Shown: positions 1 through 64,000 of the stretch, piece after piece
Layout of the letters: each line of letters opens with the position of its first letter
How positions within the stretch are numbered: position 1 is the stretch's first letter
Source of the DNA: an uncultured Alphaproteobacteria bacterium
GTDB taxonomy: Bacteria > Pseudomonadota > Alphaproteobacteria > CAAHEQ01 > UBA3637
DNA: 64,000 nt
Assembly (NCBI GenBank): GCA_934234055.1
Contig: CAKQGY010000003.1
Coordinates: 21,142 to 85,141, forward strand
Direction of reading: 5' to 3'
Made by a program: the position numbers and the translations under genes
The notes under the pieces: generated by a model
The model's input: only the letters and a program-made list of their open reading frames with translations
The model's database searches: none
Told to the model about the DNA's origin: nothing

Positions 1-458
1 TAGCCACGAATAAAAGCTTGCACTTCCTTGTCCGCTTCCGCATAGCAGACCACACTTAAAACCGCCTCGTGATTTTCGCCCCAATTCCGCAGCCCCGAAC
101 TTTTCGTCAAATTCCCCGCGCTGATCAGCAGAAAGCTATCCGTTTTGATTTGCTCGACATAGTCCACCACTGCCTCCAAAATCGTATTATCTGCTTCTTT
201 CAACCAGATCAGTTTCCGCCCGCCCAACAAGGATACCGCATTTCCTTCATCTGTCAGAATACTTGGTATTTCCTTTATTTTTGAAGGAGTTAGTTTCACA
301 ACACAGAAGTCATCTTTCATATTTTCCACGATAATTCCGGCGATTTTTTCCGACACTTCCTGAACCATACCCTGCTCGGGTCCAAACACCAAAGCGGCCT
401 TAAAACCGGATTTGATTTGCGGGATCAGAGCGCTTACCTGATGTTCTTTAGCCTTCAC
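1..458 (-). CDS. holA: DNA polymerase III delta subunit (HolA), N-terminal part; gene runs off the window start
   Basis: Minus-strand translation from GTG overlapping the lptE stop gives VKAKEHQVSALIPQIKSGFKAALVFGPEQGMV..., which is HolA-like. The lptE-holA order is typical. Not in the ORF track because the gene is truncated by the window edge. Confidence 0.5.
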   Translation of the reverse strand, partial: MKAKEHQVSALIPQIKSGFKAALVFGPEQGMVQEVSEKIAGIIVENMKDDFCVVKLTPSKIKEIPSILTDEGNAVSLLGGRKLIWLKEADNTILEAVVDYVEQIKTDSFLLISAGNLTKSSGLRNWGENHEAVLSVVCYAEADKEVQAFIRG

Positions 459-958
459 GATTCCAGCCCCTTAAAATACGACAGAATATGCAACGCAATT
501 TCATCAGACATCACCTTGATCAGGTTTTGATACAACTGATCTTTTGACACAACCGTCGCATACGGTTCGCGGATCAGGTTAAACAAGCCGCTGCTGTTCA
601 GTGATGCCGATACCACCTTTTCACCGCTATCTGATTGAATCAGTGTATAAAAGGCCACCACATTCATTTCTTCAATCGTTGCAAAGTTATCATCTTTCAA
701 GCTTTTATCAGAATAACTCGGCGCGCCCAGTCGCACTTCCAAGCGGTATTTTTTCGGGCGGTTCAGTTGTTTTGGGTTTAGTTTTTCCGCCAGGATCAGT
801 TCCATCTGATATCCGCCTTCACCCGAGATCGGTTCTACCGCCACGGCGGCCGTTTGTTCAATGATATTTTGTTTATTATTTTCAGTCAGATACAGCGGCC
901 GAAACCCGCACCCGACCAAGCCCAAAACCGCCACCAACATCAAACCGTATTTTTTCAT
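455..958 (-). CDS. lptE: LPS-assembly lipoprotein LptE-like (lipoprotein signal LVGC)
   Basis: 167 aa ORF with a lipobox (LGLVGCGF). Size and position upstream of holA are typical of lptE. Confidence 0.5.
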   Translation of the reverse strand: MKKYGLMLVAVLGLVGCGFRPLYLTENNKQNIIEQTAAVAVEPISGEGGYQMELILAEKLNPKQLNRPKKYRLEVRLGAPSYSDKSLKDDNFATIEEMNVVAFYTLIQSDSGEKVVSASLNSSGLFNLIREPYATVVSKDQLYQNLIKVMSDEIALHILSYFKGLES

Positions 959-1045
959 TTTTTTGCCTTTCTGTTGCCATTATACCCAGATTCCAGTTGA
1001 AATACAAGCAAAAATAATATATCCTACACAAAAAGGAATAAAACA

Positions 1046-1897
1046 ATGAAACCCAAAATCACAGTTATAGTCGGCCCCACGGCCAGCGGTAAATCAGCCC
1101 TTGCACTTCGTCTGGCTTTGGCCACATCCGGCACGATTATCAATGCCGATGCCATTCAAACTTATCACGATTTATCAATTATTTCCGCGCGTCCGACGCC
1201 GGCCGAAACCGGGGCTGTTCCGCATTTGCTTTACGGCTACTTAGGCCCAAACGAGCAAAGCTCTGTCCAAGATTGGCTCACGCGCGTTGTCCCGGTTTTA
1301 AAGGACACCCCCAATCCGATTTTGGTTGGTGGCACAGGGCTTTACATTTCTGCGCTGATCAACGGCCTCAACGATATGCCCGACATTCCGCCCGAGGTTC
1401 GCGCCTTTGTGCGTCAGATGGACATTGACGAAGTCCGCCGTCGTATGCCGGATTTCCCATTCCCGGATCCCCAGCGTCAGCGTCGCGCGCTGGAAGTGCT
1501 CCTTGCATCCGGCCGGCCGCTATCGTATTTCCAAAGCCAACCCAAAAAGAAGGTTCTGGACGCGGATTTTCGGGTGCTTTTTATCAATCCGAATCGCGCG
1601 GATTTATATGAAAATTGCGCCAACCGCTTTCATCAAATGATCGGGCAGGGGGGTATAGAGGAGGTTCAACACCTGCTTACATTAAACCCCACCGGCGGCG
1701 TTCTGGGAGCAATCGGTGTATCCGAAATTACATCGTATTTACAAGGGGTTATTACACGCGAACAGATGATTAAATCTGCGATTTTGGCCACCCGCCATTA
1801 CGCCAAACGTCAAGTCACCTGGTTCCGGCATCAAATTCCGGCCGACATTGTCATTCGCGATTCGGCGTCTTTTGACCTTACAACTCTGCCGACGTAA
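1046..1897 (+). CDS. miaA: tRNA dimethylallyltransferase
   Basis: P-loop GPTASGKS and MiaA-like sequence throughout. Confidence 0.9.
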   Translation: MKPKITVIVGPTASGKSALALRLALATSGTIINADAIQTYHDLSIISARPTPAETGAVPHLLYGYLGPNEQSSVQDWLTRVVPVLKDTPNPILVGGTGLYISALINGLNDMPDIPPEVRAFVRQMDIDEVRRRMPDFPFPDPQRQRRALEVLLASGRPLSYFQSQPKKKVLDADFRVLFINPNRADLYENCANRFHQMIGQGGIEEVQHLLTLNPTGGVLGAIGVSEITSYLQGVITREQMIKSAILATRHYAKRQVTWFRHQIPADIVIRDSASFDLTTLPT

Positions 1898-2801
1898 TAG
1901 ACTTATCCGCCATCAGGCGTTGCAAGATTTCATTCATCATTTCCGGCGTGTCATAGGCTACTTCAATTGTGCCACCCGCACCGTTCCAGTTGATTTTGAC
2001 CACTGTTTTCAGCAGGGCACTTGCCTGCCGTTCCAGGGCGATCAGTTCTGCATCTTTTTGTTCTGATTTTTCAAAGGGTTTCGGCGGTTTTGGCACCTTG
2101 ATTTTTTGGCTGTTGGCCAGTTTTTCGGTTTCCCGCACGCTCAAACCTTTCACTACGATTTCCCGGGCCAAAGCGGTTGCATTTTTAGCCGTCAACAAAG
2201 CGCGTGCATGACCGATACTTATTTCTTTATTTTCAACCAGTTGCTTGATTTCTTCCGGCAAACTCAACAGGCGCAGCATATTCGCCACATGGCTCCGACT
2301 TTTGCCCACGATTCGCGACACTTCGTCCTGAGTATAAAAGAATTCGCTCATCAGGCGATTATACGCCGCCGCTTCTTCCAAGGGATTCAAATCCTCGCGT
2401 TGCAGGTTATCAATCAAGGCCACTTCCATGGCTTCTTCATTACTTAAATCCTTGATAATAACGGGTAATTCTTTCAGGCCAACGATTTTTGCCGCGCGGA
2501 ATCGCCGCTCCCCGGCGATAATTTCATAGACCGCCGACCCCTCACTATGCCGCACCAACAGGGGCTGCAACACACCTTTTTCCCGAATCGATTGGACCAA
2601 GTCTTCCAAAGCGGAATCCGAGAACACCCGCCGCGGCTGATACAAACTCGGTAATAAATCATCAATTGGGATTTGATGGATCATATTTCTTTGTTTTTCA
2701 ACAGGTTGATCAAACTCTTCCGGCAGGAAATCATCCCCCATCAAAGCACTTAAACCTTTACCCAGTCCTAAATTTTTATCCATTATTTTCTCCTTTTTCA
2801 C
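1878..2801 (-). CDS. parB: Chromosome partitioning protein ParB
   Basis: ParB box motifs (GERRFRAA, IENLQRED) and HTH. Tail-to-tail overlap with miaA. Confidence 0.9.
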   Translation of the reverse strand: MKKEKIMDKNLGLGKGLSALMGDDFLPEEFDQPVEKQRNMIHQIPIDDLLPSLYQPRRVFSDSALEDLVQSIREKGVLQPLLVRHSEGSAVYEIIAGERRFRAAKIVGLKELPVIIKDLSNEEAMEVALIDNLQREDLNPLEEAAAYNRLMSEFFYTQDEVSRIVGKSRSHVANMLRLLSLPEEIKQLVENKEISIGHARALLTAKNATALAREIVVKGLSVRETEKLANSQKIKVPKPPKPFEKSEQKDAELIALERQASALLKTVVKINWNGAGGTIEVAYDTPEMMNEILQRLMADKSITSAEL

Positions 2802-3552
2802 GTCTTAATACTTCGCCGGCCAAGCGGATATAGCTTTGCGCACCGACACTTCTGAAATCATATAACATCACAGGCTTCCCGTGCGAGGGTGCTTCGGGAA
2901 TGCGCACATTACGCGGAATGACGGTATCGAAAACCAAATCCCCAAAGAATGATTGCACATCATTCACCACCGAGCGCGACAACCGCGACCGCCCGTCATA
3001 CATCGTCATCACAATTCCCTCCACTTTCAGGGTCGGATTAAAGTTTTTCTTAATTCTTTCAATGGTTTTCATCAGGTCAGCCACCCCTTCCAAAGCCAAA
3101 TATTCGCACTGCACCGGTATGATCACCGAGGTTGACGCCACCAACGCATTCATTGTCAGCAGCCCCACGGCCGGCGGACAATCCACAAAGATATAGTCAA
3201 AATCCGCCAACCCCGCCATCGCTTTTTTCAGGTAAAATTGCGGGCGCTCCACATCGGCCAATTCAATATCAACGCCCAGCAATTCCTGACTGGCCGGCAG
3301 GACATATAAATACGGAATCGCTGTCGGCAGCACGCATTCCGCCGCCGCATAGCGCCCCGTTAAAACCGTATAAGAACTTTTACCCCCCTGGCACCGTTTC
3401 AGACCCAAACTGACCGTCGCGTTTCCCTGCGGATCCAAATCAATAATCAACACTTTTTTCTTTAACGCTGACAGGGCCGTGGCTAAATTCACCGTCGTTG
3501 TTGTTTTACCGACACCGCCTTTTTGGTTGGATATGGAAAAGATTTTAGTCAT
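2776..3552 (-). CDS. parA: Chromosome partitioning ATPase ParA
   Basis: Deviant Walker A KGGVGKTTT. Overlaps parB start. Confidence 0.9.
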   Translation of the reverse strand: MTKIFSISNQKGGVGKTTTTVNLATALSALKKKVLIIDLDPQGNATVSLGLKRCQGGKSSYTVLTGRYAAAECVLPTAIPYLYVLPASQELLGVDIELADVERPQFYLKKAMAGLADFDYIFVDCPPAVGLLTMNALVASTSVIIPVQCEYLALEGVADLMKTIERIKKNFNPTLKVEGIVMTMYDGRSRLSRSVVNDVQSFFGDLVFDTVIPRNVRIPEAPSHGKPVMLYDFRSVGAQSYIRLAGEVLRREKGENNG

Positions 3553-4147
3553 TTGAAACCTCCGTTATTTTTAACACATAACTATTTGATTTTGTTATAC
3601 TTTTTATTTTTTCTATTTGGAATTTACAGGGGCAGTTTTGAATCTCGCTGTCGCAATTTTCCCCTTTCAAAAACAGGCATACAGCCTCTTTTTTCATCAG
3701 GGGTTTTCCCCATTTTAGTAATTGTTCCAATGGCGCCAAGGCCCGCGCCGTGATTACATCGGCCGCCACACCGGACACCGTCTCAATCCGCTGATTTAAA
3801 ACAACGGCATTCAGATTTAAATTTCTAATTATCTCTTTCAAAAACAAGGATTTTTTCATATCACTTTCAATTAAAATCACTTGCCGATTTGGGCGGTTAT
3901 CAGCTTTATTTAAGATTGCCAACACCAACCCCGGAAAGCCCGCGCCGCTGCCCATATCCGCCACAATTTCAGCCCGTTCCGGCAGGCATGTATACAGTTG
4001 TGCCGAATCCACAATATGCCGATTCCATATATCCGAAATTGTGGTTGGGGAAATTAAATTGACTGCCTGTTGCCACTTTTTCAGCAAAGCTATATACCTG
4101 TCCAAATCGGGGCGTGCCGTTGTCAATAATGTGTCAAGTGAGTCCAT
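3545..4147 (-). CDS. rsmG: 16S rRNA m7G527 methyltransferase RsmG (GidB)
   Basis: SAM motif DMGSGAGFPG. The likely true start is MDSLDTLL at 4147. The track's longer ORF reads through a parS site. Confidence 0.85.
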   Translation of the reverse strand: MDSLDTLLTTARPDLDRYIALLKKWQQAVNLISPTTISDIWNRHIVDSAQLYTCLPERAEIVADMGSGAGFPGLVLAILNKADNRPNRQVILIESDMKKSLFLKEIIRNLNLNAVVLNQRIETVSGVAADVITARALAPLEQLLKWGKPLMKKEAVCLFLKGENCDSEIQNCPCKFQIEKIKSITKSNSYVLKITEVSND

Positions 4148-4163
4148 TTTTATCCTTTTTTTA

Positions 4164-4179
4164 TGTTTCACGTGAAACA
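4164..4179. promoter_or_regulatory. parS: parS centromere site (perfect TGTTTCACGTGAAACA)
   Basis: Exact 16-bp palindromic parS consensus, read directly in the sequence. Confidence 0.85.
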
Positions 4180-4227
4180 TTTCTAACATATACTTTTTCA
4201 TTTTTCAAGCATTTTTGCCGGAAAAAG

Positions 4228-4243
4228 TGTTTCACGTGAAACA
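4228..4243. promoter_or_regulatory. parS: parS centromere site (perfect TGTTTCACGTGAAACA)
   Basis: Second exact copy, 64 bp from the first, upstream of rsmG-parAB. Confidence 0.85.
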
Positions 4244-4245
4244 TT

Positions 4246-4686
4246 TTAACGGAAAATAAGTTTAAGGTTATTTTGATCCCGGCAAGACCCGGGTTGTCCG
4301 TTAACCAGCATGCGTTCGGCCCCCAAGGACCGACCCGTTAAATAAGAACAAGTTGATTTATCCAATTGATTTAATTGAATAAAAAATGTATTTTGTGTTT
4401 CGCTGCCCAGGTTCCAATTCAATCCCGAAAACGGGGAAGTCATCAGGCTATTTTTAGAAATCCCGGTATAATAATCATTCGGCCGCGCCATTTTAACTTC
4501 CATCACGGTTTGGCTGATATCGTTCAAAATTTGGGTTTGTTTAGCCCGGGACAGGCCGCTGTTCACCGCACCGACAGACTGTTGGGTGAGGGTGCCTTGA
4601 ATGGCTAAATTTGACATAATATCAACCATTTGCGCAGAAACAGAACCCGATAAAAGCAACAGTATACAGCATACCCATTTATGCAT
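4246..4686 (-). CDS. Hypothetical Sec-secreted protein with a C-terminal Cys pair
   Basis: Signal peptide (LLLLSGSVSA|Q). Two Cys about 25 aa apart near the C-terminus. No family recognised. Confidence 0.45.
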   Translation of the reverse strand: MHKWVCCILLLLSGSVSAQMVDIMSNLAIQGTLTQQSVGAVNSGLSRAKQTQILNDISQTVMEVKMARPNDYYTGISKNSLMTSPFSGLNWNLGSETQNTFFIQLNQLDKSTCSYLTGRSLGAERMLVNGQPGSCRDQNNLKLIFR

Positions 4687-4689
4687 AAT

Positions 4690-5379
4690 CTATTCTCCCC
4701 AAAAATTATCTTTAATTTTGGTCATAAATTGCCGGTGGTCCTCCAATTCCGCCTCGCTGACCGGAAAAGACCGCGGTTCATGATAGGGACGCGCGGGTTG
4801 ACCACTTGAATTAAATTGTTGATTTTGTTGTAATTTTGACGCCATATTAAGCACCAAACCCGGTTCACGCCCACCGATTAATTCCAAATAAACCTCGGCC
4901 AATAACTCACTGTCCAATAACGCGCCGTGCACCGTTCGGGCGGACGCATCCACCTTGAAACGCTTGCACAATTCGTCCAAATTGACACGGCTGCCGGGAA
5001 ATTTTTGCCGCGCCATTATTAAAGTATCTATCACACGATCGTATGACAGAACCGGCCGGCCGCAGGCCATCAGTTCTGCATTCAAAAACTTCATATCAAA
5101 CGCGGCATTGTGAATAACCAGTTTAGAATCCTCACCGATAAAATTGATAAATTTTTCAGCAACTTGACGAAATGTCGGCTTGTCCTTGACAAATTCATTC
5201 GTGATGCCGTGAATGGCAATCACGTCTTGGTCCATTTCACGTTCGGGGTTTAAGTATTCTTGGAAAGTGCGCCCCGTCGGGATATGATCCACCAGCTCAA
5301 CACACCCGATTTCAACAATCTTGTGCCCTTGTTCCGGGTCTAAACCCGTGGTTTCGGTATCTAAAACAATTTCTCTCAT
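4690..5379 (-). CDS. dnaQ: DNA polymerase III epsilon subunit (3'-5' exonuclease)
   Basis: Exo I motif VLDTETTGLDP and an exo III region. Start likely MREIVLD. The track ORF extends to a GTG at 5484. Confidence 0.85.
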   Translation of the reverse strand: MREIVLDTETTGLDPEQGHKIVEIGCVELVDHIPTGRTFQEYLNPEREMDQDVIAIHGITNEFVKDKPTFRQVAEKFINFIGEDSKLVIHNAAFDMKFLNAELMACGRPVLSYDRVIDTLIMARQKFPGSRVNLDELCKRFKVDASARTVHGALLDSELLAEVYLELIGGREPGLVLNMASKLQQNQQFNSSGQPARPYHEPRSFPVSEAELEDHRQFMTKIKDNFWGE

Positions 5380-5422
5380 AAGAGGAAGTATATCTAAAAT
5401 CTGCCCATTTTGCAAGCGAATT

Positions 5423-5687
5423 TGTGGATAATGTGGATAAATAGGTCTGTTTTTAAAAAGAGGTCTAAAACAATTAAATTGCACTCAGTCTAAATGCACA
5501 CCGGAAAAATCCCGAAAAATAGACCTGATTCAAAAAATGAACCCAGTTATCCACACGATTCGGGTAAATTTCAAAAACCTGTCAAGCAAAAAATAAAAAA
5601 GATATGCACATTATGCACACCCCCTTCTAATACTAATATATATTTATTATATAAGATAGGCAGGTTGAAAGTGGATAAAATCCACAG
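5423..5687. promoter_or_regulatory. AT-rich intergenic region with a cluster of DnaA boxes (candidate oriC or DnaA-regulated region)
   Basis: TGTGGATAA at 5423-5431 and 5432-5440. TTATCCACA at 5547-5555. AGTGGATAA/ATCCACA pair at 5670-5687. ATGCACA appears three times. Lies next to parS and parAB. Confidence 0.45.
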
Positions 5688-5759
5688 GTTTGTGAAATCT
5701 TGATTGCAAAGATGTAAATTATATGGTATCATAATCATTAAATGTAAAGGAGCATCGTC

Positions 5760-7157
5760 ATGTTGACTATTTATAATACGGAAAATCATCGCAAAGAAAT
5801 CTTTAAACCGATCCGCGAAGGGGAAGTTTCGTTCTATGCCTGCGGACCGACAATCTATAACTATGCCCACATCGGAAATATGCGGGCTTTTGTATTTTAT
5901 GACTTATTAAACAGATACTTACGCTATAAAGGATACAAAGTTAAATTCTGTATGAACCTGACGGATGTGGATGATAAAACCATTCGCGATTCACAGGCAC
6001 AGGGCAAAAAATTGCGCGAATTTACGGATTTTTATAAAGAAGCGTTCTTAAAAGATTGCGCAACGCTGAATATCTTGAAGCCGGACTTTAATCCGCGGGC
6101 AACCGAAGAAATACCCGCCATGATTGAGCTGATCCAAAAATTGTTAGAAAAGGGATACGCTTATCAGGCTAAAAACGGAGATATTTACTTTAAAATCAGT
6201 GCGTTCAGAAACTATGGACAAATGGCCGGAATTAATGCCGACGACTTGCGCGTGAATGCGGACGGGCGCTTGACGGAAGATGAATACGAAAAAGAAAATG
6301 CGCAGGATTTCGCGCTGTGGAAAGCCTGGACCGAAAAAGACGGCGAAAATTACTGGGATACGCCATGGGGAAAGGGGCGGCCGGGGTGGCATATTGAATG
6401 CTCGGCTATGGCACGGAAATACCTGGGGCAGCCGCTGGATATCCATGCGGGCGGAATTGATTTGGTCTTCCCCCACCATACCAACGAAATCGCGCAGTCG
6501 GAATGTGCTTACGGGTGTAAGTTTGTGAACTATTGGATGCATAACGAACACATCACCGTCAATGGCAAAAAAATGTCAAAATCGCTTGGAAATTGCTATA
6601 AAGTCAATGAGTTATTGGAAAAAGGCTATTCGCGTGAGGCGATCCGATACGAGTTTATTAAAGCCCACTATCGCCAAAATATGGACTTTCAAGAAAAAAG
6701 CCTGGCAGGGAATCAGTCGGTGATTGATAAATTCGGGAACTTTATAAACCGCCTGAGAACGGAAGTCAAGGGTGCCGGCTGGGAGAACTGCGGGACGGCG
6801 ATTGAACGCGCTCTGGCGGGCTTTGAAAAGGGCATGGACGATGATTTAAATACGCCACTGGCCTTGGTTGCCGTGTTTGACCTGATGACCGAGGTCAATA
6901 AACACTTTGATGCCCTGAGCCCTGAAAATGCACAGGCGATTTTGGCCGCGATGACGCGAATCAATTCGGTGCTAGCTGTGTTTCCGGAAGAAAAGCAACA
7001 AACTTTGACTGCCGCGCAGCAGGATCTGATTGAACGGCGGCAACAGGCGCGCTTGGCTAAAGATTGGGCGACGGCGGACGCTTTGAAAAAAGAGTTGATA
7101 AATCAAGGGGTTGAAGTGAAAGATACACCCAAAGGGCCGGTGTGGCGGTTGATCTAA
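5760..7157 (+). CDS. cysS: Cysteinyl-tRNA synthetase
   Basis: HIGN and KMSKS class I motifs. Full length. Confidence 0.95.
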   Translation: MLTIYNTENHRKEIFKPIREGEVSFYACGPTIYNYAHIGNMRAFVFYDLLNRYLRYKGYKVKFCMNLTDVDDKTIRDSQAQGKKLREFTDFYKEAFLKDCATLNILKPDFNPRATEEIPAMIELIQKLLEKGYAYQAKNGDIYFKISAFRNYGQMAGINADDLRVNADGRLTEDEYEKENAQDFALWKAWTEKDGENYWDTPWGKGRPGWHIECSAMARKYLGQPLDIHAGGIDLVFPHHTNEIAQSECAYGCKFVNYWMHNEHITVNGKKMSKSLGNCYKVNELLEKGYSREAIRYEFIKAHYRQNMDFQEKSLAGNQSVIDKFGNFINRLRTEVKGAGWENCGTAIERALAGFEKGMDDDLNTPLALVAVFDLMTEVNKHFDALSPENAQAILAAMTRINSVLAVFPEEKQQTLTAAQQDLIERRQQARLAKDWATADALKKELINQGVEVKDTPKGPVWRLI

Positions 7158-8041
7158 AATAAAGTTTCGGGATCTATGCGGACACCATACCAGCTGAGCA
7201 CAAAATGCAGGTGTGGACCGGTGGAACGGCCGGTCGTGCCAATTCGGCCGATTGGGTCTCCTTGTTTAACCTGTTGATCTAACTTAACATTTATGTGACT
7301 GAGGTGCGAATAGGATGAAAAAACACCGGCACCGTGATCCAGCAAAATCGTCTGGCCAGTGTAAAATAAATCAGGATGCACAAAGGCAACGCGGCCGGCC
7401 GCCGGTGCCAGCACAAGAGTGCCCGTGGGGGCGGCATAGTCAGTTCCGCTATGTCCTTGTTTTTTAACATTATTCAGAATGCGGCGCGACCCGAAATGAC
7501 TGGAAATACGCTTGAAATCCGGGACGGGACGTTGAAATTTTGTCGGAAAAGCAGGGTAGTCAGAACGGGCGCGGGCGGCACGAATCTGTGCGGATTCGGT
7601 GGCGACTCGTTTCCGGTTTTCGGACGACAGGGACACGGTGGCCGACGGCAGGCCGGAGACATACTCTTCGTCCCAGGCGCGCGATTGAACCGGAAAATCC
7701 CGGGTTTTGGCACCGGTTGAGGTCTTAATCGTCAAGGATAATTTTGGAGCGTCCTGAGGGATGCCGATGACAAAACGACGGTCCTTTGTCGAGGGGATTT
7801 GAAATAAATTTTTACTTGTTTTTCCGTTGTTTAAATAAGAACTTTCAACAAAGACTTCTTCCCCGGGATCCAAGCGACCATAGGCCAGAGAACCCTCGGT
7901 CAACGGGGAGTCAAATGTTAAAGCAATACTTGAAGTGGAAAAAAACAAGAAAGATGTAATTACAATGTAATTATTTAGTGATTTTGTAATTATTTTGTAA
8001 TTACATTTTAATGAAGTATATACATTGTAATTACTTTTCAT
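7154..8041 (-). CDS. M23 family (LytM-type) peptidase
   Basis: HSGTDYAAP...GPHLHF M23 motifs. The N-terminal 30 codons are made of an AT-rich repeat array, so the true start is uncertain. Confidence 0.75.
   Translation of the reverse strand: MKSNYNVYTSLKCNYKIITKSLNNYIVITSFLFFSTSSIALTFDSPLTEGSLAYGRLDPGEEVFVESSYLNNGKTSKNLFQIPSTKDRRFVIGIPQDAPKLSLTIKTSTGAKTRDFPVQSRAWDEEYVSGLPSATVSLSSENRKRVATESAQIRAARARSDYPAFPTKFQRPVPDFKRISSHFGSRRILNNVKKQGHSGTDYAAPTGTLVLAPAAGRVAFVHPDLFYTGQTILLDHGAGVFSSYSHLSHINVKLDQQVKQGDPIGRIGTTGRSTGPHLHFVLSWYGVRIDPETLF
7943..8022. repeat. Array of five copies of the palindromic motif TGTAATTA(CA) in a pure-AT island
   Basis: Copies at 7943, 7954, 7973, 7984 and 8014. TGTAATTACA is self-complementary. 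Lies at the xseA stop / M23 start junction. Confidence 0.6.
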
Positions 8042-9650
8042 TGAATAAATCTCCTTGAAAATAGGGGGCCGGAGTGGGGTTGGGGTGAGAAACGGGGGCT
8101 GATTGGGGGAATTCCCGGGGTTGCGCGGGGTCGGAAATGGTGGCGGGATCGGGTTTTACGGGGGTGTCAGGGGTCCGGTCGGTGGCTGCCGGGGTGGATT
8201 CCCTAGGTTGTGCGGGGGTGAAGATGACGCCCGGGGTGGATTTTCGGGCTGGTATGGGGGCTGGAATGGCATTGGATATGGGCTTTTTGAGGGGGTCAGG
8301 GGCCTGTGCGGGTGTGTCGGCGTTGGTGGCTTTTCCGGTGGGGACAGAGGTTTGGGGGCTAGCCGTTGGGGCGGGGGAGGATACCTGAAAAGTTGGGGAC
8401 TGAGTGAAGGATAAATCAGGGGATTCGTGTTGTGTGTGGGGAGTGGTGGGAATCGCCTCTATTTGGCCGTCGGCAAAAGATAAAATCAGGCTTTTTTGGG
8501 CGGCCGCAACGGTAGATTGGCTGATGACTTGATGTGAGGGCGATGAAATCAGGGCAAATCCACGCTCTAAAATGGAATGATATGATAATGATTTCAATAA
8601 CTTAGCGCTTGTTTCAAAACGCACGTTGATTGAACGCCAATAAACGGAAAAGGCTTGATCCAGGCGTTCGGAACGGTCGTCCAGACGTTGTAAAAAGTTG
8701 TTGATGACTTCACCCAGATTCGGCAGGTTGAGCGAATCCAGTTTAAGTTTCTTGTCCGAGAGGGTGCGATAAAGGCTTTCGGTCAGGCGGAGAGTTTGAG
8801 TCTGTAAATGTGTGAGCAGGTCGCTGCGAACCGGAACGGCTTTTTCGGCGGCACCCGTCGGTGTGGGAGTCCGCAAGTCCGAGACATAATCTATCAGGGT
8901 GGTGTCGGTTTCGTGTCCGACAGCGGAAATAATCGGAATATCAGAGTGATAGACGGCGCGGACGACGGTTTCTTCGTTAAAACACCAAAGGTCCTCTAAA
9001 CTGCCACCGCCACGGGCAACAATCAGGACATCTGGACGCGGAATCAAGCCGTCGGGAGTGGATAAACCCGCAGGAGGAATGGCGTTAAAACCTTGAATAG
9101 CTTGAACAACCTGATCAGCGGCGCCGTCGCCTTGAACCAAAACGGGCCAGAGAAATACCGGGCGCGGAAAGCGGTCGCGCAACCGGTGCATAATATCGCG
9201 AATGACGGCGCCGGTGGGACTGGTAATCACGCCGATGGTCGCCGGTAAAAAGGGAATTTTTTTCTTGTGCGCGGGGTCAAAGAGCCCCTCTTTGGCCAGC
9301 TTTTCACGACGCTCGTTTAAGAGCTTTAAAAGGGCACCGATGCCGGCGGGCTCGGCCGATTCTATAATCATTTGGTAGTTGGAACGGCCGGGGTAGGTGG
9401 AGAGTTTGCCGGTGCAGACGACTTCCAGGCCCTCTTGCAGGACGGATGCCGCAGAACGGCCGCGCCAACAGATCGCCGAGAGAACGGAATCTTTGTCTTT
9501 GAGAGAAAAATAAGTGTGCCCCGATGCCACGGTTTTCAGGCCCGAGACTTCCCCACGTACGCGGACATGCGCAAAGACTTGCTCGACGCAGGATTTGAGA
9601 GAAAGCGATAACTCGGAGACCGATAAAATGGGTTGTTCTTGTGTTTCCAT
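8031..9650 (-). CDS. xseA: Exodeoxyribonuclease VII large subunit with a Pro-rich C-terminal tail of about 180 aa
   Basis: OB-fold plus catalytic region resembles XseA. Likely start METQEQPILSVSEL at 9650. The last ~180 aa are a low-complexity P/T/A/S-rich extension. Confidence 0.85.
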   Translation of the reverse strand: METQEQPILSVSELSLSLKSCVEQVFAHVRVRGEVSGLKTVASGHTYFSLKDKDSVLSAICWRGRSAASVLQEGLEVVCTGKLSTYPGRSNYQMIIESAEPAGIGALLKLLNERREKLAKEGLFDPAHKKKIPFLPATIGVITSPTGAVIRDIMHRLRDRFPRPVFLWPVLVQGDGAADQVVQAIQGFNAIPPAGLSTPDGLIPRPDVLIVARGGGSLEDLWCFNEETVVRAVYHSDIPIISAVGHETDTTLIDYVSDLRTPTPTGAAEKAVPVRSDLLTHLQTQTLRLTESLYRTLSDKKLKLDSLNLPNLGEVINNFLQRLDDRSERLDQAFSVYWRSINVRFETSAKLLKSLSYHSILERGFALISSPSHQVISQSTVAAAQKSLILSFADGQIEAIPTTPHTQHESPDLSFTQSPTFQVSSPAPTASPQTSVPTGKATNADTPAQAPDPLKKPISNAIPAPIPARKSTPGVIFTPAQPRESTPAATDRTPDTPVKPDPATISDPAQPREFPQSAPVSHPNPTPAPYFQGDLFNEK

Positions 9651-9879
9651 GGGGGTATTATAGCAGAAATACGGGGAAAAGAAAAGGGAAAAATGGAGCC
9701 TTGATGAGAGAGTGGCATATTGATTTGTGTGTTCAATGGATTCTTCGGGGGCAGGGAAGACCGCCCCCATCAGAATGGCAAGTTGATTTAGGTGTTTCAT
9801 GGATTGCCGCGAGGCCGAAGGGCCGGCCACTCGCAATGGCGGGGGCGGGAGCAATAGTAGGAAAGAAAAATAAAAAAAG

Positions 9880-10839
9880 TCAGAGGGTGGAAAGGAAGGT
9901 GCGGATTTGGGTGAGGTCGCGGGAGGTGATTGCTTGGCGGTAGGCTTTGGCGTTCGGGCAACCGTGAAATAAGCCGGCCAGGTGCGGGCCGATCACGGAC
10001 AGCGATTCGGCATGTTGTTCCAAATACGGGAAGAATTCTTGGAGGACTTGGGCTCGGGTTAAAACCGGATGCGAATCATTGAAAAAACGCTTGTCAACCG
10101 GGGCCAGTGCATACGAATCGCCATAAGCCAGGCGCCCGATCATAACGCCGTCGGTGTGCTGTAAATGCGCGGCGGCTTGGTCCAGGGTGAGCACATTGCC
10201 GTTGATCGTGATAAACAGATCCGGAAAACTTTTTTTGAGACGATAAACCGTATCATAATCCAGCGGTAGTTTTTGTCGGTTGTCCTTTGGGGACAGGTTG
10301 AGTTTGGCTTGACGAGCGTGCACAATCAAGTGGGAACAGCCGGCCCTGTGCACCAGATCCGCAAAATGAAAGAGTGCCGCAAATCCGTCGCCGGATCCGA
10401 CCAATGAAATGCGCGTTTTAACCGAAACAGGCAGGGGAGATTTAGCGCGCATTTCAGCAACACAATCGGCAACAATATCGGGGGTCTGCATTAAAACGGC
10501 ACCAAACCGGCCGGATTGAACACGAGAAGACGGACAGCCGGCGTTGATGTTGATTCCCAGATAGCCGTAATCGGCCGCTATTTGAGCACACTGTGCCATC
10601 AGGTGCGGGTCGCTGCCGCCGACTTGAAGGGTGAGAGGGTGCTCGGCCGCGTCATAGGAAAGTAGTTTTCGGCGGTCCCCCAGCAGCAGCGCCGGGCAGG
10701 CGATCATCTCGGTATAAAACATCGCATTGTGGCAGATCAGGCGCAAAAATCGCCGAAAATGTCGGTCCGTCCAATCCAGCATGGGGGCCACGGATATTTT
10801 GTCGGGTGATGTGTTTTTTTCTTGTTTTTTTGAATTCAT
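9880..10839 (-). CDS. dusA: tRNA-dihydrouridine synthase A
   Basis: SVAPMLDWTDRHFRRFLRL... matches DusA over the full length. Confidence 0.9.
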   Translation of the reverse strand: MNSKKQEKNTSPDKISVAPMLDWTDRHFRRFLRLICHNAMFYTEMIACPALLLGDRRKLLSYDAAEHPLTLQVGGSDPHLMAQCAQIAADYGYLGININAGCPSSRVQSGRFGAVLMQTPDIVADCVAEMRAKSPLPVSVKTRISLVGSGDGFAALFHFADLVHRAGCSHLIVHARQAKLNLSPKDNRQKLPLDYDTVYRLKKSFPDLFITINGNVLTLDQAAAHLQHTDGVMIGRLAYGDSYALAPVDKRFFNDSHPVLTRAQVLQEFFPYLEQHAESLSVIGPHLAGLFHGCPNAKAYRQAITSRDLTQIRTFLSTL

Positions 10840-10889
10840 AACGCTATAATATCAGAAAATCACTGAAAAGAAAAGGAGAAAATAAGCCG

Positions 10890-11111
10890 ATGATTTTAAC
10901 AACAAAAGAAATTGAAAAAGTGCAAACTTATTTGCAACAGCTGTTCTGGAACCCGGATATCACGGTGCGGCCCGGAGAAGGACAGGACGCGCCATCGGAA
11001 GTCTATATCGGAAAAGAATTTATCGGCGTTATCTATAAAAATGACGACGACGGCGAAATATCCTATGACTGGAATATGTCTATCCTGTCGGAAGATATTG
11101 ATAAGTTTTAA
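10890..11111 (+). CDS. DUF3126 family small protein (alphaproteobacterial)
   Basis: The motif GKEFIGVIYKNDDDGEISYDWNMSILSEDI matches the DUF3126 pattern. Confidence 0.65.
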   Translation: MILTTKEIEKVQTYLQQLFWNPDITVRPGEGQDAPSEVYIGKEFIGVIYKNDDDGEISYDWNMSILSEDIDKF

Positions 11112-11206
11112 GAAAAAACGGTTGACATGGGGCAAAAAAGCCCTATATGACATAAGCAACGGGTTTTAATCGGGGGAATGTAAAACCCGCTGTTATGAGG
11201 GGAACG

Positions 11207-11241
11207 CAGAGCGATGGCAGACGATCGCTCTGCACTTTTTT
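11207..11241 (+). terminator. Rho-independent terminator (CAGAGCGAT-loop-ATCGCTCTG then T-run)
   Basis: 9-bp perfect stem, 8-nt loop, TTTTTT. Sits between convergent genes. Confidence 0.6.
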
Positions 11242-11251
11242 ATGGGAAAAG

Positions 11252-12412
11252 CTATTCACTGATCGTATCAAAATACGCGTTGACGGCTCGAACCAGAGCT
11301 TCGGCCAGGTCGCGTCGATAAGAGGCTTTTTGCAGATTTTTATCCTCGGTGCGGTTGGATAAATACCCAAGTTCCACCAAAACAGAAGGAATGTTGGGCG
11401 ACTTTAACACCACAAAACCGGCCATACGATGAGCGTTCGGAACCAGAGGGACTTTGCGCTTCATCTCGCGCACGACCAAATCGGCGTATTGGGCGGACTT
11501 GTTCATCGTGTCGGTCTTGGCCAAATCCAGCAAAATGTTGCCGGCGTCGGCGTCAACCTCGGATAAATCCATACCGAGAATGATGTCAGCTTTGTTTTCG
11601 CGCTCGGCCAAAGCGGCGGCCTCGGCATCGGAGGCGCGCTCGGAAATCGTGTAGACCGACAGACCCCGAGCCGAGGGATTTTTGGCACTGTCGGCATGAA
11701 TGGATATGAATAAATCCGCATGGGCGGCGTGCGCTTTTTTAATCCGACTGCGCAGAGGAATAAATACATCAGAATCACGCGTCAGGACAACTTTGTAGCC
11801 GGCTTTTTTAAGCAGGTCGCGAGTCTCGCGCGCCATGTTGAGCGTGATGTTTTTCTCGTAATGGCCGGAACGCGAAATCGCACCGGGATCCTGACCGCCG
11901 TGGCCGGCATCCAACACAATGACACGCTGGGTCTTTTTAGGAGTTGTAAAGGGACGCAAACCGCCAGATCCTGTTTTGGTTTCAGAAGAAGAAACAGGTA
12001 AAACGGTCGGAGCATTTCTGGATAAATCTAATACAAAACGCCAACTTTTGCCACTTTGCGGTTTGAGCAGAAAATGCTTTTCGGTCAGAGCCTCGTTTGG
12101 CAGATCCAAAACGATCCGCGCGGTGCCGGCAAACGGTGTGCCCGTGCGCAAACCTCCGACAAAATTGACGGGACTGAACTTTTGAGCCTTGGCCAAGGGG
12201 GAAAAAGTAGTGTTCTTGAAATCCAGAACCAGGCGCGGCGGGTTAGATAAGCGCGAAACAAGCACCTGAGCTTCGGCCGATAAATCTGCTACAAAGCGCA
12301 CCGCGTCGGCCGTGGAAGACGCCAGACGCATACCCTTGATTTCCTGAGCCAGAGCCGTCGTGCCGATTAAAAAACACAGCAAAAAAGCAACCAAAAAAGA
12401 AATATACTTCAT
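11252..12412 (-). CDS. amiC: N-acetylmuramoyl-L-alanine amidase (AmiC-like, with N-terminal AMIN domain)
   Basis: Signal peptide and Amidase_3 motifs (VIVLDAGHGGQDPGA, HADS). Confidence 0.85.
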   Translation of the reverse strand: MKYISFLVAFLLCFLIGTTALAQEIKGMRLASSTADAVRFVADLSAEAQVLVSRLSNPPRLVLDFKNTTFSPLAKAQKFSPVNFVGGLRTGTPFAGTARIVLDLPNEALTEKHFLLKPQSGKSWRFVLDLSRNAPTVLPVSSSETKTGSGGLRPFTTPKKTQRVIVLDAGHGGQDPGAISRSGHYEKNITLNMARETRDLLKKAGYKVVLTRDSDVFIPLRSRIKKAHAAHADLFISIHADSAKNPSARGLSVYTISERASDAEAAALAERENKADIILGMDLSEVDADAGNILLDLAKTDTMNKSAQYADLVVREMKRKVPLVPNAHRMAGFVVLKSPNIPSVLVELGYLSNRTEDKNLQKASYRRDLAEALVRAVNAYFDTISE

Positions 12413-12439
12413 TTATTTTGTCCGATTCGTAAAAAAAAC

Positions 12440-12468
12440 TTGCTTATTTATTCATATAACGATATAAT
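12440..12468 (+). promoter_or_regulatory. Predicted sigma70 promoter of rne (TTGCTT-N17-TATAAT) followed by a ~170-nt leader
   Basis: Hexamers with 17-bp spacing. A long 5' UTR is expected for autoregulated rne. Confidence 0.45.
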
Positions 12469-12645
12469 ACAAAATGCAATCAAAAAACGATTGCCCAGAA
12501 AAATTTTTAAAACCGGAGACAAGAAAATGAACTTGATGACATGTTTGACAGACCTGAAGGGGCGCTTGATTCCGGCTTTATATGACGGCGATTTGAGGGA
12601 AAATTCGGCCGAACCTGATAACTTGAAATTAAAGGATTTTTATAT

Positions 12646-14817
12646 ATGTCAAAACAAATGCTTATTGATGCGACGCACGCCGAAGAAACGCGCGTGGTCG
12701 TGCTGGACGAGGGGAGATTAGACGAGTTTGATGTTGATACCTCTACCAAAAAACAAATCAAAGGAAATATCTATTTAGCCAAAGTGGTGCGCGTGGAACC
12801 GTCGCTGCAAGCCGCGTTCGTGGAATACGGCGGCAATCGGCACGGATTCTTGGCCTTTGGGGAAATTCACCCGGACTATTACCAAATCCCGGTGGCCGAT
12901 CGCGAAGCCATTAAAGAACAAATGAAAGCCGAAGCCGCAGCCGAAAAAGCGGCGCGTGATTCGGAAGAAGAAACCGAAACCGAAGATCAGGAAGTGGAAA
13001 CTGTCAGTGATGCCGAAGCCGATGATATGATTCGGCACCGCTCGTCATTCTATCGGAAATACAAAATCCAGGAGGTTATTCGCCAGGGGCAGGTGATGCT
13101 GGTCCAAGTGGTCAAAGAAGAACGCGGCAATAAAGGCGCGGCACTGACGACCTATTTATCCTTGGCCGGCAGATACAGCGTTTTAATGCCGAACAACGGA
13201 AAAGGCGGCGGTGTTTCGCGTAAAATCAATAATGTGAAAGAACGCAAAAGCCTGCGTGAAATTGTGGAAAAACTGCCGATCCCGGAGGGTATGAGCGTGA
13301 TTATCCGCACCGCCGGACAGGGTAAAACCAAAGCCGAAATTAAACGGGACTTTGATTACCTGATTAAAACCTGGATGCAGATTCGTAAGGAAACACTGGC
13401 CTCTATTGCGCCGAAACTGATCCACGAAGAAGGCGATATTATTAAACGCTCGCTGCGGGATGTCTTTACGCCCGATATTGACGAAATTATCGTGGAAGGT
13501 GAAGATGTCTTTAAGACGACAAAGGCATTTATGAAAATCCTGATGCCGGCGCAGGTCAAGAAAATTAAACAATACAAAGGGGAACTGCCCTTGTTCCAAC
13601 AATATATGGTGGAAGCACAGCTGGAAGCTATTCACAGTAATATCGTGCAATTGCGTTCGGGCGGGTATCTGGTGATTGATCAGACAGAAGCCTTGGTTGC
13701 GGTGGATGTGAACTCGGGCCGGGCAACGCGCGAACATAATATTGAAGAAACCGCGCTGCGGACGAACCTGGAAACCTGTGATGAATTGGCGCGGCAGTTG
13801 CGACTGCGGGATATGGCGGGCCTGATTGTGATCGACTTTATTGATATGGACGAACAACGCAATAACGCCGCGGTGGAACGACGCTTGAAAGAGGCTTTGA
13901 AACGCGATCGGGCGCGGATCCAGGTTGGGAAAATCTCGGGCTTTGGGCTGATGGAAATGTCGCGGCAACGGTTGCATTCCAGCTTTTTGGAAAGCAGTTA
14001 TCATATTTGTCCGCATTGCGGCGGAAAGGGCTTGGTGCGCTCAACGGAATCGTGTGCGATGCATGCGCTGCACATCTTGGAAGAAGTGGCCGCCAAAAAT
14101 AAAGGCGCTACCTTGGTGATGAGCTTGCCCTTGGAAGTTGCGGGATATGTGCTGAATATGAAACGCGAAACGCTGGGCGACTTGGAAAAACGATTCGGAA
14201 TTAAAGTTCAAATCTTGGCTGACACAACATTGGTGAAAGCGTCGGACTTTAAGATGGAACGAATCCGCGAAAACGGCGACCGCTGTGCGGTGTCGGTGCA
14301 ACCGAACATGCCGCGCAGATCCGATCGGAACAACTCGAAAATGCAATCTATTGACGCAATTGTGCAGGCCTCTATCGCCGAAGAAGAAGCGGAAGAAGAA
14401 GCCGGCGGGCGACGCGGGCGGCGGCGTAAACATCGGCGGCGCGATTGGAACCGTAAACAAAAACAGCTGGCAGAGGGACAGGCAGAGATGAATGATGCCC
14501 GAGAGGCTGAGACGGGGGTGGCCGACGTCCGAGAGACGGCTGAAAAAAGTGAAGAAAATTTTACGGTGGTGGAGCAAACATCGCTGCAAAATGAAGACAA
14601 ACCCGCCGGGAAAAAAGGAAAATATCGCGATCGCGGGCGGCGGCGTCGGGGACAAAAATCGACGGATAAGGCTTTGGTCCCGGCGCAGGTGTCGGCTCCG
14701 GCAGTGCGGGAAGAAAATGTGCCCGTCAAGGCCGAAATGCACCCGGTTCCGGTGGCGACAGATGAAGCCCCTAAATCAGCCAAAAAAGGCGGTTGGTGGA
14801 ATCGCTTGATGGGGTAA
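12646..14817 (+). CDS. rne: Ribonuclease E
   Basis: S1 domain, DNase I-like catalytic domain, Zn-link CPHCGG, then an Arg/Glu-rich C-terminal scaffold. Confidence 0.9.
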   Translation: MSKQMLIDATHAEETRVVVLDEGRLDEFDVDTSTKKQIKGNIYLAKVVRVEPSLQAAFVEYGGNRHGFLAFGEIHPDYYQIPVADREAIKEQMKAEAAAEKAARDSEEETETEDQEVETVSDAEADDMIRHRSSFYRKYKIQEVIRQGQVMLVQVVKEERGNKGAALTTYLSLAGRYSVLMPNNGKGGGVSRKINNVKERKSLREIVEKLPIPEGMSVIIRTAGQGKTKAEIKRDFDYLIKTWMQIRKETLASIAPKLIHEEGDIIKRSLRDVFTPDIDEIIVEGEDVFKTTKAFMKILMPAQVKKIKQYKGELPLFQQYMVEAQLEAIHSNIVQLRSGGYLVIDQTEALVAVDVNSGRATREHNIEETALRTNLETCDELARQLRLRDMAGLIVIDFIDMDEQRNNAAVERRLKEALKRDRARIQVGKISGFGLMEMSRQRLHSSFLESSYHICPHCGGKGLVRSTESCAMHALHILEEVAAKNKGATLVMSLPLEVAGYVLNMKRETLGDLEKRFGIKVQILADTTLVKASDFKMERIRENGDRCAVSVQPNMPRRSDRNNSKMQSIDAIVQASIAEEEAEEEAGGRRGRRRKHRRRDWNRKQKQLAEGQAEMNDAREAETGVADVRETAEKSEENFTVVEQTSLQNEDKPAGKKGKYRDRGRRRRGQKSTDKALVPAQVSAPAVREENVPVKAEMHPVPVATDEAPKSAKKGGWWNRLMG

Positions 14818-14833
14818 GACCCGGAAAAAATGG

Positions 14834-14868
14834 AAGCACCCCTTGGGAAACCGGGGGTGCTTTTTTGT
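14834..14868 (+). terminator. Rho-independent terminator of rne
   Basis: AGCACCCC...GGGGTGCT stem followed by TTTTTTGTG. Confidence 0.7.
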
Positions 14869-14869
14869 G

Positions 14870-14898
14870 TTGACAGGGGGATTCTTTTGGGCTAAAAT
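14870..14898 (+). promoter_or_regulatory. Near-consensus sigma70 promoter (TTGACA-N17-TAAAAT) driving the pilin-like gene leader
   Basis: Exact -35, 17-bp spacer, TAAAAT -10. Would give a ~190-nt 5' UTR that contains the conserved block and the CA tract. Confidence 0.5.
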
Positions 14899-14962
14899 GA
14901 GGGCTATGATAAAGCAAAAATGTAGTCAGATTGGGGTCAATTTTAAGGGGTGCGAATCGCGT

Positions 14963-15012
<50 letters not shown>

Positions 15013-15096
15013 GTTCTGGTGAGAAGAAAAATTTAAGCAGTCGGTTGCCGGGTGGCGACCGGCTGTATCTGTCTATAACCGAAAAGGAGAAATAAG

Positions 15097-17010
15097 ATGA
15101 ATACAAAGAAATCATATTTAGTGGATTGCCACGCCCCACAAGGGGGGCCCGCAATGACGGCGGGGAGCGAATCTGGTCGCACTTTGACCGAGATGCTGGG
15201 TGTGTTGGCGATTATGGGTGTGTTGACCATTGGCGGGATAGCCGGGTTTAACTGGGCGATGGACCGGTGGCGAGCGAATCGGATTATTGACGGGGTGGAA
15301 GAGCGAGCCTTGGTCGGGAGCCGGTTGCGCCTGTCCGGTATGAATAGGACAATGGAAATAGCAGATGCAGTGGTGGCTCAAACCGGGGGAACGATAGAGG
15401 ACTATGCCACGACGGTGAGTAATACGGGCTATAACGATGAGAAGACTTATTTTTCGGTGCAGGTAGCCGGAGTATCGCCGCAGGTGTGTGAGAATGTGAT
15501 GAACCTGAACTGGCAGTTGCCGGTGGAAGTGTATGCGGGGAATACCCAATATACGGGTGATACGGCGATTTGTGCCGGAGAGGGGACAGTGGATTTGACT
15601 TTTGTGTTTGCGGCGGATTTGATTACGAAGAAAGATGTGAAGGTGGTGGATCGGAACAATCCGACCTGTCAGCCGACACAGGTTTGGACCTGTAAGACGA
15701 ATGACGCCAACGGCTATAAATGCTGCACGGCGGGTATGTTGTGCAAGGCGGAGGAGGATACACTGCCGACAGGAGTGTTTTCAGAGAACAAGGGGAACTG
15801 TCCGCGCGGGACGCATCAGTGCCGGAATAATCAGTGCGTATGTCGCAAAAGTTGCCCGGCCGGCTATGAACAAGATCCAAAAACATGCGCATGCAGTTCT
15901 CAAACATGTGAAACCGGTGTTTGGAACGAAGCCAAAGGCGAATGCGTAGAATGTAATGAAGATACGGACTGTGCCACTCGCACCGACGGCAAGACAACCT
16001 GCGATACAGCGAGTAATGTGTGCAAGTGTCCGGCAGGTAAGGTTCCGAATGCCGACGGGACGGCTTGTGTGGAATGTAAAACAAACGCGGATTGTAAAAA
16101 TGCCTACAAGCCCGTCTGTAATACGGCGAATAACACTTGTGTGGGATGTACCGAAGATGCGGATTGCGCGGGAAATAGAATATGCAACACGGCAAATAAT
16201 ACTTGTAAATGCCCGGCTATGGGCACGAAGCCAACGGCCACTTGCTATACGGCCACGGAGCATGCGGCGACAGAGCAATGCCTGGCCTACACGACATATG
16301 AGCCTCTGATTTGCCCAGAACCTAAAACGGAATGCGATGTTGCCAACAACACTTGCAAGTGCCCGGATTGTCCGGCCGAGAAAATGACGCAAAATGAGGA
16401 TACCTGTGAGTGTATTTGTAATAATAACAAAGTGCTGAATGCAACTGGAACAAGATGTGTGGGGTGTAATACAGATGCTGATTGTGCCTGGCGCACAGAT
16501 GGAAGGACGAGGTGTGGTGTAAATTCCCACACTTGTGCATATGTAACATGTAGAAGCAATTCAGATTGTGCAGCGGGTCAATATTGTTCTATAGGGCCAA
16601 ATGATTGCAAAGATGGCACTTCTGGGGCGTGTAAAGAATTGGGAGAACGGATAGAGTTTGAAAATTATAATTTGCTATATTCTTCTGGTAATAGTGATAT
16701 GAACTGGATGTCGGCTGGGAACTGGTGTCAGGCCAATGGTAAAAAACTCGTTAGTGTAGATACATTGGTCAAAATTGCAGGGAGACCAACTTCTGAGTGG
16801 CACATAGCCGAGTATCAAGATGAACTTCACAGTGCATTTTACAAAGTCTTTGGAAATACAGATTTAGGCTTTTGGACTGACCAAGACTGTATGGGTTGCC
16901 TTGGCAGTCCTACCTGCCGTGCTGCGCTCTTAGGTTCTATTAATGCTACTGATGTTAGTTGGGTGACCTTTAATGATTGGCGTAATAAAATTAGAGCATT
17001 ATGTGAGTAG
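15097..17010 (+). CDS. Modular type IV pilin-like protein: class III signal + pilin head + Cys-rich repeats + C-type-lectin-like C-terminal module
   Basis: AAGGAG SD 8 nt upstream. N-terminus ...SESG|RTLTEMLGVLAIMGVLTIGGIAGFNWAM closely follows the G|FTLIELMIVVAIIGILAAIA pilin motif (Glu at +5). About 60 Cys in CxxC..DxDC..C.C repeats. C-terminus NWMSAGNWCQANGKKLVS...FWTDQDC resembles a CTLD. Confidence 0.6.
   Translation: MNTKKSYLVDCHAPQGGPAMTAGSESGRTLTEMLGVLAIMGVLTIGGIAGFNWAMDRWRANRIIDGVEERALVGSRLRLSGMNRTMEIADAVVAQTGGTIEDYATTVSNTGYNDEKTYFSVQVAGVSPQVCENVMNLNWQLPVEVYAGNTQYTGDTAICAGEGTVDLTFVFAADLITKKDVKVVDRNNPTCQPTQVWTCKTNDANGYKCCTAGMLCKAEEDTLPTGVFSENKGNCPRGTHQCRNNQCVCRKSCPAGYEQDPKTCACSSQTCETGVWNEAKGECVECNEDTDCATRTDGKTTCDTASNVCKCPAGKVPNADGTACVECKTNADCKNAYKPVCNTANNTCVGCTEDADCAGNRICNTANNTCKCPAMGTKPTATCYTATEHAATEQCLAYTTYEPLICPEPKTECDVANNTCKCPDCPAEKMTQNEDTCECICNNNKVLNATGTRCVGCNTDADCAWRTDGRTRCGVNSHTCAYVTCRSNSDCAAGQYCSIGPNDCKDGTSGACKELGERIEFENYNLLYSSGNSDMNWMSAGNWCQANGKKLVSVDTLVKIAGRPTSEWHIAEYQDELHSAFYKVFGNTDLGFWTDQDCMGCLGSPTCRAALLGSINATDVSWVTFNDWRNKIRALCE
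15124..15159 (+). repeat. Stem-loop element GATTGCCACG-(CCCCACAAGGGGGG)-CCCGCAATGACG inside the leader-peptide coding region
   Basis: One of at least four copies with conserved flanks and compensatory stem changes. Contains an in-frame ATG. Confidence 0.7.
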
Positions 17011-17031
17011 CAAAAGGATTATTTGTTTCTA

Positions 17032-17069
17032 GATTGCCACGCGCCCCGTGTGGGGCGCTCGCAATGACG
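17032..17069 (+). repeat. Copy of the GATTGCCACG...CGCAATGAC stem-loop plus a truncated pilin-gene 5' fragment
   Basis: GATTGCCACGCGCCCCGTGTGGGGCGCTCGCAATGACG with a 7-bp GCGCCCC/GGGGCGC stem. Upstream context TATTTGTTTCTAGATTGCC mirrors gene 1's TATTTAGTGGATTGCC. The reading frame stops after MTMRN. Confidence 0.7.
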
Positions 17070-17226
17070 ATGAGGAATTAGGTGATTCTGGATTCTTCGG
17101 GGGACAAGGGCCCAATTCCACCTAAGCCTTGAACGGCGTGCGCGGGGCGGACTTGTTCAAGGCAAAGGTTCATTGCTTTGCGCACTCGGACCGGCCACCG
17201 GCAGGTCCTCGCTTACGCAGTCCTTC

Positions 17227-17237
17227 GCAATGACGGG
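17227..17237 (+). repeat. Partial copy (3' half only, CGCAATGACGG) of the stem-loop element
   Basis: Exact match to the 3' flank. The 5' half is not recognisable. Confidence 0.35.
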
Positions 17238-17315
17238 GAGGAGGGATGGTTAGAGGTAGGTCCGAGGGTGCGCAGTGTAATGACAGGAGAGTGCGACGGT
17301 GGAGCGGAGGGAAGG

Positions 17316-17771
17316 CTATTTGAGGCGTTTGGATTGGAAAAAGGTGGTGAGCAGGGCGCCGCAGAGGTCGGCGTGAATGCCGCCTTGGACCGGAATCTTG
17401 TGGTGCGTTTGCGGGTGGGTGAAAACAGCGGGACCTTGACAGACGGCGCCGGTCTTGGGATCATAGGCTCCGAAATACAGGGCATCCAATCTGGCCCACG
17501 CAATCGCGCCCGCGCACATTGTGCAGGGCTCGGCCGTGACGAATAACGAATAACCCGTCAGCCTTTTCTGTCCCGTCAATTCACAAGCCCGGTGAATCGC
17601 CAGAATCTCGGCATGCGCCAAAGGATCGTGGCGGGCTTCGGTCTCGTTATGCGCCCGGGCAATGATAGCACCGGTGGTGCTGTCAAAAATGATGGCCCCG
17701 ATCGGGACTTCGTCGGCAGCAGCTGCGGATTGTGCCAGTTCGTAAGCGCGATTAAAAATGGTTTCATTCAT
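17316..17771 (-). CDS. tadA: tRNA-specific adenosine deaminase
   Basis: HAEILAI...PCTMCAGAI zinc-binding deaminase motifs. Confidence 0.85.
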   Translation of the reverse strand: MNETIFNRAYELAQSAAAADEVPIGAIIFDSTTGAIIARAHNETEARHDPLAHAEILAIHRACELTGQKRLTGYSLFVTAEPCTMCAGAIAWARLDALYFGAYDPKTGAVCQGPAVFTHPQTHHKIPVQGGIHADLCGALLTTFFQSKRLK

Positions 17772-17815
17772 CTTTTTGCTTTCCTTTTGGTTTGTTTTGT
17801 TATAATATACTATTT

Positions 17816-18529
17816 ATGACAGAAAAGAAAGAGCGAATTGCAAAAATAATGGCAGCGGCGGGGCTGTGCTCACGGCGGGAGGCCGAAAAACGGATTGAAC
17901 AAGGGCGCGTGGTCGTGAACGGCGAGACCCTGAAAACACCGGCGTGCGTGGTGGGCCCGGGGGATACGGTGCTGGTGGACGGAAAACCCCTGGGGCAAAA
18001 GCAGGCGCGGCGGCTGTGGTGCTATCATAAACCCGCGGGCTGTATTACGACAAATCGCGATCCTCAAGGGCGCAAAACAATCTTTGAACAACTGCCGCCC
18101 ACGCTGCCGCGTGTGGTGACGGTGGGACGGTTGGACTTTAACTCGGAGGGGTTGCTGCTGTTGACGACGGACGGGGGATTGGCACGGGAACTGGAACTGC
18201 CGGCGCGGGGGTGGAAACGCAAATACCGCGTGCGCGTGCATGGCAAAATCACAGCGGAAATCGTGGGGCGCCTGAACAAAGGAGTCAAAATTGACGGCGT
18301 GGCCTATGCGCCCTGTCAGATTGAAGTGGAGCGTGAACAGGGGACGAATACTTGGGTGCTGATGACCCTGACGGAAGGGAAAAATCGCGAAATTCGCAAA
18401 ATGATGGCGTTTTTCGGACTGCCGGTGACGCGCTTGATCCGCGTGTCATATGGGCCGTTCCAGCTGGGGAATCTGCCGCCCGGGGAAGTGCGCGAAATAC
18501 CGCCCAAGACTTTGCAGGGGCTGATATGA
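17816..18529 (+). CDS. rRNA pseudouridine synthase (RsuA/RluB family) with N-terminal S4 domain
   Basis: S4 motif RIAKIMAAAGLCSRREAEKRIEQGRVVVNG and catalytic GRLDFNSEGLLLLT. Confidence 0.8.
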   Translation: MTEKKERIAKIMAAAGLCSRREAEKRIEQGRVVVNGETLKTPACVVGPGDTVLVDGKPLGQKQARRLWCYHKPAGCITTNRDPQGRKTIFEQLPPTLPRVVTVGRLDFNSEGLLLLTTDGGLARELELPARGWKRKYRVRVHGKITAEIVGRLNKGVKIDGVAYAPCQIEVEREQGTNTWVLMTLTEGKNREIRKMMAFFGLPVTRLIRVSYGPFQLGNLPPGEVREIPPKTLQGLI

Positions 18530-19077
18530 GAATTATTGCGGGGCGGTGGCGCGGCAAAAAAATAGAAGCTCCGGCGGGGGCGGGCACACGACCCACCAGC
18601 GACCGGGCACGGGAAATGATCTTTAATGTGCTGATGTCCCTGTTCCTGAAAGCCGGCAAACGGTGGGAGAATATGACTTTCGCCGATGTGTTCGCGGGAT
18701 CGGGTGCCGTGGGGATAGAAGCCCTGTCGCGCGGGGCAAAGGAAGTGATATGCCTGGAAAACGGACGGGAAGCGCGGGCGTGCCTGGCGCGTAATATCGA
18801 AGGCTTGGCCGGAATCCGAAATATCGGGGACGCGATGACTGTGCCGGCGCATGATCCGGTTGATGTGCTGTTTATGGATGCGCCGTATGGGCAGGGTCTG
18901 TGGCAACGGGCGGCAGGGGCTTTGACCGCGCAGGGGTGGATCGGTGATGAAACCCTGATAATCGTGGAAATGGATCGGGAGAAACCCGAAAAACTGCCTG
19001 AAAATTGGGAAGAAATACGCGCGTGTGCGGCGGGACGCAACTTGTTCAAACTGGCAAAACGGAAAAGGAGATCCTAA
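18527..19077 (+). CDS. rsmD: 16S rRNA (guanine966-N2)-methyltransferase RsmD
   Basis: MRIIAGRWRGKKI...RPTSDRAREMIFN...DVFAGSGAVGIEALSRGA is typical of RsmD. Confidence 0.8.
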
Positions 19078-19080
19078 ATC

Positions 19081-21069
19081 ATGGCTATGACAGAACAAAC
19101 TTTATTCCAAAAAATGGCAACGGCGGCCAGAATCTTGTCGGTGGATATGATTGAAAAAGCGGGCTCGGGCCACCCGGGGGCGGCGCTGGGACTGGCCGAT
19201 GTTCTGACGGTGCTGTGGAGCAAGTTTTTGCGCTTTGACGCAACGGCACCGCATTGGTGTGATCGGGATCGGTTTGTCCTGTCGGGCGGGCATGCGTCGG
19301 CACTGCTGTATAGTTTGCTTTACCTGACGGGCTATCCCGATGTGACGCGTGCGGATTTGGAATCATTTCGGCAACTGGGCAGTCGAACGGCCGGACACCC
19401 GGAAAAAACACTGCTGCAAGGGGTGGATTTTACGACGGGGCCGTTGGGGCAGGGCTTGATCGGCGCGGTGGGATTCGCGCTGGCCGAGCGGATGTTGAAT
19501 GCCCGATACGGGGACGATTTGGTCAACCATAAAACCTATGTCAGCTGCGGCGACGGGGACCTGATGGAAGGGGTATCACAGGAGGCAATCGCTTTGGCGG
19601 GACATTGGCGACTGAATCGCTTGATCGTTCTGTGGGACGATAACAAAATCACAATTGACGGGCAAACCGATATTGCCGATGATACGAATATGAAAATGCG
19701 CTTTGAGGCGTGCGGGTGGCAAGTGCTGACCTGCGACGGACATGATGAGGTGTCCATTACCAAAGCCTTGATGAAAGCGCAAAAGGCCGATCGGCCGGTG
19801 CTGATAGATTGTCGCACGATTATCGGCTATGGGGCGCCGACGAAAGCAAATACCCCCAAATGCCACGGGTCGCCCCTGGGCGCGGCGGAGGTTGTGGGGT
19901 TGCGGGAAAAACTGAACTGGCCGTATGCGCCGTTTGAGGTGCCCGAAGAAGTGCTGACGGCTTGGCGGGCGGTCGGGACAAAAGGCAATCCGGACAGAGA
20001 GGCTTGGGAAGCGCGCGTGGCCGAAAGCGACCGGGGCGTGGCGTTCCTGCACGATATAACGGGTGCGGTGCCGCCGGCGGTCGGGGAAGCATTGCGAGCC
20101 TTGAAACAAAAACTGATTCTGGAAAAACAGGCAGTGGCGACGCGTAAAGCCTCGCAAACCGTGCTGAATGCGGTGGCGGAAGTGATGCCGAACCTGATTG
20201 GCGGCTCGGCGGATTTGACGGCGGCGTGCTATACGAATACGGCCGAATCCGTGCCGGTGACGCGGCTGGATTACAGCGGGAACTATATCAATTACGGCAT
20301 TCGGGAAATGGGCATGGCCGGTGTGATGAACGGCTTGGCCGCGCATGGCGGATTTGTGCCCTATGGCGGGACATTTTTGTCTTTTGTGGACTATATGAAA
20401 CCGGCGGTGCGGTTGGCAGCGTTGATGAACCTGCGCGAAATTTTTGTGCTGACGCATGACTCGCTGGGGGTCGGGGAAGACGGTCCGACGCATCAGCCGA
20501 TCTCACAACTGACGAACCTGAGGGCGACACCGAACCTGTATGTGTTTCGCCCTGCCGACAGCGTGGAAACGGCCGAATGCTATGAGCTGGCCCTGAACCG
20601 CGCGGACGGGCCGTCGGTGATGGCTTTGTCGCGGCAGGCTCTGCCGGTGGTGCGCGAATCGGCCGACGAAAACCGATCGGCGCAGGGGGCCTATGTGCTG
20701 TATGAGCCGGCCGAAGAACGGCAAGCCACGATTATCGCAACGGGATCGGAGGTGGCTTTGGCGTTGGCGGCCAAAGACTTACTGGCGGCGCAAGGGGTGG
20801 CTGTGGCGGTGGTGTCGATGCCGTGTATGAAATTATTTGAACAGACGGAAAAATCTTATCAGGAAGCCGTGCTGGGGAATGTGCCGCGTGTGATCGTTGA
20901 GGCCGGAGCCACCTGGGGTTGGGATCGCTATGTGGGGGCCGCCGGTGGCACGGTGATCGGTATGGAAACCTTTGGCGCGTCAGGGAAAGGCAGTGAGGTG
21001 TTGGCGCACTTCGGCTTTACACCCGAGCATGTGGCCGAGGTGGTGACGACCTATGTGCGAGGCAGGTAA
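19081..21069 (+). CDS. tkt: Transketolase
   Basis: TPP-binding GHPG and GDGDLMEG motifs. Full length, 662 aa. Confidence 0.95.
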   Translation: MAMTEQTLFQKMATAARILSVDMIEKAGSGHPGAALGLADVLTVLWSKFLRFDATAPHWCDRDRFVLSGGHASALLYSLLYLTGYPDVTRADLESFRQLGSRTAGHPEKTLLQGVDFTTGPLGQGLIGAVGFALAERMLNARYGDDLVNHKTYVSCGDGDLMEGVSQEAIALAGHWRLNRLIVLWDDNKITIDGQTDIADDTNMKMRFEACGWQVLTCDGHDEVSITKALMKAQKADRPVLIDCRTIIGYGAPTKANTPKCHGSPLGAAEVVGLREKLNWPYAPFEVPEEVLTAWRAVGTKGNPDREAWEARVAESDRGVAFLHDITGAVPPAVGEALRALKQKLILEKQAVATRKASQTVLNAVAEVMPNLIGGSADLTAACYTNTAESVPVTRLDYSGNYINYGIREMGMAGVMNGLAAHGGFVPYGGTFLSFVDYMKPAVRLAALMNLREIFVLTHDSLGVGEDGPTHQPISQLTNLRATPNLYVFRPADSVETAECYELALNRADGPSVMALSRQALPVVRESADENRSAQGAYVLYEPAEERQATIIATGSEVALALAAKDLLAAQGVAVAVVSMPCMKLFEQTEKSYQEAVLGNVPRVIVEAGATWGWDRYVGAAGGTVIGMETFGASGKGSEVLAHFGFTPEHVAEVVTTYVRGR

Positions 21070-22436
21070 ATACAGAAAATCGTTCCGTCGCGGCGGGTGC
21101 TGGTGACATCAATAATCCCGCCGTGGTTGTGCACGATTTGTTGAACAATTCCCAGACCCAGGCCGGTGCCTTCTATGTGGCGATTTTCAATCGAATTGAC
21201 ACGATAAAAACGATTAAACAGCTTGTCTAAATGACGAGGCGCGATGGGGTGTCCTTGATTTTGAACCGACAGCGCAATGGCGGGTTTGTGTGCGTCGCGC
21301 GGGGTTGGGAAAGTGGTCGGATACAGGCGCACCGTAATCGTTGACTTGGGTGAGCTGTATTTGATGGCGTTGTCTATCAGGTTTTGCAGCATATGTGCCA
21401 TTTCTTCGCGGTTGCCGATAAAGGGCGGAACGGGTGGTGTGGCGCGAAAGACAATGCGTTTGTGATTCTGAATTGCTTTATTTTGAAAATCGTGTAAAAC
21501 CGATTGCACCAAAGCCCCCAGATCAAAGGTATCCTGCATCACGGATTCGTCCATCATTTGGCGACGCGACAGTTGTAAAAGTTTTTGCACCAGTTGGGAC
21601 ATACGGGCCACCTGTTCGCCCATCATACCCAGGAACTGATCGCGGGCGGATTCGTCGTTGCGGGCGGGGCCTTGCAGTGTTTCAACAAATCCGGAAATAA
21701 TGGATAGCGGGGTTTTGAGTTCGTGGCTGGCGTTGGCAAAAAATTCTATTTGCTGTTCGCGAAAGCGCTTGAACGGCGTAATGTCATGCAAAGTGAGAAC
21801 CGCGATTGCGCCGTTGCGGGTCTGGGCAGGCAGGTGATCCAGGCGGACTTGGAACGAATAAGTCTGATGCGCGCGGGTAAAGTCCCACTCAAACCATTCG
21901 GTTGCGCTTTTCTCGGATAGGACGGATTGCAGAGAACGCCGAAATTTGGAACCGCGGAACAGGTGCGTGATGGGTTTGCCCAAATGAGTTTTTCCGAATG
22001 AGATGCGGGCCTGATGATTCATAAAAACCAGCGTGCCGGCCTGATCTATCATGAGTAGCGGATCGGGCAGAGTCTCTAAAATGCGAGCCTCGGACAGGGT
22101 TTGACTGAGCCACCGGTTTTTGACGGATTGAAAAGTATCGGCCAGGCGTGAGGAACTGAAAATCCCCTTTTGAAAATGCGGCGGCTCTATATCCAAACCC
22201 TGAGCCAGGTTTTTCAGGTAAGTGATAAAATTTTCCAACTCGTGAAACACAGACGAGGTGATGAGAGTCGCCACTACGACCACAATCAACAGCAATAACC
22301 CCGCAGAAAGAAATGAGATCTTGCCGAATAAAAGAAGTGCCGCCAAGATAATCGCAGCCGGCATACTGATAATCCAGCCGCGGGCTATGGCACGAAAAAA
22401 ACGAAAAATGTGTTTTGGCTCTTTCTTTTTTGACAT
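21051..22436 (-). CDS. Sensor histidine kinase (TM + PAS + HisKA + HATPase), orphan
   Basis: H-box SHELKTPL and G-boxes GTGLGL. No adjacent response regulator. The 3' end overlaps tkt by 19 bp, convergently. Confidence 0.8.
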   Translation of the reverse strand: MSKKKEPKHIFRFFRAIARGWIISMPAAIILAALLLFGKISFLSAGLLLLIVVVVATLITSSVFHELENFITYLKNLAQGLDIEPPHFQKGIFSSSRLADTFQSVKNRWLSQTLSEARILETLPDPLLMIDQAGTLVFMNHQARISFGKTHLGKPITHLFRGSKFRRSLQSVLSEKSATEWFEWDFTRAHQTYSFQVRLDHLPAQTRNGAIAVLTLHDITPFKRFREQQIEFFANASHELKTPLSIISGFVETLQGPARNDESARDQFLGMMGEQVARMSQLVQKLLQLSRRQMMDESVMQDTFDLGALVQSVLHDFQNKAIQNHKRIVFRATPPVPPFIGNREEMAHMLQNLIDNAIKYSSPKSTITVRLYPTTFPTPRDAHKPAIALSVQNQGHPIAPRHLDKLFNRFYRVNSIENRHIEGTGLGLGIVQQIVHNHGGIIDVTSTRRDGTIFCIYLPRT

Positions 22437-22477
22437 AAATCTAGTATAATACGAAAAAATAAAAAAAGGAAGAAAAA

Positions 22478-25102
22478 ATGTCAGAAAATAAATTGACTCC
22501 GATGTTGAAGCAATACTATGATGTGAAAAATCAATATCCGGATTGCTTGTTGTTCTATCGGATGGGGGATTTTTACGAGTTGTTCTTTGACGATGCCAAA
22601 GTGGCCTCCAAAGTGCTGGATATTGTTTTGACCGATAAGAATCATAACAAACCAGGCGATCCGTTGCCGATGTGCGGCGTGCCCTATCACGCGTATGAAA
22701 GTTATCTGGTGAAGTTGGTGCGAGCCGGATTCAGAGTGGCAATTTGTGAGCAAATGGAAAATCCGGCCGAGGCTAAAAAACGCGGATCCGGTGCCGTGGT
22801 GCGGCGCGAAGTAATTCGGGTGGTGACGCCGGGAACTTTGACGGAAGATGCTTTGTTGCAGGCGAATGCACATAACTATTTGGCCAGCCTGGTGCAAGGG
22901 GCAACGGGGTTGGCTCTGGCGTGGGTGGATATGTCCACGGGCGATTTTTGTGTGCAAACCTTGGATAAAAGTGCGTTGGCGTCGGTGCTGGCGCGATTGG
23001 AACCGTCGGAAATCCTGGTGGCACGAGGAACGGCCGAGAGGAATCCGGATCTGCTGTATCATCAAGACGGAATAACGACTTTGGATGACGACATATTCCT
23101 GTATGCCGCGCAACAGGAAAAAATGACCGCTTTTTTGGATAAGCACGGGTTGCTGTCGACCCTTTACGATAAGGTGGAATTGACCGCGGCAGGGGTGCTG
23201 TTGTCCTATATTCTGGAAACGCAAAAGGGCACGATGCCTCAATTACAAGGGCTGCTGAAAATCCACCCGGAGCACTATATGGAAATTGATCCGTCGACCC
23301 GGCGGAGTCTGGAATTGACACACGCGCTGTCATACGAGCGGGGCGGAAAAAGCCTGTTGTCGGTGATGGCACGCACGATCACGGGCGCGGGCGGGCGTAT
23401 GCTGGCGGGACGGTTGGCGGCGCCGCTGGTGGATTTGAAAATGATAGAAGATCGGTTGGAACAAGTGGCGTTCTTTGTCCAAAATCCCGATGTGCGCGAA
23501 ATGGTGCGCGGGCACCTGAAAGAAGTGCCGGATATTGAACGGGCTTTGTCGCGCCTGTCGGTCGGACGCGGCGGGCCGAAAGATGTATTGGGGATTGCGT
23601 GGGGTCTACAAAAAATACCGGCGATTCGTATGGCGGTGCAAGGAACCGGCGTGCCCGATCCGTTGACGCGATGCTTGCTGTGCATGGGGGAACATACGGG
23701 GTTGGTGTCCAAAATCACGGACTGTATTAAGCCTGATGCACCGGTGATGGCTCGCGACGGCAATGTGATCCGAGAGGGCTTTTCGGCCGAGTTGGATGAT
23801 CTGAGAAATATCAAAGAAAATGCCAAGCAGTTGTTGGCGCAAATGCAGGCTAAATACTGCGAAAAAACAAAAATACCGAACTTGAAAATTGCGTTTAATA
23901 ACCTGATCGGCTATTATGTGGAAGTGCCGGCCAAGTTCGCAAATCCCTTGTTCAAACATCCGGAATGGGGCTTTGTGCACCGGCAAAGTATGCTGAACTG
24001 CGTGCGCTTTACAACAACGGAATTAAGCACATTGGCCGGGAAAATCGTCAACGCGGATACCGAGGCTTTGAACCTGGAACTGCGGCTGTTTGAAGAACTG
24101 CGCGGGTTTGTTTTGACGCAAGCGGACGCTTTGTTTGAAGCAGCAGCGGGGTTGGCTGAAATTGATGTGGCGACGGCGCTGGCGAAACTGGCAGAGGAAA
24201 ATCATTGGGTGCGCCCCGAAATGACCAGCGGACTGGACTTTGACATTCGCGGCGGACGCCATCCGGTGGTGGAAGAAGCCTTGAAAGCCGAGCATACACC
24301 GTTCGTGCCGAATGATTGCGAACTGGGCAGTGAAGAAAATCGACTGTGGTTGCTGACGGGGCCGAATATGGCCGGGAAAAGCACCTTTTTACGCCAAAAT
24401 GCGTTGATCGTCGTGATGGCACAAATGGGATCGTTTGTGCCGGCGGAATATGCCAAAATCGGGTTGGTGGATAAACTGTTCTCACGCGTCGGAGCCAGCG
24501 ATGATTTGGCCCGCGGGCGCTCGACTTTTATGGTAGAAATGGTGGAAGTGGCGACAATCTTGTCCGGTGCGACCGAGCGATCGTTGGTGATCTTGGACGA
24601 AGTGGGGCGCGGCACGGCGACCTTTGACGGGCTGTCGCTGGCGTGGGCGGTGGTGGAATACCTGAGGCAGGAAAACAAATGCCGGGGGCTGTTTGCCACG
24701 CACTATCATGAATTGACGGCTTTGGCAAACCGGTTGGAAGGAGTGACACTGCACACCATGCGCGTGAAAGAATGGCAGGGCGACATTGTTTTCCTGCACG
24801 AAATCGGCGACGGCGCAACGGATCGATCCTATGGGATTCATGTGGCAAAATTGGCGGGATTGCCGGCGACGGTGCTGGATCGTGCCTCGGCGGTGTTGGC
24901 GCAACTGGAAGAAAAAAAACAAGAGCAAAAACCTTTGTTTGACGATTTGCCCTTGTTTTCGGCAGCGGCGCGTCCTACATATCAAAGTAGGCAGAGCGAA
25001 GTTGAAAAAATCTTGGATGAAACCGAAGCGGATCTGCTGTCTCCGCGGGAGGCGTTGGATTTGGTCTATAAGTTAAAAGCAATGGTTAAGGAGAAAAAAT
25101 AA
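22478..25102 (+). CDS. mutS: DNA mismatch repair protein MutS
   Basis: Walker [10 protein letters not shown] and full MutS domains. 874 aa. Confidence 0.95.
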
Positions 25103-25360
25103 ATGCCGATTGTGCAACTGATAATCTCGGCCGCGGTGGCGGTGCTGTTTTTAATGGCGTTCTTTGTCGTGGCGTGGTATGTGGTGGTGCCTCTGATCAT
25201 TATATGGGCGATTTGGACGGGGGTGCAGGTGTTGCTGTATCACTGGCGGGTTCGGTCCGGCACACCCTCTGACGGGGGCGAAACGGTGCGCCTGTGGTAT
25301 CGGCGACGGCGCAAAAAACAGGCAACCGTGATTGATGCGGAATACTCGGAAATCAAATAA
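25103..25360 (+). CDS. Small hypothetical membrane protein
   Basis: Two predicted TM helices. The start overlaps the mutS stop (ATAAATG). Confidence 0.4.
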   Translation: MPIVQLIISAAVAVLFLMAFFVVAWYVVVPLIIIWAIWTGVQVLLYHWRVRSGTPSDGGETVRLWYRRRRKKQATVIDAEYSEIK

Positions 25361-25430
25361 AAAGACTTGTAATTTGAAAAAAAGTCCGCTATAACACAAA
25401 TAAATAACCATATAACAAAAGGAGTTTAAA

Positions 25431-26165
25431 ATGGGATTTGATATGGAAAATCGGCGCTTTGACGCCATTGAAAAAGCCGATTCGGGGCTGGAAGCCTACT
25501 TTCGGAAAATATACGCGTATGTGGCGGGCGGATTGGGCCTGTCGGCGTTGGCGGCCTGGGCCGTGATTCAACCGGCGTTTTTGCGCCTGATGTATCGGAT
25601 GGGAAATGATGGGGTTTTGGAACCGTCGCTGTTGAGCTGGATTGTGCTGTTTGCGCCGTTCGGTTTAATCTTTGCCATGCGGTCGGCCGCACGCAAGCAA
25701 AATGTCGGTATGATGCAGGGGCTGTTCTGGTTGTTCTCGGCCCTGATGGGGTTGTCGTTGGGGAGTGTGGCTTTGACCTATACAAGTGAATCGATGTTGC
25801 AGGCGTTTTTGATGACGGCGGCGATCTTTGCGGGTATGAGCCTGTATGGCTATACGACGGGGCGGTCGCTGGCCAGTTGGGGCAGCTTTTTGATGGTGGG
25901 GCTGATCGGCCTGATTATCGCGGGACTGGTGAATATCTTTTTGAAATCGTCGGCGTTGGCATTCGGGCTGGATGTAATCTGCTTGTTCGTGTTTTTGGGG
26001 CTGACGGCCTATGACACGCAAAAGCTGAAACTGATGTATCAAAACGCCGAAGAGACAGGCGAGTCGCTGCATACCGTGGTGATTTCGGGTGCGTTGGAGT
26101 TGTATTTGGACTTTTTGAATATGTTCCTGGCCTTGTTGTCGTTGATTGGCGGGAGAAAAAAATAA
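25431..26165 (+). CDS. Bax inhibitor-1/YccA family membrane protein
   Basis: Seven hydrophobic segments and the typical BI-1 C-terminal region. Confidence 0.7.
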   Translation: MGFDMENRRFDAIEKADSGLEAYFRKIYAYVAGGLGLSALAAWAVIQPAFLRLMYRMGNDGVLEPSLLSWIVLFAPFGLIFAMRSAARKQNVGMMQGLFWLFSALMGLSLGSVALTYTSESMLQAFLMTAAIFAGMSLYGYTTGRSLASWGSFLMVGLIGLIIAGLVNIFLKSSALAFGLDVICLFVFLGLTAYDTQKLKLMYQNAEETGESLHTVVISGALELYLDFLNMFLALLSLIGGRKK

Positions 26166-26167
26166 AT

Positions 26168-26761
26168 ATGAAAAAATATATTGCGATTGTGGCGCTGGGA
26201 TTAGGGTTGTGCCAAGGGGCGGCCGCCGCCGATGTGAGTGCCGTGCGGACGCTGGGGACGGCCGGGAAAAATACCGTGTATGTCTTTACCTCGCCGGCGT
26301 GCCCGCACTGTGCAACCTATCACGCCGAGATTCTGCCGGTGCTGAAAAAAGAACTGGCCGATACGGGGCTGGCGCAAATCAAACTGGTTGATGTGCCGGG
26401 GGATAAACGATCCCTGGCGGCGTCGGCTTTGGGGCGGTGCTTGGACGATGCACAGTATGAAACCTATATGCGGGCGGTCTATGACAACCAGGCGGATTGG
26501 GCCTATGGTGAGGCGGATTATCAAGCACTGCTGAAAGGCTATGCGACGGCGGCGGGGTTGGATTCGGCCACGGCGGACAAATGCTTGAACGATGAAAAAC
26601 TGCGCGAAACGGTGTGGGAACAACGCACGCAAATGGCCGGAAAATATAAAATCTCGGGACTACCCTCTACGGTGGTGGTGCAAGGAATAAAACGCAAAAT
26701 GTTTGTCGGTGCAGATGATCGGCAAATACCTGAAATTAAAAAACTTTTCAAATTACAATGA
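26168..26761 (+). CDS. DsbA-like thiol:disulfide oxidoreductase
   Basis: Signal peptide and thioredoxin CPHC active site. Confidence 0.65.
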   Translation: MKKYIAIVALGLGLCQGAAAADVSAVRTLGTAGKNTVYVFTSPACPHCATYHAEILPVLKKELADTGLAQIKLVDVPGDKRSLAASALGRCLDDAQYETYMRAVYDNQADWAYGEADYQALLKGYATAAGLDSATADKCLNDEKLRETVWEQRTQMAGKYKISGLPSTVVVQGIKRKMFVGADDRQIPEIKKLFKLQ

Positions 26762-27045
26762 GCGAAAAAACAGACCGGTTGCATCAAGATATTCAAGCAA
26801 TGAAACAAAAAACGCGGCAGCCCGCCGGGCTGGGACGTGGGGCGAATGACTATAATGTAGCCTTGACAATTATGACGGATTTGTTGGGGAATATCTTTAT
26901 CGGGTGCGCGATCGGGCTGTGTCTGCAATGGCTGTTTCAGACCAGCGTGCTGTTGACGGCGGGGTTGACCCTGTTGGGCGGTGTGAGCGGGCTGTATACT
27001 ACGGTGCGCTATGGTTTGCGGCAAGAAAGGAAACGGCAGCCATGA
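26758..27045 (+). CDS. atpI: ATP synthase protein I-like (AtpI/AtpZ)
   Basis: Small two-TM protein immediately upstream of atpB. Confidence 0.55.
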   Translation: MSEKTDRLHQDIQAMKQKTRQPAGLGRGANDYNVALTIMTDLLGNIFIGCAIGLCLQWLFQTSVLLTAGLTLLGGVSGLYTTVRYGLRQERKRQP

Positions 27046-27764
27046 ACCCGATGCATCAATTTACGGTTAAAAATTGGGTGCCGCTGACATGGTGGGGGCT
27101 GGATTTTTCGTTCACGAACGCGGCGCTGTTTATGGTGCTGGCGTCGGTGCTGGGGGCACTGATTCTGTGGTGTCTGATGAAACCGCAGCGTCTGATTCCC
27201 ACGACGGGGCAAGCACTGGTGGAAGCCCTGTATCGCTTTATCGTGGCGACGGCGCGCGATACGATCGGCGAGAAGTATAAATCATATATTCCCTTTATTT
27301 TCAGCGTGTTCGTGCTGATTTTTATGGGGAATTTGTTGGGTCTGTTTCCGTATGGATTTACTTTTACCAGCCAACTGGCACCGGTGGGGGCATTTGCCCT
27401 GTTGGGGTTGGTCGTGTCGGCGGGTGTCGGGATTTATCATCAGAAAATCAAATGGTTCCGCACATTTTTGCCCAGTGGGATTCCACTGGTCCTGGCGCCG
27501 ATCGTCGTGCCGATTGAGCTGATTTCGTTTATCGCCAAGCCGTTCAGCCTGACCGTGCGATTGGTGATGAATATGGTGGTGGGGCATATCTTGCTGAAAA
27601 TTTTGGCGGGGTTTGTGTTCACATCGGGATTGGCGGGTGTGTTCCCGCTGGTCTTTGTGGCGTTGATGATCGTGTTTGAGGTGGGAATCTCGTTCCTGCA
27701 AGCCTATATCTATACCATCTTAACCAGTATCTATTTGGGGGAAGCCCTGAACGGACATGAATAA
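27042..27764 (+). CDS. atpB: F0F1 ATP synthase subunit a
   Basis: Conserved Arg in LTVRLVMNMVVGHIL. Start chosen at MNPMHQF. The track ORF begins earlier. Confidence 0.9.
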   Translation: MNPMHQFTVKNWVPLTWWGLDFSFTNAALFMVLASVLGALILWCLMKPQRLIPTTGQALVEALYRFIVATARDTIGEKYKSYIPFIFSVFVLIFMGNLLGLFPYGFTFTSQLAPVGAFALLGLVVSAGVGIYHQKIKWFRTFLPSGIPLVLAPIVVPIELISFIAKPFSLTVRLVMNMVVGHILLKILAGFVFTSGLAGVFPLVFVALMIVFEVGISFLQAYIYTILTSIYLGEALNGHE

Positions 27765-27778
27765 AAAGGAGAAAAATT

Positions 27779-28024
27779 ATGGAAAATGAAACAATGCAAT
27801 ATATCGCCGAAGCAGCTAAATATTTGTCGGTGGGGTTGATCAGCCTGGTGATGCTGGGCGTGGCAAAGGGCGTGTCGCAAATCTGGGTGACGATTATCTC
27901 GTCGGTCAGTCGCAACCCCGGCGTTAAAAATGATGTGAGCCTGTTTGCCTGGGGCGGGGCGGCCATTACCGAAGCGATTGCTCTGTATGCCTTGGGGTTG
28001 GCGATTATTATGCTGTATATGTAG
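27779..28024 (+). CDS. atpE: F0F1 ATP synthase subunit c
   Basis: Hairpin proteolipid with the conserved carboxylate (AITEAIALYALG). Confidence 0.9.
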   Translation: MENETMQYIAEAAKYLSVGLISLVMLGVAKGVSQIWVTIISSVSRNPGVKNDVSLFAWGGAAITEAIALYALGLAIIMLYM

Positions 28025-28031
28025 GCGTGTG

Positions 28032-28475
28032 ATGCCGCAGTTTGAAACCGCTTTTTATATCGGGCAAATCTTTTGGATGCTGATCAGTTTCGGCTTCTTG
28101 TATGTAATGATGACTTTTTTAATCTGCCCGATGATTGAGGAAGTGTTGGACGCCCGCCGGGCACAGGTGGCAGAAAATCTGAACGCGGCGGAAAAGGCGA
28201 ACAGTGCGGCGGAAAGCTTGCACAAACGGTATGAAGCCTTTATGCAAAATGCCGAAACCGAAAAAAATGAGAAAATCCAAACGGCCTATGCCGAAATCGG
28301 CCGGGTGGCACAGCAGGCAGAAAATGCGGAAGATCGGCTTTTGCGGCGAAAAGTGCGCCAAACCGAACATAAAATTGACGGCATTAAAAATAAATTGAAC
28401 GAGCAAACGGATACGCTGTCAGCGGGAATCGCTGCAGAGTTGTGCGCGCGCTTGACGGGAGGCAGTCCGAAATGA
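28032..28475 (+). CDS. atpF: F0F1 ATP synthase subunit b'
   Basis: N-terminal TM then a long coiled coil. Start MPQFETAF. Confidence 0.7.
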   Translation: MPQFETAFYIGQIFWMLISFGFLYVMMTFLICPMIEEVLDARRAQVAENLNAAEKANSAAESLHKRYEAFMQNAETEKNEKIQTAYAEIGRVAQQAENAEDRLLRRKVRQTEHKIDGIKNKLNEQTDTLSAGIAAELCARLTGGSPK

Positions 28476-28981
28476 TCTATCATAGTGCCGAGTTTTGGAG
28501 TAGTGTGGCCTTTGTGATCGTGGTGGCGGTGGCCCTGCGGCCGGTGGGGCGATACCTGAATCGCTGGACCAAACGACAAGATGCGCAAATCACGGCCGAG
28601 TTGGAGCAGGCAAAAAACCTGCGGGCTCAGGCAGAAGAGCTGAAAGACGAGTATCAAAAGGCTTTTCAAAATCGCTGGAAAGAACGTGCCAAATTGATGC
28701 GAGAGGCCGACCGTGAAATTGAAGACCTGCGCGCCGAGACGGAAAGCAAAACGCACGACCGAATTTTGCATAAACGGCAGGAAGTGGCGCTGCGGTTAAA
28801 AGTCATTGAGGAAAATGGTCGGCAAGAGGTTAAAAACCAGATGCTGAGCAAGGTGGTGCGCTGTGCCGGCGAGAGGCTGCGGGCGCAAAGTGAGGCCCCG
28901 GCGTCGGCCGTGGAAACGGATCAGATGGTGGCACAGGCCTTGGCGGCCGTGGACGCGATGGCTCCGATTTTGAAAAAATAA
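28472..28981 (+). CDS. atpF: F0F1 ATP synthase subunit b
   Basis: TM plus coiled coil. ATGA overlap with the preceding gene. Confidence 0.7.
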   Translation: MIYHSAEFWSSVAFVIVVAVALRPVGRYLNRWTKRQDAQITAELEQAKNLRAQAEELKDEYQKAFQNRWKERAKLMREADREIEDLRAETESKTHDRILHKRQEVALRLKVIEENGRQEVKNQMLSKVVRCAGERLRAQSEAPASAVETDQMVAQALAAVDAMAPILKK

Positions 28982-29074
28982 ACGAAAATACGCTTTTTTT
29001 GACGAAAAAAGATTGAAAACAGACGGAAAATTGAGTATACTGCCATCAGAGTTTGAATCAACGAAAAGAAGGTT

Positions 29075-29995
29075 TTGATGGAACAGCTTCCCCATATTCC
29101 CGTCCTGCTGGATGAGGTGATTGAATACCTGAATTGCCGAAAGGCCGGCACCTATATTGACGGCACCTTTGGCGCGGGGGGGTATACGCGCGCGATTTTG
29201 GAAGCTAATTCTCGCAATCGCGTGATCGGATTTGACCGTGACCCGGACGCCATGAAAACAGGCCTGATGTTTGAGGGACTGTATCCGAACCGCTTTTCCT
29301 TTATTCACGATTGTTTCAGCAATATGGCGGCCTATGTGGATGATCCGGTGGACGGGATTGTGTTGGACCTGGGGGTGTCGTCTATGCAGATTGATCAGCC
29401 CGAACGCGGGTTCTCGCTGCGCTTTGACGGGCCGCTGGATATGCGCATGGGACAGCAGGGTAAATCGGCCAAAGACTATGTCAACGGCCTGTCGGAACGG
29501 GACTTGGCGGAAATTATTTTCAAGTTCGGTGAAGAAAAAGCGTCGCGTCGAATTGCGGCTGCGATTGTCCAAGAACGCACACAATCTCCGATTATTACGA
29601 CGGCGCAGCTGGCCGATGTAATCCACAGGGTCATGCCGCGTCCCAAAGACGGATCGGATAGTGCAACACGAACCTTTCAAGCCCTGAGGATTCGAGTCAA
29701 TGACGAGTTGGGCGAATTGCAACGCACCTTGGACGCATCGTCGCGGTTGTTAAAGCCGGCCGGGCGATTGGTGGTGGTGTCATTCCATTCTTTGGAAGAT
29801 CGGTTGGTCAAGAACTTTTTAATTCGTCATTCGGACGCAAAAACACATCAAAATCGCTATGCGCCGGCGGAGGCAGTCAGTGCGGGGCCCTTTACCGTTT
29901 TAACGCGCAAACCCGTGTGTGCGGGCGAGGCGGAGCTGAAACGCAATCCGCGGGCGCACTCGGCCAAACTGCGGGCGGCGCAAAGGACGGCATAG
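29075..29995 (+). CDS. rsmH: 16S rRNA m4C1402 methyltransferase RsmH (MraW)
   Basis: HIPVLLDEV...GTFGAGGYT motifs. Confidence 0.9.
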   Translation: MMEQLPHIPVLLDEVIEYLNCRKAGTYIDGTFGAGGYTRAILEANSRNRVIGFDRDPDAMKTGLMFEGLYPNRFSFIHDCFSNMAAYVDDPVDGIVLDLGVSSMQIDQPERGFSLRFDGPLDMRMGQQGKSAKDYVNGLSERDLAEIIFKFGEEKASRRIAAAIVQERTQSPIITTAQLADVIHRVMPRPKDGSDSATRTFQALRIRVNDELGELQRTLDASSRLLKPAGRLVVVSFHSLEDRLVKNFLIRHSDAKTHQNRYAPAEAVSAGPFTVLTRKPVCAGEAELKRNPRAHSAKLRAAQRTA

Positions 29996-30331
29996 ATGAA
30001 AACTTGGGTTGTTCGAGTGGGCTGTGTGTTGTTGGCACTGGGGGCGGCTTTGCAGTTGTTTTATGTCAAGTATCAGGTGATTGACCAAGAGCATGAGCTG
30101 AAACGCATACACCGGCAAATCGCCGATGATATGCGGGAAATCCATATTTGGGAAGCGGAATGGGCGTTACTGAACAACCCGGATCGCCTGCGCAAATTGG
30201 TGGCAAATTATACGACCTTTCAACCGATCGGGGCCAAGCAAATCGTGCGAATATCCGATCTGCCGATGCGGGCGGCACCGGTGCCGGAATCGCGCCCCGT
30301 GTTTGTTGAAGACGCAGAGGGACAGCCATGA
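29996..30331 (+). CDS. ftsL: Cell division protein FtsL-like
   Basis: Small, single TM plus coiled coil, positioned between rsmH and ftsI. Confidence 0.55.
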   Translation: MKTWVVRVGCVLLALGAALQLFYVKYQVIDQEHELKRIHRQIADDMREIHIWEAEWALLNNPDRLRKLVANYTTFQPIGAKQIVRISDLPMRAAPVPESRPVFVEDAEGQP

Positions 30332-32067
30332 AACGATCCCCGAAAGAGACTTTTTACTATGTGGGGCAGGAAATCCCCTATCACCGGTTGGATCGCTATC
30401 GGTGCTTGGACGCGACAACGCAGGTGGTGCTGCAAAAAGCGCGCGGGCGTATTACCTTGATTATCGGGGCGTTGGCGTTGTGCTTTGCGGTGATTGTAGG
30501 GCGGCTGTTTTACCTGACGATTGTGAACTATCAGGCGCGGAACTTTACGCCGTCGGTCCTGAAAACCGAATATATGACGGGGCGACAAAACATTGTGGAT
30601 CGGCACGGGATTGTGTTGGCGACCAGTATCCCGACGGCGGACTTGTCTGTCAATCCCTCTAAAATTAAAAACCCCCAAGAAGTGGCCGAAAAATTGGCTA
30701 AGGCGATTCCGTCGCTGTCGTATGAGGCGGCCTATCAAAAACTGACGGCGGGGAATAACTTTCAATATATCAAACGCGGCTTAACGCCGGTGGAACGCAA
30801 TGCGGTGAACTGGATCGGGAACCCCTATTTGGAAGAGCGGCAGGGAGAAAAGCGCGTCTATCCGCAGCAAAACCTGTTCTCGCATTTAATCGGCAGTGTG
30901 GATATTGATAATGTCGGAACGGCGGGGCTGGAAAAAGCCTATAACGAAGAACTGAAAACGGATCCGGTGATGCTGTCGCTGGATACATCGGTTCAGGAAA
31001 TGACGCGGCAGGCCCTGATGCAGGGGATTCAAAAATACAAAGCCCGCGCGGGTTTAAGTGTCGTAATGAATGTCAAAAACGGTGAAATTCTGGCGTCGGT
31101 GTCGCTGCCGGATTATAATCCGAATCGGTCAGCGGGGAAAAAAGATGATCGCTTTAATAAAGTCAGCCTGGGCAGTTATGAATTCGGATCGGTGTTCAAG
31201 TTATTCAATACGGCGATGGCGTTGGAAGCCGGCGATATTCGGCCGACGGACTCGTTTGATGCGAAAAACACCCTGAAAATCGGGCGCAAAGTGATTGAGG
31301 ATTTTCGCGGGCAAAATCGAGTGCTGACGGTGCCGGAAATCCTGATACACTCGTCCAACATCGGGTCGGCACGAATCGCCCTGCAATCGGGGTGGCAAAA
31401 ACAACGCGACTTTTTGGGAAAATTGGGCTTTTATCAAAAGCTGCCGATTGTGCTGTCGGAACGGGGATCAACACTGTATCCGACGGGGGCAAAATGGGCG
31501 GATATGACCTCGGCCAGCGTGGCATACGGCTATGGCGTGTCGGTGACGCCCCTGCACCTGATTGCGGCGGTGGCAGCCATTGCAAACGACGGAATCTATC
31601 ATGTGCCGACCTTTATCAAAGACGGCAATAAAGGCAGGCCCGAATATCAGGTTATTTCACGTAAGACCTCGGAACAAATGCGCCATATGATGTGGGCGGT
31701 GATCAATTGGGAAATGAAAGAAAGCAACCCGGTGTATGGCTATGCCGTGGGGGGGAAAACAGGATCGGCGAACCTGCTGTCCGAGGACGGACGGTATATC
31801 CAAGGGTCGCTGCGCACCAGTTTTGTGGGAGTTTTTCCGATGGATGATCCGCAATATGCGGTGCTGGTGACATTGGAGGATCCGAAAAAAATTAAAGAAA
31901 CATGGATGTTTAATAATGCGGGGTGGAATGCCAGGCCGATCGGCCTGAACATCATTGCGGAGATTGCACCGTATTTGGGTGTGATGCCGCGGCCGCGGTG
32001 GGAGCAACCCTCCTATATTGAGCAAGCTATTGAAAAGAGTATTGAATACAAGAAGAGGAAAAAATGA
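30328..32067 (+). CDS. ftsI: Peptidoglycan D,D-transpeptidase FtsI (PBP3)
   Basis: SxxK (SVFK), SSN and KTG motifs. Confidence 0.9.
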   Translation: MKRSPKETFYYVGQEIPYHRLDRYRCLDATTQVVLQKARGRITLIIGALALCFAVIVGRLFYLTIVNYQARNFTPSVLKTEYMTGRQNIVDRHGIVLATSIPTADLSVNPSKIKNPQEVAEKLAKAIPSLSYEAAYQKLTAGNNFQYIKRGLTPVERNAVNWIGNPYLEERQGEKRVYPQQNLFSHLIGSVDIDNVGTAGLEKAYNEELKTDPVMLSLDTSVQEMTRQALMQGIQKYKARAGLSVVMNVKNGEILASVSLPDYNPNRSAGKKDDRFNKVSLGSYEFGSVFKLFNTAMALEAGDIRPTDSFDAKNTLKIGRKVIEDFRGQNRVLTVPEILIHSSNIGSARIALQSGWQKQRDFLGKLGFYQKLPIVLSERGSTLYPTGAKWADMTSASVAYGYGVSVTPLHLIAAVAAIANDGIYHVPTFIKDGNKGRPEYQVISRKTSEQMRHMMWAVINWEMKESNPVYGYAVGGKTGSANLLSEDGRYIQGSLRTSFVGVFPMDDPQYAVLVTLEDPKKIKETWMFNNAGWNARPIGLNIIAEIAPYLGVMPRPRWEQPSYIEQAIEKSIEYKKRKK

Positions 32068-34880
32068 ACAGTTGTGAACTATTGGCCGAAATCGGCGTGA
32101 AAGTGAACGGAGAATTGCCGGAGATAACGGGCTTGGCAATTCATGCGGGGGCTGTGCGATCCGGTGATGCCTTTGCCGCGATGAAGGGAGCCGCACGCGA
32201 CGGGGCGGACTATGTGGCCGAGGCTGTTCAAAACGGTGCGGTGCTGATCCTGGCCGAGCGCGAAATAGTGGCCGATGTGCCCGTGGTGGTGGTGCCGAAC
32301 CTGCGGCGGCAGGTGTCGCGTCTGGCGGCTCGGTTGTATCCGTCGGATCAGGTGATGAAACTGGCCGTGACGGGGACGAACGGAAAAACCTCAACCGTCT
32401 ATTATGTGCAGCAACTGTTAAATCGGCTGGGGATTTCGGCAGCCAGTCTGGGGACAATCGGCGTGGATTCGGCCCGGGGACATATCGAGGGGTATATGAC
32501 AACGCCGGATGCAATTACTTTGAATAAAACGCTGCACGACCTGCAAACACAGGGAATCCGCGTGGTGGCGTTGGAGGCATCCAGCCACGGTTTGGATCAA
32601 GGGCGGTTGGACGGCTTGATGTTCCGGGCGGGGGCTTTTACGAATCTGACGCAAGATCATTTGGATTATCATAAAACCATGGCGGCCTATTTGGATGCGA
32701 AAAGTAAGTTGTTTTCGGACTATGTGGCCGCGGACGGTTTGGCGGTGTTGAACGCCGATGATTCCGCCTTTGCACACTTGGCCGATATGGCGAAAGAGCG
32801 AGGCTTGCGCGTTATATCCTATGGTCGGCAGGGGGCGGATTTTCGCCTGATTTCCCAAACGCCGACAGAGTATGGGCAGTCCGTTGTGTTTGAGGCCGGT
32901 GGCCGGCGGTATGAGACGAACCTGGCGATTGTGGGGGACTTTCAGGTGATGAACCTGTTTGCCGCCATGGGGCTGTGCCTGGGAGCGGGGGTTGCCATAG
33001 AGCAGATCATCCCCCTGTTGCCCGAGTTGCAAGCCCCCAGCGGCCGGATTGAACAAATGGGAACTTTGCCGAACGGGGCGCGGGTCTTTGTGGACTATGC
33101 GCACACGCCGGACGCGGTGGAGCGGGTGTTGATCTCGCTGCGGGCGCATACGAAAGGCAAGTTGGTGTGTGTGATCGGCTGTGGCGGAAATCGCGATACC
33201 GGCAAGCGGCCTTTGATGGGGGCTGCGGCGGATCGGTTGGCGGATCGGGTCTATATCACCGATGATAACCCGCGGTTTGAGAATCCGGCGGCGATTCGGA
33301 CGGCGATCCGAGAGGCCTGTCCGAATGCCGAAGAATACGACAATCGCGAAGAAGCGATCTATCGCGCGGTTAAAAGCTTGGAGCCGCAGGATGTGCTGGT
33401 CATTGCAGGTAAGGGGCACGAAGCCGGGCAAACCATCAACGGGATAACCTATGCCATGGATGATCGGGTGGAAGCACGTTTGGCTATTATGAGCCGAACA
33501 ACCCCTGCGCTGTGGACGGCCGAGGAATTAAAATTGGCTCTGTCGGTCAAAGTGCCCGAACGCATACAAGCGTATGGCGTTTCTATTGACACACGAACAT
33601 TGAAGTTGGGGGATCTGTTCCTGGCGATGAGCGGGGAAAACAGCGACGGACATGCCTTTGTCAAGCGCGCCGTAGAATTGGGCGCGGCGGCGTGCGTGGT
33701 GACTCATTTGGTGGCCGAAGTGCCGGCGGAAAAGCAAATTGTGGTGGCCGATGTGATGAATGCGCTGGAATCCTTGGCGCGGTTTTCGCGTATGCGCAGT
33801 TCCGCTACCTTTATCGGGATTACGGGCTCGTCCGGCAAGACAACTACCAAAGAAATGTTAAAGGCGATTCTGTCTGCCCAAGGGCAAACGCAGGCGACAC
33901 AAGGCAACCTGAACAACCAGATCGGAGTGCCGCTGACCCTGGCGCGGGTGGGAGCCGGGACACGCTATGCCGTGATTGAAATGGGTATGAACCACAGTGG
34001 TGAGCTGTATCACCTGTCGGATATGGTGCGACCGGATATAACGATTATCACCTCTATCGGGTTGGCGCATCGCGCGTTTTTCAAGACCGAAGCCGATGTG
34101 GCCAAGGCCAAATCAGAAATCTTTGAGTTCCAAAATCGGCAAGGGGTGGCCGTCCTGAATAAAGCAGATGATTTTTACGACTTTTTAAAGCAGGCCGCCG
34201 CGGCGCAAGGTATCGCACGGCAGGTCTCGTTCGGGGCGGATAAAACCGCCGATGTGGCGTTGGTGTCGGCGGTATCGACCGGCGATAAAACAACGGTGGA
34301 TTTTATGACACAAGGCCGGACGTATCAAATGACCTTGGGCTTTGTCGGAACACACTATGTATCGGACGCCCTGGGGGCGTTGGCCGTGGTGTTGGCCGCA
34401 GGGGGCGATTTGGAGCAGGCGATCAAAACGCTGGAAACCCAAAGCCCGGCGGCAGGACGTGGGGCGGTGTCAAGCGTGATTTTCGCGGGGCATCATATCA
34501 CCCTGATAGATGATGCCTATAATGCTAATCCGTCGTCTATGGCGGCGTCGGTGCGGGCCCTGGGTCTGAGGCGCGGGGGGCGGAAAATCGCGGTGCTGGG
34601 CGATATGTTGGAGTTGGGCGATTTGGGCCCGAAACTGCACGCCGATATGGCACCGGTGTTGAACAAAGCCGGCGTGGATCGGGTTTATTTGGCGGGCGAG
34701 CTGATGACGCATTTGTGGGCCGATGTGCCGGCGGATAAACAAGGTGCGCATACCCGAACCCCCGAAGAATTGTTGCCGATTTTGGCGCGCGACCTGCAAG
34801 ACGGGGATTTTGTGTTGGTCAAGGCTTCGCACGGGGCGGGGCTGTATCGGTTGATTCAAATGATGAAAGGAAATAAATAA
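32064..34880 (+). CDS. murE-murF: Fused MurE (UDP-MurNAc-tripeptide synthetase) and MurF (D-Ala-D-Ala adding enzyme), 938 aa
   Basis: Two Mur ligase ATP sites ([22 protein letters not shown]). MurE ends ...AGKGHEAGQ and MurF begins at about aa 480 with no stop between them. Confidence 0.85.
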
Positions 34881-35962
34881 TGCTGTATTGGTTGCATATG
34901 CTGAAAAATGTGGTCAGTCCTTTGAATGTGTTTCAATATCTGACTTTTCGGACGGGCGGGGCGCTGATCACGGCGTTTTTGATTGTCCTGATAGCCGGGC
35001 CGCGGTTTATCCGGTGGCTGAAATCCAAGCAGGGTGAGGGGCAACCGATTCGCACCGACGGGCCGCAAACGCACCTGTCCAAAAAAGGCACGCCGACAAT
35101 GGGCGGGTTGCTGATCGTGATAGCGGGCGTGATTGCGACGTTGCTGTGGGCGAATCCGGCCAATCCCTATGTGTGGGTGGTGCTGACGGTGTTTGTCGGT
35201 TTTGGCGCGATCGGGTTTGGGGATGACTATCTGAAACTGACGCGGCACAATACAGCCGGCATTTCGGGACGCAAACGCCTGATGATGGAGTTCGGGCTGG
35301 CTTTTGTGGCGTGTGTGGCGGTGATTTGTTTGGAGGACGGTATGATGGCGACAACCCTGACAATTCCGTTTTTCAAGAATATTTTGATGGATATCGGGTG
35401 GTTCTATATCCCGTTTGTGCTGGTGGTGATTGTCGGGACGGCCAATGCCGTGAACCTGACGGACGGGCTGGACGGCCTGGTCAGCGTGCCGGTGATTATG
35501 GCGCTGTTGGTGTTTGCGGTAATTGCCTATTTATCGGGGAATGTGCAGTTTGCCGAATACCTTAAAATCTATTATGTCGGGCAGGCCGCAGAATTGACGG
35601 TGCTGGGCGGGGCGCTGATCGGAGCGACATTGGGCTTTTTGTGGTATAATGCTCACCCGGCTCAGGTGTTTATGGGGGATACCGGATCACTGGCGCTGGG
35701 GGGCGCGCTGGGGGTGTTGGCCGTCGCAACCAAGCACGAGATTGTCTTGGCAATTGCGGGTGGCATTTTTGTGGCCGAGGCTCTGTCGGATATTATTCAG
35801 GTGGGCTCGTATAAACTGCGGGGTAAACGCGTGTTTTTAATGGCGCCGATTCATCACCACTTTGAGAAAAAAGGTTGGTCCGAAACGACGGTCGTCGTTC
35901 GGTTCTGGATTGTGTCTATTTTATTGGCGCTGGCGGCGTTGGCCACATTGAAGTTGAGGTAA
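34880..35962 (+). CDS. mraY: Phospho-N-acetylmuramoyl-pentapeptide transferase
   Basis: 10-TM MraY with the [12 protein letters not shown] motif. Confidence 0.9.
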
Positions 35963-35964
35963 AA

Positions 35965-37089
35965 ATGAAGCACTATATCGGACAGAAACTCTATCAAATC
36001 AAGACGCAATTTCGCGGGCTGGACAAGGGAATTTTGAACAGTATTTTTATCTTGATTTTGTTCGGAATCTGTCTGACATTGGCGGCCAGTCCCGCCGTGG
36101 CCGAGCGCAACCGCTATGGCACATTTCATTTTATCTACCGGCAATTTTTGTTCCTGGGGCCGGCGGTGGGCACGATGCTGGGCGTTGCGCTGCTGTCGGT
36201 TAAACAAATCCGACGGGTGGCGTTGGTGTTGCTGGTGGTCAGCTTGATTCTGATGGTGTATGTGCTGTTGTTCGGTTATGAAATTAAAGGGGCCAAACGG
36301 TGGATGAATTTCGGGCCAATCGGCCTGCAACCGTCCGAGTTCGTTAAACCGGCTTTTGCCGTGGTGTGCGCGTGGTTGTTGGCGTCGGGCAAGTTGATTA
36401 AAAAATTCCCGGGCTATTGGTTGGCGATCGGCCTGTATGGGATTGTGGCGTTGTTGTTGTTCCGGCAGCCCGATATCGGTATGTTGCTGACGGTGTCGGC
36501 AATCTTTGCGGTGCAGTTGTTCCTGTCCGGGATTCCGTGGGCGTTGGTGCTGGGGGCCGGGGGATTTTTTGCCGCACTGGTGCCGCTGGCGTATTTTAAT
36601 TTAGAGCATGTGCGCCTGCGGATTGATCGGTTTTTAAGCCCCGAGGTGGAAAAAGGCTATCAGGTGGAAAAGTCGCTGGAAACCTTGCATAACGCAGGGT
36701 GGTTCGGCAAAGGCCCGGGCGAAGGCGTGGTCAAATTTCAATTGCCCGATGCGCATACAGACTTTATTTTGGCGGTTTCGGCCGAGGAGTTCGGGTTTGT
36801 CCTGACGGCGTTGTTGGTAGGCGTATTTGCCTTTTTGGTTTTGCGCGGGTTTTGGATGATTCGCAAAGAAAATAATTATTTTTGCCAAATTGCCGTTGCG
36901 GGCTTATTGACTCAGATTGCTTTTCAGGTTATTGTAAATATGGGTTCAACTTTGAATCTCTTGCCGACCAAAGGTATGACACTGCCGTTCATCTCGTATG
37001 GCGGGTCGTCATTGGTGTCGGTGGGGATTGCTTTCGGGTTTATCCTGGGGCTGATTCACAGTCGGACATTGAGCAGAGGATTGGAATAA
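35965..37089 (+). CDS. ftsW: Lipid II flippase / peptidoglycan glycosyltransferase FtsW
   Basis: SEDS family. Start MKHYIGQ is 2 nt after the mraY stop, so there is no room for murD. Confidence 0.85.
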   Translation: MKHYIGQKLYQIKTQFRGLDKGILNSIFILILFGICLTLAASPAVAERNRYGTFHFIYRQFLFLGPAVGTMLGVALLSVKQIRRVALVLLVVSLILMVYVLLFGYEIKGAKRWMNFGPIGLQPSEFVKPAFAVVCAWLLASGKLIKKFPGYWLAIGLYGIVALLLFRQPDIGMLLTVSAIFAVQLFLSGIPWALVLGAGGFFAALVPLAYFNLEHVRLRIDRFLSPEVEKGYQVEKSLETLHNAGWFGKGPGEGVVKFQLPDAHTDFILAVSAEEFGFVLTALLVGVFAFLVLRGFWMIRKENNYFCQIAVAGLLTQIAFQVIVNMGSTLNLLPTKGMTLPFISYGGSSLVSVGIAFGFILGLIHSRTLSRGLE

Positions 37090-37090
37090 A

Positions 37091-38197
37091 ATGACAAAAA
37101 CAAAACAACAAGCACCTTTAATCGTGGTTAGTACCGGCGGTAGCGGCGGGCATATCTTTCCGGCCGAAGCAATCGCCGGCGCTTTGATTAAACAAGGCGC
37201 ACGGGTGGCGTTCCTGACCGATAAGCGCGGGCAGGCTTTTCAAGGATTAAAAGGCGTGGCGGTTTATCGCTTGGCGGCCGAGTCTGTGACGGGGCGGTCG
37301 GTGCTTGGGAAAATTCGGGCGTTGTTCAAACTGTGGCTTGGCACGGTGCAGGCGCTTTTCCTGATGTATCGCCTGAAACCCGCGGCGGTGGTGGGTGTGG
37401 GCGGTTATGCCTCGATCCCGGCGGTGATGGCGGGGCATGTGGCGCATATCCCTGTGATTTTGCACGAGCAAAATGCCGTTCTGGGGCGTGCGAATCGCTT
37501 GCTGGCGCGGGGGGCACGGTTTATCGGCACCTCGTTTCAACCGACACTGCTGATTCCGGCCGATATTCTACAGATTCAAGTGGGCCTGCCGGCACGACCG
37601 GCGGTGCTGGCGTTGCAGGACAGCCCTTTCCCAAAGATGAAAGATACCTTTCATTTACTGATATTCGGGGGCAGTCAGGGAGCACGATTCTTTACGAACA
37701 AATTGCCCGAGGCGTTGTTGGCGTTGCCGGCGGAACTGCGTGCCAAAATTGACCTGGTGCAACAGGTGCGACCCGAAGATATGGACCATGCGCGGGAAGT
37801 CTATGCCGGGGCGGGGTTCAAAAAAATCACCCTGAAATCCTTTTTTAATGATATGCCCGAGCAATTGAAAAAAGCACATTTGGTGATCGGGCGTGGCGGG
37901 GCCGGGACATTGACCGAGCTGATGATTATCGGGCGACCGGCAATCATTATCCCCTTGCCGACAGCGGCGGATAACCACCAAGCGGAAAATGCGCGCCTGT
38001 TCTGTGATAAAGGGGCCGGTTGGTTGATGCTGGAAAGCGACTATCAGACCAATAGAATGCGCGATCGACTGATGAAACTGATGACAAAACCGGAGCTGCT
38101 GGCTGATGCGGCACGGCGTTCGGCACAGGGGGGCGATCCGGCGGCTGCGGATAAAATGGCCGGCGCGATTTTGGATATTGTGAAGGGAGCCAAATAA
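37091..38197 (+). CDS. murG: UDP-GlcNAc:lipid I GlcNAc transferase MurG
   Basis: GGSGGHIFPA and GT28 motifs. Confidence 0.9.
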   Translation: MTKTKQQAPLIVVSTGGSGGHIFPAEAIAGALIKQGARVAFLTDKRGQAFQGLKGVAVYRLAAESVTGRSVLGKIRALFKLWLGTVQALFLMYRLKPAAVVGVGGYASIPAVMAGHVAHIPVILHEQNAVLGRANRLLARGARFIGTSFQPTLLIPADILQIQVGLPARPAVLALQDSPFPKMKDTFHLLIFGGSQGARFFTNKLPEALLALPAELRAKIDLVQQVRPEDMDHAREVYAGAGFKKITLKSFFNDMPEQLKKAHLVIGRGGAGTLTELMIIGRPAIIIPLPTAADNHQAENARLFCDKGAGWLMLESDYQTNRMRDRLMKLMTKPELLADAARRSAQGGDPAAADKMAGAILDIVKGAK

Positions 38198-39600
38198 TGC
38201 GAAAAATACTTCCCCTTAAAAAAATTCACTTTATCGGCATTGGCGGAATCGGTATGAGCGCGATTGCCGAAATGCTGCATGATATGGGCTTTGCAGTGCA
38301 AGGATCTAATGATGTGGAAAACGGCAATACCGAGCGTGTGCGCGGGCAGGGAATCCCCGTCTTTATCGGGCACGATTCCAATAATTTAAGCGGCGTGGAC
38401 GCGGTGGTGATCTCGTCTGCCATACATTCCGACAATCCCGAGTTGGCCGAAGCTCGCCGGCGGGGAATCCCGGTGGGGCATCGCTCGGAAATGCTGGCCG
38501 AGATATTAAAATTTAAGCAAAGTGTGTGTGTGTCGGGCACGCATGGTAAAACGACGACGTCCTCTTTGATTGCCAGCCTGCTGGTGACGGCGGGGAAAAA
38601 ACCCAGCTTTGTGATCGGCGGAATCTTGAACAACCAAAAGTCTAATGCTCAGCTGGGGTCTGGCAACTGGGTCGTGGTGGAGGCCGACGAGTCGGACGGG
38701 TCGTTCCTGCGCCTGCCAACGACGATTTCGGTCATCACGAACATAGATCCCGAGCATTTGGATTTTTATAAAACCTTTGACCATATGAAGCGGGCGTATG
38801 CGGCCTTTATCCGGCAGACGGCGTTTTACGGCTGCACGGTGGCCTGCACGGATCATCCGGTAGTGCGCGAAGTGCTGGCCGATGTGTCGGGTCGTAAGAT
38901 CATCACCTATGGCCTGAACAAGCAAGCCGATATTCATCCCGATCATATTCGGCCGACCGAGACCGGCTTTGTGATGGATATCTTTATTCGTCGCGGATGC
39001 AAGTTCAAAAAACTGAAAGATGTGGCACTGTCGCTGATGGGCCTGCATAATGTGGCCAATGCTATGGCGATGGTGGGTGTGGCCGAACAAATGGGTATTA
39101 CGGAGAAAGCTATTCGCAAGACTCTGGCGGGGTTCAAGGGGATTCAACGCCGCCTGACCAAGCGCGGTATCATTGATGCGAATGTGCCGGTCTATGACGA
39201 TTATGCCCACCATCCGGTTGAAATTAAAGCGACTTTAAGTGCGTTGCGACCAGCTACAAAAAAACGCGTGATTGCCATTTTTCAACCGCATAGATATACC
39301 AGATTGCGCGATTTATGGGATGACTTTTTGACGGCGTTTGACGATGCGGATCAAGTTCTGGTGTGCGATGTTTATCCGGCGGGCGAACCGGCGTTAGAGG
39401 GCATCACGGCTCAGCGATTTGCAGCGGCTTTGTCCGAAAAGCACGCGAATGTCGGCTATATCCCCTCGTTTGAGGCGTTAACCGAACGCATTCAAAAAGA
39501 AGCACGGCCGGGTGATACGATTGTATGCCTGGGGGCGGGCAGTATTTCAGCGCAGGCCAAAGAATTGATTAAAAAACTAAAAGGAAAAACAATATGTTAG
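38197..39600 (+). CDS. murC: UDP-N-acetylmuramate-L-alanine ligase
   Basis: GTHGKTTTSS ATP site. Confidence 0.9.
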   Translation: MRKILPLKKIHFIGIGGIGMSAIAEMLHDMGFAVQGSNDVENGNTERVRGQGIPVFIGHDSNNLSGVDAVVISSAIHSDNPELAEARRRGIPVGHRSEMLAEILKFKQSVCVSGTHGKTTTSSLIASLLVTAGKKPSFVIGGILNNQKSNAQLGSGNWVVVEADESDGSFLRLPTTISVITNIDPEHLDFYKTFDHMKRAYAAFIRQTAFYGCTVACTDHPVVREVLADVSGRKIITYGLNKQADIHPDHIRPTETGFVMDIFIRRGCKFKKLKDVALSLMGLHNVANAMAMVGVAEQMGITEKAIRKTLAGFKGIQRRLTKRGIIDANVPVYDDYAHHPVEIKATLSALRPATKKRVIAIFQPHRYTRLRDLWDDFLTAFDDADQVLVCDVYPAGEPALEGITAQRFAAALSEKHANVGYIPSFEALTERIQKEARPGDTIVCLGAGSISAQAKELIKKLKGKTIC

Positions 39601-39653
39601 GTTGGTTTCGGAAATTATTTTATCACAGCCCTCTGCTGGACAAAATACCGCCG

Positions 39654-40526
39654 ATGCGGGGGTTGGTGGAAGAGGGTAGAATGCTGGCCAAGAAAACTTG
39701 GCTCGGTGTGGGAGGACCGGCCGAGGTCTATATAGAACCGACCGATGTGGCAGACCTGATGCACCTGATGAAAACATTGCCGGACGAGCCGTTTACGGTG
39801 TTAGGGGCGGGCAGCAATGTTTTAATTCGCGACGGTGGGATTCCGGGCATAACTCTGCACCTGGGGCGCAGTTTTTCCGAAATTAAAGTAGAGGGAAATT
39901 GCCTGCGGTGCGGGGCGGGAGCCTCGGTGATGGAAGTGGCGCGTGTGGCTGAGAAAAACGGCTTGACGGGGTTTGAGTTCCTGTCGGGGATACCGGGATC
40001 GGTGGGCGGCGCGGTGCGTATGAATGCGGGGGCTTTCAGACAATCACTCAGCGATAGAATGACCCTGCTGGTTGCGATGACGGGCAACGGTGATATTTCC
40101 GAAATCAACCCGCGTGAGATGAATATCTTTGAATATCGGCAGTGCTATTTGCCGCTGGATTGGATTTTCCTGGAAGTGGTATTGGAAGGCGAAAAGGCCC
40201 GGGATCCGCAAACAATCCGCGACAAGATGCTGGAATACAAGAAAAAACGCGAAGCGGCACAACCGCAAGGGGTGCGCACGGCAGGGTCTACTTTCAAAAA
40301 TCCGGATGGCCTGATGGCGTGGCGATTGATTGATAAGGCCGGTCTGCGCGGGGCTCGGGTCGGGCATGCTGTCGTATCGGATAAGCATGCGAACTTTTTG
40401 ATCAACGAGGGGGGCGCGTCGGCCGAGGATATAGAAGAACTGGGCGAAAAAATCCGGGCTCGGGTGAAAAAAGAACACGGTGTGGCTTTGGAATGGGAAG
40501 TTAAACGATTGGGAGTGCGCAAATGA
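39654..40526 (+). CDS. murB: UDP-N-acetylenolpyruvoylglucosamine reductase
   Basis: FAD-binding WLGVGGPAEV. Start inferred at MRGLVEE. The track ORF begins earlier, overlapping murC. Confidence 0.85.
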   Translation: MRGLVEEGRMLAKKTWLGVGGPAEVYIEPTDVADLMHLMKTLPDEPFTVLGAGSNVLIRDGGIPGITLHLGRSFSEIKVEGNCLRCGAGASVMEVARVAEKNGLTGFEFLSGIPGSVGGAVRMNAGAFRQSLSDRMTLLVAMTGNGDISEINPREMNIFEYRQCYLPLDWIFLEVVLEGEKARDPQTIRDKMLEYKKKREAAQPQGVRTAGSTFKNPDGLMAWRLIDKAGLRGARVGHAVVSDKHANFLINEGGASAEDIEELGEKIRARVKKEHGVALEWEVKRLGVRK

Positions 40527-41446
40527 AGAAAGTAGCGGTTTTAATGGGCGGGTGTTCGTCTGAACGTGATATTTCACTGCAAAGCGGAGAGGGAGTGGCC
40601 GAGGCTTTGGTCGGGTTGGGATACAGCGTCAGCCGACTGGATTGGTCGGGCGACGGAGCCGAGTTGGTGGAAATGTTGACGGCCGAGCGGCCCGATGTGG
40701 TGTTTAATGCACTGCACGGTCGGTTTGGCGAAGACGGCTGTGTGCAGGGGCTTTTGAATATGATGCGGATACCCTATACGCACTCGGGCGTGGCGGCGTC
40801 GGCTATCGGTATGGATAAAGACCTGACCCGACAACTGGCTGAGAATGCCGACATTGATGTGGCGGCGGGGCGGTTGATGATGCGAGAAGACTTTTTGTCG
40901 GGCGGTGAACCGATTATGCCCTATGTAATTAAGCCAAATGCAGACGGATCGTCTGTGGGGGTGTTTATTGTGCGGGACGAGGCCGATCGGGAGCGGGCTT
41001 TGGCGGCCTGGCCCGCGGGTGAAGTTCGCCTGTTGGAAGACTATATCGCAGGACGAGAATTGTCGGTGGCGGTGCTGGACGGCTGTGCGATCGGTGTGGT
41101 GGAGATTATCCCGAAATCGGGTTATTATGACTTTACGAACAAATATCAGGAAGGTGGTGCGCGCCATGTGATACCGGCTGAAATCGGGTCTGAAATGACG
41201 GCTTTGGCCAAGGACTGGGCCGAGCAAATGCATACGATGATAGGCTGTCGCGGTGTGTCGCGGTGTGATTTCCGGCTGAACGATCGGACGAACCCCGAAA
41301 ATCCACGCTTGGTGCTGCTGGAAATCAACACAAATCCCGGTATGACGCGCCTGTCTCTGGTGCCGGAATTGGCCCGCATTTGTCGGCAGATGAGCTATGC
41401 CGAATTGGTGAGGCACTTGGTGGAGGAGGCAACATGCGACAACTGA
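40523..41446 (+). CDS. ddl: D-alanine-D-alanine ligase
   Basis: ATP-grasp. MKKVAVLMGG start. Confidence 0.9.
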   Translation: MKKVAVLMGGCSSERDISLQSGEGVAEALVGLGYSVSRLDWSGDGAELVEMLTAERPDVVFNALHGRFGEDGCVQGLLNMMRIPYTHSGVAASAIGMDKDLTRQLAENADIDVAAGRLMMREDFLSGGEPIMPYVIKPNADGSSVGVFIVRDEADRERALAAWPAGEVRLLEDYIAGRELSVAVLDGCAIGVVEIIPKSGYYDFTNKYQEGGARHVIPAEIGSEMTALAKDWAEQMHTMIGCRGVSRCDFRLNDRTNPENPRLVLLEINTNPGMTRLSLVPELARICRQMSYAELVRHLVEEATCDN

Positions 41447-42207
41447 AAAAAGCCAAATGGCGTCGAGCAAAATGGGGACTGACGGCAACTCTAATCGTTC
41501 TGGTCGGATGCGTCGGAGTCAGTCTGACCCCGACAGGTCGATCTTTTTGGAAGTCTTTGTCGGAAATGGCCGATACAATGACGGACAAAGCCGCTCTGAG
41601 ACTGGGGCAAGCAACAGTGTCGGGATATGCGCGCACAAATAAACAGGATATTGTCAAGAAAATCAACCTTTCGCAAGGAATGCCGATTTTTGATATTGAC
41701 TTGGATCGGGTGCGGGAACAGGTGCTGGAACTGCCGTGGGTGAAAACCGCAGTGGTAAAACGGCAGCTGCCGGCAACACTGTTGATAGAAATCACCGAAA
41801 AAGAGCCGATTGCTCTGTGGCAGAATAACAAAAAATACTGGCCCTTGGATACCGACGGACAACCGATTCGCGATGATAAAACGGTGCTGACAAACCTGAT
41901 TTTGGTGGTGGGACAGGACGCGCCAAAACATACGCCGGCATTGATGAAAACACTGGAATCCTATCCGGAACTGCGCGAAAAAGTGCGCTCGGCTGTGCGG
42001 GTAGGTAATCGGCGCTGGAATCTGATTCTGAACGATGCCGAGGAGGGGCTGGTGATTAAACTGCCCGAAGAGGAACCGGACACGGCATTGAGGCGCTTGA
42101 TGCGGGCAGACGATACGGATAAACTCTTGAAACGTGATCTGAAAAGCATTGATTTGCGCTTGGATGATCGGATTATTGTGCGCGAGAAAGGAAAATCCAA
42201 AAAATGA
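41434..42207 (+). CDS. ftsQ: Cell division protein FtsQ
   Basis: Single TM plus POTRA. Start MRQLKKAKW preceded by GGAGGAGG. Confidence 0.75.
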   Translation: MRQLKKAKWRRAKWGLTATLIVLVGCVGVSLTPTGRSFWKSLSEMADTMTDKAALRLGQATVSGYARTNKQDIVKKINLSQGMPIFDIDLDRVREQVLELPWVKTAVVKRQLPATLLIEITEKEPIALWQNNKKYWPLDTDGQPIRDDKTVLTNLILVVGQDAPKHTPALMKTLESYPELREKVRSAVRVGNRRWNLILNDAEEGLVIKLPEEEPDTALRRLMRADDTDKLLKRDLKSIDLRLDDRIIVREKGKSKK

Positions 42208-43460
42208 GTTGGTGGGCTTATCGGCAAAACAGAAAATCATACATAACAGTGCTGGATATCGGATCGTCCAAAGTGTGTGGCCTGATGGCGCATATTCCCT
42301 CAAACGGTCGACCCGAGGTAATCGGTGTCGGGTTTGCGGCAGCCAAAGGGATTAAATCCGGCATGGTGGTGGATCTGAACGAAGCGACCGAATGTATCGG
42401 GCATGTGCTGGGACAAATTGAAAAGCAGGCCGAGCGACCCGTTAAATCTGTGACAGTAAATATCTCGTCCAATCAACTTAAATCCCGTCACTTGGCCAAG
42501 GAAATCACGTTGGACGACAGCCATCCGATCACGGCCGGCGATGTCAAGCAGTTGGTGGACGATATGATTCAAACCATTGTTCCGCCCGAGGAAGAAGTCT
42601 TGCACCCCTTTGCGATGGGTTATTCGGTGGACGGTGAGGCCGGCATTGCCGACCCGCGGGGCCTGTATGCGCGGACATTAAAGGCGTATGTGCATGTGGT
42701 TACAATTCCCGAAACGCAGCTGCGGAACCTGTTGATGGTTCTGGATCGGTGCCATGTAGAGCTGGATCGCAAAGTTGCAACGCCCTATGCGGCGGCACTG
42801 GCGACTCTGACGGATGAGGAAAAAGAGGTCGGAGCCACGGTGCTGGACCTGGGGGCGGGCACAACGGGTTATGCATTGTTTGCGCGGGGGTATTTGGTGC
42901 ACTTGGGTGTTGTGCCGATCGGAGGAGCCTTGATGACACGCGACATTGCGCAGGTGTTGAGCACCTCGTTGGCCACGGCCGAGCGGTTGAAAACCCTGAA
43001 CGGTGCGGCGTTTTTATCGCCCAAAGACGAGCTGGATCGCCTGATCGTGCCGATGATCGGTGAGGAATCCGAAACAAATTCGCAAATCCCCAAAGCCGAG
43101 CTGATTAAAATCATCGTGCCGCGGTTGGAGTCTATTTTGGAACAAATCGGACAAAAGTTGGCCGCAAACGAATTGTTCTTGGCCTCGGCTCGGCGGTTGG
43201 TGTTGTGCGGCGGCGGCAGTGCTTTGCAGGGAATCAAGGAAAAAGCCGAGGCTCTGTTGGAGGCAAATGTGCGTTTAAGTAAGGCACCATACATAAAAAA
43301 CTTGCCAAATCAATTTGATTCGTATACATTTGTGGTATGTGCCGGATTGTTAAAATATGTTCTGTCGCAACAGGCTGCCGCGCGGCCGGTGGAACAGTTT
43401 GACGAACAGGCGCTTGGGAAAAGTCGTTTTAGAAAGGTCTTGACATGGTTAGTGAAATAG
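42204..43460 (+). CDS. ftsA: Cell division protein FtsA
   Basis: Actin-like ATPase motifs ([15 protein letters not shown]). Confidence 0.9.
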
Positions 43461-44953
43461 CAAATAATGAACTGGATATCGGGCTGGCAACGCCGGCACC
43501 GGAGGTGCTGTTGACCCCGAACATCGGCGTGTTTGGCGTCGGGGGTGCTGGGGGCAACGCGATCAATAATATGATTCGGTCCAAGTTGGGTGGTGTGTCG
43601 TTCTTTGCCGCCAATACCGATGCCCAGGCTTTGTCGCGATCCTTGGTGGCGGACAAGATTCAGCTGGGTGTGGCATTGACCAAAGGATTGGGGGCGGGGG
43701 CTAATCCCGAAATCGGCAAGGCCGCCGCCGAAGAATCGGCTGACAAGATTAAAGAAGCCCTGACGGGGTTGCACTTGCTGTTTTTAACGGCGGGTATGGG
43801 GGGCGGCACCGGCACGGGGGCGGCGCCTGTGGTGGCACGCCTTGCAAAGGAAATGAATATCCTGACCGTCGGGGTGGTGTCCAAACCGTTTAATTTTGAG
43901 GGGTCGCGCCGGATGAAAACGGCCGAGCAGGGGATTATTGAACTGCAAAAATATGTGGATACGCTGGTTGTGATACCGAACCAAAATCTGTATCGGATTG
44001 CGGGTGAGGGTATGACCTTTTTAGAGGGCTTCAAAATCGCGGATAATGTGTTGTGCCAAGGCGTGCGCAGTATTACGGATTTAATCTTGAAGCCCGGAAT
44101 TATCAATTTGGACTTTGCCGATGTGCGCACGGTGCTGTCCACAATGGGACGCTCTATGATGGGCACCGGTGAGGCCAATGGTGAAAACCGTGCGTTGGCG
44201 GCTGCCGAGCAGGCCATTACCAATCCGCTGTTGGATAACACCAGTATCAAGGGGGCCAAGAGCCTGCTTTTGAACATTTCCAGCGGTTCGGATATGACGA
44301 TGAATGAGTTTGATATTGCCGCTGAGCGCATTCGGGCCGAAGTGGATCCGGACGCGAACATTATTGTCGGCGCCAGTGTTGATGAAGATTTAAGCGGCAA
44401 AATCCGGGTGTCTTTGGTGGCGACGGGAATTGACGATATGGTCAACAATATCCCCGAGGCTGTGAACAAGCCCGTCGTGCCTGAGCCCGCTCCTGTCAAT
44501 GTGACCCCGCCCGAGATCGCACCGATTGTCACACCGACTCCTGCGCCCGAACCGGCGGCGGCCGAGCCTGACCTGATGCCGATTCAGCCCACGGTTGCGC
44601 AAACACCCGAACTGATTTTAACCGAGACGGTAGAGCCTCTTGCGGCCACTTTGGTGGTGGATTTACCGACGCCGCCACCCGCGCCCGAACCGGCCCTGTT
44701 TACCGAGCAGCAGCCGATTATGGCCGACATTACGCCGATTACCGATATGCCCGAGGAACGCGCCGAAATCAAAGTGGATACGCCGCAAAATACCGCGAAT
44801 GTCAAGCCGCAAAACAGTGGGCTGTTTGGTCGCTTTTGGGGCAAGAAACGGCCGGTGGTGCGCCCCGCGCAACCCAAAGAAGATGAGCCTTTGTTGGATG
44901 TGTTCGGCAATGATATGTCGCTTCCTTCCTTTTTTAAGGAACCGCGCAAGTAA
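43445..44953 (+). CDS. ftsZ: Cell division GTPase FtsZ with a long Pro-rich C-terminal linker
   Basis: GGGTGTG tubulin signature. C-terminal conserved peptide [14 protein letters not shown]. Confidence 0.9.
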
Positions 44954-46207
44954 ATGACGAAACCGCAAACTTCCCGTGCGTGTGCCGTGCGCCTGTTGAC
45001 GCAGGTGTTGAATCACGGCCGGACAATAGAGCGCGCCGAAACGGCTGATCCCGGGACGCAAAAGTTGTCTGAATCGGATCGTCAATTTGTGCATTTAATC
45101 TTGCTGACAACGGTGCGTCGGTTGGGACAGATTGACGCGGTTTTGGGGCGGTTGTTGCGCAAGCCGTTGCGGGGTAAACTGGCTCCGGTGAATCAGATTT
45201 TGCGGATCAGTGTGGCGCAATACCTGTTTTTGAAAACGCCGGCCTATGCGGTGGTCAATACGGCGGTGGAACTGACGCGCGCGCTGGGCTTTGCAGGTAT
45301 GACGCGCCTGGTCAACGGGGTGTTGCGCACCTTGGAACGACAGGCAGATTCCCTGGCGGGGACAGAGGTTATTCAAAATATCCCGCTCTGGTTGCGACAG
45401 GTGTGGGAGGCTTATTACGGGCCGGATATGGTGCGTCAAACGGCCGAGGCGGTGCTGATCCCGCCGCCATTGGATATTACGGTGGCCGAAAACGCTGCGG
45501 ATCTGGCCCGGCGGTGGCAGGGAGTTGTATTACCAACCGGCGGGGTGCGGGTAGCGGCGGCCTCCCCCACCGAATTAGAGGGCTTTCAAACGGGTAAATG
45601 CTGGGTGCAAAACGGTGCTGCGTCGGTGCCGGCACAGCTGCTGGGTGATGTGGCGGGCTTGCGGGTAGCGGATTTATGCGCTGCCCCCGGAGGTAAGACG
45701 GCGCAACTGGCCGCCCGCGGTGCGCATGTGGCGGCCTATGACATCTCGGACAAGCGGCTGGAAAGACTGCGTGAAAATATGCGGCGCCTGGGCCTGGAAA
45801 ATCAAGTCTCGGTGCATTGTGGGGATATTTTGACCCTGACGGATCGGGACATTTATGATGCCGTGCTGCTGGACGCACCGTGTTCGGCGACCGGCACGAT
45901 TACCCGCCACCCCGAGGTGATGTATCACCAAACGCCCGCCGATGTGGCGCGCTTGGCCGAATTACAACGGCAAATGCTGCGTCAGGCGATTGCCCTGACA
46001 AAACCGGGGGGTAAAATTGTGTTTTCCACTTGCTCACTGCAACCCGAAGAGGGCGATGCCGTCGTGCAGGCGATGGGTGATCAAATCACGGTTATGCGTC
46101 CGACGGACGATCGCTGGAAACCGTTTTTAACGCCTTTCAGCAGCCTGCGATTCCTGCCGGCCATGGGGTATGACGGCTTTTACGCCTGCCTGATGCGCAG
46201 GCACTAG
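44954..46207 (+). CDS. rsmB: 16S rRNA m5C methyltransferase (RsmB/Sun family)
   Basis: NusB-like N-terminus, SAM motif DLCAAPGGKT, catalytic Cys in STCS. Confidence 0.8.
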   Translation: MTKPQTSRACAVRLLTQVLNHGRTIERAETADPGTQKLSESDRQFVHLILLTTVRRLGQIDAVLGRLLRKPLRGKLAPVNQILRISVAQYLFLKTPAYAVVNTAVELTRALGFAGMTRLVNGVLRTLERQADSLAGTEVIQNIPLWLRQVWEAYYGPDMVRQTAEAVLIPPPLDITVAENAADLARRWQGVVLPTGGVRVAAASPTELEGFQTGKCWVQNGAASVPAQLLGDVAGLRVADLCAAPGGKTAQLAARGAHVAAYDISDKRLERLRENMRRLGLENQVSVHCGDILTLTDRDIYDAVLLDAPCSATGTITRHPEVMYHQTPADVARLAELQRQMLRQAIALTKPGGKIVFSTCSLQPEEGDAVVQAMGDQITVMRPTDDRWKPFLTPFSSLRFLPAMGYDGFYACLMRRH

Positions 46208-46668
46208 GGCGCGGTGGGGGTGGCCTGTGCCTGTAAATGGCGTGTGATATATTGTAAAAACTCAACAAATGTTTGAAAAACAAACAAAGATTGATAGGTA
46301 AAGCGATCTAGTAAGCGGTATTCTTTGGTCGCAAAGTCATAGGTGATCAGTGTCTCCCACCCATAACCCAACAATAATTTTTTCTTCATCACGGCGTTGT
46401 TCTGGCAAAAAGCATAGTGCTGCAAAATGCCGGGGTGCGTAAAGGCGCCTTTGTTGCGTTCAATGTTGTTCAGGGCAAACAGGGTTATCCCGTTCCAAAA
46501 CAGGCCGTTCGTTGCCCCCAAAAACGACACATAATCCAGCGGAATGGGGGGCACCCCCGCTTTGACCAGCGTGACCGAGGCTTGCTGAACGGTTTTGGGA
46601 TCCACGGGCGGGAAAACCACCGCATAGTGCTCGTATAAGCATTTCAGGCATTTATTGAGTTCTGACAT
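46204..46668 (-). CDS. SUKH (Smi1/Knr4)-like putative immunity protein
   Basis: PIPLDYVSFLGATNGLFWNG matches the SUKH-1 LPxDYxxFLxxxNGG core. Last gene of the T4CP operon. Confidence 0.4.
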   Translation of the reverse strand: MSELNKCLKCLYEHYAVVFPPVDPKTVQQASVTLVKAGVPPIPLDYVSFLGATNGLFWNGITLFALNNIERNKGAFTHPGILQHYAFCQNNAVMKKKLLLGYGWETLITYDFATKEYRLLDRFTYQSLFVFQTFVEFLQYITRHLQAQATPTAP

Positions 46669-46671
46669 TTT

Positions 46672-47352
46672 TTACCTCCCCGGCATACTGCGCAGCGCCA
46701 AATCGCGCAAAGCATTTTCCGAAAAACCGGCCACAACACTGCGGTCTTGCTTGTTCTTACCACCCGATCCCGTCAGCAGCCCCAACGGAATATACACTTT
46801 ACCCGTCGGGACGGGGACATACAATTGCGCCGGGGTCAGAGCGCCCTCGGGGCCCAAAATCTGTTTGTTCAGATACAGATGTATCAGCTCGTGAAACGGG
46901 CGAGCCTGAATAAACACCAGGTTTTCAAAATCAACCTTACCGCCGTAATCCAGCGGATACTTCAAATGCACGGTAAAGTTCTCGGGGATTTGGCCGTGCT
47001 TCATATAGAACAGACCCTCTTCCGTAACGCCGGCCGCGCGCAGGTCATTCGCGTGGTGATAGGATAAAAAGCGCGTAAAATCGCGAATCGTGCGGTTCAG
47101 GAACTTTTGCCGGGCGACAAAATCGGCGGCTTCGTCCGGATAATAGGGCACAACCATCAGGTCCATACCCGGAAAGTTCATCTCGTTAAACAGGGACTCC
47201 CAATGGGATTGATCTTGTTCGGCCAACTCCAAACCGTCCATAAAGTGGTCGTCCATCACCGGGGCTTGCAGCAACCTGTCCCAATCGGCAAAAATATCCG
47301 TTGCGTTCAACGACGCGGACAGAGACATTTGTTGGGTGTCATTTTCAGCCAT
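46672..47352 (-). CDS. Hypothetical protein with an HExxH motif (candidate metallopeptidase-type toxin or effector)
   Basis: ARPFHELIHLY. No other recognisable family. Lies between the T4CP and the SUKH-like gene with 3- and 12-bp gaps. Confidence 0.35.
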   Translation of the reverse strand: MAENDTQQMSLSASLNATDIFADWDRLLQAPVMDDHFMDGLELAEQDQSHWESLFNEMNFPGMDLMVVPYYPDEAADFVARQKFLNRTIRDFTRFLSYHHANDLRAAGVTEEGLFYMKHGQIPENFTVHLKYPLDYGGKVDFENLVFIQARPFHELIHLYLNKQILGPEGALTPAQLYVPVPTGKVYIPLGLLTGSGGKNKQDRSVVAGFSENALRDLALRSMPGR

Positions 47353-47364
47353 GGAATCCTCCTA

Positions 47365-49548
47365 TCAGGTTTTGTTTTCTTCGTCCAACTCCACAATATC
47401 GCCTTGCACCATTGCTTTCAGGGCGGACATATCCGCTTCTTCACGCTGGGCCACAATCCAATACGGCACAAACGGCGCGGTTTTAAGAGCACACTTTTTG
47501 CGCATCTTCTTGTCCAAATACCACCGGGGCGCATCGGCCAAAATCGGGCGGTTTAAAAAGCCCTGGAACAAGACATATTGCTTTAACATATCCAAGCTCA
47601 TCATATCCGAGGCACCCACCACACTGGAACTTTGCAGCGACCGCGACACATTCGCCGCGAACGGGTTGGTCTGCATAGAGACCCCCTCGGTGCGCGAAGA
47701 ACTGGCCACTTCAATCGTGCGCGACCCGATCATCTTGGAGAATCGCTCGGCGGTTTGTTCGTTGTTCTGAGCCAGAATGACTTTGGCAGCCGTTGTCGTA
47801 ATAATCGTTTCCAAGTCGTCCTTACCATACTGCCCCGAGATCTGCCCCAAATCCTGTCCGATCAGCAGGTAAGACACCTTTTGTCCCCGCCCGACAGCCG
47901 GCCCGTCCTTGACCGCCGCCAGTTTCGGCATTTGCGGGAATTCATCCAGCACGAATAACACCGGGTAGGGGCCGACTTTGACCCCGTCGGCGGCAATATC
48001 ATTCGGCTTGTTGGAAATCAGGTAAGAACTCATCAATTCCACAAACACGCCGGTAATCACATTCAAGGTTTTGGCATCCACCTGATTGACCGACAGGTAA
48101 ACGGTGATCGGCTTCATTTCGCCTGTCACGGGATCCACCATACCGCGCAAGTCCTTAAATGTAATATCGCTGAACTTGGTGCGGGCGCGCACGGCCGAGT
48201 TTTTGAAAATGTTGATTCCGGTAAAGGCAGTGGATAAAATAGATCCCCGCTCTTTATCGGGCGTGCCGGCCAACTGACTCAGTTCAACCACCGCCCGGCG
48301 GGAATAGCCGAAACGCTCGGCCTCGGCAATCGCGATTTTCAAGGCATCACCCTGCGCATCGGCAAATGCGGCGGCCTGATCGCCCTCGTCCTGCCGGCGT
48401 TTGAGGTCGGCATTGACACGCATTTGTATGTCGGTCCACCAGTCAAAAATCATCGCGATGCAGGGTTCGTTGCCTTGCCAACTTTCGGGCAGACTTTCCC
48501 AAGTTCCCACCGGCGCATAATTTTCGGTCGTCAGCGTCCCGCCCTTTAAGGCCTCCAACGCAATCCGTGCGCTGGGGTCCGTCATATCCATATAATAGGT
48601 TTCCAGCACCTCGGCATCGTCCTTGTCAAACGATCCTTCACTCAGCTTTGCCAGAAAATAGTCGTTTGCCCGGGCGCGCTCACACTTGCTGCAAATAAAG
48701 TGTAAAAAGCCCGACATGGCGTTTCGGCCGGTTTTGGACCAGTGCGGATCTGCGCCGCCTTTTGGCTCCTCTACCAATACAGCAACCATTGAGTCAATAT
48801 ACATATCCCGCGACGGACCCAGTGGCGGCAAACAACTGGCCGACAGAGGGTTCCAGCTGGGGTAGTAGGTTCCCTTGGCCGGGTCATCTTCCGCCCCCCA
48901 GTTGATTACGAACACGGGCCCCTGCGTCGCCCGATAGCCCGAGGTATTATAGCACAATTCCGGCTTGGGGTCGTTGACAATCAGGCTCAGCCCCGGTGAC
49001 TCTAAAATCGTCGGAATCACGACGCCCGCGGTTTTACCGGTTCCCGGAGGCGCCACCACCAACGCCGATAAAGTTTCCGGCATTTTCAACAGCTTGCCCT
49101 TAAACCGCCCCAGCACAATCACAAACCCGTCAAACAGCTTCATTTTTTTGACATCTTCATAGGTTGCCTTGCGCCCGCCGCCAAACACATTCGGCGTGTA
49201 TTTATAGGGGTTTGTGACAATCCGATAGATAAAGAAAGTGAACGCAATCACAAACGATAAATAGGGCAAATACAACACGGGTGATCCCGACCGATCCATA
49301 CGGGCCAACTGCCGATAACTTTGGAACTTGTCCCACAGAACCGTCGGCTTCCAGCCTCGAATCCAGAAATGCCACGCTTTGGACAGCTCGTCAATGCTTA
49401 AACCGTTAAAGAACCACTGCGTCATCGGTATGAACAGCAGCAGCAACAGCCACGCAATCACCAGCGTAAAAAAGATGCTCCATAAAATGCGGGCAACAAA
49501 TTTTACCTGTTCGTCATAAGCCTCATCTCGTTTGAATGCCATAATCAA
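47365..49548 (-). CDS. virD4: Type IV secretion coupling protein (VirD4/TraG family ATPase)
   Basis: Two N-terminal TM helices. Walker A VVAPPGTGKTAGVVIPT (compare VirD4 LVVAPTRSGKGVGVVIP). Walker B LFVLDEFPQMPKL. Confidence 0.8.
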   Translation of the reverse strand: MIMAFKRDEAYDEQVKFVARILWSIFFTLVIAWLLLLLFIPMTQWFFNGLSIDELSKAWHFWIRGWKPTVLWDKFQSYRQLARMDRSGSPVLYLPYLSFVIAFTFFIYRIVTNPYKYTPNVFGGGRKATYEDVKKMKLFDGFVIVLGRFKGKLLKMPETLSALVVAPPGTGKTAGVVIPTILESPGLSLIVNDPKPELCYNTSGYRATQGPVFVINWGAEDDPAKGTYYPSWNPLSASCLPPLGPSRDMYIDSMVAVLVEEPKGGADPHWSKTGRNAMSGFLHFICSKCERARANDYFLAKLSEGSFDKDDAEVLETYYMDMTDPSARIALEALKGGTLTTENYAPVGTWESLPESWQGNEPCIAMIFDWWTDIQMRVNADLKRRQDEGDQAAAFADAQGDALKIAIAEAERFGYSRRAVVELSQLAGTPDKERGSILSTAFTGINIFKNSAVRARTKFSDITFKDLRGMVDPVTGEMKPITVYLSVNQVDAKTLNVITGVFVELMSSYLISNKPNDIAADGVKVGPYPVLFVLDEFPQMPKLAAVKDGPAVGRGQKVSYLLIGQDLGQISGQYGKDDLETIITTTAAKVILAQNNEQTAERFSKMIGSRTIEVASSSRTEGVSMQTNPFAANVSRSLQSSSVVGASDMMSLDMLKQYVLFQGFLNRPILADAPRWYLDKKMRKKCALKTAPFVPYWIVAQREEADMSALKAMVQGDIVELDEENKT

Positions 49549-49557
49549 CCCCTCACA

Positions 49558-50667
49558 CTAAAATAAATCGCGCACGGCTTCCAGCACCGTCGCATCGCCT
49601 TTGTCCGCCGCTTTGGGCAGCGCTTGTTCAAAGGACGGCAATTCTTCCGGTCCGCCCAGGTCTGTCCGACAGACCACAACTCCCTGCCGTTTCCAGGTCT
49701 CGCCCATGTCGGCCGCATTGATAATCGTGCCGTTCTTTTCTATCAGCAGAGGGAACACCTCTTGCGCCAAGCCCGCGCTTTTCAGTTTTTGAGCCAACGC
49801 CCCTGCCTCGGTCCGCAGTTGATATACCGGTGAAATCCGATGCGAGCTTTCCGAAAACCATAGCGGTTCTTCATCGTTAAAGAACTCCTCATCGGCCAGC
49901 CAATCGCCTTTTTCCGTATCCGTCAGGCACAGGACAACCTTGTCCGTGGCAATGCCGATGTAGTTGATGAACAGTTTATTCAACTGCACATCTTTGACAA
50001 CCTGATAATTCCCCGCGAACAAAATCGCCACCAAATCCTCTTCCAAACGCACCGGTTCAGGCAATTGAATCTGATCCAGCGGCATATTGCTGATATCCTC
50101 GTCCATAAAGGCCGGCCGAGTGGTCTCTTCCGCTTCGGGCGCGGCTACGGGAATGGGCTCGGCCATCGGTGTTGGCGCAGGGGCCGCGGGCACGGTGGCC
50201 GGCTCGGCAAACGCAGCGTCCATTGTGCGTCCCGCCACTTTGGCCGAGGGTCTTCCCACAGACGCAATCGGCCGCGGGCGCACTTTTTTGTGCGAGGCTT
50301 TGGCTTTAATTTTAACTTGATTTTTAATAATCTTGTTCGGGTTCGGCCGAAAGAAAAACGATTTGACCTTGCGAAACACGATCATAAAGGATTTGCGCCA
50401 TTGAATCTGATAGGATCCCCACCAAATCAGCATAAACGCCGGAATCATCAGCAGCACGGTAATTACGAAAATCCAATCACCGGTGGTATTGATAACCCAG
50501 CCCGAGCGAAACTCGTTCCACACATAGCGCCAATTATCCCAGGAGAAAATGTTAAAGCACCAATTTTGCCCGTAAAAACTACGCAGATACCACCCGAAAT
50601 AAAATATTCCGATGACCGCTCCGACCACAAGTGCACGTCTCAATTTTTTCATAACAGACCTTTCCAA
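49558..50667 (-). CDS. Hypothetical membrane-anchored protein (first gene of the T4CP operon)
   Basis: N-terminal TMs, a central Ala/Pro-rich linker and an acidic C-terminal domain. No family recognised. Confidence 0.4.
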   Translation of the reverse strand: MERSVMKKLRRALVVGAVIGIFYFGWYLRSFYGQNWCFNIFSWDNWRYVWNEFRSGWVINTTGDWIFVITVLLMIPAFMLIWWGSYQIQWRKSFMIVFRKVKSFFFRPNPNKIIKNQVKIKAKASHKKVRPRPIASVGRPSAKVAGRTMDAAFAEPATVPAAPAPTPMAEPIPVAAPEAEETTRPAFMDEDISNMPLDQIQLPEPVRLEEDLVAILFAGNYQVVKDVQLNKLFINYIGIATDKVVLCLTDTEKGDWLADEEFFNDEEPLWFSESSHRISPVYQLRTEAGALAQKLKSAGLAQEVFPLLIEKNGTIINAADMGETWKRQGVVVCRTDLGGPEELPSFEQALPKAADKGDATVLEAVRDLF

Positions 50668-50759
50668 TGTTCGTTTGAATCCAGTATAGCCGAAAATCTG
50701 CCGAAAAACCAGAAAAAAATGACAATTTATTCATTTTTATGGCGTGTGCAGGATTATAC

Positions 50760-50788
50760 TTGACAAAATAAGCGGTTTCGGATACAAT
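50760..50788 (+). promoter_or_regulatory. Predicted sigma70 promoter TTGACA-N17-TACAAT
   Basis: Consensus -35 with 17-bp spacing, upstream of the OM protein gene. Confidence 0.45.
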
Positions 50789-50823
50789 GTCGCACATCAA
50801 AAACCAAAACAAAGGACTGCAAA

Positions 50824-51699
50824 ATGTTAAAGAAAATCATTGTGTTGGCCGGTTTAATATTGGCGGTTCCCGCTTTTGCACAGGACGCCGGCGCGGTGGA
50901 TTCCGTGCCGCCAAAAACCGGTACCTTAAAGTTTAACCTGCGCCGGATGGGGCTGGAAATGTCGTCTACGCGGGTGAAAAATGCACGGGAATACACCGCT
51001 TCCCCCGTGTCGCAATTCAATGCCGACAGTCAAACGATCATCAAGGGCGTGTTTGACAGCGCTTTGGAATATGATCGCTATAACCTGAACTGGACGAACA
51101 GCCTGTTTATGGAATACGGTAAGACGAAATTAAAACCCGTTGACGGCGAAAATACGACCAGCGAAAACGCCGATCAAATTTTGCTGACCTCGGAATACAC
51201 GCATAAACTCTGGTCGCATAAGGACATTGACTTCGGCCCGTTTTTAAGCATCGGCTATCAGACCGAATTCACCGATAACCAAGATGCTCCGCGCACGAAA
51301 ATCAACCGGGATAAAGGCGGTATCAAAGTCTTTAACGGTAAAATTATCAAGGATCTGTATATCGCGGGAGTCTATGAATACGATATGACCTATGCCGATC
51401 ATGTCAGCAAATCTGCCGGTGAAGTCGGTTGGCGGGTGGAATACACCCTGCGCGACGGTGTGAATTTTGCATCAGACGGTTATTTTCGGAAATACTTTTC
51501 ATACAGTGAGTTCGTAGCCGAGGATTTGAAATATGACCTGAAAGCCACCGGGCGTATGGACGTGAACCTGACGGGGAATATCACTTTCGGGCCGTATGTG
51601 TCGTATCGCCAGGGGAAATCCCGGATCGCTCCCAGCAGCGCCAGCAACACCGTCATTGGCGTATCACTGACTTACAAAGACTTGTTTAACCTCTTTTAA
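50824..51699 (+). CDS. Putative outer-membrane beta-barrel protein (DUF3078-like)
   Basis: Signal peptide (AVPAFA|QD), alternating amphipathic strands, C-terminal Phe. Confidence 0.5.
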   Translation: MLKKIIVLAGLILAVPAFAQDAGAVDSVPPKTGTLKFNLRRMGLEMSSTRVKNAREYTASPVSQFNADSQTIIKGVFDSALEYDRYNLNWTNSLFMEYGKTKLKPVDGENTTSENADQILLTSEYTHKLWSHKDIDFGPFLSIGYQTEFTDNQDAPRTKINRDKGGIKVFNGKIIKDLYIAGVYEYDMTYADHVSKSAGEVGWRVEYTLRDGVNFASDGYFRKYFSYSEFVAEDLKYDLKATGRMDVNLTGNITFGPYVSYRQGKSRIAPSSASNTVIGVSLTYKDLFNLF

Positions 51700-51712
51700 T
51701 GAAAGGACAATC

Positions 51713-52189
51713 ATGATTAAAAATATTTTAACCGAGTTCAAAAAGTTCGCTATGCGCGGCAATGTGATGGACATGGCCGTCGGTATCATTATCGGGGCCG
51801 CGTTCGGCAAGATTGTTGATTCGTTGGTCAAAGATATTATTATGCCGCCGTTGGGCTACCTGATGGGGCAGGTGGACTTTACGAACAAATACATCACGCT
51901 GGTTGACGGTAAAACCGTGCCCGGTCCCTATGTCAGCTTGGACGCTGCGCAAAAGGCCGGCGCCGTTACAATCAATTACGGTATGTTTTTGAACACGATT
52001 ATCAGCTTTATCATCGTGGCTTTTGCCGTGTTTATGTTGATTAAAGCAATGAATACTTTGCAAACCAAGTTGGATAAGGAAGAAAAAAAGCCTGCGGCTC
52101 CGACAACCAAATCCTGCCCGTATTGCTGTTCCGAAATTCCGTTGCATGCTAAAAAGTGCCCGTGCTGCACGGCTGATTTACCGCAATGA
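51713..52189 (+). CDS. mscL: Large-conductance mechanosensitive channel MscL with a C-terminal Cys4 zinc-ribbon-like tail
   Basis: MIKNILTEFKKFAMRGNVMDMAVGIIIGAAFG is canonical MscL. Extra tail CPYCCSEIPLHAKKCPCC. Confidence 0.85.
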   Translation: MIKNILTEFKKFAMRGNVMDMAVGIIIGAAFGKIVDSLVKDIIMPPLGYLMGQVDFTNKYITLVDGKTVPGPYVSLDAAQKAGAVTINYGMFLNTIISFIIVAFAVFMLIKAMNTLQTKLDKEEKKPAAPTTKSCPYCCSEIPLHAKKCPCCTADLPQ

Positions 52190-52497
52190 ACACACCTTAT
52201 TTAACGCAAGACGGCCGGTGTTTGACACTGGCCGTTCGGGTTTGTCCCAATGCGCACCGCGCCGGCGTTGAAGGCTTGTGGAACGGCACGCACCTGAAAA
52301 TCGCTCTGACAGCGCCTCCCGTGGACGGCAAGGCGAATGAAGCTTTGATTACCTGCCTGGCCGATCTGCTGTCTGTGCGGAAAAGTGCGATCACACTTGT
52401 CAGCGGGCAAACCGGCCGTGTCAAGCGCCTGGTGATTCAATTTTCCGACTCGTCCGCCGCTACCGCCGCTGTGCAACACCTGACGGATTTAATCTAA
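52186..52497 (+). CDS. DUF167/YggU family protein
   Basis: APPVDGKANEAL signature. Confidence 0.75.
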   Translation: MNTPYLTQDGRCLTLAVRVCPNAHRAGVEGLWNGTHLKIALTAPPVDGKANEALITCLADLLSVRKSAITLVSGQTGRVKRLVIQFSDSSAATAAVQHLTDLI

Positions 52498-53271
52498 AAG
52501 CAAGCCGATCGGTGCATGGTCCGATGTTCCCGGCCATCCGCGAACATCGCGATAGATCGGTGCCCCCGCGACCCGATGTCTCAAAGGTTGATTTACCAAC
52601 ATCAGATCCAGCAAAATCCCCCGATCGCGCGGCCAGGCACCTCCTTGAAAGTCCCAAAAGGTATAGGTATTCGGCATGGGATTGAATGCGCGCGTCATAT
52701 TAAAAAGCTCTTGATTTTCAATGTGTTGCAACGCATTTTGCACCCCCGAATTCATCAATGCTCCGCCCCGGAATACCGCGGGATCATAGACATCGCTGTC
52801 GCGCGCAATCACATTAAAGTCCCCGCCCAAAATCACGGATTTTCCTTGTCGGTTCAGGGCATTGATATGGCTCGACAAAGCGTCCAGCCACGCCAGTTTA
52901 TAAGTCAACCGAGAGGTATCGGCGGGATCCTTGGCCGGTGGCGTGCCGTTGGGCACATACACCGAGATCAGGGTCAGCCCGTTAGTTGTTTCCGTCTGGA
53001 TAAATCGCGCTTGATCTTCAAATCCGGGAAGGGCCGTCGCCGTTGGTATCAGGGGTGTTTTGGCTAAAATCGCGACCCCGTTATAGCTTTTTTGCCCGCT
53101 GATTACGGCCTCGTATCCCGCCAGGCGCAGGTCAAAAAACGGGAAGTTCTCGTCGGTTGCTTTGATTTCTTGCAGCAGGACAAAATCCGGCGTTTCTTGC
53201 GCCAACAGATTCAACAAGGCTGACAACCTTGCCCGAATGGAGGCCACATTCCACGAAATAATCTTTTGCAT
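52489..53271 (-). CDS. xthA: Exodeoxyribonuclease III
   Basis: ISWNVASIRAR...LLQEIK EEP nuclease motifs. Confidence 0.9.
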   Translation of the reverse strand: MQKIISWNVASIRARLSALLNLLAQETPDFVLLQEIKATDENFPFFDLRLAGYEAVISGQKSYNGVAILAKTPLIPTATALPGFEDQARFIQTETTNGLTLISVYVPNGTPPAKDPADTSRLTYKLAWLDALSSHINALNRQGKSVILGGDFNVIARDSDVYDPAVFRGGALMNSGVQNALQHIENQELFNMTRAFNPMPNTYTFWDFQGGAWPRDRGILLDLMLVNQPLRHRVAGAPIYRDVRGWPGTSDHAPIGLLLD

Positions 53272-53301
53272 TTTGTTTTTCCTTGTGCTATGATAGGCGT
53301 T

Positions 53302-53943
53302 ATGAGAAAATATTTTGTGATTCTATTATGCCTGTTTTGGGCGCAAAATGCAACAGCTTTTTGCCGGACGGTGTCGCCCAAAGTCAATATTGTGACCAAG
53401 CCCGGATCGGTGCGTTATATCACAACGATGTCGCGACAGGAGTTCTTGAAAAAGGCGCCCCGCACGATGTCGCCCAACACGCTGGGGATGACGGTGTCAA
53501 ATCTGAATGTGACGGGAAAATCTGTCCCCGACCTGCAACAGCAAAGCCGTGCGGTGGCGTGCGTTCAACTGCGCGAGATCAATCTGACGATGGGCTATGA
53601 TATCATAGATGTGTATATTGATAAAAAGTATAAGCCCGGCTCGTGCGAATACGAGGTGGTTAAAGAGCATGAAAACTATCATGTGCGTGTGTCGCAAGAG
53701 GCTATGCAGTTCTTTAAGCCCGACCTGGAAAAAGCCGTGCGTGCGGCGGTCAAGCGGGTCAGTATGCAGTATGCGTATTCGCCGAGCGATGTTCAGCGCC
53801 TGGTTCAAGCGCAGTTTCAGCAGGTTATGGCCGATATTCAGCCGACGATTCGGCATATCAACGATAAGATTGCCGAAAAGAATTATCAGATAGATACGCC
53901 ACAATCCTATCGCGCAACCAGCAAACTGTGCAAGCATTGGTAG
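53302..53943 (+). CDS. Secreted DUF922-like putative Zn-peptidase
   Basis: Signal peptide and HENYH (HExxH) motif. Start inferred at MRKYFVILL. Confidence 0.45.
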   Translation: MRKYFVILLCLFWAQNATAFCRTVSPKVNIVTKPGSVRYITTMSRQEFLKKAPRTMSPNTLGMTVSNLNVTGKSVPDLQQQSRAVACVQLREINLTMGYDIIDVYIDKKYKPGSCEYEVVKEHENYHVRVSQEAMQFFKPDLEKAVRAAVKRVSMQYAYSPSDVQRLVQAQFQQVMADIQPTIRHINDKIAEKNYQIDTPQSYRATSKLCKHW

Positions 53944-53986
53944 ACCCTCTTTCGGTTTTGTCTCCCAAAAATTACCCACCCCCGTT

Positions 53987-54023
53987 GTTATTGCGAGCGC
54001 CCCATCCGGGACGCGTGGCAATC
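53987..54023 (-). repeat. Copy of the GATTGCCACG...CGCAATxAC stem-loop element (minus orientation)
   Basis: Reverse complement reads GATTGCCACGCGTCCCGGATGGGGCGCTCGCAATAAC. Confidence 0.6.
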
Positions 54024-54054
54024 CACGAATCACATAATGCCTTATATTTTCCGC

Positions 54055-54083
54055 TTGACACATGCTTTGAATTAGGATAGAGT
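54055..54083 (+). promoter_or_regulatory. Predicted sigma70 promoter TTGACA-N17-TAGAGT upstream of the second pilin-like gene
   Basis: Consensus -35 with 17-bp spacing. Followed by the conserved block and (CA)4. Confidence 0.4.
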
Positions 54084-54147
54084 AGGGGACATGACGATAC
54101 AAAAGTGTAGACATTTTCCGGTTCAAAAAGAGGGGCTTGACATGCCT

Positions 54148-54173
54148 AAAACCCTTATAGTACTACACACACA
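54148..54173 (+). repeat. Conserved leader block AAAACCCTTATAGTACTA followed by (CA)4
   Basis: Identical block to 14963-14980. The CA tract is 20 bp shorter than in the paralog. Confidence 0.9.
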
Positions 54174-54316
54174 TCTAATTGCTGATGAGCAGAAAATTTC
54201 AGTCAGTCGGTCGGTCGCCTGCGGGCAGGGACGACCGGTTGCTGGCGTATACGAACGGTGGACGACCGAAAGGTGGTCTGCCGTTTGAAATTATTCAAAA
54301 CGAAAAGGAGACAACT

Positions 54317-55687
54317 ATGAAAACAAAACACATCAATTCAATATGTCATTCTGAGCGGGCCTTGTGCACTGAAGAATCCATAATCAAGGATTCATTATTA
54401 AATGGATTGCCACGTCCCACAAGTGGGCTCGCAATGACGCCCGGGAACGAATCCGGCCGGTCTCTGGTGGAAATGCTGGGGGTCTTGGCCGTCATGGGTA
54501 TCCTGACGATCGGCGGAATAGCCGGGTTTAATTACGCCATGGATAGATCCAAAGCCAACGATATTTTGGACGGCGTGAACAAGCGCGCAATCGCCTTGTC
54601 GTCTTACCTGATGCTGGGAACGAACATTTCGGCCACGACCCTGGACGCCGAGTTTTCCAACCATATCGGTGATGCGACGGTGGCTTTAAGCCCTGCCGGC
54701 TCGGGGTTCAAAATGACGGTCTCGGGCCTGACGGACTCCGTGTGCGACCAAGTCCTGACCAACGGCCTGAAAATGGCGTCCGAGATTACATTGGGCGAGA
54801 CCAAAATCTGGGACCGGGGCGTCAAGTCCGATCACACCTGCGCCGACAGCGATAACACGATTTCTTTTTCATTTAACGCTGCACTAAACGGCGCTCAGTC
54901 CGCCACCAATGATACCCCCGCGGGGCCCAACGCAGGCACCTGCACCGGGAACGGCGGAACATGGAACGCGGATACAGGTTCGTGCACTTGCCCGGGTCGC
55001 TACACGGGCGTAAATTGTGAAGTCGCCCCGACCGCCTGCCCCGAGGGCGCCACCCCCACCGCCGACGGAAAGTGTCAGATGTGTAAACCAGGAAATGAGG
55101 ATTGTGCTACCTGTGAAGTGACGGAAGAATTTGCTTGTTTTAGTGAGTGTAAGTGTGTAAAACCAGGTAGCGAGTGTACTGATGTATGTTCTCTTGGTTG
55201 GGCAGACACCGTCGCCTGTGTAAATGGAAAATGTGTCTGCGATAATGCAAATGCTGTTTGGGTGACAGAATTTGGGGATGAAGGGCTGACTTTTGGGGAA
55301 TGTGTGATTCCCACCGAAGAACACCAATGCTTTACAAATAAGGATTGCGGGCAGAGTGAATACTGTGATGTTACAATGGAAAGACGCTCTTGCCAAGCAT
55401 TACCGGCTATGACCGAACAAGGCGGGGTTTTGGTCAGCCAAGAGCCCGTGAATTACTATGCGGCTCAAAATATATGCGAGGGTTATGGTAAAAGGCTTCC
55501 GAGTACTTCTACATATGACTTCGGCAAAGCACTTGAAAAATCAAATGGCGAGCCCTTTTGGGTGAAAGGTGGACGAATGGGGGTTTGCCCAGATGCAGAT
55601 GCAAATAATTGTAAGGATGTAGACGAAGAAATGGAAATCTATAATGGCCTTGGAGATGGCAAACATCATACATTGATTTGTATTTAA
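54317..55687 (+). CDS. Modular type IV pilin-like protein paralog: long leader + pilin head + EGF-like/Cys-rich region + lectin-like C-terminal module
   Basis: AAGGAG SD. ...NESG|RSLVEMLGVLAVMGILTIGGIAGFNYAM is near-identical to gene 1. EGF-like CTCPGRYTGVNCE. C-terminus NYYAAQNICEGYGKRLPS...FWVKGG is the shared lectin-like signature. Confidence 0.6.
   Translation: MKTKHINSICHSERALCTEESIIKDSLLNGLPRPTSGLAMTPGNESGRSLVEMLGVLAVMGILTIGGIAGFNYAMDRSKANDILDGVNKRAIALSSYLMLGTNISATTLDAEFSNHIGDATVALSPAGSGFKMTVSGLTDSVCDQVLTNGLKMASEITLGETKIWDRGVKSDHTCADSDNTISFSFNAALNGAQSATNDTPAGPNAGTCTGNGGTWNADTGSCTCPGRYTGVNCEVAPTACPEGATPTADGKCQMCKPGNEDCATCEVTEEFACFSECKCVKPGSECTDVCSLGWADTVACVNGKCVCDNANAVWVTEFGDEGLTFGECVIPTEEHQCFTNKDCGQSEYCDVTMERRSCQALPAMTEQGGVLVSQEPVNYYAAQNICEGYGKRLPSTSTYDFGKALEKSNGEPFWVKGGRMGVCPDADANNCKDVDEEMEIYNGLGDGKHHTLICI
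54405..54439 (+). repeat. Stem-loop element GATTGCCACG-(TCCCACAAGTGGGCT)-CGCAATGACG inside the leader coding region
   Basis: Same flanks as 15124-15159, read in a different codon frame. Inner stem CCCAC/GTGGG. Confidence 0.7.
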
Positions 55688-55689
55688 TT

Positions 55690-55698
55690 CCCCCCCCC
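55690..55698 (+). repeat. C9 homopolymer tract 2 nt after the stop codon of the pilin-like gene
   Basis: TAA-TT-CCCCCCCCC, read directly. Confidence 0.9.
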
Positions 55699-55701
55699 TA
55701 A

Positions 55702-55738
55702 TAAAAACCCCGCCCGGATATACCAGGCGGGGGTTTTC
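55702..55738. terminator. Bidirectional rho-independent terminator (AAAACCCCGCC-loop-GGCGGGGGTTTT)
   Basis: Perfect 11-bp stem with A/T runs on both sides. Between the convergent pilin-like gene and rpsA. Confidence 0.7.
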
Positions 55739-55756
55739 CAAGGTTTCCCTTGAGCC

Positions 55757-57535
55757 CTATTCGGCGTCGGCCGCCGCGTCAGCCGGTTCTTCGGCTTTCG
55801 CTTTCTTGGCGGTTTTCTTTTTCGCCGGTTTTTCTTCGTCGGTTTTGGCTGTCTTCTTGGCTTTCTTGGCCAATGCAACACCCAAAATATCGCCCAAAGA
55901 AGCACCCGCGGAAGTTGATCCGAATTCAGCCATCGCTTGCTTGTCTTCGTCAATTTCACGCGCTTTGATAGACAGGTTCAGCTTGCGAGTCTTGGCGTCA
56001 AACAGGGTCACTTTCGCGTCCACTTTTTCGCCGATGGCAAAGCGTTCGGTCTTTTGTTCGGCGCGATCTTTGGCCAGGTCACCGCGTTTGATGTAACCTT
56101 TAATGCCGTCCACATCAACTTCAATGCCGTTTTCTTCAATCGCGGACACCACACAGGTCACCACAGCACCTTTCTTCAAGGTCGCCGATACAGCACCCAT
56201 CGGGTCGTCGGACAGTTGTTTAATGCCCAAGGAAATGCGTTCTTTTTCAACATCAATGTCCAAGATTTTGGCCTTCACAACCATACCTTTTTTATAATCC
56301 TTGATGGCTTCTTCGCCCGGCTTGTCCCAAGACAAATCCGAGGTATGAATCATACCGTCCAAGTCTTCGTTCAATGCGACAAAGATACCGAATTCAATCA
56401 TATTCTTGATTTCGCCTTCAATCACATCGCCCGGTTTATGAGATGCCGCAAAAGCTTTCCACGGGTTTTCCATCAACTGCTTCATACCCAAGGAAATCCG
56501 GCGTTTGGATTCGTCCACTTCCAGGATTGTGGCTTCTACTTCCTGACCCAAAGTGACCAATTTGCTGGGATGGATGTTTTTCTTTGTCCAGCTCATTTCC
56601 GATACATGGACCAAGCCCTCAATCCCCGGTTCAATTTCAATAAAAGCACCATAGTCAGTGATGTTGCTGATCTTACCTTTTACGGTTTGACCGACAGCAT
56701 AGCGTTCATTGATTCCAATCCACGGATCGTTTTCCATTTGTTTGATACCCAGGGAAATACGCCCGCTTTCCGGATTAAATTTCGTGATTTGAACTTTGAC
56801 TTTTTGACCCACAGACAGGACTTCGGCCGGATTGTTGATCCGTTTCCACGAAATATCTGTCACGTGCAGCAAGCCGTCCACACCGCCCAAGTCAATAAAG
56901 GCGCCGTAATCTGTGATGTTTTTGACGGTTCCTTCAACGATTTGACCTTCGGAGAGGTTTTTAATGATTTCTGAGCGTTGTTCTGCCCGTGTTTCTTCCA
57001 ACACAGCGCGACGCGATACAACGATATTTCCGCGCAGCTTGTCCATTTTTAACAGCGCAAACGGTTGCGGAATACCCATCAGAGGACTCATATCCCGAAT
57101 CGGGCGTACATCAATTTGGCTTCCCGGCAAAAAGGCCGTTGCCCCGTTCAAATCCACGGTAAAGCCGCCTTTGACGCGACCATAGATCGTCCCCGTCACA
57201 TGTTCGCCTTTTTCCATGGCTTTTTCCAGATCGCCCCAAACTTCTTCGCGGCGCGCTTTTTCACGCGACAGCACGGCGTTCCCGTTGCGATCTTCATAGC
57301 GATCAATATACACTTCAATTGTATCGCCGACTTTTAATTCCTGAGCACCGCATTCGGCCACAGGAATCCGACCTTCGGATTTTAAGCCGACATCAACGAT
57401 CACAACATCATCGTCAAAACCGATTACAGTTCCGGTGACGACTTTGCCCTGCAGAGCGCCTTGACCCATAAATTCATCTAATAAAGCACCGAAGTCTTCT
57501 TTAACTTGCGGCATTTGTTCTTCTTTTTTTACCAT
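55757..57535 (-). CDS. rpsA: 30S ribosomal protein S1
   Basis: Six S1 repeats and a Lys-rich C-terminal tail. 592 aa. Confidence 0.95.
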   Translation of the reverse strand: MVKKEEQMPQVKEDFGALLDEFMGQGALQGKVVTGTVIGFDDDVVIVDVGLKSEGRIPVAECGAQELKVGDTIEVYIDRYEDRNGNAVLSREKARREEVWGDLEKAMEKGEHVTGTIYGRVKGGFTVDLNGATAFLPGSQIDVRPIRDMSPLMGIPQPFALLKMDKLRGNIVVSRRAVLEETRAEQRSEIIKNLSEGQIVEGTVKNITDYGAFIDLGGVDGLLHVTDISWKRINNPAEVLSVGQKVKVQITKFNPESGRISLGIKQMENDPWIGINERYAVGQTVKGKISNITDYGAFIEIEPGIEGLVHVSEMSWTKKNIHPSKLVTLGQEVEATILEVDESKRRISLGMKQLMENPWKAFAASHKPGDVIEGEIKNMIEFGIFVALNEDLDGMIHTSDLSWDKPGEEAIKDYKKGMVVKAKILDIDVEKERISLGIKQLSDDPMGAVSATLKKGAVVTCVVSAIEENGIEVDVDGIKGYIKRGDLAKDRAEQKTERFAIGEKVDAKVTLFDAKTRKLNLSIKAREIDEDKQAMAEFGSTSAGASLGDILGVALAKKAKKTAKTDEEKPAKKKTAKKAKAEEPADAAADAE

Positions 57536-57778
57536 AATAATTATTTTTTGTTTTGTTGGCCGACGGTCAGGGACCGCGGACTTATCTACCCGTCTTCAAT
57601 CCGACCGGCCGGCGGGTAGTTCCGTGCCAAATCGACCTTCCCGGTGTTTCCGAGAATGATTCCTTTTATCACATTTTGACAGAAAAATCAATCTTTTTTT
57701 GCCGAACCTGTATTTTTTTGTTGACAACCGGCTCACAATGTGCCATTTGCTAGGGAAACTTATTCTGTTATGGAGGTA

Positions 57779-58144
57779 ATGACGATGACAAAACCGGAAT
57801 GGGGATTGAAAAGAAAATGCTTAAAATGCGGTGCATTCTTTTATGATATGCGTAAAGCCAAGTTTGTCTGCCCGAAATGTGGGGCAACCTATGCGGCGGA
57901 TTCGTATGCAGATGCCAAAACCAAGCAACTGCTGAAACTGGCAAAAAAAGCAGCCCCCAAGATTGACGATGAAAATTTGGACGAAGAAGCTTTGCTACAA
58001 ATGACCGAAGACGTGCCTTTGTCGGATGAAGATATGGCCTCTGATGATGATATTTTGGAAAATGCCGATGATATTGAGAACGCTAATTCGGATTTAAGCG
58101 ATATTGTTGAAGACTATGACAGCGACGCCAAGAATGAGCAATAA
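57779..58144 (+). CDS. FYDLN_acid family zinc-ribbon protein (TIGR02300-like)
   Basis: CLKCGAFFYDMRKAKFVCPKCG plus an acidic C-terminus. Start at MTMTK after GGAGG. Confidence 0.7.
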   Translation: MTMTKPEWGLKRKCLKCGAFFYDMRKAKFVCPKCGATYAADSYADAKTKQLLKLAKKAAPKIDDENLDEEALLQMTEDVPLSDEDMASDDDILENADDIENANSDLSDIVEDYDSDAKNEQ

Positions 58145-58706
58145 TCCCGCATTTCAATCGTTAAAGGGGCAATTGTTGATTGCGGTTCCCGGGATAGATG
58201 ATGATCGGTTCAATCAGGCGGTTGTTTATATTTATGCCCATACGGAAGACATTGGTGCCCAGGGCCTGGTGATCAATAAACCGGCGCAAAAGTTGTATTT
58301 ACAAGATGTCATGAAACAATTGCGTCTGCCTTTGTCCGTGGCACGGAATACGCCGGTTTTATTAGGGGGTCCCGATCATTTGACCAGCGGTTTTATCCTT
58401 CATACCCCTGATTATCACTGTCCTGCAACACATCCGGTGAATGAAGATGTATCACTGACGGCGACTCAGGATATTTTACACGACATTTCTTTGGGGAAAG
58501 GCCCCGAAAGTTATTTAATGACGTTGGGCTGCTCTTCATGGGATAAAGGGCAATTGGAAGACGAGTTGATGGGAAATGTTTGGCTGACGATGCCGGCTAC
58601 ACACCAGATTTTATTTCATACGCCCTTTGCCGATCGATGGGCATGTGCGTTACGTACATTGGGTGTAGAGGCCTATCGCCTGTCGGGAACAGCCGGCAAA
58701 GCCTAG
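58134..58706 (+). CDS. YqgE/AlgH family protein (UPF0301)
   Basis: LKGQLLIAVPGIDDDRFNQAVVYIYAHTEDIGAQGLVINKP is typical of YqgE. Confidence 0.8.
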   Translation: MSNNPAFQSLKGQLLIAVPGIDDDRFNQAVVYIYAHTEDIGAQGLVINKPAQKLYLQDVMKQLRLPLSVARNTPVLLGGPDHLTSGFILHTPDYHCPATHPVNEDVSLTATQDILHDISLGKGPESYLMTLGCSSWDKGQLEDELMGNVWLTMPATHQILFHTPFADRWACALRTLGVEAYRLSGTAGKA

Positions 58707-58818
58707 ACCTTATTTGATAAGGCGCTTGTTTGCTCCGGCATAATATTGCGCAACAATCTCATATACATACGAGTTTTATCTATGGCTTCTTATTCAGGGG
58801 AATTGGCATTAAATGCCG

Positions 58819-59424
58819 TTATTTCTTCCTGAGCTCTTCTTTCTGTTTGGCGTCCAATCGCGTCTGTATTTTTTCCAAAGTCGGAAAAATATCGTCGGGC
58901 GTATCCACAAAGTCCACATAGTCCACTTTATCTTGGTTTAAAGTCCCGTTTTGCAGCATGTCCAGCATCAAGGCGCGCATAGGTTCCCAAAAACCGTTAT
59001 AGTTCAAAAAGATCATTGGCTTTTTCTTAACCTCCCCCGTTTGGATTAAGACTGCATATTCCGAGAATTCATCAATCGTTCCCCAGCCCCCGGGTCCTAC
59101 AAGAATCGCGTCACCCATTTGGAACATATCCATTTTTCGGTGCGACAGATTGGACACGATTTTCATTTCCCCCAACCGAAAAACGGTCGGGTCTTTACAT
59201 TGCAGCTCCAACAGTTTCAAAGTGGTAATCCCCATCACACGCCCGTTTTTATTGCGAACGCCCTGGAACACACTGCCCATCAGACCGTCGTCGCCGATTC
59301 CGAAAACCAGGGTTGCATTATGATCGGCCAAGACTTCACCTGTGCGCCGCATCGGCTCGTGGAGCGCTGAAGAAATAGAGGCAGCCGCCCCACAAAAAAC
59401 AGTAATGGCTTGGTATTTTGTCAT
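58819..59424 (-). CDS. LOG family protein (cytokinin riboside 5'-monophosphate phosphoribohydrolase-like)
   Basis: PGGWGTIDEF motif and Rossmann fold. Confidence 0.85.
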   Translation of the reverse strand: MTKYQAITVFCGAAASISSALHEPMRRTGEVLADHNATLVFGIGDDGLMGSVFQGVRNKNGRVMGITTLKLLELQCKDPTVFRLGEMKIVSNLSHRKMDMFQMGDAILVGPGGWGTIDEFSEYAVLIQTGEVKKKPMIFLNYNGFWEPMRALMLDMLQNGTLNQDKVDYVDFVDTPDDIFPTLEKIQTRLDAKQKEELRKK

Positions 59425-59535
59425 ATTATTATTCCTTTCTAAAATAGGGGTATTATACCTCTTTTTTTATCTTTTTCAATAAAAAAGTTGTTTTTTGGTT
59501 TTTTTTACTTTATCTTATAGATGAAAGGAGGGGGT

Positions 59536-60159
59536 ATGAGTCCCATAGATTTACAGGCCTTATTTACCATATCGCACGGCGTATATTTGACGGGTGCGCG
59601 TGATGAAACAGGACGTTCTATCGGTAGTTGCATTGATTCGGCTATGGTGGTTGAGACGGCGCCTGCACAGATTATTATCGCGTTAGGCAAACAATCGTAT
59701 ACGGCACAGCAGGTGCTTAAAAGCGGTCGCTTGTCATTATCTGTGTTGCCAACGGATACACCCGATCGGATTATCCGAATCTTCGGGATGCAATCGTCCC
59801 GAACCGAGAATAAATGGGATATGGTTCCCCACCATTTCAAAGAGGATTTGCCCGTTTTGGATGGTGCGGTATCCCAACTGATTTTATCGGTTGCGGATCG
59901 GCGCGAAACGGTGTCACATTATGTTTTGCTGTGCGATGTTACGCACATACTTGTCGGTACGATGGTTCGTCCGCTGTTATATGCCGATTATCAAAAAGGA
60001 AAGGTAGTTGCAATGAATATTCATACAAATACAGAGAAAAAATGGGTTTGCACGGTGTGTGGCTATGTTTATGACGGAGACACACCGTTTGAGGAATTAC
60101 CCGACGATTGGGTTTGTCCGTTGTGCGGCGAACCGAAATCAGTTTTTGTTCTGGAATAA
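59536..60159 (+). CDS. Flavin reductase-like domain fused to a C-terminal rubredoxin (Hrb-like)
   Basis: Rubredoxin motifs [10 protein letters not shown]...WVCPLCG at the C-terminus. FMN-binding split-barrel-like N-terminus. Confidence 0.65.
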
Positions 60160-60228
60160 AAATACTTGCATCGTCACGCGCAAGGTGCTATACTGTCTTT
60201 GAAACAATAAACCAAAGGGATTCTTGTA

Positions 60229-61284
60229 ATGAATAAAATGGCATTTTTGGGGGCACTGTTGCTGACTTTACCGGTTGTGGCGGCGGACTATACAACGGCT
60301 GTAACTTATTATGACCGCCAAATGTATGGTCAGGCTTTTGACGAATTTAAGCCTTTGGCCGACGCGGGCGATTCGCGATCGCAATATTATTTGGCTTATA
60401 TGTATTTGAACGGCTATGGTGTGCCGCAAAGCGATGCCCAGGGCCTGGCTTATTTGGAAAAGGCCGTTGCCGACGACTATGCCAAGGCCGAATCGTTATT
60501 GGCCTATCTGTATGCCAGCGGCACGATTGTGGAAGAGAACAAACCCCTGGCAGTCGAGTTATATGAAAAGGCCGCTGCCCAAGGCGATGATGATGCGCTG
60601 CTCAATTTGGGGATTATGTATTATCTGGGTAATGGTGTGGAAAATGATCGTGCCAAGTCCTTGGAACTGCTGCAAAAGGTAAATAAGACCCGTCGTCCTG
60701 TCGTTGGCCGGTATTTGGGTAACCTGTATCAATACAGCACTGATGAAAATATCCGCAAAAAGTCCAAGGATATGTATACTTATGCGGCCTATAACGGTGA
60801 TATGCCATCCATGCACGCGCTGGGTTTTGTGGAGCAATCAGGCCTTTTGGCCGACAAAAACCCGGCCGAGGCAGTCAAGTATTATACTTATGCGGCCTCG
60901 CAAGGGTATGCCCCGTCGCAGTATATCTTGGCAACGCTGTATGCAAATGGTGAGGGGGTTTCTCGTGATATGTATAAGGCGCACGCCTGGATGGTGATGT
61001 CCGAAAACCGAGGCTTTGAGAACGCTGCTGACGGTCGACGTCAGCTGGAAAAGAATATGACTTTGTCTGATTTGGACAAGGCTAAGCGCGCCCTGATTGA
61101 ACTGGAACGCGATGTGATGGGTAAAGTGGAGTCGCCAATCACGGTGGCTGATGCCAAGGGTGTTTTGCAAGAGGTGGTATCCGACGCTGTGGCGGCCTCA
61201 TCGGTTGCAGGGAGCGGAGTTGCTGTGGGGGCTCAAACCCCGGCAGATATAGAAATATCGCATCGTCGGTCTCGCCGGCGTTAA
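60229..61284 (+). CDS. Secreted Sel1-like repeat (SLR/TPR) protein
   Basis: Signal peptide and 7-8 Sel1 repeats (YYLAYMYLNGYGVPQSDAQGLAYLEKAA pattern). Confidence 0.75.
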   Translation: MNKMAFLGALLLTLPVVAADYTTAVTYYDRQMYGQAFDEFKPLADAGDSRSQYYLAYMYLNGYGVPQSDAQGLAYLEKAVADDYAKAESLLAYLYASGTIVEENKPLAVELYEKAAAQGDDDALLNLGIMYYLGNGVENDRAKSLELLQKVNKTRRPVVGRYLGNLYQYSTDENIRKKSKDMYTYAAYNGDMPSMHALGFVEQSGLLADKNPAEAVKYYTYAASQGYAPSQYILATLYANGEGVSRDMYKAHAWMVMSENRGFENAADGRRQLEKNMTLSDLDKAKRALIELERDVMGKVESPITVADAKGVLQEVVSDAVAASSVAGSGVAVGAQTPADIEISHRRSRRR

Positions 61285-61299
61285 CCTAAGGAGCATAAT

Positions 61300-61617
61300 A
61301 TGTCAATTAAAGAGTTTTTTCAGCCGTTTTTTTCATTTCGCATTTTGATTGTGGCCGGGATCGCGTTCGGATTGTGGCTGTTTTCCCGCGCGTCCGAGTC
61401 GTTGCCGCTGTCGGTGCTGTTGTCCGAAAAGCAGGTTTATCTGGTGCCGTTTTTGATTGTGGTCGGGTTTCATTTACTGCTGTGGATCTTGGTGGATAAG
61501 GTTTCTCTGTATAACATCCGGGCGATTTTATGGCACATTGTGCGCGATACGATTGTGATAACGGCGGTATTTCTATCCACGGTTGCGGCGCGTTATTTGG
61601 TGGCGACATTCCTGTAA
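61300..61617 (+). CDS. Hypothetical small membrane protein
   Basis: Three hydrophobic segments. No family recognised. Confidence 0.35.
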   Translation: MSIKEFFQPFFSFRILIVAGIAFGLWLFSRASESLPLSVLLSEKQVYLVPFLIVVGFHLLLWILVDKVSLYNIRAILWHIVRDTIVITAVFLSTVAARYLVATFL

Positions 61618-61639
61618 ATAAAAAAAATTAAAAAAAGAC

Positions 61640-61668
61640 TTGCAATTTTCAAAAAAATCTGGTATATA
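61640..61668 (+). promoter_or_regulatory. Predicted promoter TTGCAA-N17-TATATA for tRNA-Asp
   Basis: Near-consensus hexamers with 17-bp spacing, about 18 nt before the tRNA 5' end. Confidence 0.5.
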
Positions 61669-61685
61669 GAAAATAACCTGATTTT

Positions 61686-61763
61686 GGGGGTGTAGCTCAG
61701 CTGGTTTAGAGCGTCTGCCTGTCACGCAGAAGGTCGAGGGTTCGAGCCCCTTCACTCCCGCCA
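61686..61763 (+). tRNA. tRNA-Asp (anticodon GUC), CCA encoded
   Basis: Cloverleaf folded by hand. Acceptor GGGGGTG/CACTCCC with one G-U pair. Anticodon loop CUGUCAC. T-arm GAGGGTTCGAGCCCCTT. Confidence 0.9.
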
Positions 61764-61800
61764 CTAAAATCCCCTCTTCCTCCTTGGGGATTTTTTTTAT
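61764..61800 (+). terminator. Rho-independent terminator after tRNA-Asp
   Basis: AAATCCCC-loop-GGGGATTT followed by a T run. Confidence 0.7.
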
Positions 61801-61870
61801 GCCCGCTAATTATTTGATTGAACTTCCCCGGAATCCGTGCTAAACTGACGCCGAACGATAACGGAGTAAT

Positions 61871-62254
61871 TTGACAATGAATGAAACATCAGGCTTTCCT
61901 GCCCGCCCGCGGGCCCCGACCCCCGAAATTCCCGACGTGTACTCGGTTGGAACTTACCTCAAACTACCCGTGTTTGTGCTGGTTATAGCCCTGACCACGG
62001 CCGCCCGTCTGGAAACGACCGACCCGACCGGCAGTCTGTATTGCCTGATATCGGGGTGTGTTTTAAGCGCTGTTGTCGGCCCGGTGCTGTTCGTGTGGGA
62101 TCAAATTAAATTGCACCGTTATAAACGGGAACACCCGGATTACCCGCTCAACCTGTGGTCCCGGTATATTGTGTTTATCGGGTTATATGCCCTTGGGTTG
62201 TATGCGATTGTATGTATAGCGGCGGCCATGTATCACTTGGTCGGCCAACCATAA
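61871..62254 (+). CDS. Hypothetical membrane protein
   Basis: Four predicted TM helices. No family recognised. Confidence 0.35.
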   Translation: MTMNETSGFPARPRAPTPEIPDVYSVGTYLKLPVFVLVIALTTAARLETTDPTGSLYCLISGCVLSAVVGPVLFVWDQIKLHRYKREHPDYPLNLWSRYIVFIGLYALGLYAIVCIAAAMYHLVGQP

Positions 62255-62317
62255 AATATTCTCTCTTGACAAAATTCAAAAATGTGATAAACTGACATTC
62301 ATCAGGAGGTTTTTCTT

Positions 62318-62632
62318 ATGCGATATATCGTTTCAGAAAGTCAAGGTCAAATTCACACGGCCGTTTGGGGCAAGTCTCAATTTCGGGACGACAAAGGGCG
62401 TGAGTGCTCTCATCGTGATTATTTGCGCAACAACGGCATAGCGTTTGAAGATGTGCTGGCCGTGGGAGATGTGCATTTTGATCCGAAAACGGGTCGGGCG
62501 ACATTTGCCGAATTGCCGTGGGATGGTCCCAAGCCGATGACCGAGGTTGCAAAAGAGGCTTTATCCGCCGCGGCTACCGCGTATTTTGATGCGCATAAAA
62601 CAGATCCGGACGCTGAGATTGCGGCCGACTAG
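62318..62632 (+). CDS. Hypothetical protein
   Basis: 104 aa ORF with a plausible RBS (AGGAGG). No family recognised. Confidence 0.35.
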   Translation: MRYIVSESQGQIHTAVWGKSQFRDDKGRECSHRDYLRNNGIAFEDVLAVGDVHFDPKTGRATFAELPWDGPKPMTEVAKEALSAAATAYFDAHKTDPDAEIAAD

Positions 62633-62941
62633 ACCGCTTTTCAAGCCTATCAGGAACGTCAGCGCCAATTTCTGGCCTCCCAACGCTAAGGTTTTTCCCG
62701 CCGTTCTTCTTTACGCCATACAATCGTATTCTTAAAAATCCACCTCCGCTGCCATTTTTCGGTTGCTTCCCCCGGCCGTGTGATGTATAATGCTCTATGG
62801 GCGGATGGTACCGGAACGGGTGCGCTGTCCGTCGCATTTAACACAGAAGGAGGGCGATATGCCTGCTACATTTAGACTGTTTTCGATAATGTGCGCTGAT
62901 CGGCGTTTGCCGGCCTGCCTTGCCTGTGTATCGGAGGCCGT

Positions 62942-63787
62942 ATGCCAAAAGTTTCCGTCCTGATGCCGGTGTATCAAACAGATGAAGCCTATTTGCGACA
63001 GGCGATTCAAAGCATTTTGAATCAAACTTTTTCGGATTTTGAGCTGTTGATTTTGGATGATTGTCCCTCTAATTCTCGGGAGCAGATTGTGCGCTCGTTC
63101 ACCGATTTGCGTATCCGATATCAGAAAAACCCGAAGAATCTGGGTATTTCGGCAACGCGTAATCGCCTGCTGGATTTAGCCAAAGGCGATTATTTTGCCG
63201 TTATGGATCATGATGATATTGCCATGCCTACACGCCTGGCATGTCAAGTCCGCGTTCTGGATAACAACCCGGACATCGGTGTGGTCGGGTGCTGGATTGA
63301 GCAGTTTCCCAAATTCAAGATTGTTTGTTGGCCCGAAAGCCATATGGCCATAGAATCTTATTTAATGCAAGGGTGTGCTATTCCGCACACGGGTGCAATG
63401 ATTCGCAAATCAGCCTTACAGGGTGCGCGTTATGACGCGGCTTTTTCGCCGGCCGAGGACTATCATCTATGGTGTCAATTGTTGGGAAAGACACACTTCT
63501 ACAATATACCGCAGGTTTTGATGCGCTATCGCTGGTATGAAGGTAATACCAGTAAGAAACAAGCCCGTAAAATGTATCAAGCTTCCGTGTGCACACAACA
63601 CTGGGTGCATACCCGGCACCCCGATATTTGGGTCAGGACTCGCGATCAGGCAACCTATATTGTGCGATTCAAGCTGTTCGGCCTGATTCCGTTGGGCCGG
63701 ATGCGTCAAGTCGGCCAGCATCGCCCGCATTGGCTGCATTTTCTGCCCTTTATTACAACCAAAGCAAAATTGGAGGTCCTTGTATGA
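62942..63787 (+). CDS. Family 2 glycosyltransferase
   Basis: VSVLMPVYQ...LILDDCPSN...DHDD are GT-A/GT2 motifs. Confidence 0.8.
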
Positions 63788-64000
63788 AAGGTATTTTATT
63801 GGCCGGCGGCAGCGGTACGCGTCTGTATCCGATGACTAAAATTACATCAAAGCAGCTATTACCCGTTTATGACAAACCGATGATTTACTATCCGCTGTCT
63901 ACATTAATGCAGTTTGGTATTCGTGAAATTTTGATTATTTCCACACCGATCGATACGCCGAATATCCGGAACCTACTGGGCGATGGAGCGGACTTGGGGT
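63784..64000 (+). CDS. rfbA: Glucose-1-phosphate thymidylyltransferase (N-terminal part; gene runs off the window end)
   Basis: [18 protein letters not shown]...[17 protein letters not shown] is canonical RfbA/RmlA. Confidence 0.85.

Follow-up and report, generated by a model that had tools for sequence, protein, structure and literature searches.

The REP/BIME elements of Enterobacteria and Pseudomonas, with their REPINs and RAYT transposases, are imperfect palindromes of 30-40 nt that form mosaic clusters, lie in intergenic regions in both orientations, especially between convergent genes, and behave as hot spots of recombination and deletion and possibly as stabilisers of mRNA 3' ends; in E. 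coli, a role as terminator or 3' stabiliser is known. The Rickettsia palindromic elements (RPEs), of ~100-150 bp and restricted to Rickettsia, are found in spacers and also in frame within coding genes of these Alphaproteobacteria. In the pilE/pilS system of Neisseria, a mosaic and strain-variable surface gene of the pilin family is accompanied by short flanking repeats (the Sma/Cla repeat and Correia elements). Integron attC sites, found at the 3' end of accessory genes, combine conserved termini with a hairpin whose structure is kept and whose sequence is free, and MITEs have terminal inverted repeats, a target-site duplication and a related autonomous IS. The locus described here, from an uncultured gut alphaproteobacterium, shares traits with the first four of these systems. 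Its repeat units are imperfect palindromes within the 20-40-nt range by which REP/BIME are recognised, clustered in intergenic spacers, and they also occur within a coding gene, beside a mosaic pilin-like gene and around one insertion bounded by unit termini.

The DNA analysed (hereafter the window) is a single stretch of 64,000 nt. Gene 1 (15097-17010, plus strand, 637 aa; ORF list) is closed by a TAG at 17008-17010, and directly 3' of it the sequence reads ...GGATTATTTGTTTCTAGATTGCCACGCGCCCCGTGTGGGGCGCTCGCAATGACGATGAGGAATTAG. The following gene encodes a tadA-like deaminase (17316-17771, minus strand; ORF list; Pfam MafB19-deam, 4e-31, and dCMP_cyt_deam_1, 4e-24), and because it lies on the strand opposite gene 1 the 305 nt between both genes (17011-17315) form a 3'-3' convergent spacer. 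The initial annotation described this spacer as the site of a truncated 5' piece of a pilin-like gene, a possible silent or partial cassette that looked like a residue of recombination-based cassette exchange. Our results lead to a different reading, in which the spacer is very probably composed of short, non-coding, hairpin-forming interspersed repeats, and from ~17014 to 17284 the sequence is repeat-derived. The piece taken for a copy of the gene start is a complete type A unit (17014-17075, plus strand), detected by BLAST, pattern scan, inverted repeat I6 and folding. It consists of an arm (17014-17030), a core (17031-17068) and a tail up to 17075; its 7-bp perfect GC stem (17041-17047/17052-17058) is lengthened by ATTGC/GCAAT, and the core at 17032-17068 has a predicted dG of -20.6. 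Adjacent to it lies a truncated chimeric unit (17076-17119, plus strand), in which an arm and a type B left half, GGATTCTTCGGGGGACAAGGGCC, are joined to an A-like right end, CCAATTCC. The truncated B unit occupies 17090-17112, and the chimera aligns with the leader of gene 2, at its type B unit (54357-54395, minus strand; BLAST), and also with the B unit located 3' of the P0008 gene in locus L137.

The remainder of the spacer is built in the same manner. A composite dispersed repeat (17113-17241, plus strand; inverted repeats I2, I3, I4 and I10) holds the hairpin ACCTAAGCCTTGAAC-N20-GTTCAAGGCAAAGGT, with 15-nt arms (17120-17169), and the left part of a long A-like unit that opens with TCATTGC at 17170 and has its first right terminus, CGCAATGAC, at 17226-17234. 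A second, duplicated right half of this long unit, GGTCCGAGGGTGCGCAGTGTAATGAC, together with a G-rich spacer, is found at 17242-17284 (plus strand). The long unit as a whole (17170-17284) can be written TCATTGC...(GCAATGAC / GTAATGAC), with the right half present twice, at 17205-17234 and 17258-17284, and in inverted repeats I3 and I4 the partner of 17170-17192 is 17259-17283. The entire composite (17113-17284, ~170 nt) is itself a dispersed repeat with a doubled right half: its portion 17113-17241 is 98.5% identical in L004 and recurs at a second locus of a conspecific sample (L137, 7207-7082, minus strand; 93% over 131 nt). The right halves differ by strain, since L129 has only the second and L004 and L137 only the first, the window having both. 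Folding of the spacer is predicted to be more stable than that of shuffled sequences on either strand (z = -3.3). The promoter and terminator scan revealed no canonical intrinsic terminator or promoter within 17011-17315, and no Rfam family was detected on 14700-17900, even at a permissive E-value.

The unit follows a plan of ~60 nt, the core of which is GGATTGCCACG–GC hairpin–CTCGCAATGAC. An AT-rich arm of ~20 nt (consensus roughly AAGGATTATnTGATTCnTGG) precedes the core, ATTGCCACG – GC-rich hairpin – C(T)CGCAATGAC, and a short G-rich tail closes the unit; a sister type, type B, has the termini GGATTCTTC...CAGAATGAC. As stem lengths are variable, MAFFT-based alignment was unhelpful, and regular expressions, BLAST and folding statistics were used. 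BLAST and pattern scan identified at least five type A and three type B copies in the window, on both strands and at three sites. One site is without a pilin gene: tandem type B and type A units are located in the xseA-dus spacer (9716-9840, plus strand; pattern scan and strain comparison), the B unit at 9738-9779 and the tandem pair, in the pattern scan, at 9738-9840. In the leader-coding part of gene 1, a type A unit (15101-15166, plus strand; BLAST, pattern scan and folding, core dG -14.9) comprises the AT-rich arm, the core GGATTGCCACG-CCCCACAAGGGGGG-CCCGCAATGAC and the G-rich tail, with the in-frame reading ..KKSYLVDCHAPQGGPAMTAGS. Near gene 2, a second pilin-like gene (54317-55687), an intergenic type A unit lies upstream of the promoter region (53980-54043, minus strand; BLAST, pattern scan, dG -17.8), and the leader-coding region (54341-54442, plus strand) contains a reversed type B unit (54345-54379, minus strand) and a type A unit (54384-54442). 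The string CGCAATGACG occurs four times in the window (15150, 17060, 17226 and 54430) against 0.40 expected, a number reached by none of 100 shuffles; with the loosest pattern the enrichment is modest (4 matches against 1.15 expected). The spacer core at 17032-17068 matches exactly the pattern (G)GATTGCCACG ... C(T)CGCAATGAC, with 8-24 nt between both ends. Two other candidate identities were rejected. The stem at 17033-17068 is similar to a type I-C CRISPR repeat, but the stems of the other copies are unrelated to it and no array exists. A G-quadruplex of the type near Neisseria pilE was discarded as well, as by direct reading the G-rich tails (for example, 17236-17250) have only two runs of at least three G.

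The similarity on which the claim of a gene-start copy was based does exist (16994-17076 against 15087-15166, 69% over 84 nt, E=1.6e-4, BLAST in the window), but it is confined to the repeat unit, and the fragment resembles the start of gene 1 because the leader part of gene 1 holds another type A unit. When the spacer was compared with the window by BLAST, the best match to 17014-17075 was the intergenic unit at 53980-54043 (minus strand; 81% over 64 nt, E 1e-9), and the leader of gene 2 was also matched (54386-54439, E 4e-4). The reading does terminate after five codons, as had been described (ATG ACG ATG AGG AAT TAG, five codons and a stop), and this ATG with its five "codons" is simply the conserved right terminus CGCAATGACG followed by chance sequence. 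A further half-element had been reported downstream, and it is real (17226-17235), given the excess of CGCAATGACG over expectation. The palindrome CCTTGAAC-N20-GTTCAAGG is likewise present, at 17127-17162 rather than at the originally given ~17118-17153, and its extended arms span 17120-17134 and 17155-17169. No mature pilin coding sequence was detected in the spacer by tblastn with 36 proteins (gene 1, gene 2 and 34 homologues), for which E was no better than ~0.003; the matches obtained were only repeat-encoded leader peptides, for example KKSYL-VDCHAPQGG against QKDYLFLDCHAPRVG and ICHCERP of P0010. Moreover, blastn gave no gene-body match of the spacer within the window, and no silent copy of the variable C-terminal half was found in the window. 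In a cassette, pilin-specific sequence would be expected, and this fragment has none; therefore, the proposal of a truncated pilin piece kept as a silent or partial cassette is unsupported. The same unit also occurs at non-pilin sites: in the xseA-dus spacer (9716-9840), around a lipoprotein gene that another strain carries, and in many other phyla.

Gene 1 itself opens with a type IVb-pilin-like N-terminal module; its middle is rich in Cys, and its C-terminal half varies between strains. Its mature start is ESG|RTLTEMLGVLAIMGVL, with the prepilin motif ESG|RTLTE, and the conserved mature start of the family is ESG|R(T/S)(L/M)(T/V)EMLGVLAI. A profile built from the N-terminal ~170 residues of 16 members matched two PDB entries, TcpA (8uhf, E 0.004) and PilS of Salmonella (1q5f, E 0.0042), and TIGR02532 was matched weakly in 5 of these 16 members. 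The AlphaFold (AF2) model of gene 1 (pLDDT 73) displays a long alpha-1 helix (residues 7-55) followed by a sheet, and Foldseek related it to TcpA, CofA and PilS at probability 1.0, with TM of 0.5-0.58. Profile, model and structural matches show that the N-terminal module has a type IVb-pilin-like fold. With the type IVb pilins TcpA, CofA and PilS, gene 1 shares the G|xxxxE motif, the hydrophobic alpha-1 helix and the alpha/beta fold, and its leader is long and its C-terminal extension large, as is the case in type IVb minor pilins (TcpB-/CofB-like tip proteins). Unlike type IVb pilins, it has Arg at +1, its extension is Cys-rich, strain-variable and without any Pfam match, and pilus machinery genes were not recognised in the window on an unsystematic look. 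The initial annotation had pointed to two paralogs sharing 5' and 3' modules. The 5' part of this claim stands, as gene 1 and gene 2 are 43% identical over 148 N-terminal residues, but the match of the C-terminal ends is not significant (E=0.13). Among homologues, residues ~1-300 are 84-92% identical and the C-termini are unrelated.

Leader sequences upstream of the mature start vary greatly among homologues from several species and are often made up of peptides derived from the repeat, and family genes have units next to their 3' ends as well. The type A unit of gene 1 (15101-15166) is read in frame and separates the mature start from a canonical Shine-Dalgarno sequence with its ATG (AAAGGAG-N7-ATG, the ATG at 15097). 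A further ATG, which belongs to the repeat (15154), shares this frame, with AAGGGGGG just before it, and constitutes a second candidate start beside the ATG at 15097. The leader, together with its A unit, is presumably removed by prepilin processing. This conspicuous link of the units to the gene family may reflect a family-specific role, for instance in regulation or recombination.

The locus was retrieved by exact-protein look-up, and samples of 10 other assemblies were compared with the window. The flanking DNA is 97-99.8% identical across samples, and the region from gene 1 (or its remnant) to tadA exists in seven configurations, so the locus is not identical and static across strains, the state that the initial annotation had named as speaking against its reading. 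Configuration I, with the 305-nt spacer, is that of the window, L001 and L140. In configuration II (L004 and L142), the spacer has 203 nt and window positions 15956-17111 are exchanged for unrelated sequence, so that the 3' half of the gene, the A unit and the B half (the first ~100 nt of the spacer) differ from the window; 17243-17286 is missing, and L004 is without the type A unit 17014-17075 and the second right half 17242-17284. Configuration III (L141 and L143) retains the gene allele of the window with a spacer of 71 nt, in which the arm and GATTGCCAC are joined to ...GAC|GGGAGAGGG; here the type A unit is reduced to its left terminus and the gene 1 ORF is unchanged. Configuration IV (L145) is marked by the junction ...CGCAATGAC|GACAGAATGAGG. 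Finally, in configurations V-VII (L129, L130 and L131) the coding body is gone, and the promoter, the CA tract, the 5' UTR and a 3' remnant are kept; their junctions, CAGCAGGAC|GGGGAGGAGGG and GCAACGAC|AGGGAGGAGGG, sit where the repeat terminus ...AATGAC|GG falls.

Breakpoints fall at repeat termini or hairpin apexes (GATTGCCAC|, ...AATGAC|GG and the junction at 17112), and at window position 17112 the same right part is joined to three different left halves in three strains. The 5' breakpoint of the allele swap (~15955) lies inside the gene, away from any unit. The gene 1 leaders of the window and L004 have identical termini and completely different hairpin interiors, and L133-L135 carry a different allele with a B unit in the leader, their contigs breaking inside the repeated N-terminal module. 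Window positions 15168-16078, which correspond to the mature N-terminal module and begin exactly at the ESGR codons, match genes in two other chromosomal contexts (L002 and L003) with 93-95% of nucleotides identical, and sliding-window identity revealed a mosaic in which genes of other loci are in places closer to the window than the orthologous L004 allele is. In one sample, ERZ15610549, a gene 1-type allele is accompanied by the P0008 paralogue, and the contigs that carry them have similar coverage. No conversion tract originating from the fragment was seen, the swap in L004 replacing 15956-17111 as a whole. The locus bears traces of recombination and exchange, and to this extent the earlier proposal of a residue of cassette exchange is supported by replacement and deletion within the locus between strains and by mosaicism; the exchange, however, involves generic repeats and the gene body and not a stored pilin fragment.

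The other repeat sites behave alike. Among strains, the xseA-dus spacer holds B and A units, a single B unit (L133), a single hybrid unit (L131) or, in L127, B and A with an insertion of 930 nt; this insertion, bounded by TCGCAATGRCGG repeats, carries a lipoprotein gene and a further two A units. Gene 2 has, in L146, a single forward B unit in the leader of a shorter allele. In L148-L151 it has lost ~400 nt, including the promoter region, CA tract, UTR, Shine-Dalgarno sequence, ATG and leader; there, the reverse A copy of 53980-54043 and the A copy of the leader are fused into a hybrid palindrome, GTTATTGCGATCGCCCCACAAGGGGGCTCGCAATGAC, and the ORF opens at the repeat's ATG (MTPVNESGRS...).

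The repeat is not restricted to this organism. The exact pattern GATTGCCACG-N8-24-CGCAATGAC was scanned in reference genomes and found in at least 120 genome stretches, and the hosts among the matches listed include Alphaproteobacteria (Rickettsiales among them), Neisseriaceae, CPR groups, Chloroflexota, Firmicutes, Oscillospiraceae, Bacteroidota, Planctomycetota, Atribacterota and others. The matches listed contain 126 distinct cores, the interior being different in each, and these 126 interiors fold better than shuffled ones (mean dG -10.7 against -6.8; 40% against 6% at -12 kcal/mol or below). Related GTCATTGCGAG...GAAGCAATC copies are adjacent at many of the cross-phylum loci among the matches listed. 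When ORFs of at least 100 aa were clustered over the at least 120 cross-phylum loci listed (stretches of up to 8 kb), no recurrent transposase-like ORF emerged; the only ORFs recurring around the copies in these matches belong to housekeeping families, for example UvrA-like ABC ATPases. In a plasmid collection, the commonest core was present in 10 records (Methylocystis, Methylosinus, Novosphingobium, Legionella and others), and the match was without annotation in all of them. Literature searches with the DNA strings GTCATTGCGA, TCGCAATGAC, CATTGCGAG and CTCGCAATG and with the encoded peptides retrieved only primers and irrelevant papers. The GGATTGCCACG...CGCAATGAC repeat family seems to be without a name, an Rfam model or an annotation, and such sequences are encountered as spurious small ORFs of the "...DCHVA..LLAMT..." kind.

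Against this background, the differences from the described systems become clear. Unlike REP/BIME, the units have no GTAG-type 5' tetranucleotide in any of the local and 140 cross-phylum copies read, their termini being GGATTGCC...GCAATGAC; REP sequences are lineage-specific, whereas these termini are shared by many phyla; the stretches of up to 8 kb around the at least 120 sampled copies revealed no RAYT gene; and the units here also occur inside an ORF leader region. Compared by description with RPEs, which they resemble in being palindromic and present in frame as well as in spacers, the units are shorter (35-60 nt) and their in-frame copies stand in a leader that is presumably removed. The locus has the mosaic pilin-family gene and short flanking repeats of Neisseria pilE/pilS, but it has no silent coding cassettes, the fragment is without pilin sequence, what varies is a large, adhesin-like and non-pilin region at the C-terminus, and the repeats are generic and not pil-specific. 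As to integron attC, the termini GGATTGCC...GCAATGAC misfit the RYYYAAC/GTTRRRY boxes on direct reading, no array architecture is present, and the junctions observed here are explicable by microhomology-mediated deletion. With regard to MITEs, the ends of the units are inverted-repeat-like, and a partner transposase was not found in the sampled stretches.

Taken together, the results make it highly probable that the spacer is an ordinary array of interspersed palindromic repeats at a recombination-prone adhesin locus, and not a silent cassette. Four other explanations were weighed. A stored 5' piece used in antigenic variation by gene conversion, in the manner of pilS to pilE in Neisseria, would account for the resemblance of the fragment to the gene start region and for a gene family that is mosaic and strain-variable, and the units at both ends of family genes loosely recall a conserved recombination repeat; nevertheless, it is extremely improbable, as the spacer has no pilin-specific sequence, the similarity does not go beyond a generic repeat, copies of which also stand at non-pilin sites and in numerous phyla, the variable part is the C-terminal half, of which the window has no silent copy, and in L141 and L143, which have the same gene 1 allele, most of the fragment is gone and the ORF is unchanged. 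It is also quite unlikely that the A unit and B half (17014-17119) are the dead leader left by another pilin-like gene that stood in tandem and lost its body. Arrays of A and B do occur in family leaders (gene 2, L133, L146 and P0008), the arm-A-arm-B arrangement aligns with the gene 2 leader region (69% over 77 nt), and body deletions leaving 5' and 3' remnants are known at this locus (L129-L131), but neither a promoter, an SD/ATG context nor ESGR codons stand alongside, the same arrays are seen in the xseA-dus spacer as well as 3' of a different family gene (L137), and no strain examined has a tandem second gene. Such a lost gene is not needed to explain the spacer.

Two further explanations ascribe a function to the hairpins. 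The units might be site-specific recombination sites for surface-protein genes or segments, similar to attC or Sma/Cla and served by a putative recombinase. In favour of this, junctions recur at the same nucleotide in different contexts (...AATGAC|GG in four configurations, 17112 in three); the fusion at hairpin apexes near gene 2, the accessory lipoprotein gene of L127 bounded by unit termini, and termini that are invariant while stems are free to vary, as in attC sites, agree with this too. We consider it very unlikely, since microhomology- or hairpin-stimulated deletion between units explains all junctions equally well, the termini are off the attC R-box consensus on direct reading, ORF clustering at the cross-phylum loci listed found no integrase or recombinase near the units, and the 5' breakpoint of the allele swap (~15955) is inside the gene and not at a unit. 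Still unlikely, though less remote, is a broader version in which the units are crossover sites of adhesin-gene cassette exchange served by an undescribed, conserved trans-acting enzyme or host factor across phyla, to which the identical termini in many phyla would point; surface-adhesin genes and segments would then be inserted, deleted and swapped at the units. The stacked hairpins may, on the other hand, owe their maintenance chiefly to a function as RNA or DNA structure, either terminating transcription in both directions or stabilising mRNA 3' ends for gene 1 and tadA, with their repeat nature secondary. This is a tentative but tenable possibility: the convergent spacer has no canonical terminator and folds strongly on either strand (z -3.3), but L141 and L143 keep the same gene with a 71-nt spacer and almost no hairpin, so that the array is dispensable. 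This last model and the repeat array that we favour are not mutually exclusive.

For the repeat array, we hypothesize that units would spread or be exchanged between copies, behaving as non-autonomous elements, since no transposase was found with them in the sampled stretches. Slippage between short direct repeats stimulated by palindromes is an established mechanism, and the hairpins and conserved termini may supply the microhomology and the stalling structures for it, which could lead to deletion, duplication and formation of chimeras. If rearrangement is promoted by hairpins in this way, the units would therefore collect at the borders of strain-variable surface-protein genes and be partly responsible for these borders. 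At the RNA stage, the stacked hairpins would probably protect the 3' ends of both convergent transcripts or stand in for terminators.

The species was covered by 64 kb and a handful of loci. No pilS-like store for antigenic variation should be inferred, because a repeat unit had been mistaken for a gene fragment. What the locus offers is an uncultured gut alphaproteobacterium with Cys-rich, adhesin-like genes fused to a type IVb-pilin-like module, the alleles of which are swapped, truncated or deleted between strains, and with leaders and flanks of these genes colonised by hairpin repeats that coincide with rearrangement breakpoints. The repeat core is present in many bacterial phyla with identical 10-nt termini and freely varying stems, and both the cross-phylum repeat and the dynamics of the locus deserve separate description. 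A systematic description of the repeat could explain many spurious small ORFs ("...DCHVA..LLAMT...") and might show how such elements spread.

The core of the interspersed repeats, that is the conserved termini GATTGCCACG and CGCAATGAC separated by a variable hairpin interior of 8-24 nt (GATTGCCACG-N8-24-CGCAATGAC), was found in many phyla, in at least 120 genome stretches among the matches listed (L005-L124). The copies listed contained 126 distinct hairpin interiors, and the core was frequently paired with variant copies of the form GTCATTGCGAG...GAAGCAATC. An Rfam search returned no family for this core, its copies on plasmids carried no annotation at the matches, and a search of the literature by sequence string retrieved no paper.

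Within the window, a tandem of a B and an A unit, the two types of short hairpin-forming repeat, occupies the xseA-dus spacer (9716-9840). Other strains presented this spacer in alternative states: a single hybrid unit, a single B unit, or an insertion of 930 nt (region 7900-8960 of L127). The insertion holds a gene for a lipoprotein of 208 aa with its own promoter, is bordered by TCGCAATGRCGG direct repeats and bears two further A units at its end. On the minus strand at 47365-49548, an ORF of 725-727 aa was matched, through the annotated loci L146 and L147, to the T4SS coupling protein families T4SS-DNA_transf, TrwB_AAD_bind and TraG-D_C; the ORFs flanking it had no Pfam match. The ORF could be left over from a conjugative system or a T4SS, and it seems unrelated to the repeat units in the gene 1-tadA spacer.

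The pilin-like genes themselves also vary. In gene 1, the mature N-terminal module (15168-16078) showed 93-95% nucleotide identity to genes located in two other chromosomal contexts (L002, 4025-4934; L003, 4048-4913), and the identity patterns were mosaic along the module. The mosaic patterns suggest that paralogues or alleles have exchanged sequence by recombination or gene conversion. The same module is the break point of several assemblies. At the other end of the protein, the C-terminal region of several alleles, including gene 1 (window ~16650-17007) and its homologues P0002 and P0004, carries a W..A...C...GK.L.S motif (for example NWMSAGNWCQANGKKLVSV and WWSARNWCLAHGKNLASL). This region had no Pfam match and may resemble C-type-lectin-like domains.

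Upstream of the coding sequences, genes 1 and 2, whose coding identity is only 43%, have non-coding blocks in common (14960-15096 and 54145-54316, respectively), among them TAAAACCCTTATAGTACTACACACAC; ..AGAAAATTT.AG.CAGTCGGT.., which includes a GC hairpin; and CGAAAAGGAGA, located ahead of the ATG. The common 5' block is still kept in strains that do not have the gene 1 body. The 5' region of gene 1 also contains a perfect (CA)14 tract (14981-15008), directly preceded by a TATAGT motif and with a strong promoter-like site, TTGACA-17-TAAAAT (14870-14898), about 85 nt upstream. Comparison of strains revealed 14, 10 or 4 CA units in this tract, and its replacement by (CATA)n in one strain. The counterpart in front of gene 2 has four units, (CA)4, in the window (54166-54173) and about 16 in L146. 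The CA tracts of both genes could be phase-variation or contingency repeats. Additional simple repeats adjoin this gene family, namely a C9 homopolymer directly 3' of the gene 2 stop codon (55690-55698) and a C12-13 tract upstream of the family gene in L003.

Four strains lack about 400 nt of the region preceding gene 2 (window 53980-54442 versus L148-L151, 8760-8830), with loss of the promoter region, CA tract, UTR, SD, ATG and leader. In these strains two A units of opposite orientation are joined at the hairpin apex, forming one hybrid palindrome, and the gene 2 ORF is intact and starts at the ATG of the repeat itself (MTPVNESGRS...), which is also the start of the homologues P0020 and P0021. 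Among the gene 1 homologues (P0001-P0034), sequence is conserved only from the predicted prepilin processing site, ESG|R, onward. The leaders are highly variable, with called lengths between 5 and more than 80 residues, and many of them are peptides encoded by palindromic repeats (e.g., LVDCH..AMT, ICHCERP, SLRGAKRR, and SFPRRRESR). Therefore, palindromic repeat elements recurrently land or are retained at the 5' end of the genes of this family.

Follow-up and report, generated by a model that had tools for sequence, protein, structure and literature searches.

The dcw cluster of this uncultured alphaproteobacterium is very probably a normal, functional operon in which murE and murF became fused in an ancestor, with murD and mraZ missing from the cluster and murD most likely encoded elsewhere. 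In the 64,000-nt stretch of DNA analyzed here (hereafter, the window), the cluster extends from 29078 to 44953 and is composed of rsmH-ftsL-ftsI-[murE-murF]-mraY-ftsW-murG-murC-murB-ddl-ftsQ-ftsA-ftsZ, with Pfam and NCBIfam agreeing on the gene order that had been proposed in an earlier note on this DNA. The canonical proteobacterial dcw cluster is mraZ-rsmH-ftsL-ftsI-murE-murF-mraY-murD-ftsW-murG-murC-murB-ddl-ftsQ-ftsA-ftsZ. The present cluster differs from it by the lack of mraZ and murD, the fusion of murE and murF, and the tightness of every junction (2 nt at most), whereas the other 13 genes share order and orientation with it and are collinear from rsmH to ftsZ. The absence of specific dcw genes has been reported in many taxa (PMC8871954).

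Gene order and boundaries of the dcw cluster

The features of the cluster and of the region preceding it are given below; coordinates of the dcw genes are those of the public gene calls, converted to window numbering.

27042-27764, + strand, atpB (Pfam ATP-synt_A)
27779-28024, + strand, atpE (Pfam ATP-synt_C)
28032-28475, + strand, atpF' (Pfam ATP-synt_B)
28472-28981, + strand, atpF (Pfam ATP-synt_B)
28982-29077, + strand, A/T-rich spacer of 96 nt between atpF and rsmH
29078-29995, + strand, rsmH (mraW), first gene of the cluster (PF01795, E = 1.8e-97; TIGR00006, 313 bits, cut-off 154)
29996-30331, + strand, ftsL (NF049847 FtsL_COG5462, 76 bits, cut-off 50; without a Pfam match)
30328-32067, + strand, ftsI, PBP3 (PBP_dimer and Transpeptidase domains)
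32064-34880, + strand, murE-murF, a single ORF of 938 aa (two full sets of Mur_ligase, Mur_ligase_M, and Mur_ligase_C)
32064-33494, + strand, MurE half, residues 1-477 (NF001124, 671 bits, cut-off 476; TIGR01085, 541 bits, cut-off 257)
33495-34880, + strand, MurF half, residues 478-938 (TIGR01143, 511 bits, cut-off 289)
34880-35962, + strand, mraY (TIGR00445, 418 bits)
35965-37089, + strand, ftsW (PF01098; TIGR02614, 316 bits, slightly below the cut-off of 337.5)
37091-38197, + strand, murG (N-terminal and C-terminal Glyco_transf_28 domains)
38197-39600, + strand, murC (TIGR01082, 496 bits, cut-off 335)
39594-40526, + strand, murB (Pfam domains)
40523-41446, + strand, ddl (Pfam domains)
41434-42207, + strand, ftsQ (Pfam and public gene calls)
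42204-43460, + strand, ftsA (Pfam and public gene calls)
43445-44953, + strand, ftsZ (Pfam and public gene calls)

A TTG codon at 29075 is another possible start of rsmH. The product of ftsW has FtsW as its top-scoring NCBIfam model, although the cut-off of TIGR02614 is missed. All the junctions within the cluster are overlaps or gaps of no more than 2 nt, which suggests that the 13 genes are translationally coupled.

The usual position of mraZ, directly 5' of rsmH, is filled by genes of the F0 ATP synthase (27042-28981). Within the spacer that follows atpF, a sigma-70-like sequence, TTGAAA-17-TATACT, is found at 29013-29041 with 10 of 12 matches to the consensus, and this candidate promoter probably drives the dcw operon. 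With a profile made of 71 MraZ sequences, no match had an E-value below 7 in the window or below 2 in its 10-kb flanks, and the dcw loci of the relatives gave no match. In the comparison set, made up of distant loci (up to 49% identity) among the matches listed in scans of genome and metagenome contigs, MraZ was matched in 96 loci, and it lay upstream of rsmH in 77 of 91 loci that could be assessed. The genome contigs had been scanned with an alignment of the fused proteins and the metagenome contigs with the single protein; the matches listed fell on generic motifs such as GKTTTKEM and DYAHTPDA, and no murD of the clade was among them. [quoted passage not shown]

The MurE-MurF chimera

In the 938-aa ORF, a complete MurE runs without interruption into a complete MurF, each half falling within its own family. 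In the MurE half, the P-loop TGTNGKTS is located at residues 103-110 and the DNPR motif, which is linked to meso-DAP specificity, at residues 401-404; in the MurF half, the P-loop TGSSGKTT occupies residues 587-594. The DNA at the junction holds no stop codon, frameshift, or linker, and at the corresponding point the alphaproteobacteria with split genes show a stop codon and a change of frame. The N-terminal "cap" segment of MurF (18 residues) is kept in the fused protein, and about 26 residues separate the end of MurE from the GVSIDTR motif. The residues of the catalytic motifs are invariant in 80 relatives, and both halves are predicted to be enzymatically active. A separate MurF translated from a conserved internal start was also considered, and rejected because the relatives do not share Met 478, although they keep the frame across the junction.

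Assemblies from NCBI, ENA, Logan, and JGI provide 24 near-identical sequences with this ORF, which also recurs at 50-68% identity in at least 120 protein clusters. The fused layout devoid of murD and mraZ is present in all seven sub-lineages inspected, i.e., the window and six further ones (L088/L089, L090, L091, L092, L173/L174, and L175; about 23 kb read in each). These six have an identical dcw order and upstream neighbors that are all different. That the fusion or the missing murD might be an artefact of assembly or annotation of this contig has a negligible probability, and this reading is effectively refuted, since the continuous ORF and the junctions recur in independent assemblies from the four sources and across seven sub-lineages at 50-100% identity (mraY-ftsW junction of 2-5 nt). 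The translational fusion described in the earlier note is thus genuine. In a neighbor-joining tree, the fused clade is monophyletic within alphaproteobacterial MurE/MurF proteins that are mostly split, and on this tree the fusion is best read as a lineage-wide event of independent alphaproteobacterial origin.

MurE-MurF chimeras have been well described (PMC10214165; PDB 8F5D; NCBIfam NF008896); they are common and active (PMC10214165), and no other type of Mur chimera is as abundant. The present protein scores 879 bits against NF008896 (PRK11929, bifunctional MurE/MurF), below its cut-off of 1023; judged by sequence, it is of the NF008896 architecture, yet lies outside that curated, mainly betaproteobacterial, equivalog. 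Its best match in the PDB is 8F5D (E = 2.6e-125; Foldseek E = 5.6e-63; identity about 35%), the chimera of Bordetella pertussis (Shirakawa et al., 2023, PMC10214165), which likewise consists of a complete MurE and then MurF with no long linker, and whose gene also precedes mraY within the dcw cluster. The two proteins differ around the junction. In 8F5D and in Castellaniella, the MurF cap is missing and about 3 residues precede GVSIDTR, compared with about 26 here; in the Bordetella subtype, the C-terminus of MurE covers a hydrophobic patch in place of the cap, a trait that the cap-retaining protein does not share. Moreover, the operon of B. pertussis still has murD 3' of mraY (PMC10214165), unlike the present one. 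Another example is provided by the chimeras of Stappia and Pseudovibrio, which keep the cap but have linkers of 200-300 residues (PMC10214165), whereas there is none here. The loci L008-L010 from MAGs of Micropepsaceae and Rhizobiaceae have cap-retaining fusions of adjacent murE and murF as in this cluster; unlike it, they keep murD and mraZ. These loci are not the closest relatives of the present clade in the tree.

The AlphaFold2 (AF2) model of the fused protein has a mean pLDDT of 92.7 and a pTM of 0.82, with no disordered linker and block-mean pLDDT values of 88-96 over residues 461-500, where the junction lies. Taken separately, the MurE half of the model superposes on solved MurE structures with TM-scores of 0.85-0.91 and the MurF half on solved MurF structures with 0.83-0.88. 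Superposition of the whole chain on 8F5D is poor (TM 0.39/0.47, rmsd 15.9 Å), Mur domains being mobile and the inter-domain placement in the model uncertain. The arrangement of the two halves in the model may therefore differ from that in 8F5D, the only solved chimera, which is elongated with its halves head to tail.

The empty murD slot and the addition of D-Glu

The stop codon of mraY (TAA, 35960-35962) is followed after 2 nt by the ATG of ftsW at 35965, which leaves no slot for murD between both genes, the place that it occupies in the canonical cluster. Searched with a profile of 35 MurDs, the window and its 10-kb flanks gave matches to MurE-MurF and MurC alone, and the absence of murD from this position, also claimed in the earlier note, was borne out. 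In the same way, no ORF of the window reaches the cut-off of 212 for TIGR01087 (MurD), the best being MurE-MurF with 174 bits and MurC with 101. Exactly three Mur-type P-loops are present in the window: GTNGKTS at 32373 (MurE), GSSGKTT at 33825 (MurF), and GTHGKTT at 38536 (MurC). A reading of the product of 38197-39600 as a MurD, or as an enzyme with two functions, is contradicted by its scores, 496 against the cut-off of 335 for the MurC model TIGR01082 and 101 against 212 for TIGR01087. No murD was found around murEF in the dcw loci of the six related sub-lineages either. Altogether, the absence of murD and mraZ covers about 84 kb of this genome plus the clusters of the relatives.

In the comparison set, murD is present in 94 of the 110 loci scored and missing from its slot in about 8% of the unrelated ones. 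For example, mraY is directly followed by ftsW, with no MurD within 10 kb, in L035 (Geminicoccaceae), L045, L054, L059 (Myxococcales), L122, and L139; unlike the present cluster, these loci have split murE and murF and, most of them, mraZ. In the literature, nothing specific was found on murD-less dcw clusters or on the genomics of the RF32/CAG-239 group. As the pathway is otherwise intact, its logic suggests that murD, or alternatively a MurD2/MurL pair, is likely to be encoded elsewhere in the genome.

Among the other ways in which the second residue might be supplied, a MurD2/MurL pair located away from the dcw cluster would explain the lack of a canonical murD in it, a lack that presumably extends to the dcw cluster of Xanthomonas. 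In this route, MurD2 ligates L-Glu, which MurL then epimerises to D-Glu in an ATP-dependent reaction; both proteins are encoded by adjacent genes in Xanthomonas oryzae (XOO_1320 and XOO_1319), and the pair has been reported in the Alphaproteobacteria Devosia, Pelagibacterium, and Parvularcula (PMC8788868, PMC5808125). We nonetheless consider it unlikely here, since the sequence read contains no MurD-like ORF of any kind, and the window ORFs of unknown function have no relevant NCBIfam match, MurL-like or other. Far less probable is the complete lack of a MurD-type enzyme, with another enzyme (such as a ligase that is not homologous, or a MurC or MurE domain of broadened specificity) acting in its place or with an atypical peptidoglycan stem. 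The one observation in favor of this is that no murD appears in the roughly 84 kb read here or in the loci of the six relatives, although the sequence covered is under about 10% of a genome. Also against it, MurC and the MurE half pass the models of their own families and miss that of MurD, and unrelated bacteria, some of them on contigs longer than 400 kb, share the murD-less slot. A broader version, in which canonical MurD would be missing from the whole gut-associated clade and the second residue of the stem peptide would be attached non-canonically, appears rather unlikely as well. Within this version, an enzyme of a new kind would be much less likely than a pair of the MurD2/MurL type, which has so far not been reported in this group. 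If the broader version were true, the lost murD slot would be the visible trace of a changed addition of the second residue.

Proposed origin and biological significance

The explanation that we favor is that of an ordinary operon with murD at another locus. In the ancestor of this gut-associated alphaproteobacterial lineage, a small change would have removed the stop codon of murE and brought murF in frame, thereby joining both full-length enzymes without a linker. The resulting polypeptide would extend the UDP-MurNAc peptide first by meso-DAP and next by D-Ala-D-Ala, with a fixed 1:1 stoichiometry of both activities. The dcw cluster of this lineage contains neither murD nor mraZ; its 13 packed genes would be driven by the promoter in the 96-nt spacer 3' of atpF, and the addition of D-Glu (the MurD step) would be supplied from another locus. 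As the evidence stands, the operon is ordinary and functional and its variation is of known kinds. The finding is less unusual than first judged, because MurE-MurF chimeras are well described and several other lineages also have dcw clusters without murD.

The cluster documents an independent origin of the MurE-MurF chimera that is shared by a whole uncultured clade from the gut. Given that the MurF cap is kept, the protein offers a useful natural contrast to the solved, cap-less Bordetella chimera for the docking of MurE and MurF. A fused murEF, combined with the lack of murD and mraZ and with junctions of a few nucleotides or less, constitutes a simple synteny marker for the clade. Finally, a true absence of murD from the genomes of the clade, if confirmed, would indicate an alternative step for the incorporation of D-Glu.

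Gene content of the dcw cluster

The content of the cluster was drawn from four agreeing sources, namely the six-frame ORF list, Pfam, NCBIfam and publicly available gene calls on an identical contig. All its genes lie on the plus strand in one cluster, and the gene list and coordinates of an earlier note on this DNA have been borne out.

Genes of the dcw cluster (from the ORF list, Pfam, NCBIfam and public gene calls) and the genes upstream
27042-28981, F0 genes atpB, atpE, atpF' and atpF, upstream of rsmH
29078-29995, plus, rsmH
29996-30331, plus, ftsL
30328-32067, plus, ftsI
32064-34880, plus, murE-murF, a single 938-aa ORF carrying two full sets of Mur ligase domains
34880-35962, plus, mraY
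35965-37089, plus, ftsW
37091-38197, plus, murG
38197-39600, plus, murC
39594-40526, plus, murB
40523-41446, plus, ddl
41434-42207, plus, ftsQ
42204-43460, plus, ftsA
43445-44953, plus, ftsZ

All cluster junctions are overlaps or gaps of at most 2 nt, and rsmB starts at 44954, directly 3' of ftsZ. An A/T-rich spacer of 96 nt between atpF and rsmH contains TTGAAA-17-TATACT at 29013-29041 (consensus match only). A sigma-70-like site, TTGACA-17-AATAAT at 43440-43468 (11/12 to consensus, again a match to consensus only), spans the ftsA 3' end and the opening codons of ftsZ, and recalls the internal promoters of E. coli ftsZ.

murD, mraZ and the D-Glu step

The mraY stop codon TAA (35960-35962) and the ftsW ATG (35965) are separated by 2 nt, which leaves no space for murD nor for a remnant of it. 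Searching all six frames of the window by phmmer with MurC and MurE-MurF revealed no further Mur ligase besides the query proteins, and the window holds only three Mur-type P-loops. A profile made from 35 MurDs of the comparison loci picks up only MurE-MurF and MurC in the window, in its 10-kb flanks and in every relative's locus; the NCBIfam model TIGR01087 is reached by no protein. With an MraZ profile from 71 sequences, the window and the flanks gave no match below E = 7 and E = 2, respectively, and the relatives' loci gave none. The earlier observations that murD is lacking between mraY and ftsW, and that mraZ is lacking with atp genes upstream of rsmH, therefore hold.

For comparison, 110 dcw loci with scores for mraY as well as ftsW were used, and removal of the six belonging to the clade (the gut-associated lineage sharing the fused layout) left 104. 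In about 9 of these, murD is absent from the slot between mraY and ftsW and within 10 kb, among them one MAG each of Geminicoccaceae and Myxococcales and a further two from Alphaproteobacteria; therefore, a murD-less slot is uncommon, not unique. Loci L035, L045, L054, L059, L122/L124, L134 and L139, in which ftsW directly follows mraY and no MurD lies within 10 kb, come from unrelated lineages (Geminicoccaceae, other alphaproteobacterial and Myxococcales MAGs, and several metagenome contigs). mraZ is present in 77 of the 91 assessable loci of the set. Within this sample, only the clade combines a fused murE-murF with the absence of both murD and mraZ.

The rest of the pathway is present and conserved (MurB, MurC, MurE, MurF, Ddl, MraY and MurG), so that by pathway logic a ligase adding D-Glu (or L-Glu) would have to be encoded elsewhere in the genome. 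A plausible candidate is the known alternative, MurD2 together with the epimerase MurL, which in Xanthomonas oryzae come from two adjacent genes, XOO_1320 and XOO_1319; the pair has also been reported in some Alphaproteobacteria (PMC8788868, PMC5808125).

The fused protein and its clade

Residues 1-477 score above the NCBIfam MurE cut-offs (NF001124, 671 bits vs 476; TIGR01085, 541 vs 257), and the C-terminal half above that of MurF (TIGR01143, 511 bits vs 289). Both P-loops are invariant in an alignment of 80 relatives, and so is the MurE DNPR motif (residues 401-404), which is associated with meso-DAP specificity. An AlphaFold2 model built from this alignment has a mean pLDDT of 92.7 and a pTM of 0.82, and its halves superpose on solved structures of MurE (TM 0.85-0.91) and MurF (TM 0.83-0.88). 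Block-mean pLDDT is 88-96 over residues 461-500, so that no disordered linker separates the halves.

The junction DNA contains neither a stop codon nor a frameshift. The identical protein occurs on a 213-kb ENA scaffold, and clustering at 90% places it in a set of 24 sequences taken from NCBI, ENA, Logan and JGI assemblies; a 416-kb NCBI contig carries one of these. Full-length fused proteins (~930-950 aa) with 50-68% identity form at least 120 clusters in the database search. After clustering of the alignment, six further sub-lineages were picked and the gene neighbourhood was inspected in each, represented by P0015 (64% identity; NCBI GCA_017539265.1), P0051 (53%), P0110 (50%), P0083 (51%; JGI), P0117 and P0039. 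In all six, the order rsmH-ftsL-ftsI-murEF-mraY-ftsW-murG-murC-murB-ddl-ftsQ-ftsA-ftsZ is kept, mraY and ftsW are 2-5 nt apart, and mraZ is absent from the loci. The independent assemblies and the identical layout in six sub-lineages rule out an assembly artefact, and the translational fusion noted earlier is genuine. On this basis, the layout (fused murEF, no murD, no mraZ) is ancestral in the clade.

The genes upstream of the cluster differ among all sub-lineages, with atp only in the window's species and ndk, a PemK block or gyrB elsewhere. A three-gene block (PemK toxin, a 73-aa ORF and a ~507-aa protein with a faint MamY_C match) is common to the window's flank L002 (5368-7399, ~3.5-5.5 kb upstream of the window start) and to L088, the locus of P0015 (3094-5134). 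It lies ~34 kb from dcw in the window's species and ~2 kb upstream of rsmH, with one gene between, in the 64%-identical relative, which shows that the surroundings of an otherwise fixed operon have been rearranged. The P0117 sub-lineage carries an additional 98-aa ORF, without family match, between ftsW and murG (L173 15063-15359; L174 9297-9593).

An atp operon with F0 genes only, next to the cluster, points to an alphaproteobacterium, as do the 'Alphaproteobacteria bacterium' MAGs among the source names; the lineage may belong to the GTDB order RF32. Genes identical to the window's have been found in a Hadza human-gut metagenome. A single protein with flavin reductase, RUBY_RBDX and rubredoxin domains (59521-60159) fits anaerobic or microaerophilic gut life. 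parB, parA and rsmG (gidB), at 1878-4201 (minus strand) and ~5000-6000, adjoin a change in GC skew, negative before ~6 kb and strongly positive over 6-46 kb, which probably marks the origin of replication; the dcw operon, ~25-40 kb away from this putative origin, is co-directional with replication. Directly after rsmB, a minus-strand region (46672-50667) encodes a VirD4/TraG-type type IV secretion coupling protein (47365-49548) flanked by ORFs without family match (46672-47352 and 49558-50667), and is possibly left over from a conjugative element. Finally, a 637-aa protein (15097-17010) matches no Pfam family and only weakly a Cys-rich repeat (TIGR04201).

Origin of the fusion

Where the two genes are split in Alphaproteobacteria, murE closes with a stop codon, murF starts in another frame, and the MurF N-terminus opens with an M..LW..E...A segment. 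In every clade member this stretch is kept as LW..EL..AL and follows the MurE C-terminus in frame. Relatives do not conserve Met 478 of the window protein, and a separate MurF made from a conserved internal start has been rejected because of this variation. A tree built by neighbour joining from 151 MurE+MurF sequences recovers the clade as monophyletic within alphaproteobacterial sequences, most of them split; the neighbours nearest to it are split as well. The fusion is an independent event of a linker-less, cap-retaining kind.

The betaproteobacterial chimeras (Castellaniella, Burkholderiaceae loci and Bordetella pertussis, PDB 8F5D) run from the MurE C-terminus almost directly into the (S/V)STDTR motif and lack the MurF cap (PMC10214165), which is kept in this clade. 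The B. pertussis structure has been solved, and both halves are active (PMC10214165). Over the whole chain, the window model superposes poorly on 8F5D (TM 0.39 and 0.47, rmsd 15.9 Å), which fits, and does not prove, that its halves dock differently. The window protein approaches the NCBIfam model of the known bifunctional MurE/MurF class, NF008896, and stays below its cut-off (879 bits vs 1023). The absence of one or another gene from dcw has been described for many taxa (PMC8871954). Such fusions, and the kinds of gene loss from dcw, are already known; what is new here is a MurE-MurF fusion that has arisen independently.

What the first reader, a model, noticed from the sequence alone, without database searches (positions are those of the whole stretch)
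46204..50667. Stand-alone VirD4/TraG coupling protein in an operon with an HExxH protein and a SUKH-like immunity protein
Four tightly packed minus-strand genes with 3-12 bp gaps: a membrane protein (369 aa), a T4CP with VirD4-like Walker A and B (727 aa), a 226-aa protein with FHELIH, and a 154-aa protein whose core PIPLDYVSFLGATNGLFWNG resembles SUKH/Smi1-Knr4 immunity proteins. No VirB/Tra pore genes are present in 64 kb. The arrangement resembles T4SS-delivered interbacterial toxin/immunity pairs (X-Tfe/X-Tfi-like) or a cargo module that uses a T4SS encoded elsewhere.
Basis: partly seen in the sequence, partly recalled or inferred. Interest (0 to 1): 0.65.

Follow-up and report, generated by a model that had tools for sequence, protein, structure and literature searches.

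The report
Secretion coupling operon with tamed toxin pair
Four packed genes in an uncultured gut alphaproteobacterium encode the substrate-recruiting ATPase of a type IV secretion system whose other parts probably lie elsewhere in the genome, together with three fixed partner proteins, two of which descend from a DNA-cutting toxin and its antidote although the toxin copy has lost its catalytic histidine.

Summary
The four minus-strand genes are real, 3-12 bp apart, and sit among housekeeping genes. No type IV secretion system (T4SS) pore gene lies in the 64 kb.

- **Conservation:** the same cassette, in the same order, occurs in about 80 species of gut and rumen Alphaproteobacteria. It sits in different chromosomal places and the four genes co-diverge.
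- **Gene B (727 aa):** a true VirD4/TraG-family coupling protein (T4CP).
- **Gene A (369 aa):** a two-pass membrane protein with a cytoplasmic PD-(D/E)xK (NERD-like) fold whose catalytic residues are not conserved.
- **Gene C (226 aa):** not an HExxH protease. FHELIH is the HxxxH end of an HNH motif. C is homologous to the C-terminal DNase domains of RHS, LXG, PT-HINT and MuF polymorphic toxins. Every cassette copy has Leu/Ile/Val where those toxins have the catalytic second His.
- **Gene D (154 aa):** a YrhA/SUKH protein, the family that follows those toxins as their immunity gene.

The T4CP is probably not truly stand-alone. In relatives, VirB6 (x3), VirB8 (x2), VirB9, VirB10 and VirB11 genes lie beside the cassette.

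Best reading: this is the coupling module of a dispersed, vertically inherited VirB/D4 system. Its accessory subunits include a domesticated toxin-immunity pair. I rate it a new variant of a known kind, of moderate interest.

The parts
49558..50667 (-). Gene A: inner-membrane protein. It has two N-terminal TM helices with a Trp-rich loop between them, a low-complexity basic linker, and a cytoplasmic PD-(D/E)xK / NERD-like domain (about residues 205-369).
47365..49548 (-). Gene B: type IV coupling protein of the VirD4/TraG family, with N-terminal TM segments, Walker A/B motifs and a TraG-D_C domain.
   Evidence: Pfam T4SS-DNA_transf E 3.2e-53, TraG-D_C 2.9e-22, TrwB_AAD_bind 1.3e-19. It falls far below every NCBIfam equivalog cutoff. 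More than 1780 homologues were found, and the top 120 are 62-100% identical. 357 species representatives carry a relative. The nearest plasmid T4CPs are about 35% identical and sit in virB2-B11/D4 clusters.
46672..47352 (-). Gene C: HNH-fold protein derived from a polymorphic-toxin DNase family. The metal-ligand His129/His154/His158 and Asn144 are invariant. Leu130 occupies the catalytic second-His position. The C-terminal tail GSGGKNKQDRS...MPGR is conserved but predicted disordered.
46204..46668 (-). Gene D: YrhA-family / SUKH-superfamily protein, homologue of the immunity genes that follow HNH toxins of the C family. Its stop codon overlaps the stop codon of the convergent rsmB gene.
   Evidence: NCBIfam YrhA family E 1.9e-14 (53.8 bits, cutoff 55) and Pfam SMI1_KNR4 E 0.026. 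Pairwise BLASTP E 2e-7 and 2e-6 to YrhA proteins encoded just downstream of the Bacillus LXG and Photobacterium HNH toxins. Present after C in 81 loci.
50668..50823 (.). Intergenic region upstream of gene A, divergent from the DUF3078 outer-membrane gene. It is the presumed promoter region of the four-gene operon.
   Evidence: Inference from gene layout only. The consensus scan finds a strong sigma-70-like site only on the + strand (50760-50788) and none on the - strand.

Best explanation
The locus is the coupling-protein module of a chromosomal, vertically inherited VirB/VirD4-type T4SS. The other genes of that system are dispersed around the genome of an uncultured gut alphaproteobacterium.

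**Shown**
- B is a VirD4/TraG-family ATPase.
- A, C and D are co-inherited with B in every species examined.
- C and D are homologues of an HNH DNase toxin and its YrhA/SUKH immunity protein.
- C has lost the catalytic His.
- T4SS channel genes lie next to the cassette in related species.

**Inferred mechanism**
- A (two TM helices plus a degenerate PD-(D/E)xK domain) and the B hexamer sit together in the inner membrane.
- The C-D heterodimer is a domesticated toxin-immunity pair that docks on the cytoplasmic face of B, possibly through the invariant disordered C-terminal tail of C.
- C-D acts as a fixed adaptor, regulatory subunit or constitutive first substrate that helps feed cargo to the VirB channel. 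This makes the four proteins a lineage-specific type IV coupling complex, analogous in role (not in ancestry) to DotL-DotM-DotN-IcmSW of Legionella.

**Sub-confidences**
- T4CP module of a dispersed T4SS: about 0.8.
- C-D derived from a toxin-immunity pair: about 0.9.
- C is no longer an active DNase and serves as a structural or adaptor part: about 0.5.
For: - **Family of B:** T4CP Pfam domains score well above threshold.
- **Conservation:** the A-B-C-D order holds in about 80 of 80 species loci, in differing chromosomal neighbourhoods.
- **Co-divergence:** pairwise identities co-vary (Spearman rho, B vs C 0.81, B vs A 0.62, B vs D 0.60).
- **No island signature:** GC is like the flanks, and there is no tRNA, integrase or relaxase nearby.
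- **T4SS genes beside the cassette in relatives:**
  - Two to three tandem TrbL/VirB6 genes (Pfam E 6.6e-10) in at least 10 species and in metagenome contigs.
  - TrbI/VirB10 (E 2.2e-32) plus VirB11 (E 7.7e-24) directly upstream in L010, whose T4CP is 81% identical to the window's.
  - VirB8 x2 plus VirB9 in L073, and VirB8 in L069.
- **C is toxin-derived:** profile and pairwise homology to RHS, LXG, PT-HINT, PT-TG and MuF toxin C-termini. D-like YrhA genes follow those toxins.
- **Catalytic residue lost:** the second His of the HH dyad is L/I/V/M/R/Q in 81/81 loci orthologues and L/M/I in 119/120 database orthologues. Most of the more distant relatives whose motif could be read keep HH (72 HH against 37 non-His, 39 unreadable). 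PMC3113570 states that this second His directs the hydrolytic water.
- **A is degenerate too:** it has the PD-(D/E)xK fold but lacks conserved catalytic residues.
- **Conserved non-catalytic surfaces of C:** the N-terminal YWExLFNEMNFPGMDLM segment and the invariant C-terminal tail are absent from the toxins.
Against: - No T4SS channel gene was shown in this genome. Only 64 kb is available and whole genomes could not be scanned.
- VirB4 and VirB2 were not seen in any locus of the clade.
- Loss of the second His predicts loss of DNase activity but does not prove it. All three metal ligands and the Asn are retained, so a changed activity (another base, a nickase, or binding only) is possible.
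- Keeping an immunity-type partner in every species is what one expects if C is still toxic.
Confidence: 0.55

Rival explanations
1. C is an active T4SS-delivered antibacterial (or anti-host) nuclease effector. D is its immunity protein and secretion chaperone. The T4CP recognises C, perhaps by its basic C-terminal tail, and passes it to a VirB channel encoded elsewhere.
For: - C belongs to a family of bona fide polymorphic-toxin C-terminal domains.
- The toxin-then-YrhA gene order with a 3-bp gap is the classic toxin-immunity layout.
- The metal-binding His129/His154/His158 and Asn144 are invariant.
- D is retained in all species.
- C lies immediately downstream of the T4CP.
- PMC3113570 suggests that SUKH proteins may also guide toxins to export machinery.
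- Basal Rickettsiales are proposed to use their T4SS to kill other bacteria (PMC11077975).
Against: - The catalytic second His is replaced by an aliphatic residue in essentially all cassette orthologues.
- The pair is monomorphic: one copy per genome, co-diverging with the T4CP (rho 0.81). C (mean 49% identity) is more conserved than A or D. That is the opposite of the diversification and cassette swapping typical of interbacterial toxins.
- No additional orphan immunity genes or toxin cassettes lie nearby.
Confidence: 0.25
2. An autonomous membrane DNA-handling machine that does not need a VirB channel. The T4CP would act as an FtsK/HerA-like DNA pump, with a membrane PD-(D/E)xK protein and an HNH protein as DNA-binding or DNA-cutting partners. 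Its role would be defence against incoming DNA, DNA uptake or DNA export.
For: - The window has no channel genes.
- Most loci show the cassette alone among housekeeping genes.
- Two nuclease folds accompany a DNA-translocase-family ATPase.
- There is a weak PADLOC hit to mad8, E 2e-4.
Against: - Both nuclease folds look catalytically degenerate.
- There is no significant match to any known defence system.
- Presence in every species examined with vertical inheritance is unlike a defence island.
- VirB6/8/9/10/11 genes adjoin the cassette in several relatives.
- The nearest T4CPs belong to ordinary virB/D4 clusters.
Confidence: 0.08
3. A remnant or working part of a conjugative or mobilisable element. 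The T4CP would couple DNA to a conjugation pore, with C as an accessory nickase or DNA-binding factor and A as an exclusion or anchoring protein.
For: - The closest annotated T4CPs (35% identity) are in conjugative-type virB clusters on alphaproteobacterial megaplasmids.
- Pfam names the family 'conjugative DNA transfer'.
- A ribbon-helix-helix gene, a type common among relaxosome accessory factors, precedes the cassette in about 30 loci.
Against: - No relaxase, integrase, oriT-like repeats, tRNA target or compositional island is at the locus.
- The cassette lies between core genes in many different arrangements.
- It is found in 357 species representatives at 60-90% identity, consistent with vertical descent and not with mobility.
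Confidence: 0.07

Closest known systems
Legionella Dot/Icm type IV coupling complex (DotL-DotM-DotN-IcmS/IcmW-LvgA-DotY/DotZ; PMC7280309)
   Same: A VirD4-family ATPase is encoded next to, and presumably works with, a membrane-anchored partner that has a cytoplasmic domain. Small soluble partner proteins recruit substrates. The gene order, with the membrane partner followed by the T4CP, resembles icmP(dotM)-icmO(dotL).
Xanthomonadales antibacterial X-T4SS with X-Tfe/X-Tfi effector-immunity pairs (PMC8740702)
   Same: A chromosomal VirB/D4 system. A toxin-family protein with an adjacent immunity-family gene is associated with VirD4.
   Different: X-Tfes are many, variable and scattered. They carry an XVIPCD domain of about 120 aa that binds the VirD4 all-alpha domain. 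Here there is one fixed pair inside the T4CP operon, only a 36-aa conserved tail, and the catalytic His is lost. VirD4 is not in a virB cluster in the window.
HNH DNase polymorphic toxins with YrhA/SUKH immunity (Bacillus LXG T7SS toxins, RHS/T6SS toxins, IncHI2-plasmid HNH-YrhA pairs; SUKH concept in PMC3113570)
   Same: The C core (residues about 55-190) and D are homologous to these toxin and immunity domains. Gene order and spacing are the same.
   Different: Toxins have VHHKLP with the catalytic second His, and mostly end right after the domain. C has VHLKYP, an extra N-terminal conserved segment and a conserved C-terminal tail. C is not fused to any trafficking domain (LXG, RHS, PAAR), and is fixed next to a T4CP.
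Rickettsiales vir homolog (rvh) T4SS (PMC2653234, PMC11077975)
   Same: A chromosomal, vertically inherited alphaproteobacterial VirB/D4 system. Its genes are split over several loci and some components are duplicated. Relatives of the window show three tandem enlarged VirB6 genes and two VirB8 genes flanking a small ORF, followed by VirB9.
   Different: The hosts are gut and rumen MAGs labelled only 'Alphaproteobacteria'. The T4CP is separated from VirB10/B11 by extra genes, or moved elsewhere entirely. The A, C and D partners are not described for rvh. Orthology to rvh genes was not tested.

Membership tests
VirD4/TraG type IV coupling proteins | Pfam T4SS-DNA_transf / TraG-D_C / TrwB_AAD_bind domains above gathering score | tested here: met
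   181.7, 79.4 and 70.8 bits against cutoffs of 20.1, 22 and 20.5.
VirD4/TraG type IV coupling proteins | Walker A and Walker B NTPase motifs and N-terminal membrane anchor | tested here: met
   APPGTGKT and VLFVLDEF are read in the translation, together with two hydrophobic N-terminal segments. No TM predictor was run.
VirD4/TraG type IV coupling proteins | Orthology to a characterised subfamily (NCBIfam equivalog cutoffs for VirD4, TraG, TraD) | tested here: not met
   The best hits are CD1115-type at 137 bits (cutoff 250) and VirD4 PRK13897 at 123 bits (cutoff 728). There is no PDB sequence hit at E<=0.01. It is a divergent subfamily.
VirD4/TraG type IV coupling proteins | A mating-pair-formation / VirB channel in the same genome | not testable with these tools
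   The channel is absent from the 64-kb window. It is present beside the cassette in related species.
HNH / His-Me finger nucleases | beta-beta-alpha-metal fold | tested here: inconclusive
HNH / His-Me finger nucleases | Metal-ligand residues and structural Asn (first H of the dyad, N, HxxxH) | tested here: met
   H129, N144, H154 and H158 are invariant in 28 sequences.
HNH / His-Me finger nucleases | Catalytic second His of the HH/DH dyad, which activates the water | tested here: not met
   Leu130 occupies this position in the window. It is L/I/V/M/R/Q in 81/81 loci orthologues and L/M/I in 119/120 database orthologues. It aligns to the second H of toxin VHHKLP. The role of this residue is stated in PMC3113570.
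Zincin (HExxH) metalloproteases | Invariant catalytic Glu in HExxH and a third zinc ligand downstream | tested here: not met
   Position 155 is E/D/T/S among orthologues. There is no peptidase Pfam or NCBIfam hit. The motif lies in the helix of an HNH-like unit.
SUKH superfamily / YrhA family immunity proteins | Family profile match | tested here: inconclusive
   NCBIfam YrhA scores 53.8 bits against a cutoff of 55 (E 1.9e-14). Pfam SMI1_KNR4 scores 15.6 bits against 25.4. Pairwise E is 2e-7 and 2e-6 to annotated YrhA proteins.
SUKH superfamily / YrhA family immunity proteins | Encoded immediately downstream of a nuclease-toxin-family gene | tested here: met
   A 3-bp gap follows C. The same HNH-then-YrhA layout occurs in Bacillus, Photobacterium and Enterobacter records.
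SUKH superfamily / YrhA family immunity proteins | Neutralises a cognate toxin | not testable with these tools
   This needs co-expression or binding assays.
PD-(D/E)xK nucleases / NERD domain | Restriction-endonuclease-like alpha/beta fold | tested here: met
PD-(D/E)xK nucleases / NERD domain | Conserved catalytic D ... (D/E)xK residues | tested here: not met
   The beta2 Asp is N/Q/T/A/S in the window's subclade and no Lys is conserved after beta3. Assignment was by eye on the alignment and secondary structure, not by superposition.
X-Tfe/X-Tfi effectors of antibacterial T4SS | C-terminal XVIPCD domain that binds VirD4 | not tested
   No XVIPCD profile was available. C has only a 36-aa conserved tail after the HNH unit.
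X-Tfe/X-Tfi effectors of antibacterial T4SS | Multiple variable effector/immunity pairs per genome | tested here: not met
   There is a single fixed pair per locus that co-diverges with the T4CP.
Legionella-type T4 coupling complex | DotM-, DotN-, IcmS/W-like partner folds | tested here: not met
Known anti-phage defence systems (PADLOC) | Significant match of the components to a catalogued system | tested here: not met
   The only hit is a weak mad8 match of the T4CP P-loop region, E 2e-4. A, C and D have none.

The most novel reading that the evidence does not exclude
An order-level clade of uncultured gut and rumen Alphaproteobacteria has built a new kind of type IV coupling complex. It permanently recruited a polymorphic-toxin HNH DNase with its catalytic His removed, the toxin's SUKH/YrhA immunity protein, and a membrane-anchored degenerate PD-(D/E)xK protein as core subunits of VirD4. 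This would be toxin-immunity domestication into secretion machinery, serving an rvh-like, genome-dispersed T4SS outside Rickettsiales.
Probability: 0.4. Interest if true: 0.7.

Novelty: new variant of a known kind. Interest (0 to 1): 0.52.

Why it matters
T4CPs decide what a type IV secretion system exports. Outside Legionella, Helicobacter and a few plasmids, their accessory partners are poorly known.

This study finds a fixed four-gene coupling operon in hundreds of uncultured gut species, with partners of clear but unexpected ancestry: a disarmed DNase toxin, its antidote, and a degenerate restriction-enzyme fold. It gives concrete, testable candidates for substrate recruitment.

If confirmed, it would be a clean example of a toxin-immunity pair domesticated into a machine. 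It would also show that an abundant but uncharacterised group of mammalian gut Alphaproteobacteria keeps a conserved T4SS, with features recalling the Rickettsiales rvh system. That bears on how these bacteria interact with hosts or neighbours.

If C is instead still a toxin, it would be an unusually conserved core T4SS effector.

Tried and rejected
- **HExxH metalloprotease for C:** rejected. The Glu is not conserved and there is no peptidase hit.
- **Known defence system:** PADLOC gave nothing significant.
- **Phage families:** PHROGs gave only two weak unknown-function hits for C.
- **PDB sequence searches:** the four single proteins and the C profile found nothing useful.
- **Tox-REHH (2026 preprint):** read as a possible identity for C. 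Not pursued, because REHH is described as lacking structural similarity to known nucleases and has different immunity families.
- **Exact-sequence lookup of the window's T4CP:** failed because public gene calls start 2 codons later. Solved by using P0001.
- **VirB6 alignment of 12 sequences:** too divergent for the locus scan. A 5-sequence alignment worked, but it showed that the VirB6 operon ends after three copies, with no VirB4 within 10 kb.
- **Five unannotated genes upstream of the VirB6 triplet in L093:** no Pfam hit.
- **afdb50 fold library:** unavailable.
- **Promoter and terminator scan:** uninformative.
- **Identifying the Bacillus plasmid LXG toxin as YokI:** could not be established from the paper and is not claimed.
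Full report
**1. The observation**

The four minus-strand ORFs exist exactly as described:

| Gene | Coordinates | Length |
|---|---|---|
| A | 49558-50667 | 369 aa |
| B | 47365-49548 | 727 aa |
| C | 46672-47352 | 226 aa |
| D | 46204-46668 | 154 aa |

- The gaps between them are 9, 12 and 3 bp.
- Public gene calls on identical contigs start A and B at ATG codons 5 and 2 codons further in.
- The stop codon of D overlaps the stop codon of the convergent rsmB gene.
- The flanks are core genes. On one side lie the dcw cluster (murG, murC, murB, ddl, ftsQ, ftsA, ftsZ) and rsmB. On the other lie a DUF3078 outer-membrane protein, mscL, yggU and xth.
- GC content of the cassette (0.51-0.55) matches the flanks. 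The only tRNA is 11 kb away.
- Other large ORFs of the window are housekeeping genes: cysS, xseA, dus, amiC-like, RNase E/G, transketolase, a histidine kinase and mutS.
- tblastn with VirB2-B11 of an alphaproteobacterial plasmid, and with VirB6/8/9/10/11 of relatives, finds nothing in the 64 kb.

So the observation, including "no pore genes in the window", is confirmed.

**2. Where it comes from and how conserved it is**

- The T4CP has more than 1780 homologues in the protein collection. The best 120 are 62-100% identical, and those with a name are "MAG: Alphaproteobacteria bacterium".
- In one-genome-per-species contigs, 357 stretches encode a relative. The best 80 are nearly all gut, rumen or faecal Alphaproteobacteria MAGs from human, roe deer, sheep, yak, buffalo, rabbit and horse.
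- In these loci the four genes occur in the same order, wherever the contig is long enough.
- The surrounding genes differ between lineages. In the window it is rsmB/ftsZ. In L004 it is proS and an outer-membrane gene. In L006 it is anmK and a prophage. Other loci differ again.
- Mean pairwise identities are B 69%, C 49%, D 38% and A 35%.
- Divergence of A, C and D tracks that of B, with Spearman rho of 0.62, 0.81 and 0.60.

This is a vertically inherited unit, not a mobile island and not a swappable toxin cassette.

**3. The four proteins**

*Gene B*
- It passes Pfam T4SS-DNA_transf, TraG-D_C and TrwB_AAD_bind, and has Walker A and B motifs.
- It is far below every NCBIfam equivalog cutoff and has no PDB sequence hit. 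It is therefore a divergent VirD4/TraG subfamily.
- Its nearest annotated relatives (35% identity) are the T4CPs of canonical virB2-virB11-virD4 clusters on Erythrobacter and Sphingosinicella megaplasmids. Those clusters lack A, C and D.

*Gene A*
- The AF2 model is confident (pLDDT 82.9). It shows two long N-terminal TM helices with a conserved Trp-rich loop, an amphipathic basic helix, a disordered variable linker and a well-folded C-terminal domain.
- The positive-inside rule puts this domain in the cytoplasm (inference).
- The usual catalytic Asp is Asn in the window and Q/T/A/S in its subclade. No ExK lysine is conserved.
- The most conserved stretch is instead an acidic-aromatic loop, GDWLADEExFNxExPLWFSESxHRxSP.
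- A is not DotM-like.

*Gene C*
The invariant residues are H129, L130, K131, P133, Y136, G138, N144, H154 and H158. That is the pattern H-x3-P-x4-G ... N ... H-x3-H of a cysteine-less, colicin-type HNH motif.
- In the AF2 model (pLDDT above 85 for residues 50-190), a beta hairpin (126-130 and 145-149) is followed by a helix (150-165).
- The stronger evidence is from sequence. A profile of C orthologues finds 533 cluster representatives.
- Beyond the cassette orthologues, the matches are the last 120-150 residues of longer proteins. These carry RHS repeats, PT-HINT, PT-TG or MuF domains, plus sub-threshold Pfam HNH hits exactly over the motif.
- tblastn on plasmids hits a Bacillus "T7SS effector LXG polymorphic toxin" (pairwise E 5e-17, 32% identity) and "HNH endonuclease" genes of Photobacterium and IncHI2 plasmids.
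- C is therefore a member of a polymorphic-toxin HNH DNase family.

*Gene D*
- It matches NCBIfam YrhA family at E 1.9e-14, 1.2 bits under the cutoff, and Pfam SMI1_KNR4 weakly.
- In all three annotated toxin loci examined, the gene immediately after the HNH toxin is a 152-168-aa "YrhA family protein".
- D aligns to two of them at E 2e-7 and 2e-6.
- C-D is thus homologous, as a pair, to an HNH-toxin/YrhA-immunity module. This fits the SUKH concept of PMC3113570.

**4. The twist: the toxin copy is disarmed**

- The toxins read ...QVHHKLPLDDGGTNDFxNLVLI...PYH..., while cassette proteins read ...TVHLKYPLDYGGKVDFENLVFI...PFHELIH.
- The second His of the HH dyad is Leu in the window.
- Across 81 loci orthologues this position is L (61), I (12), V (5), M, R or Q (one each), and never His. 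In 119 of 120 database orthologues it is L/M/I.
- Among the 148 more distant cluster representatives examined, 72 keep HH, 37 have a non-His residue, and 39 could not be read with the motif pattern.
- PMC3113570 states that in the HH/DH dyad the first His chelates the catalytic metal and the second His directs the water for hydrolysis.
- Cassette C proteins therefore keep the three metal ligands and the structural Asn but lack the catalytic residue.
- They have also gained features absent from the toxins. One is a conserved N-terminal segment (YWExLFNEMNFPGMDLM). The other is an invariant but predicted-disordered C-terminal tail (TGSGGKNKQDRS...MPGR).
- C is more conserved than its "immunity" partner, the reverse of an arms-race pattern.

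**5. Is the T4CP really stand-alone?**

It is not stand-alone in the clade as a whole.

- **VirB6.** In a deep-branching subgroup, the cassette is divergently adjacent to two or three tandem enlarged TrbL/VirB6 genes of 441-871 aa (Pfam TrbL E 6.6e-10 and 6.9e-06, both above threshold). This subgroup also carries two A paralogues and two K/E-rich proteins. A metagenome scan centred on these VirB6 genes shows the same layout.
- **VirB10 and VirB11.** L010 has a T4CP 81% identical to the window's. There, a giant protein ending in a TrbI/VirB10 domain (E 2.2e-32) and a VirB11 ATPase (T2SSE E 7.7e-24) lie directly upstream. They are separated from A-B-C-D only by a DnaJ-domain gene, an RHH_4 gene and a 78-aa ORF.
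- **VirB8 and VirB9.** In L073, VirB8, a 71-aa ORF, VirB8 and VirB9/CagX lie 4-9 kb upstream. L069 has a VirB8.
- **Not seen.** VirB4 and VirB2 were not found in any locus, and whole genomes could not be scanned.

The most economical reading is a chromosomal VirB/D4 system whose genes have been scattered by rearrangement. The tandem VirB6 and doubled VirB8 recall the Rickettsiales rvh system (PMC2653234; PMC11077975). For the window's own genome this is an inference.

**6. How it most likely works**

*Shown:* family assignments, co-inheritance, toxin-immunity ancestry, loss of the catalytic His, and T4SS genes beside the cassette in relatives.

*Inferred:*
- A and the T4CP hexamer sit in the inner membrane.
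- The C-D pair binds the cytoplasmic face of the T4CP, with the invariant tail of C as a candidate docking peptide.
- C-D serves as a fixed adaptor, regulator or constant first substrate.
- Together the four proteins would form a lineage-specific coupling complex, comparable in role to DotL-DotM-DotN-IcmSW (PMC7280309).
- PMC3113570 already proposed that SUKH proteins can both neutralise toxins and guide them to export machinery, with Syd/SecY as a precedent.

*Rivals:*
- Active effector plus immunity, probability 0.25. This is favoured by the retained metal site and the retained immunity-type partner.
- Autonomous DNA-handling or defence machine, 0.08.
- Conjugative remnant, 0.07.

**7. Comparison and novelty**

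- B is a member of the VirD4/TraG family but not of any characterised subfamily.
- C belongs to the HNH-toxin family by descent but fails the catalytic-residue test.
- D is a YrhA/SUKH relative at the threshold.
- A has the PD-(D/E)xK fold without the catalytic signature.
- The locus does not fit X-Tfe/X-Tfi. It has a single invariant pair, the C tail after the HNH unit is only 36 aa against about 120 aa for XVIPCD (no XVIPCD profile was run), and VirD4 lies outside a virB cluster.
- It does not fit the Dot/Icm coupling complex either, because the partner folds are unrelated.
- I found no paper describing this operon.
- It is best called a new variant of a known kind: a T4CP with a novel accessory set.

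**8. Verdict**

Interest is moderate (0.52). The components are individually familiar, and the missing T4SS is probably just elsewhere in the genome. The fixed, disarmed toxin-immunity pair and the degenerate nuclease anchor welded to a conserved T4CP across a whole uncultured gut clade are unexpected and testable.

Noticed in passing
L010:19-7638 (+): A giant ORF of more than 2200 aa runs off the locus start. It has about 16 'beta-flower' repeats (Pfam Bflower_2 E 7.9e-68) and a C-terminal TrbI/VirB10 domain, and is followed by VirB11. A VirB10 with such a large repeat extension is unusual.
   Followed up: partly
L066:722-4997, L071:76-5801, L087:7312-13312, L090-L095: Three tandem, enlarged TrbL/VirB6 paralogues (441-871 aa) have a conserved 68-95-aa ORF between the second and third. 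Together with VirB8, a 71-aa ORF, VirB8 and VirB9(SPOR) in L073:884-4107, this resembles the duplicated, scattered rvh T4SS of Rickettsiales, but in gut and rumen Alphaproteobacteria. Orthology was not tested.
   Followed up: partly
e.g. L009:2252-3213, L012:7800-8756; 37 and 30 loci: A DnaJ-domain gene (about 182 aa, opposite strand) and an RHH_4 ribbon-helix-helix gene (about 93 aa, same strand) lie directly upstream of the cassette in many species. They may be a regulator pair. They are absent next to the cassette in the window.
   Followed up: partly
L056, L063-L073, L078-L083 (e.g. L066:5183-9862 and 13904-15581): The deep-branching subgroup has two tandem paralogues of gene A. Two Lys/Glu-rich proteins of about 380 aa without Pfam hits lie upstream, and two tandem DUF1189 membrane proteins lie downstream on the opposite strand.
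   Followed up: partly
L093:424-8055 (+): Five consecutive genes (1005, 261, 409, 358 and 387 aa) immediately upstream of a VirB6 triplet have no Pfam hit. They are candidates for very divergent T4SS components.
   Followed up: partly
L019, L049, L061, L085: Contigs carrying this alphaproteobacterial cassette are deposited under 'Lactobacillales bacterium' or 'Holdemanella biformis'. These are probably binning or labelling errors in public MAGs.
   Followed up: no
L098:1019-3376, L099:1808-3383, L100:2462-3409: The same HNH-toxin subfamily plus a YrhA gene occurs in three settings: a Bacillus LXG toxin locus next to bsrG/yolD, a Photobacterium gene near RHS and Hcp genes, and a small stand-alone pair between IS elements on IncHI2 plasmids found in hundreds of Enterobacteriaceae records.
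   Followed up: partly
window 15097-17010 (+): A 637-aa ORF between the RNase E/G gene and the transketolase region has no Pfam hit at E<=1e-5.
   Followed up: no
window 54179-55687 (+): This 502-aa TTG ORF has no Pfam hit. Public gene calls on identical contigs instead place two minus-strand genes (246 and 159 aa, no Pfam) in this region, so the long ORF is probably spurious.
   Followed up: partly
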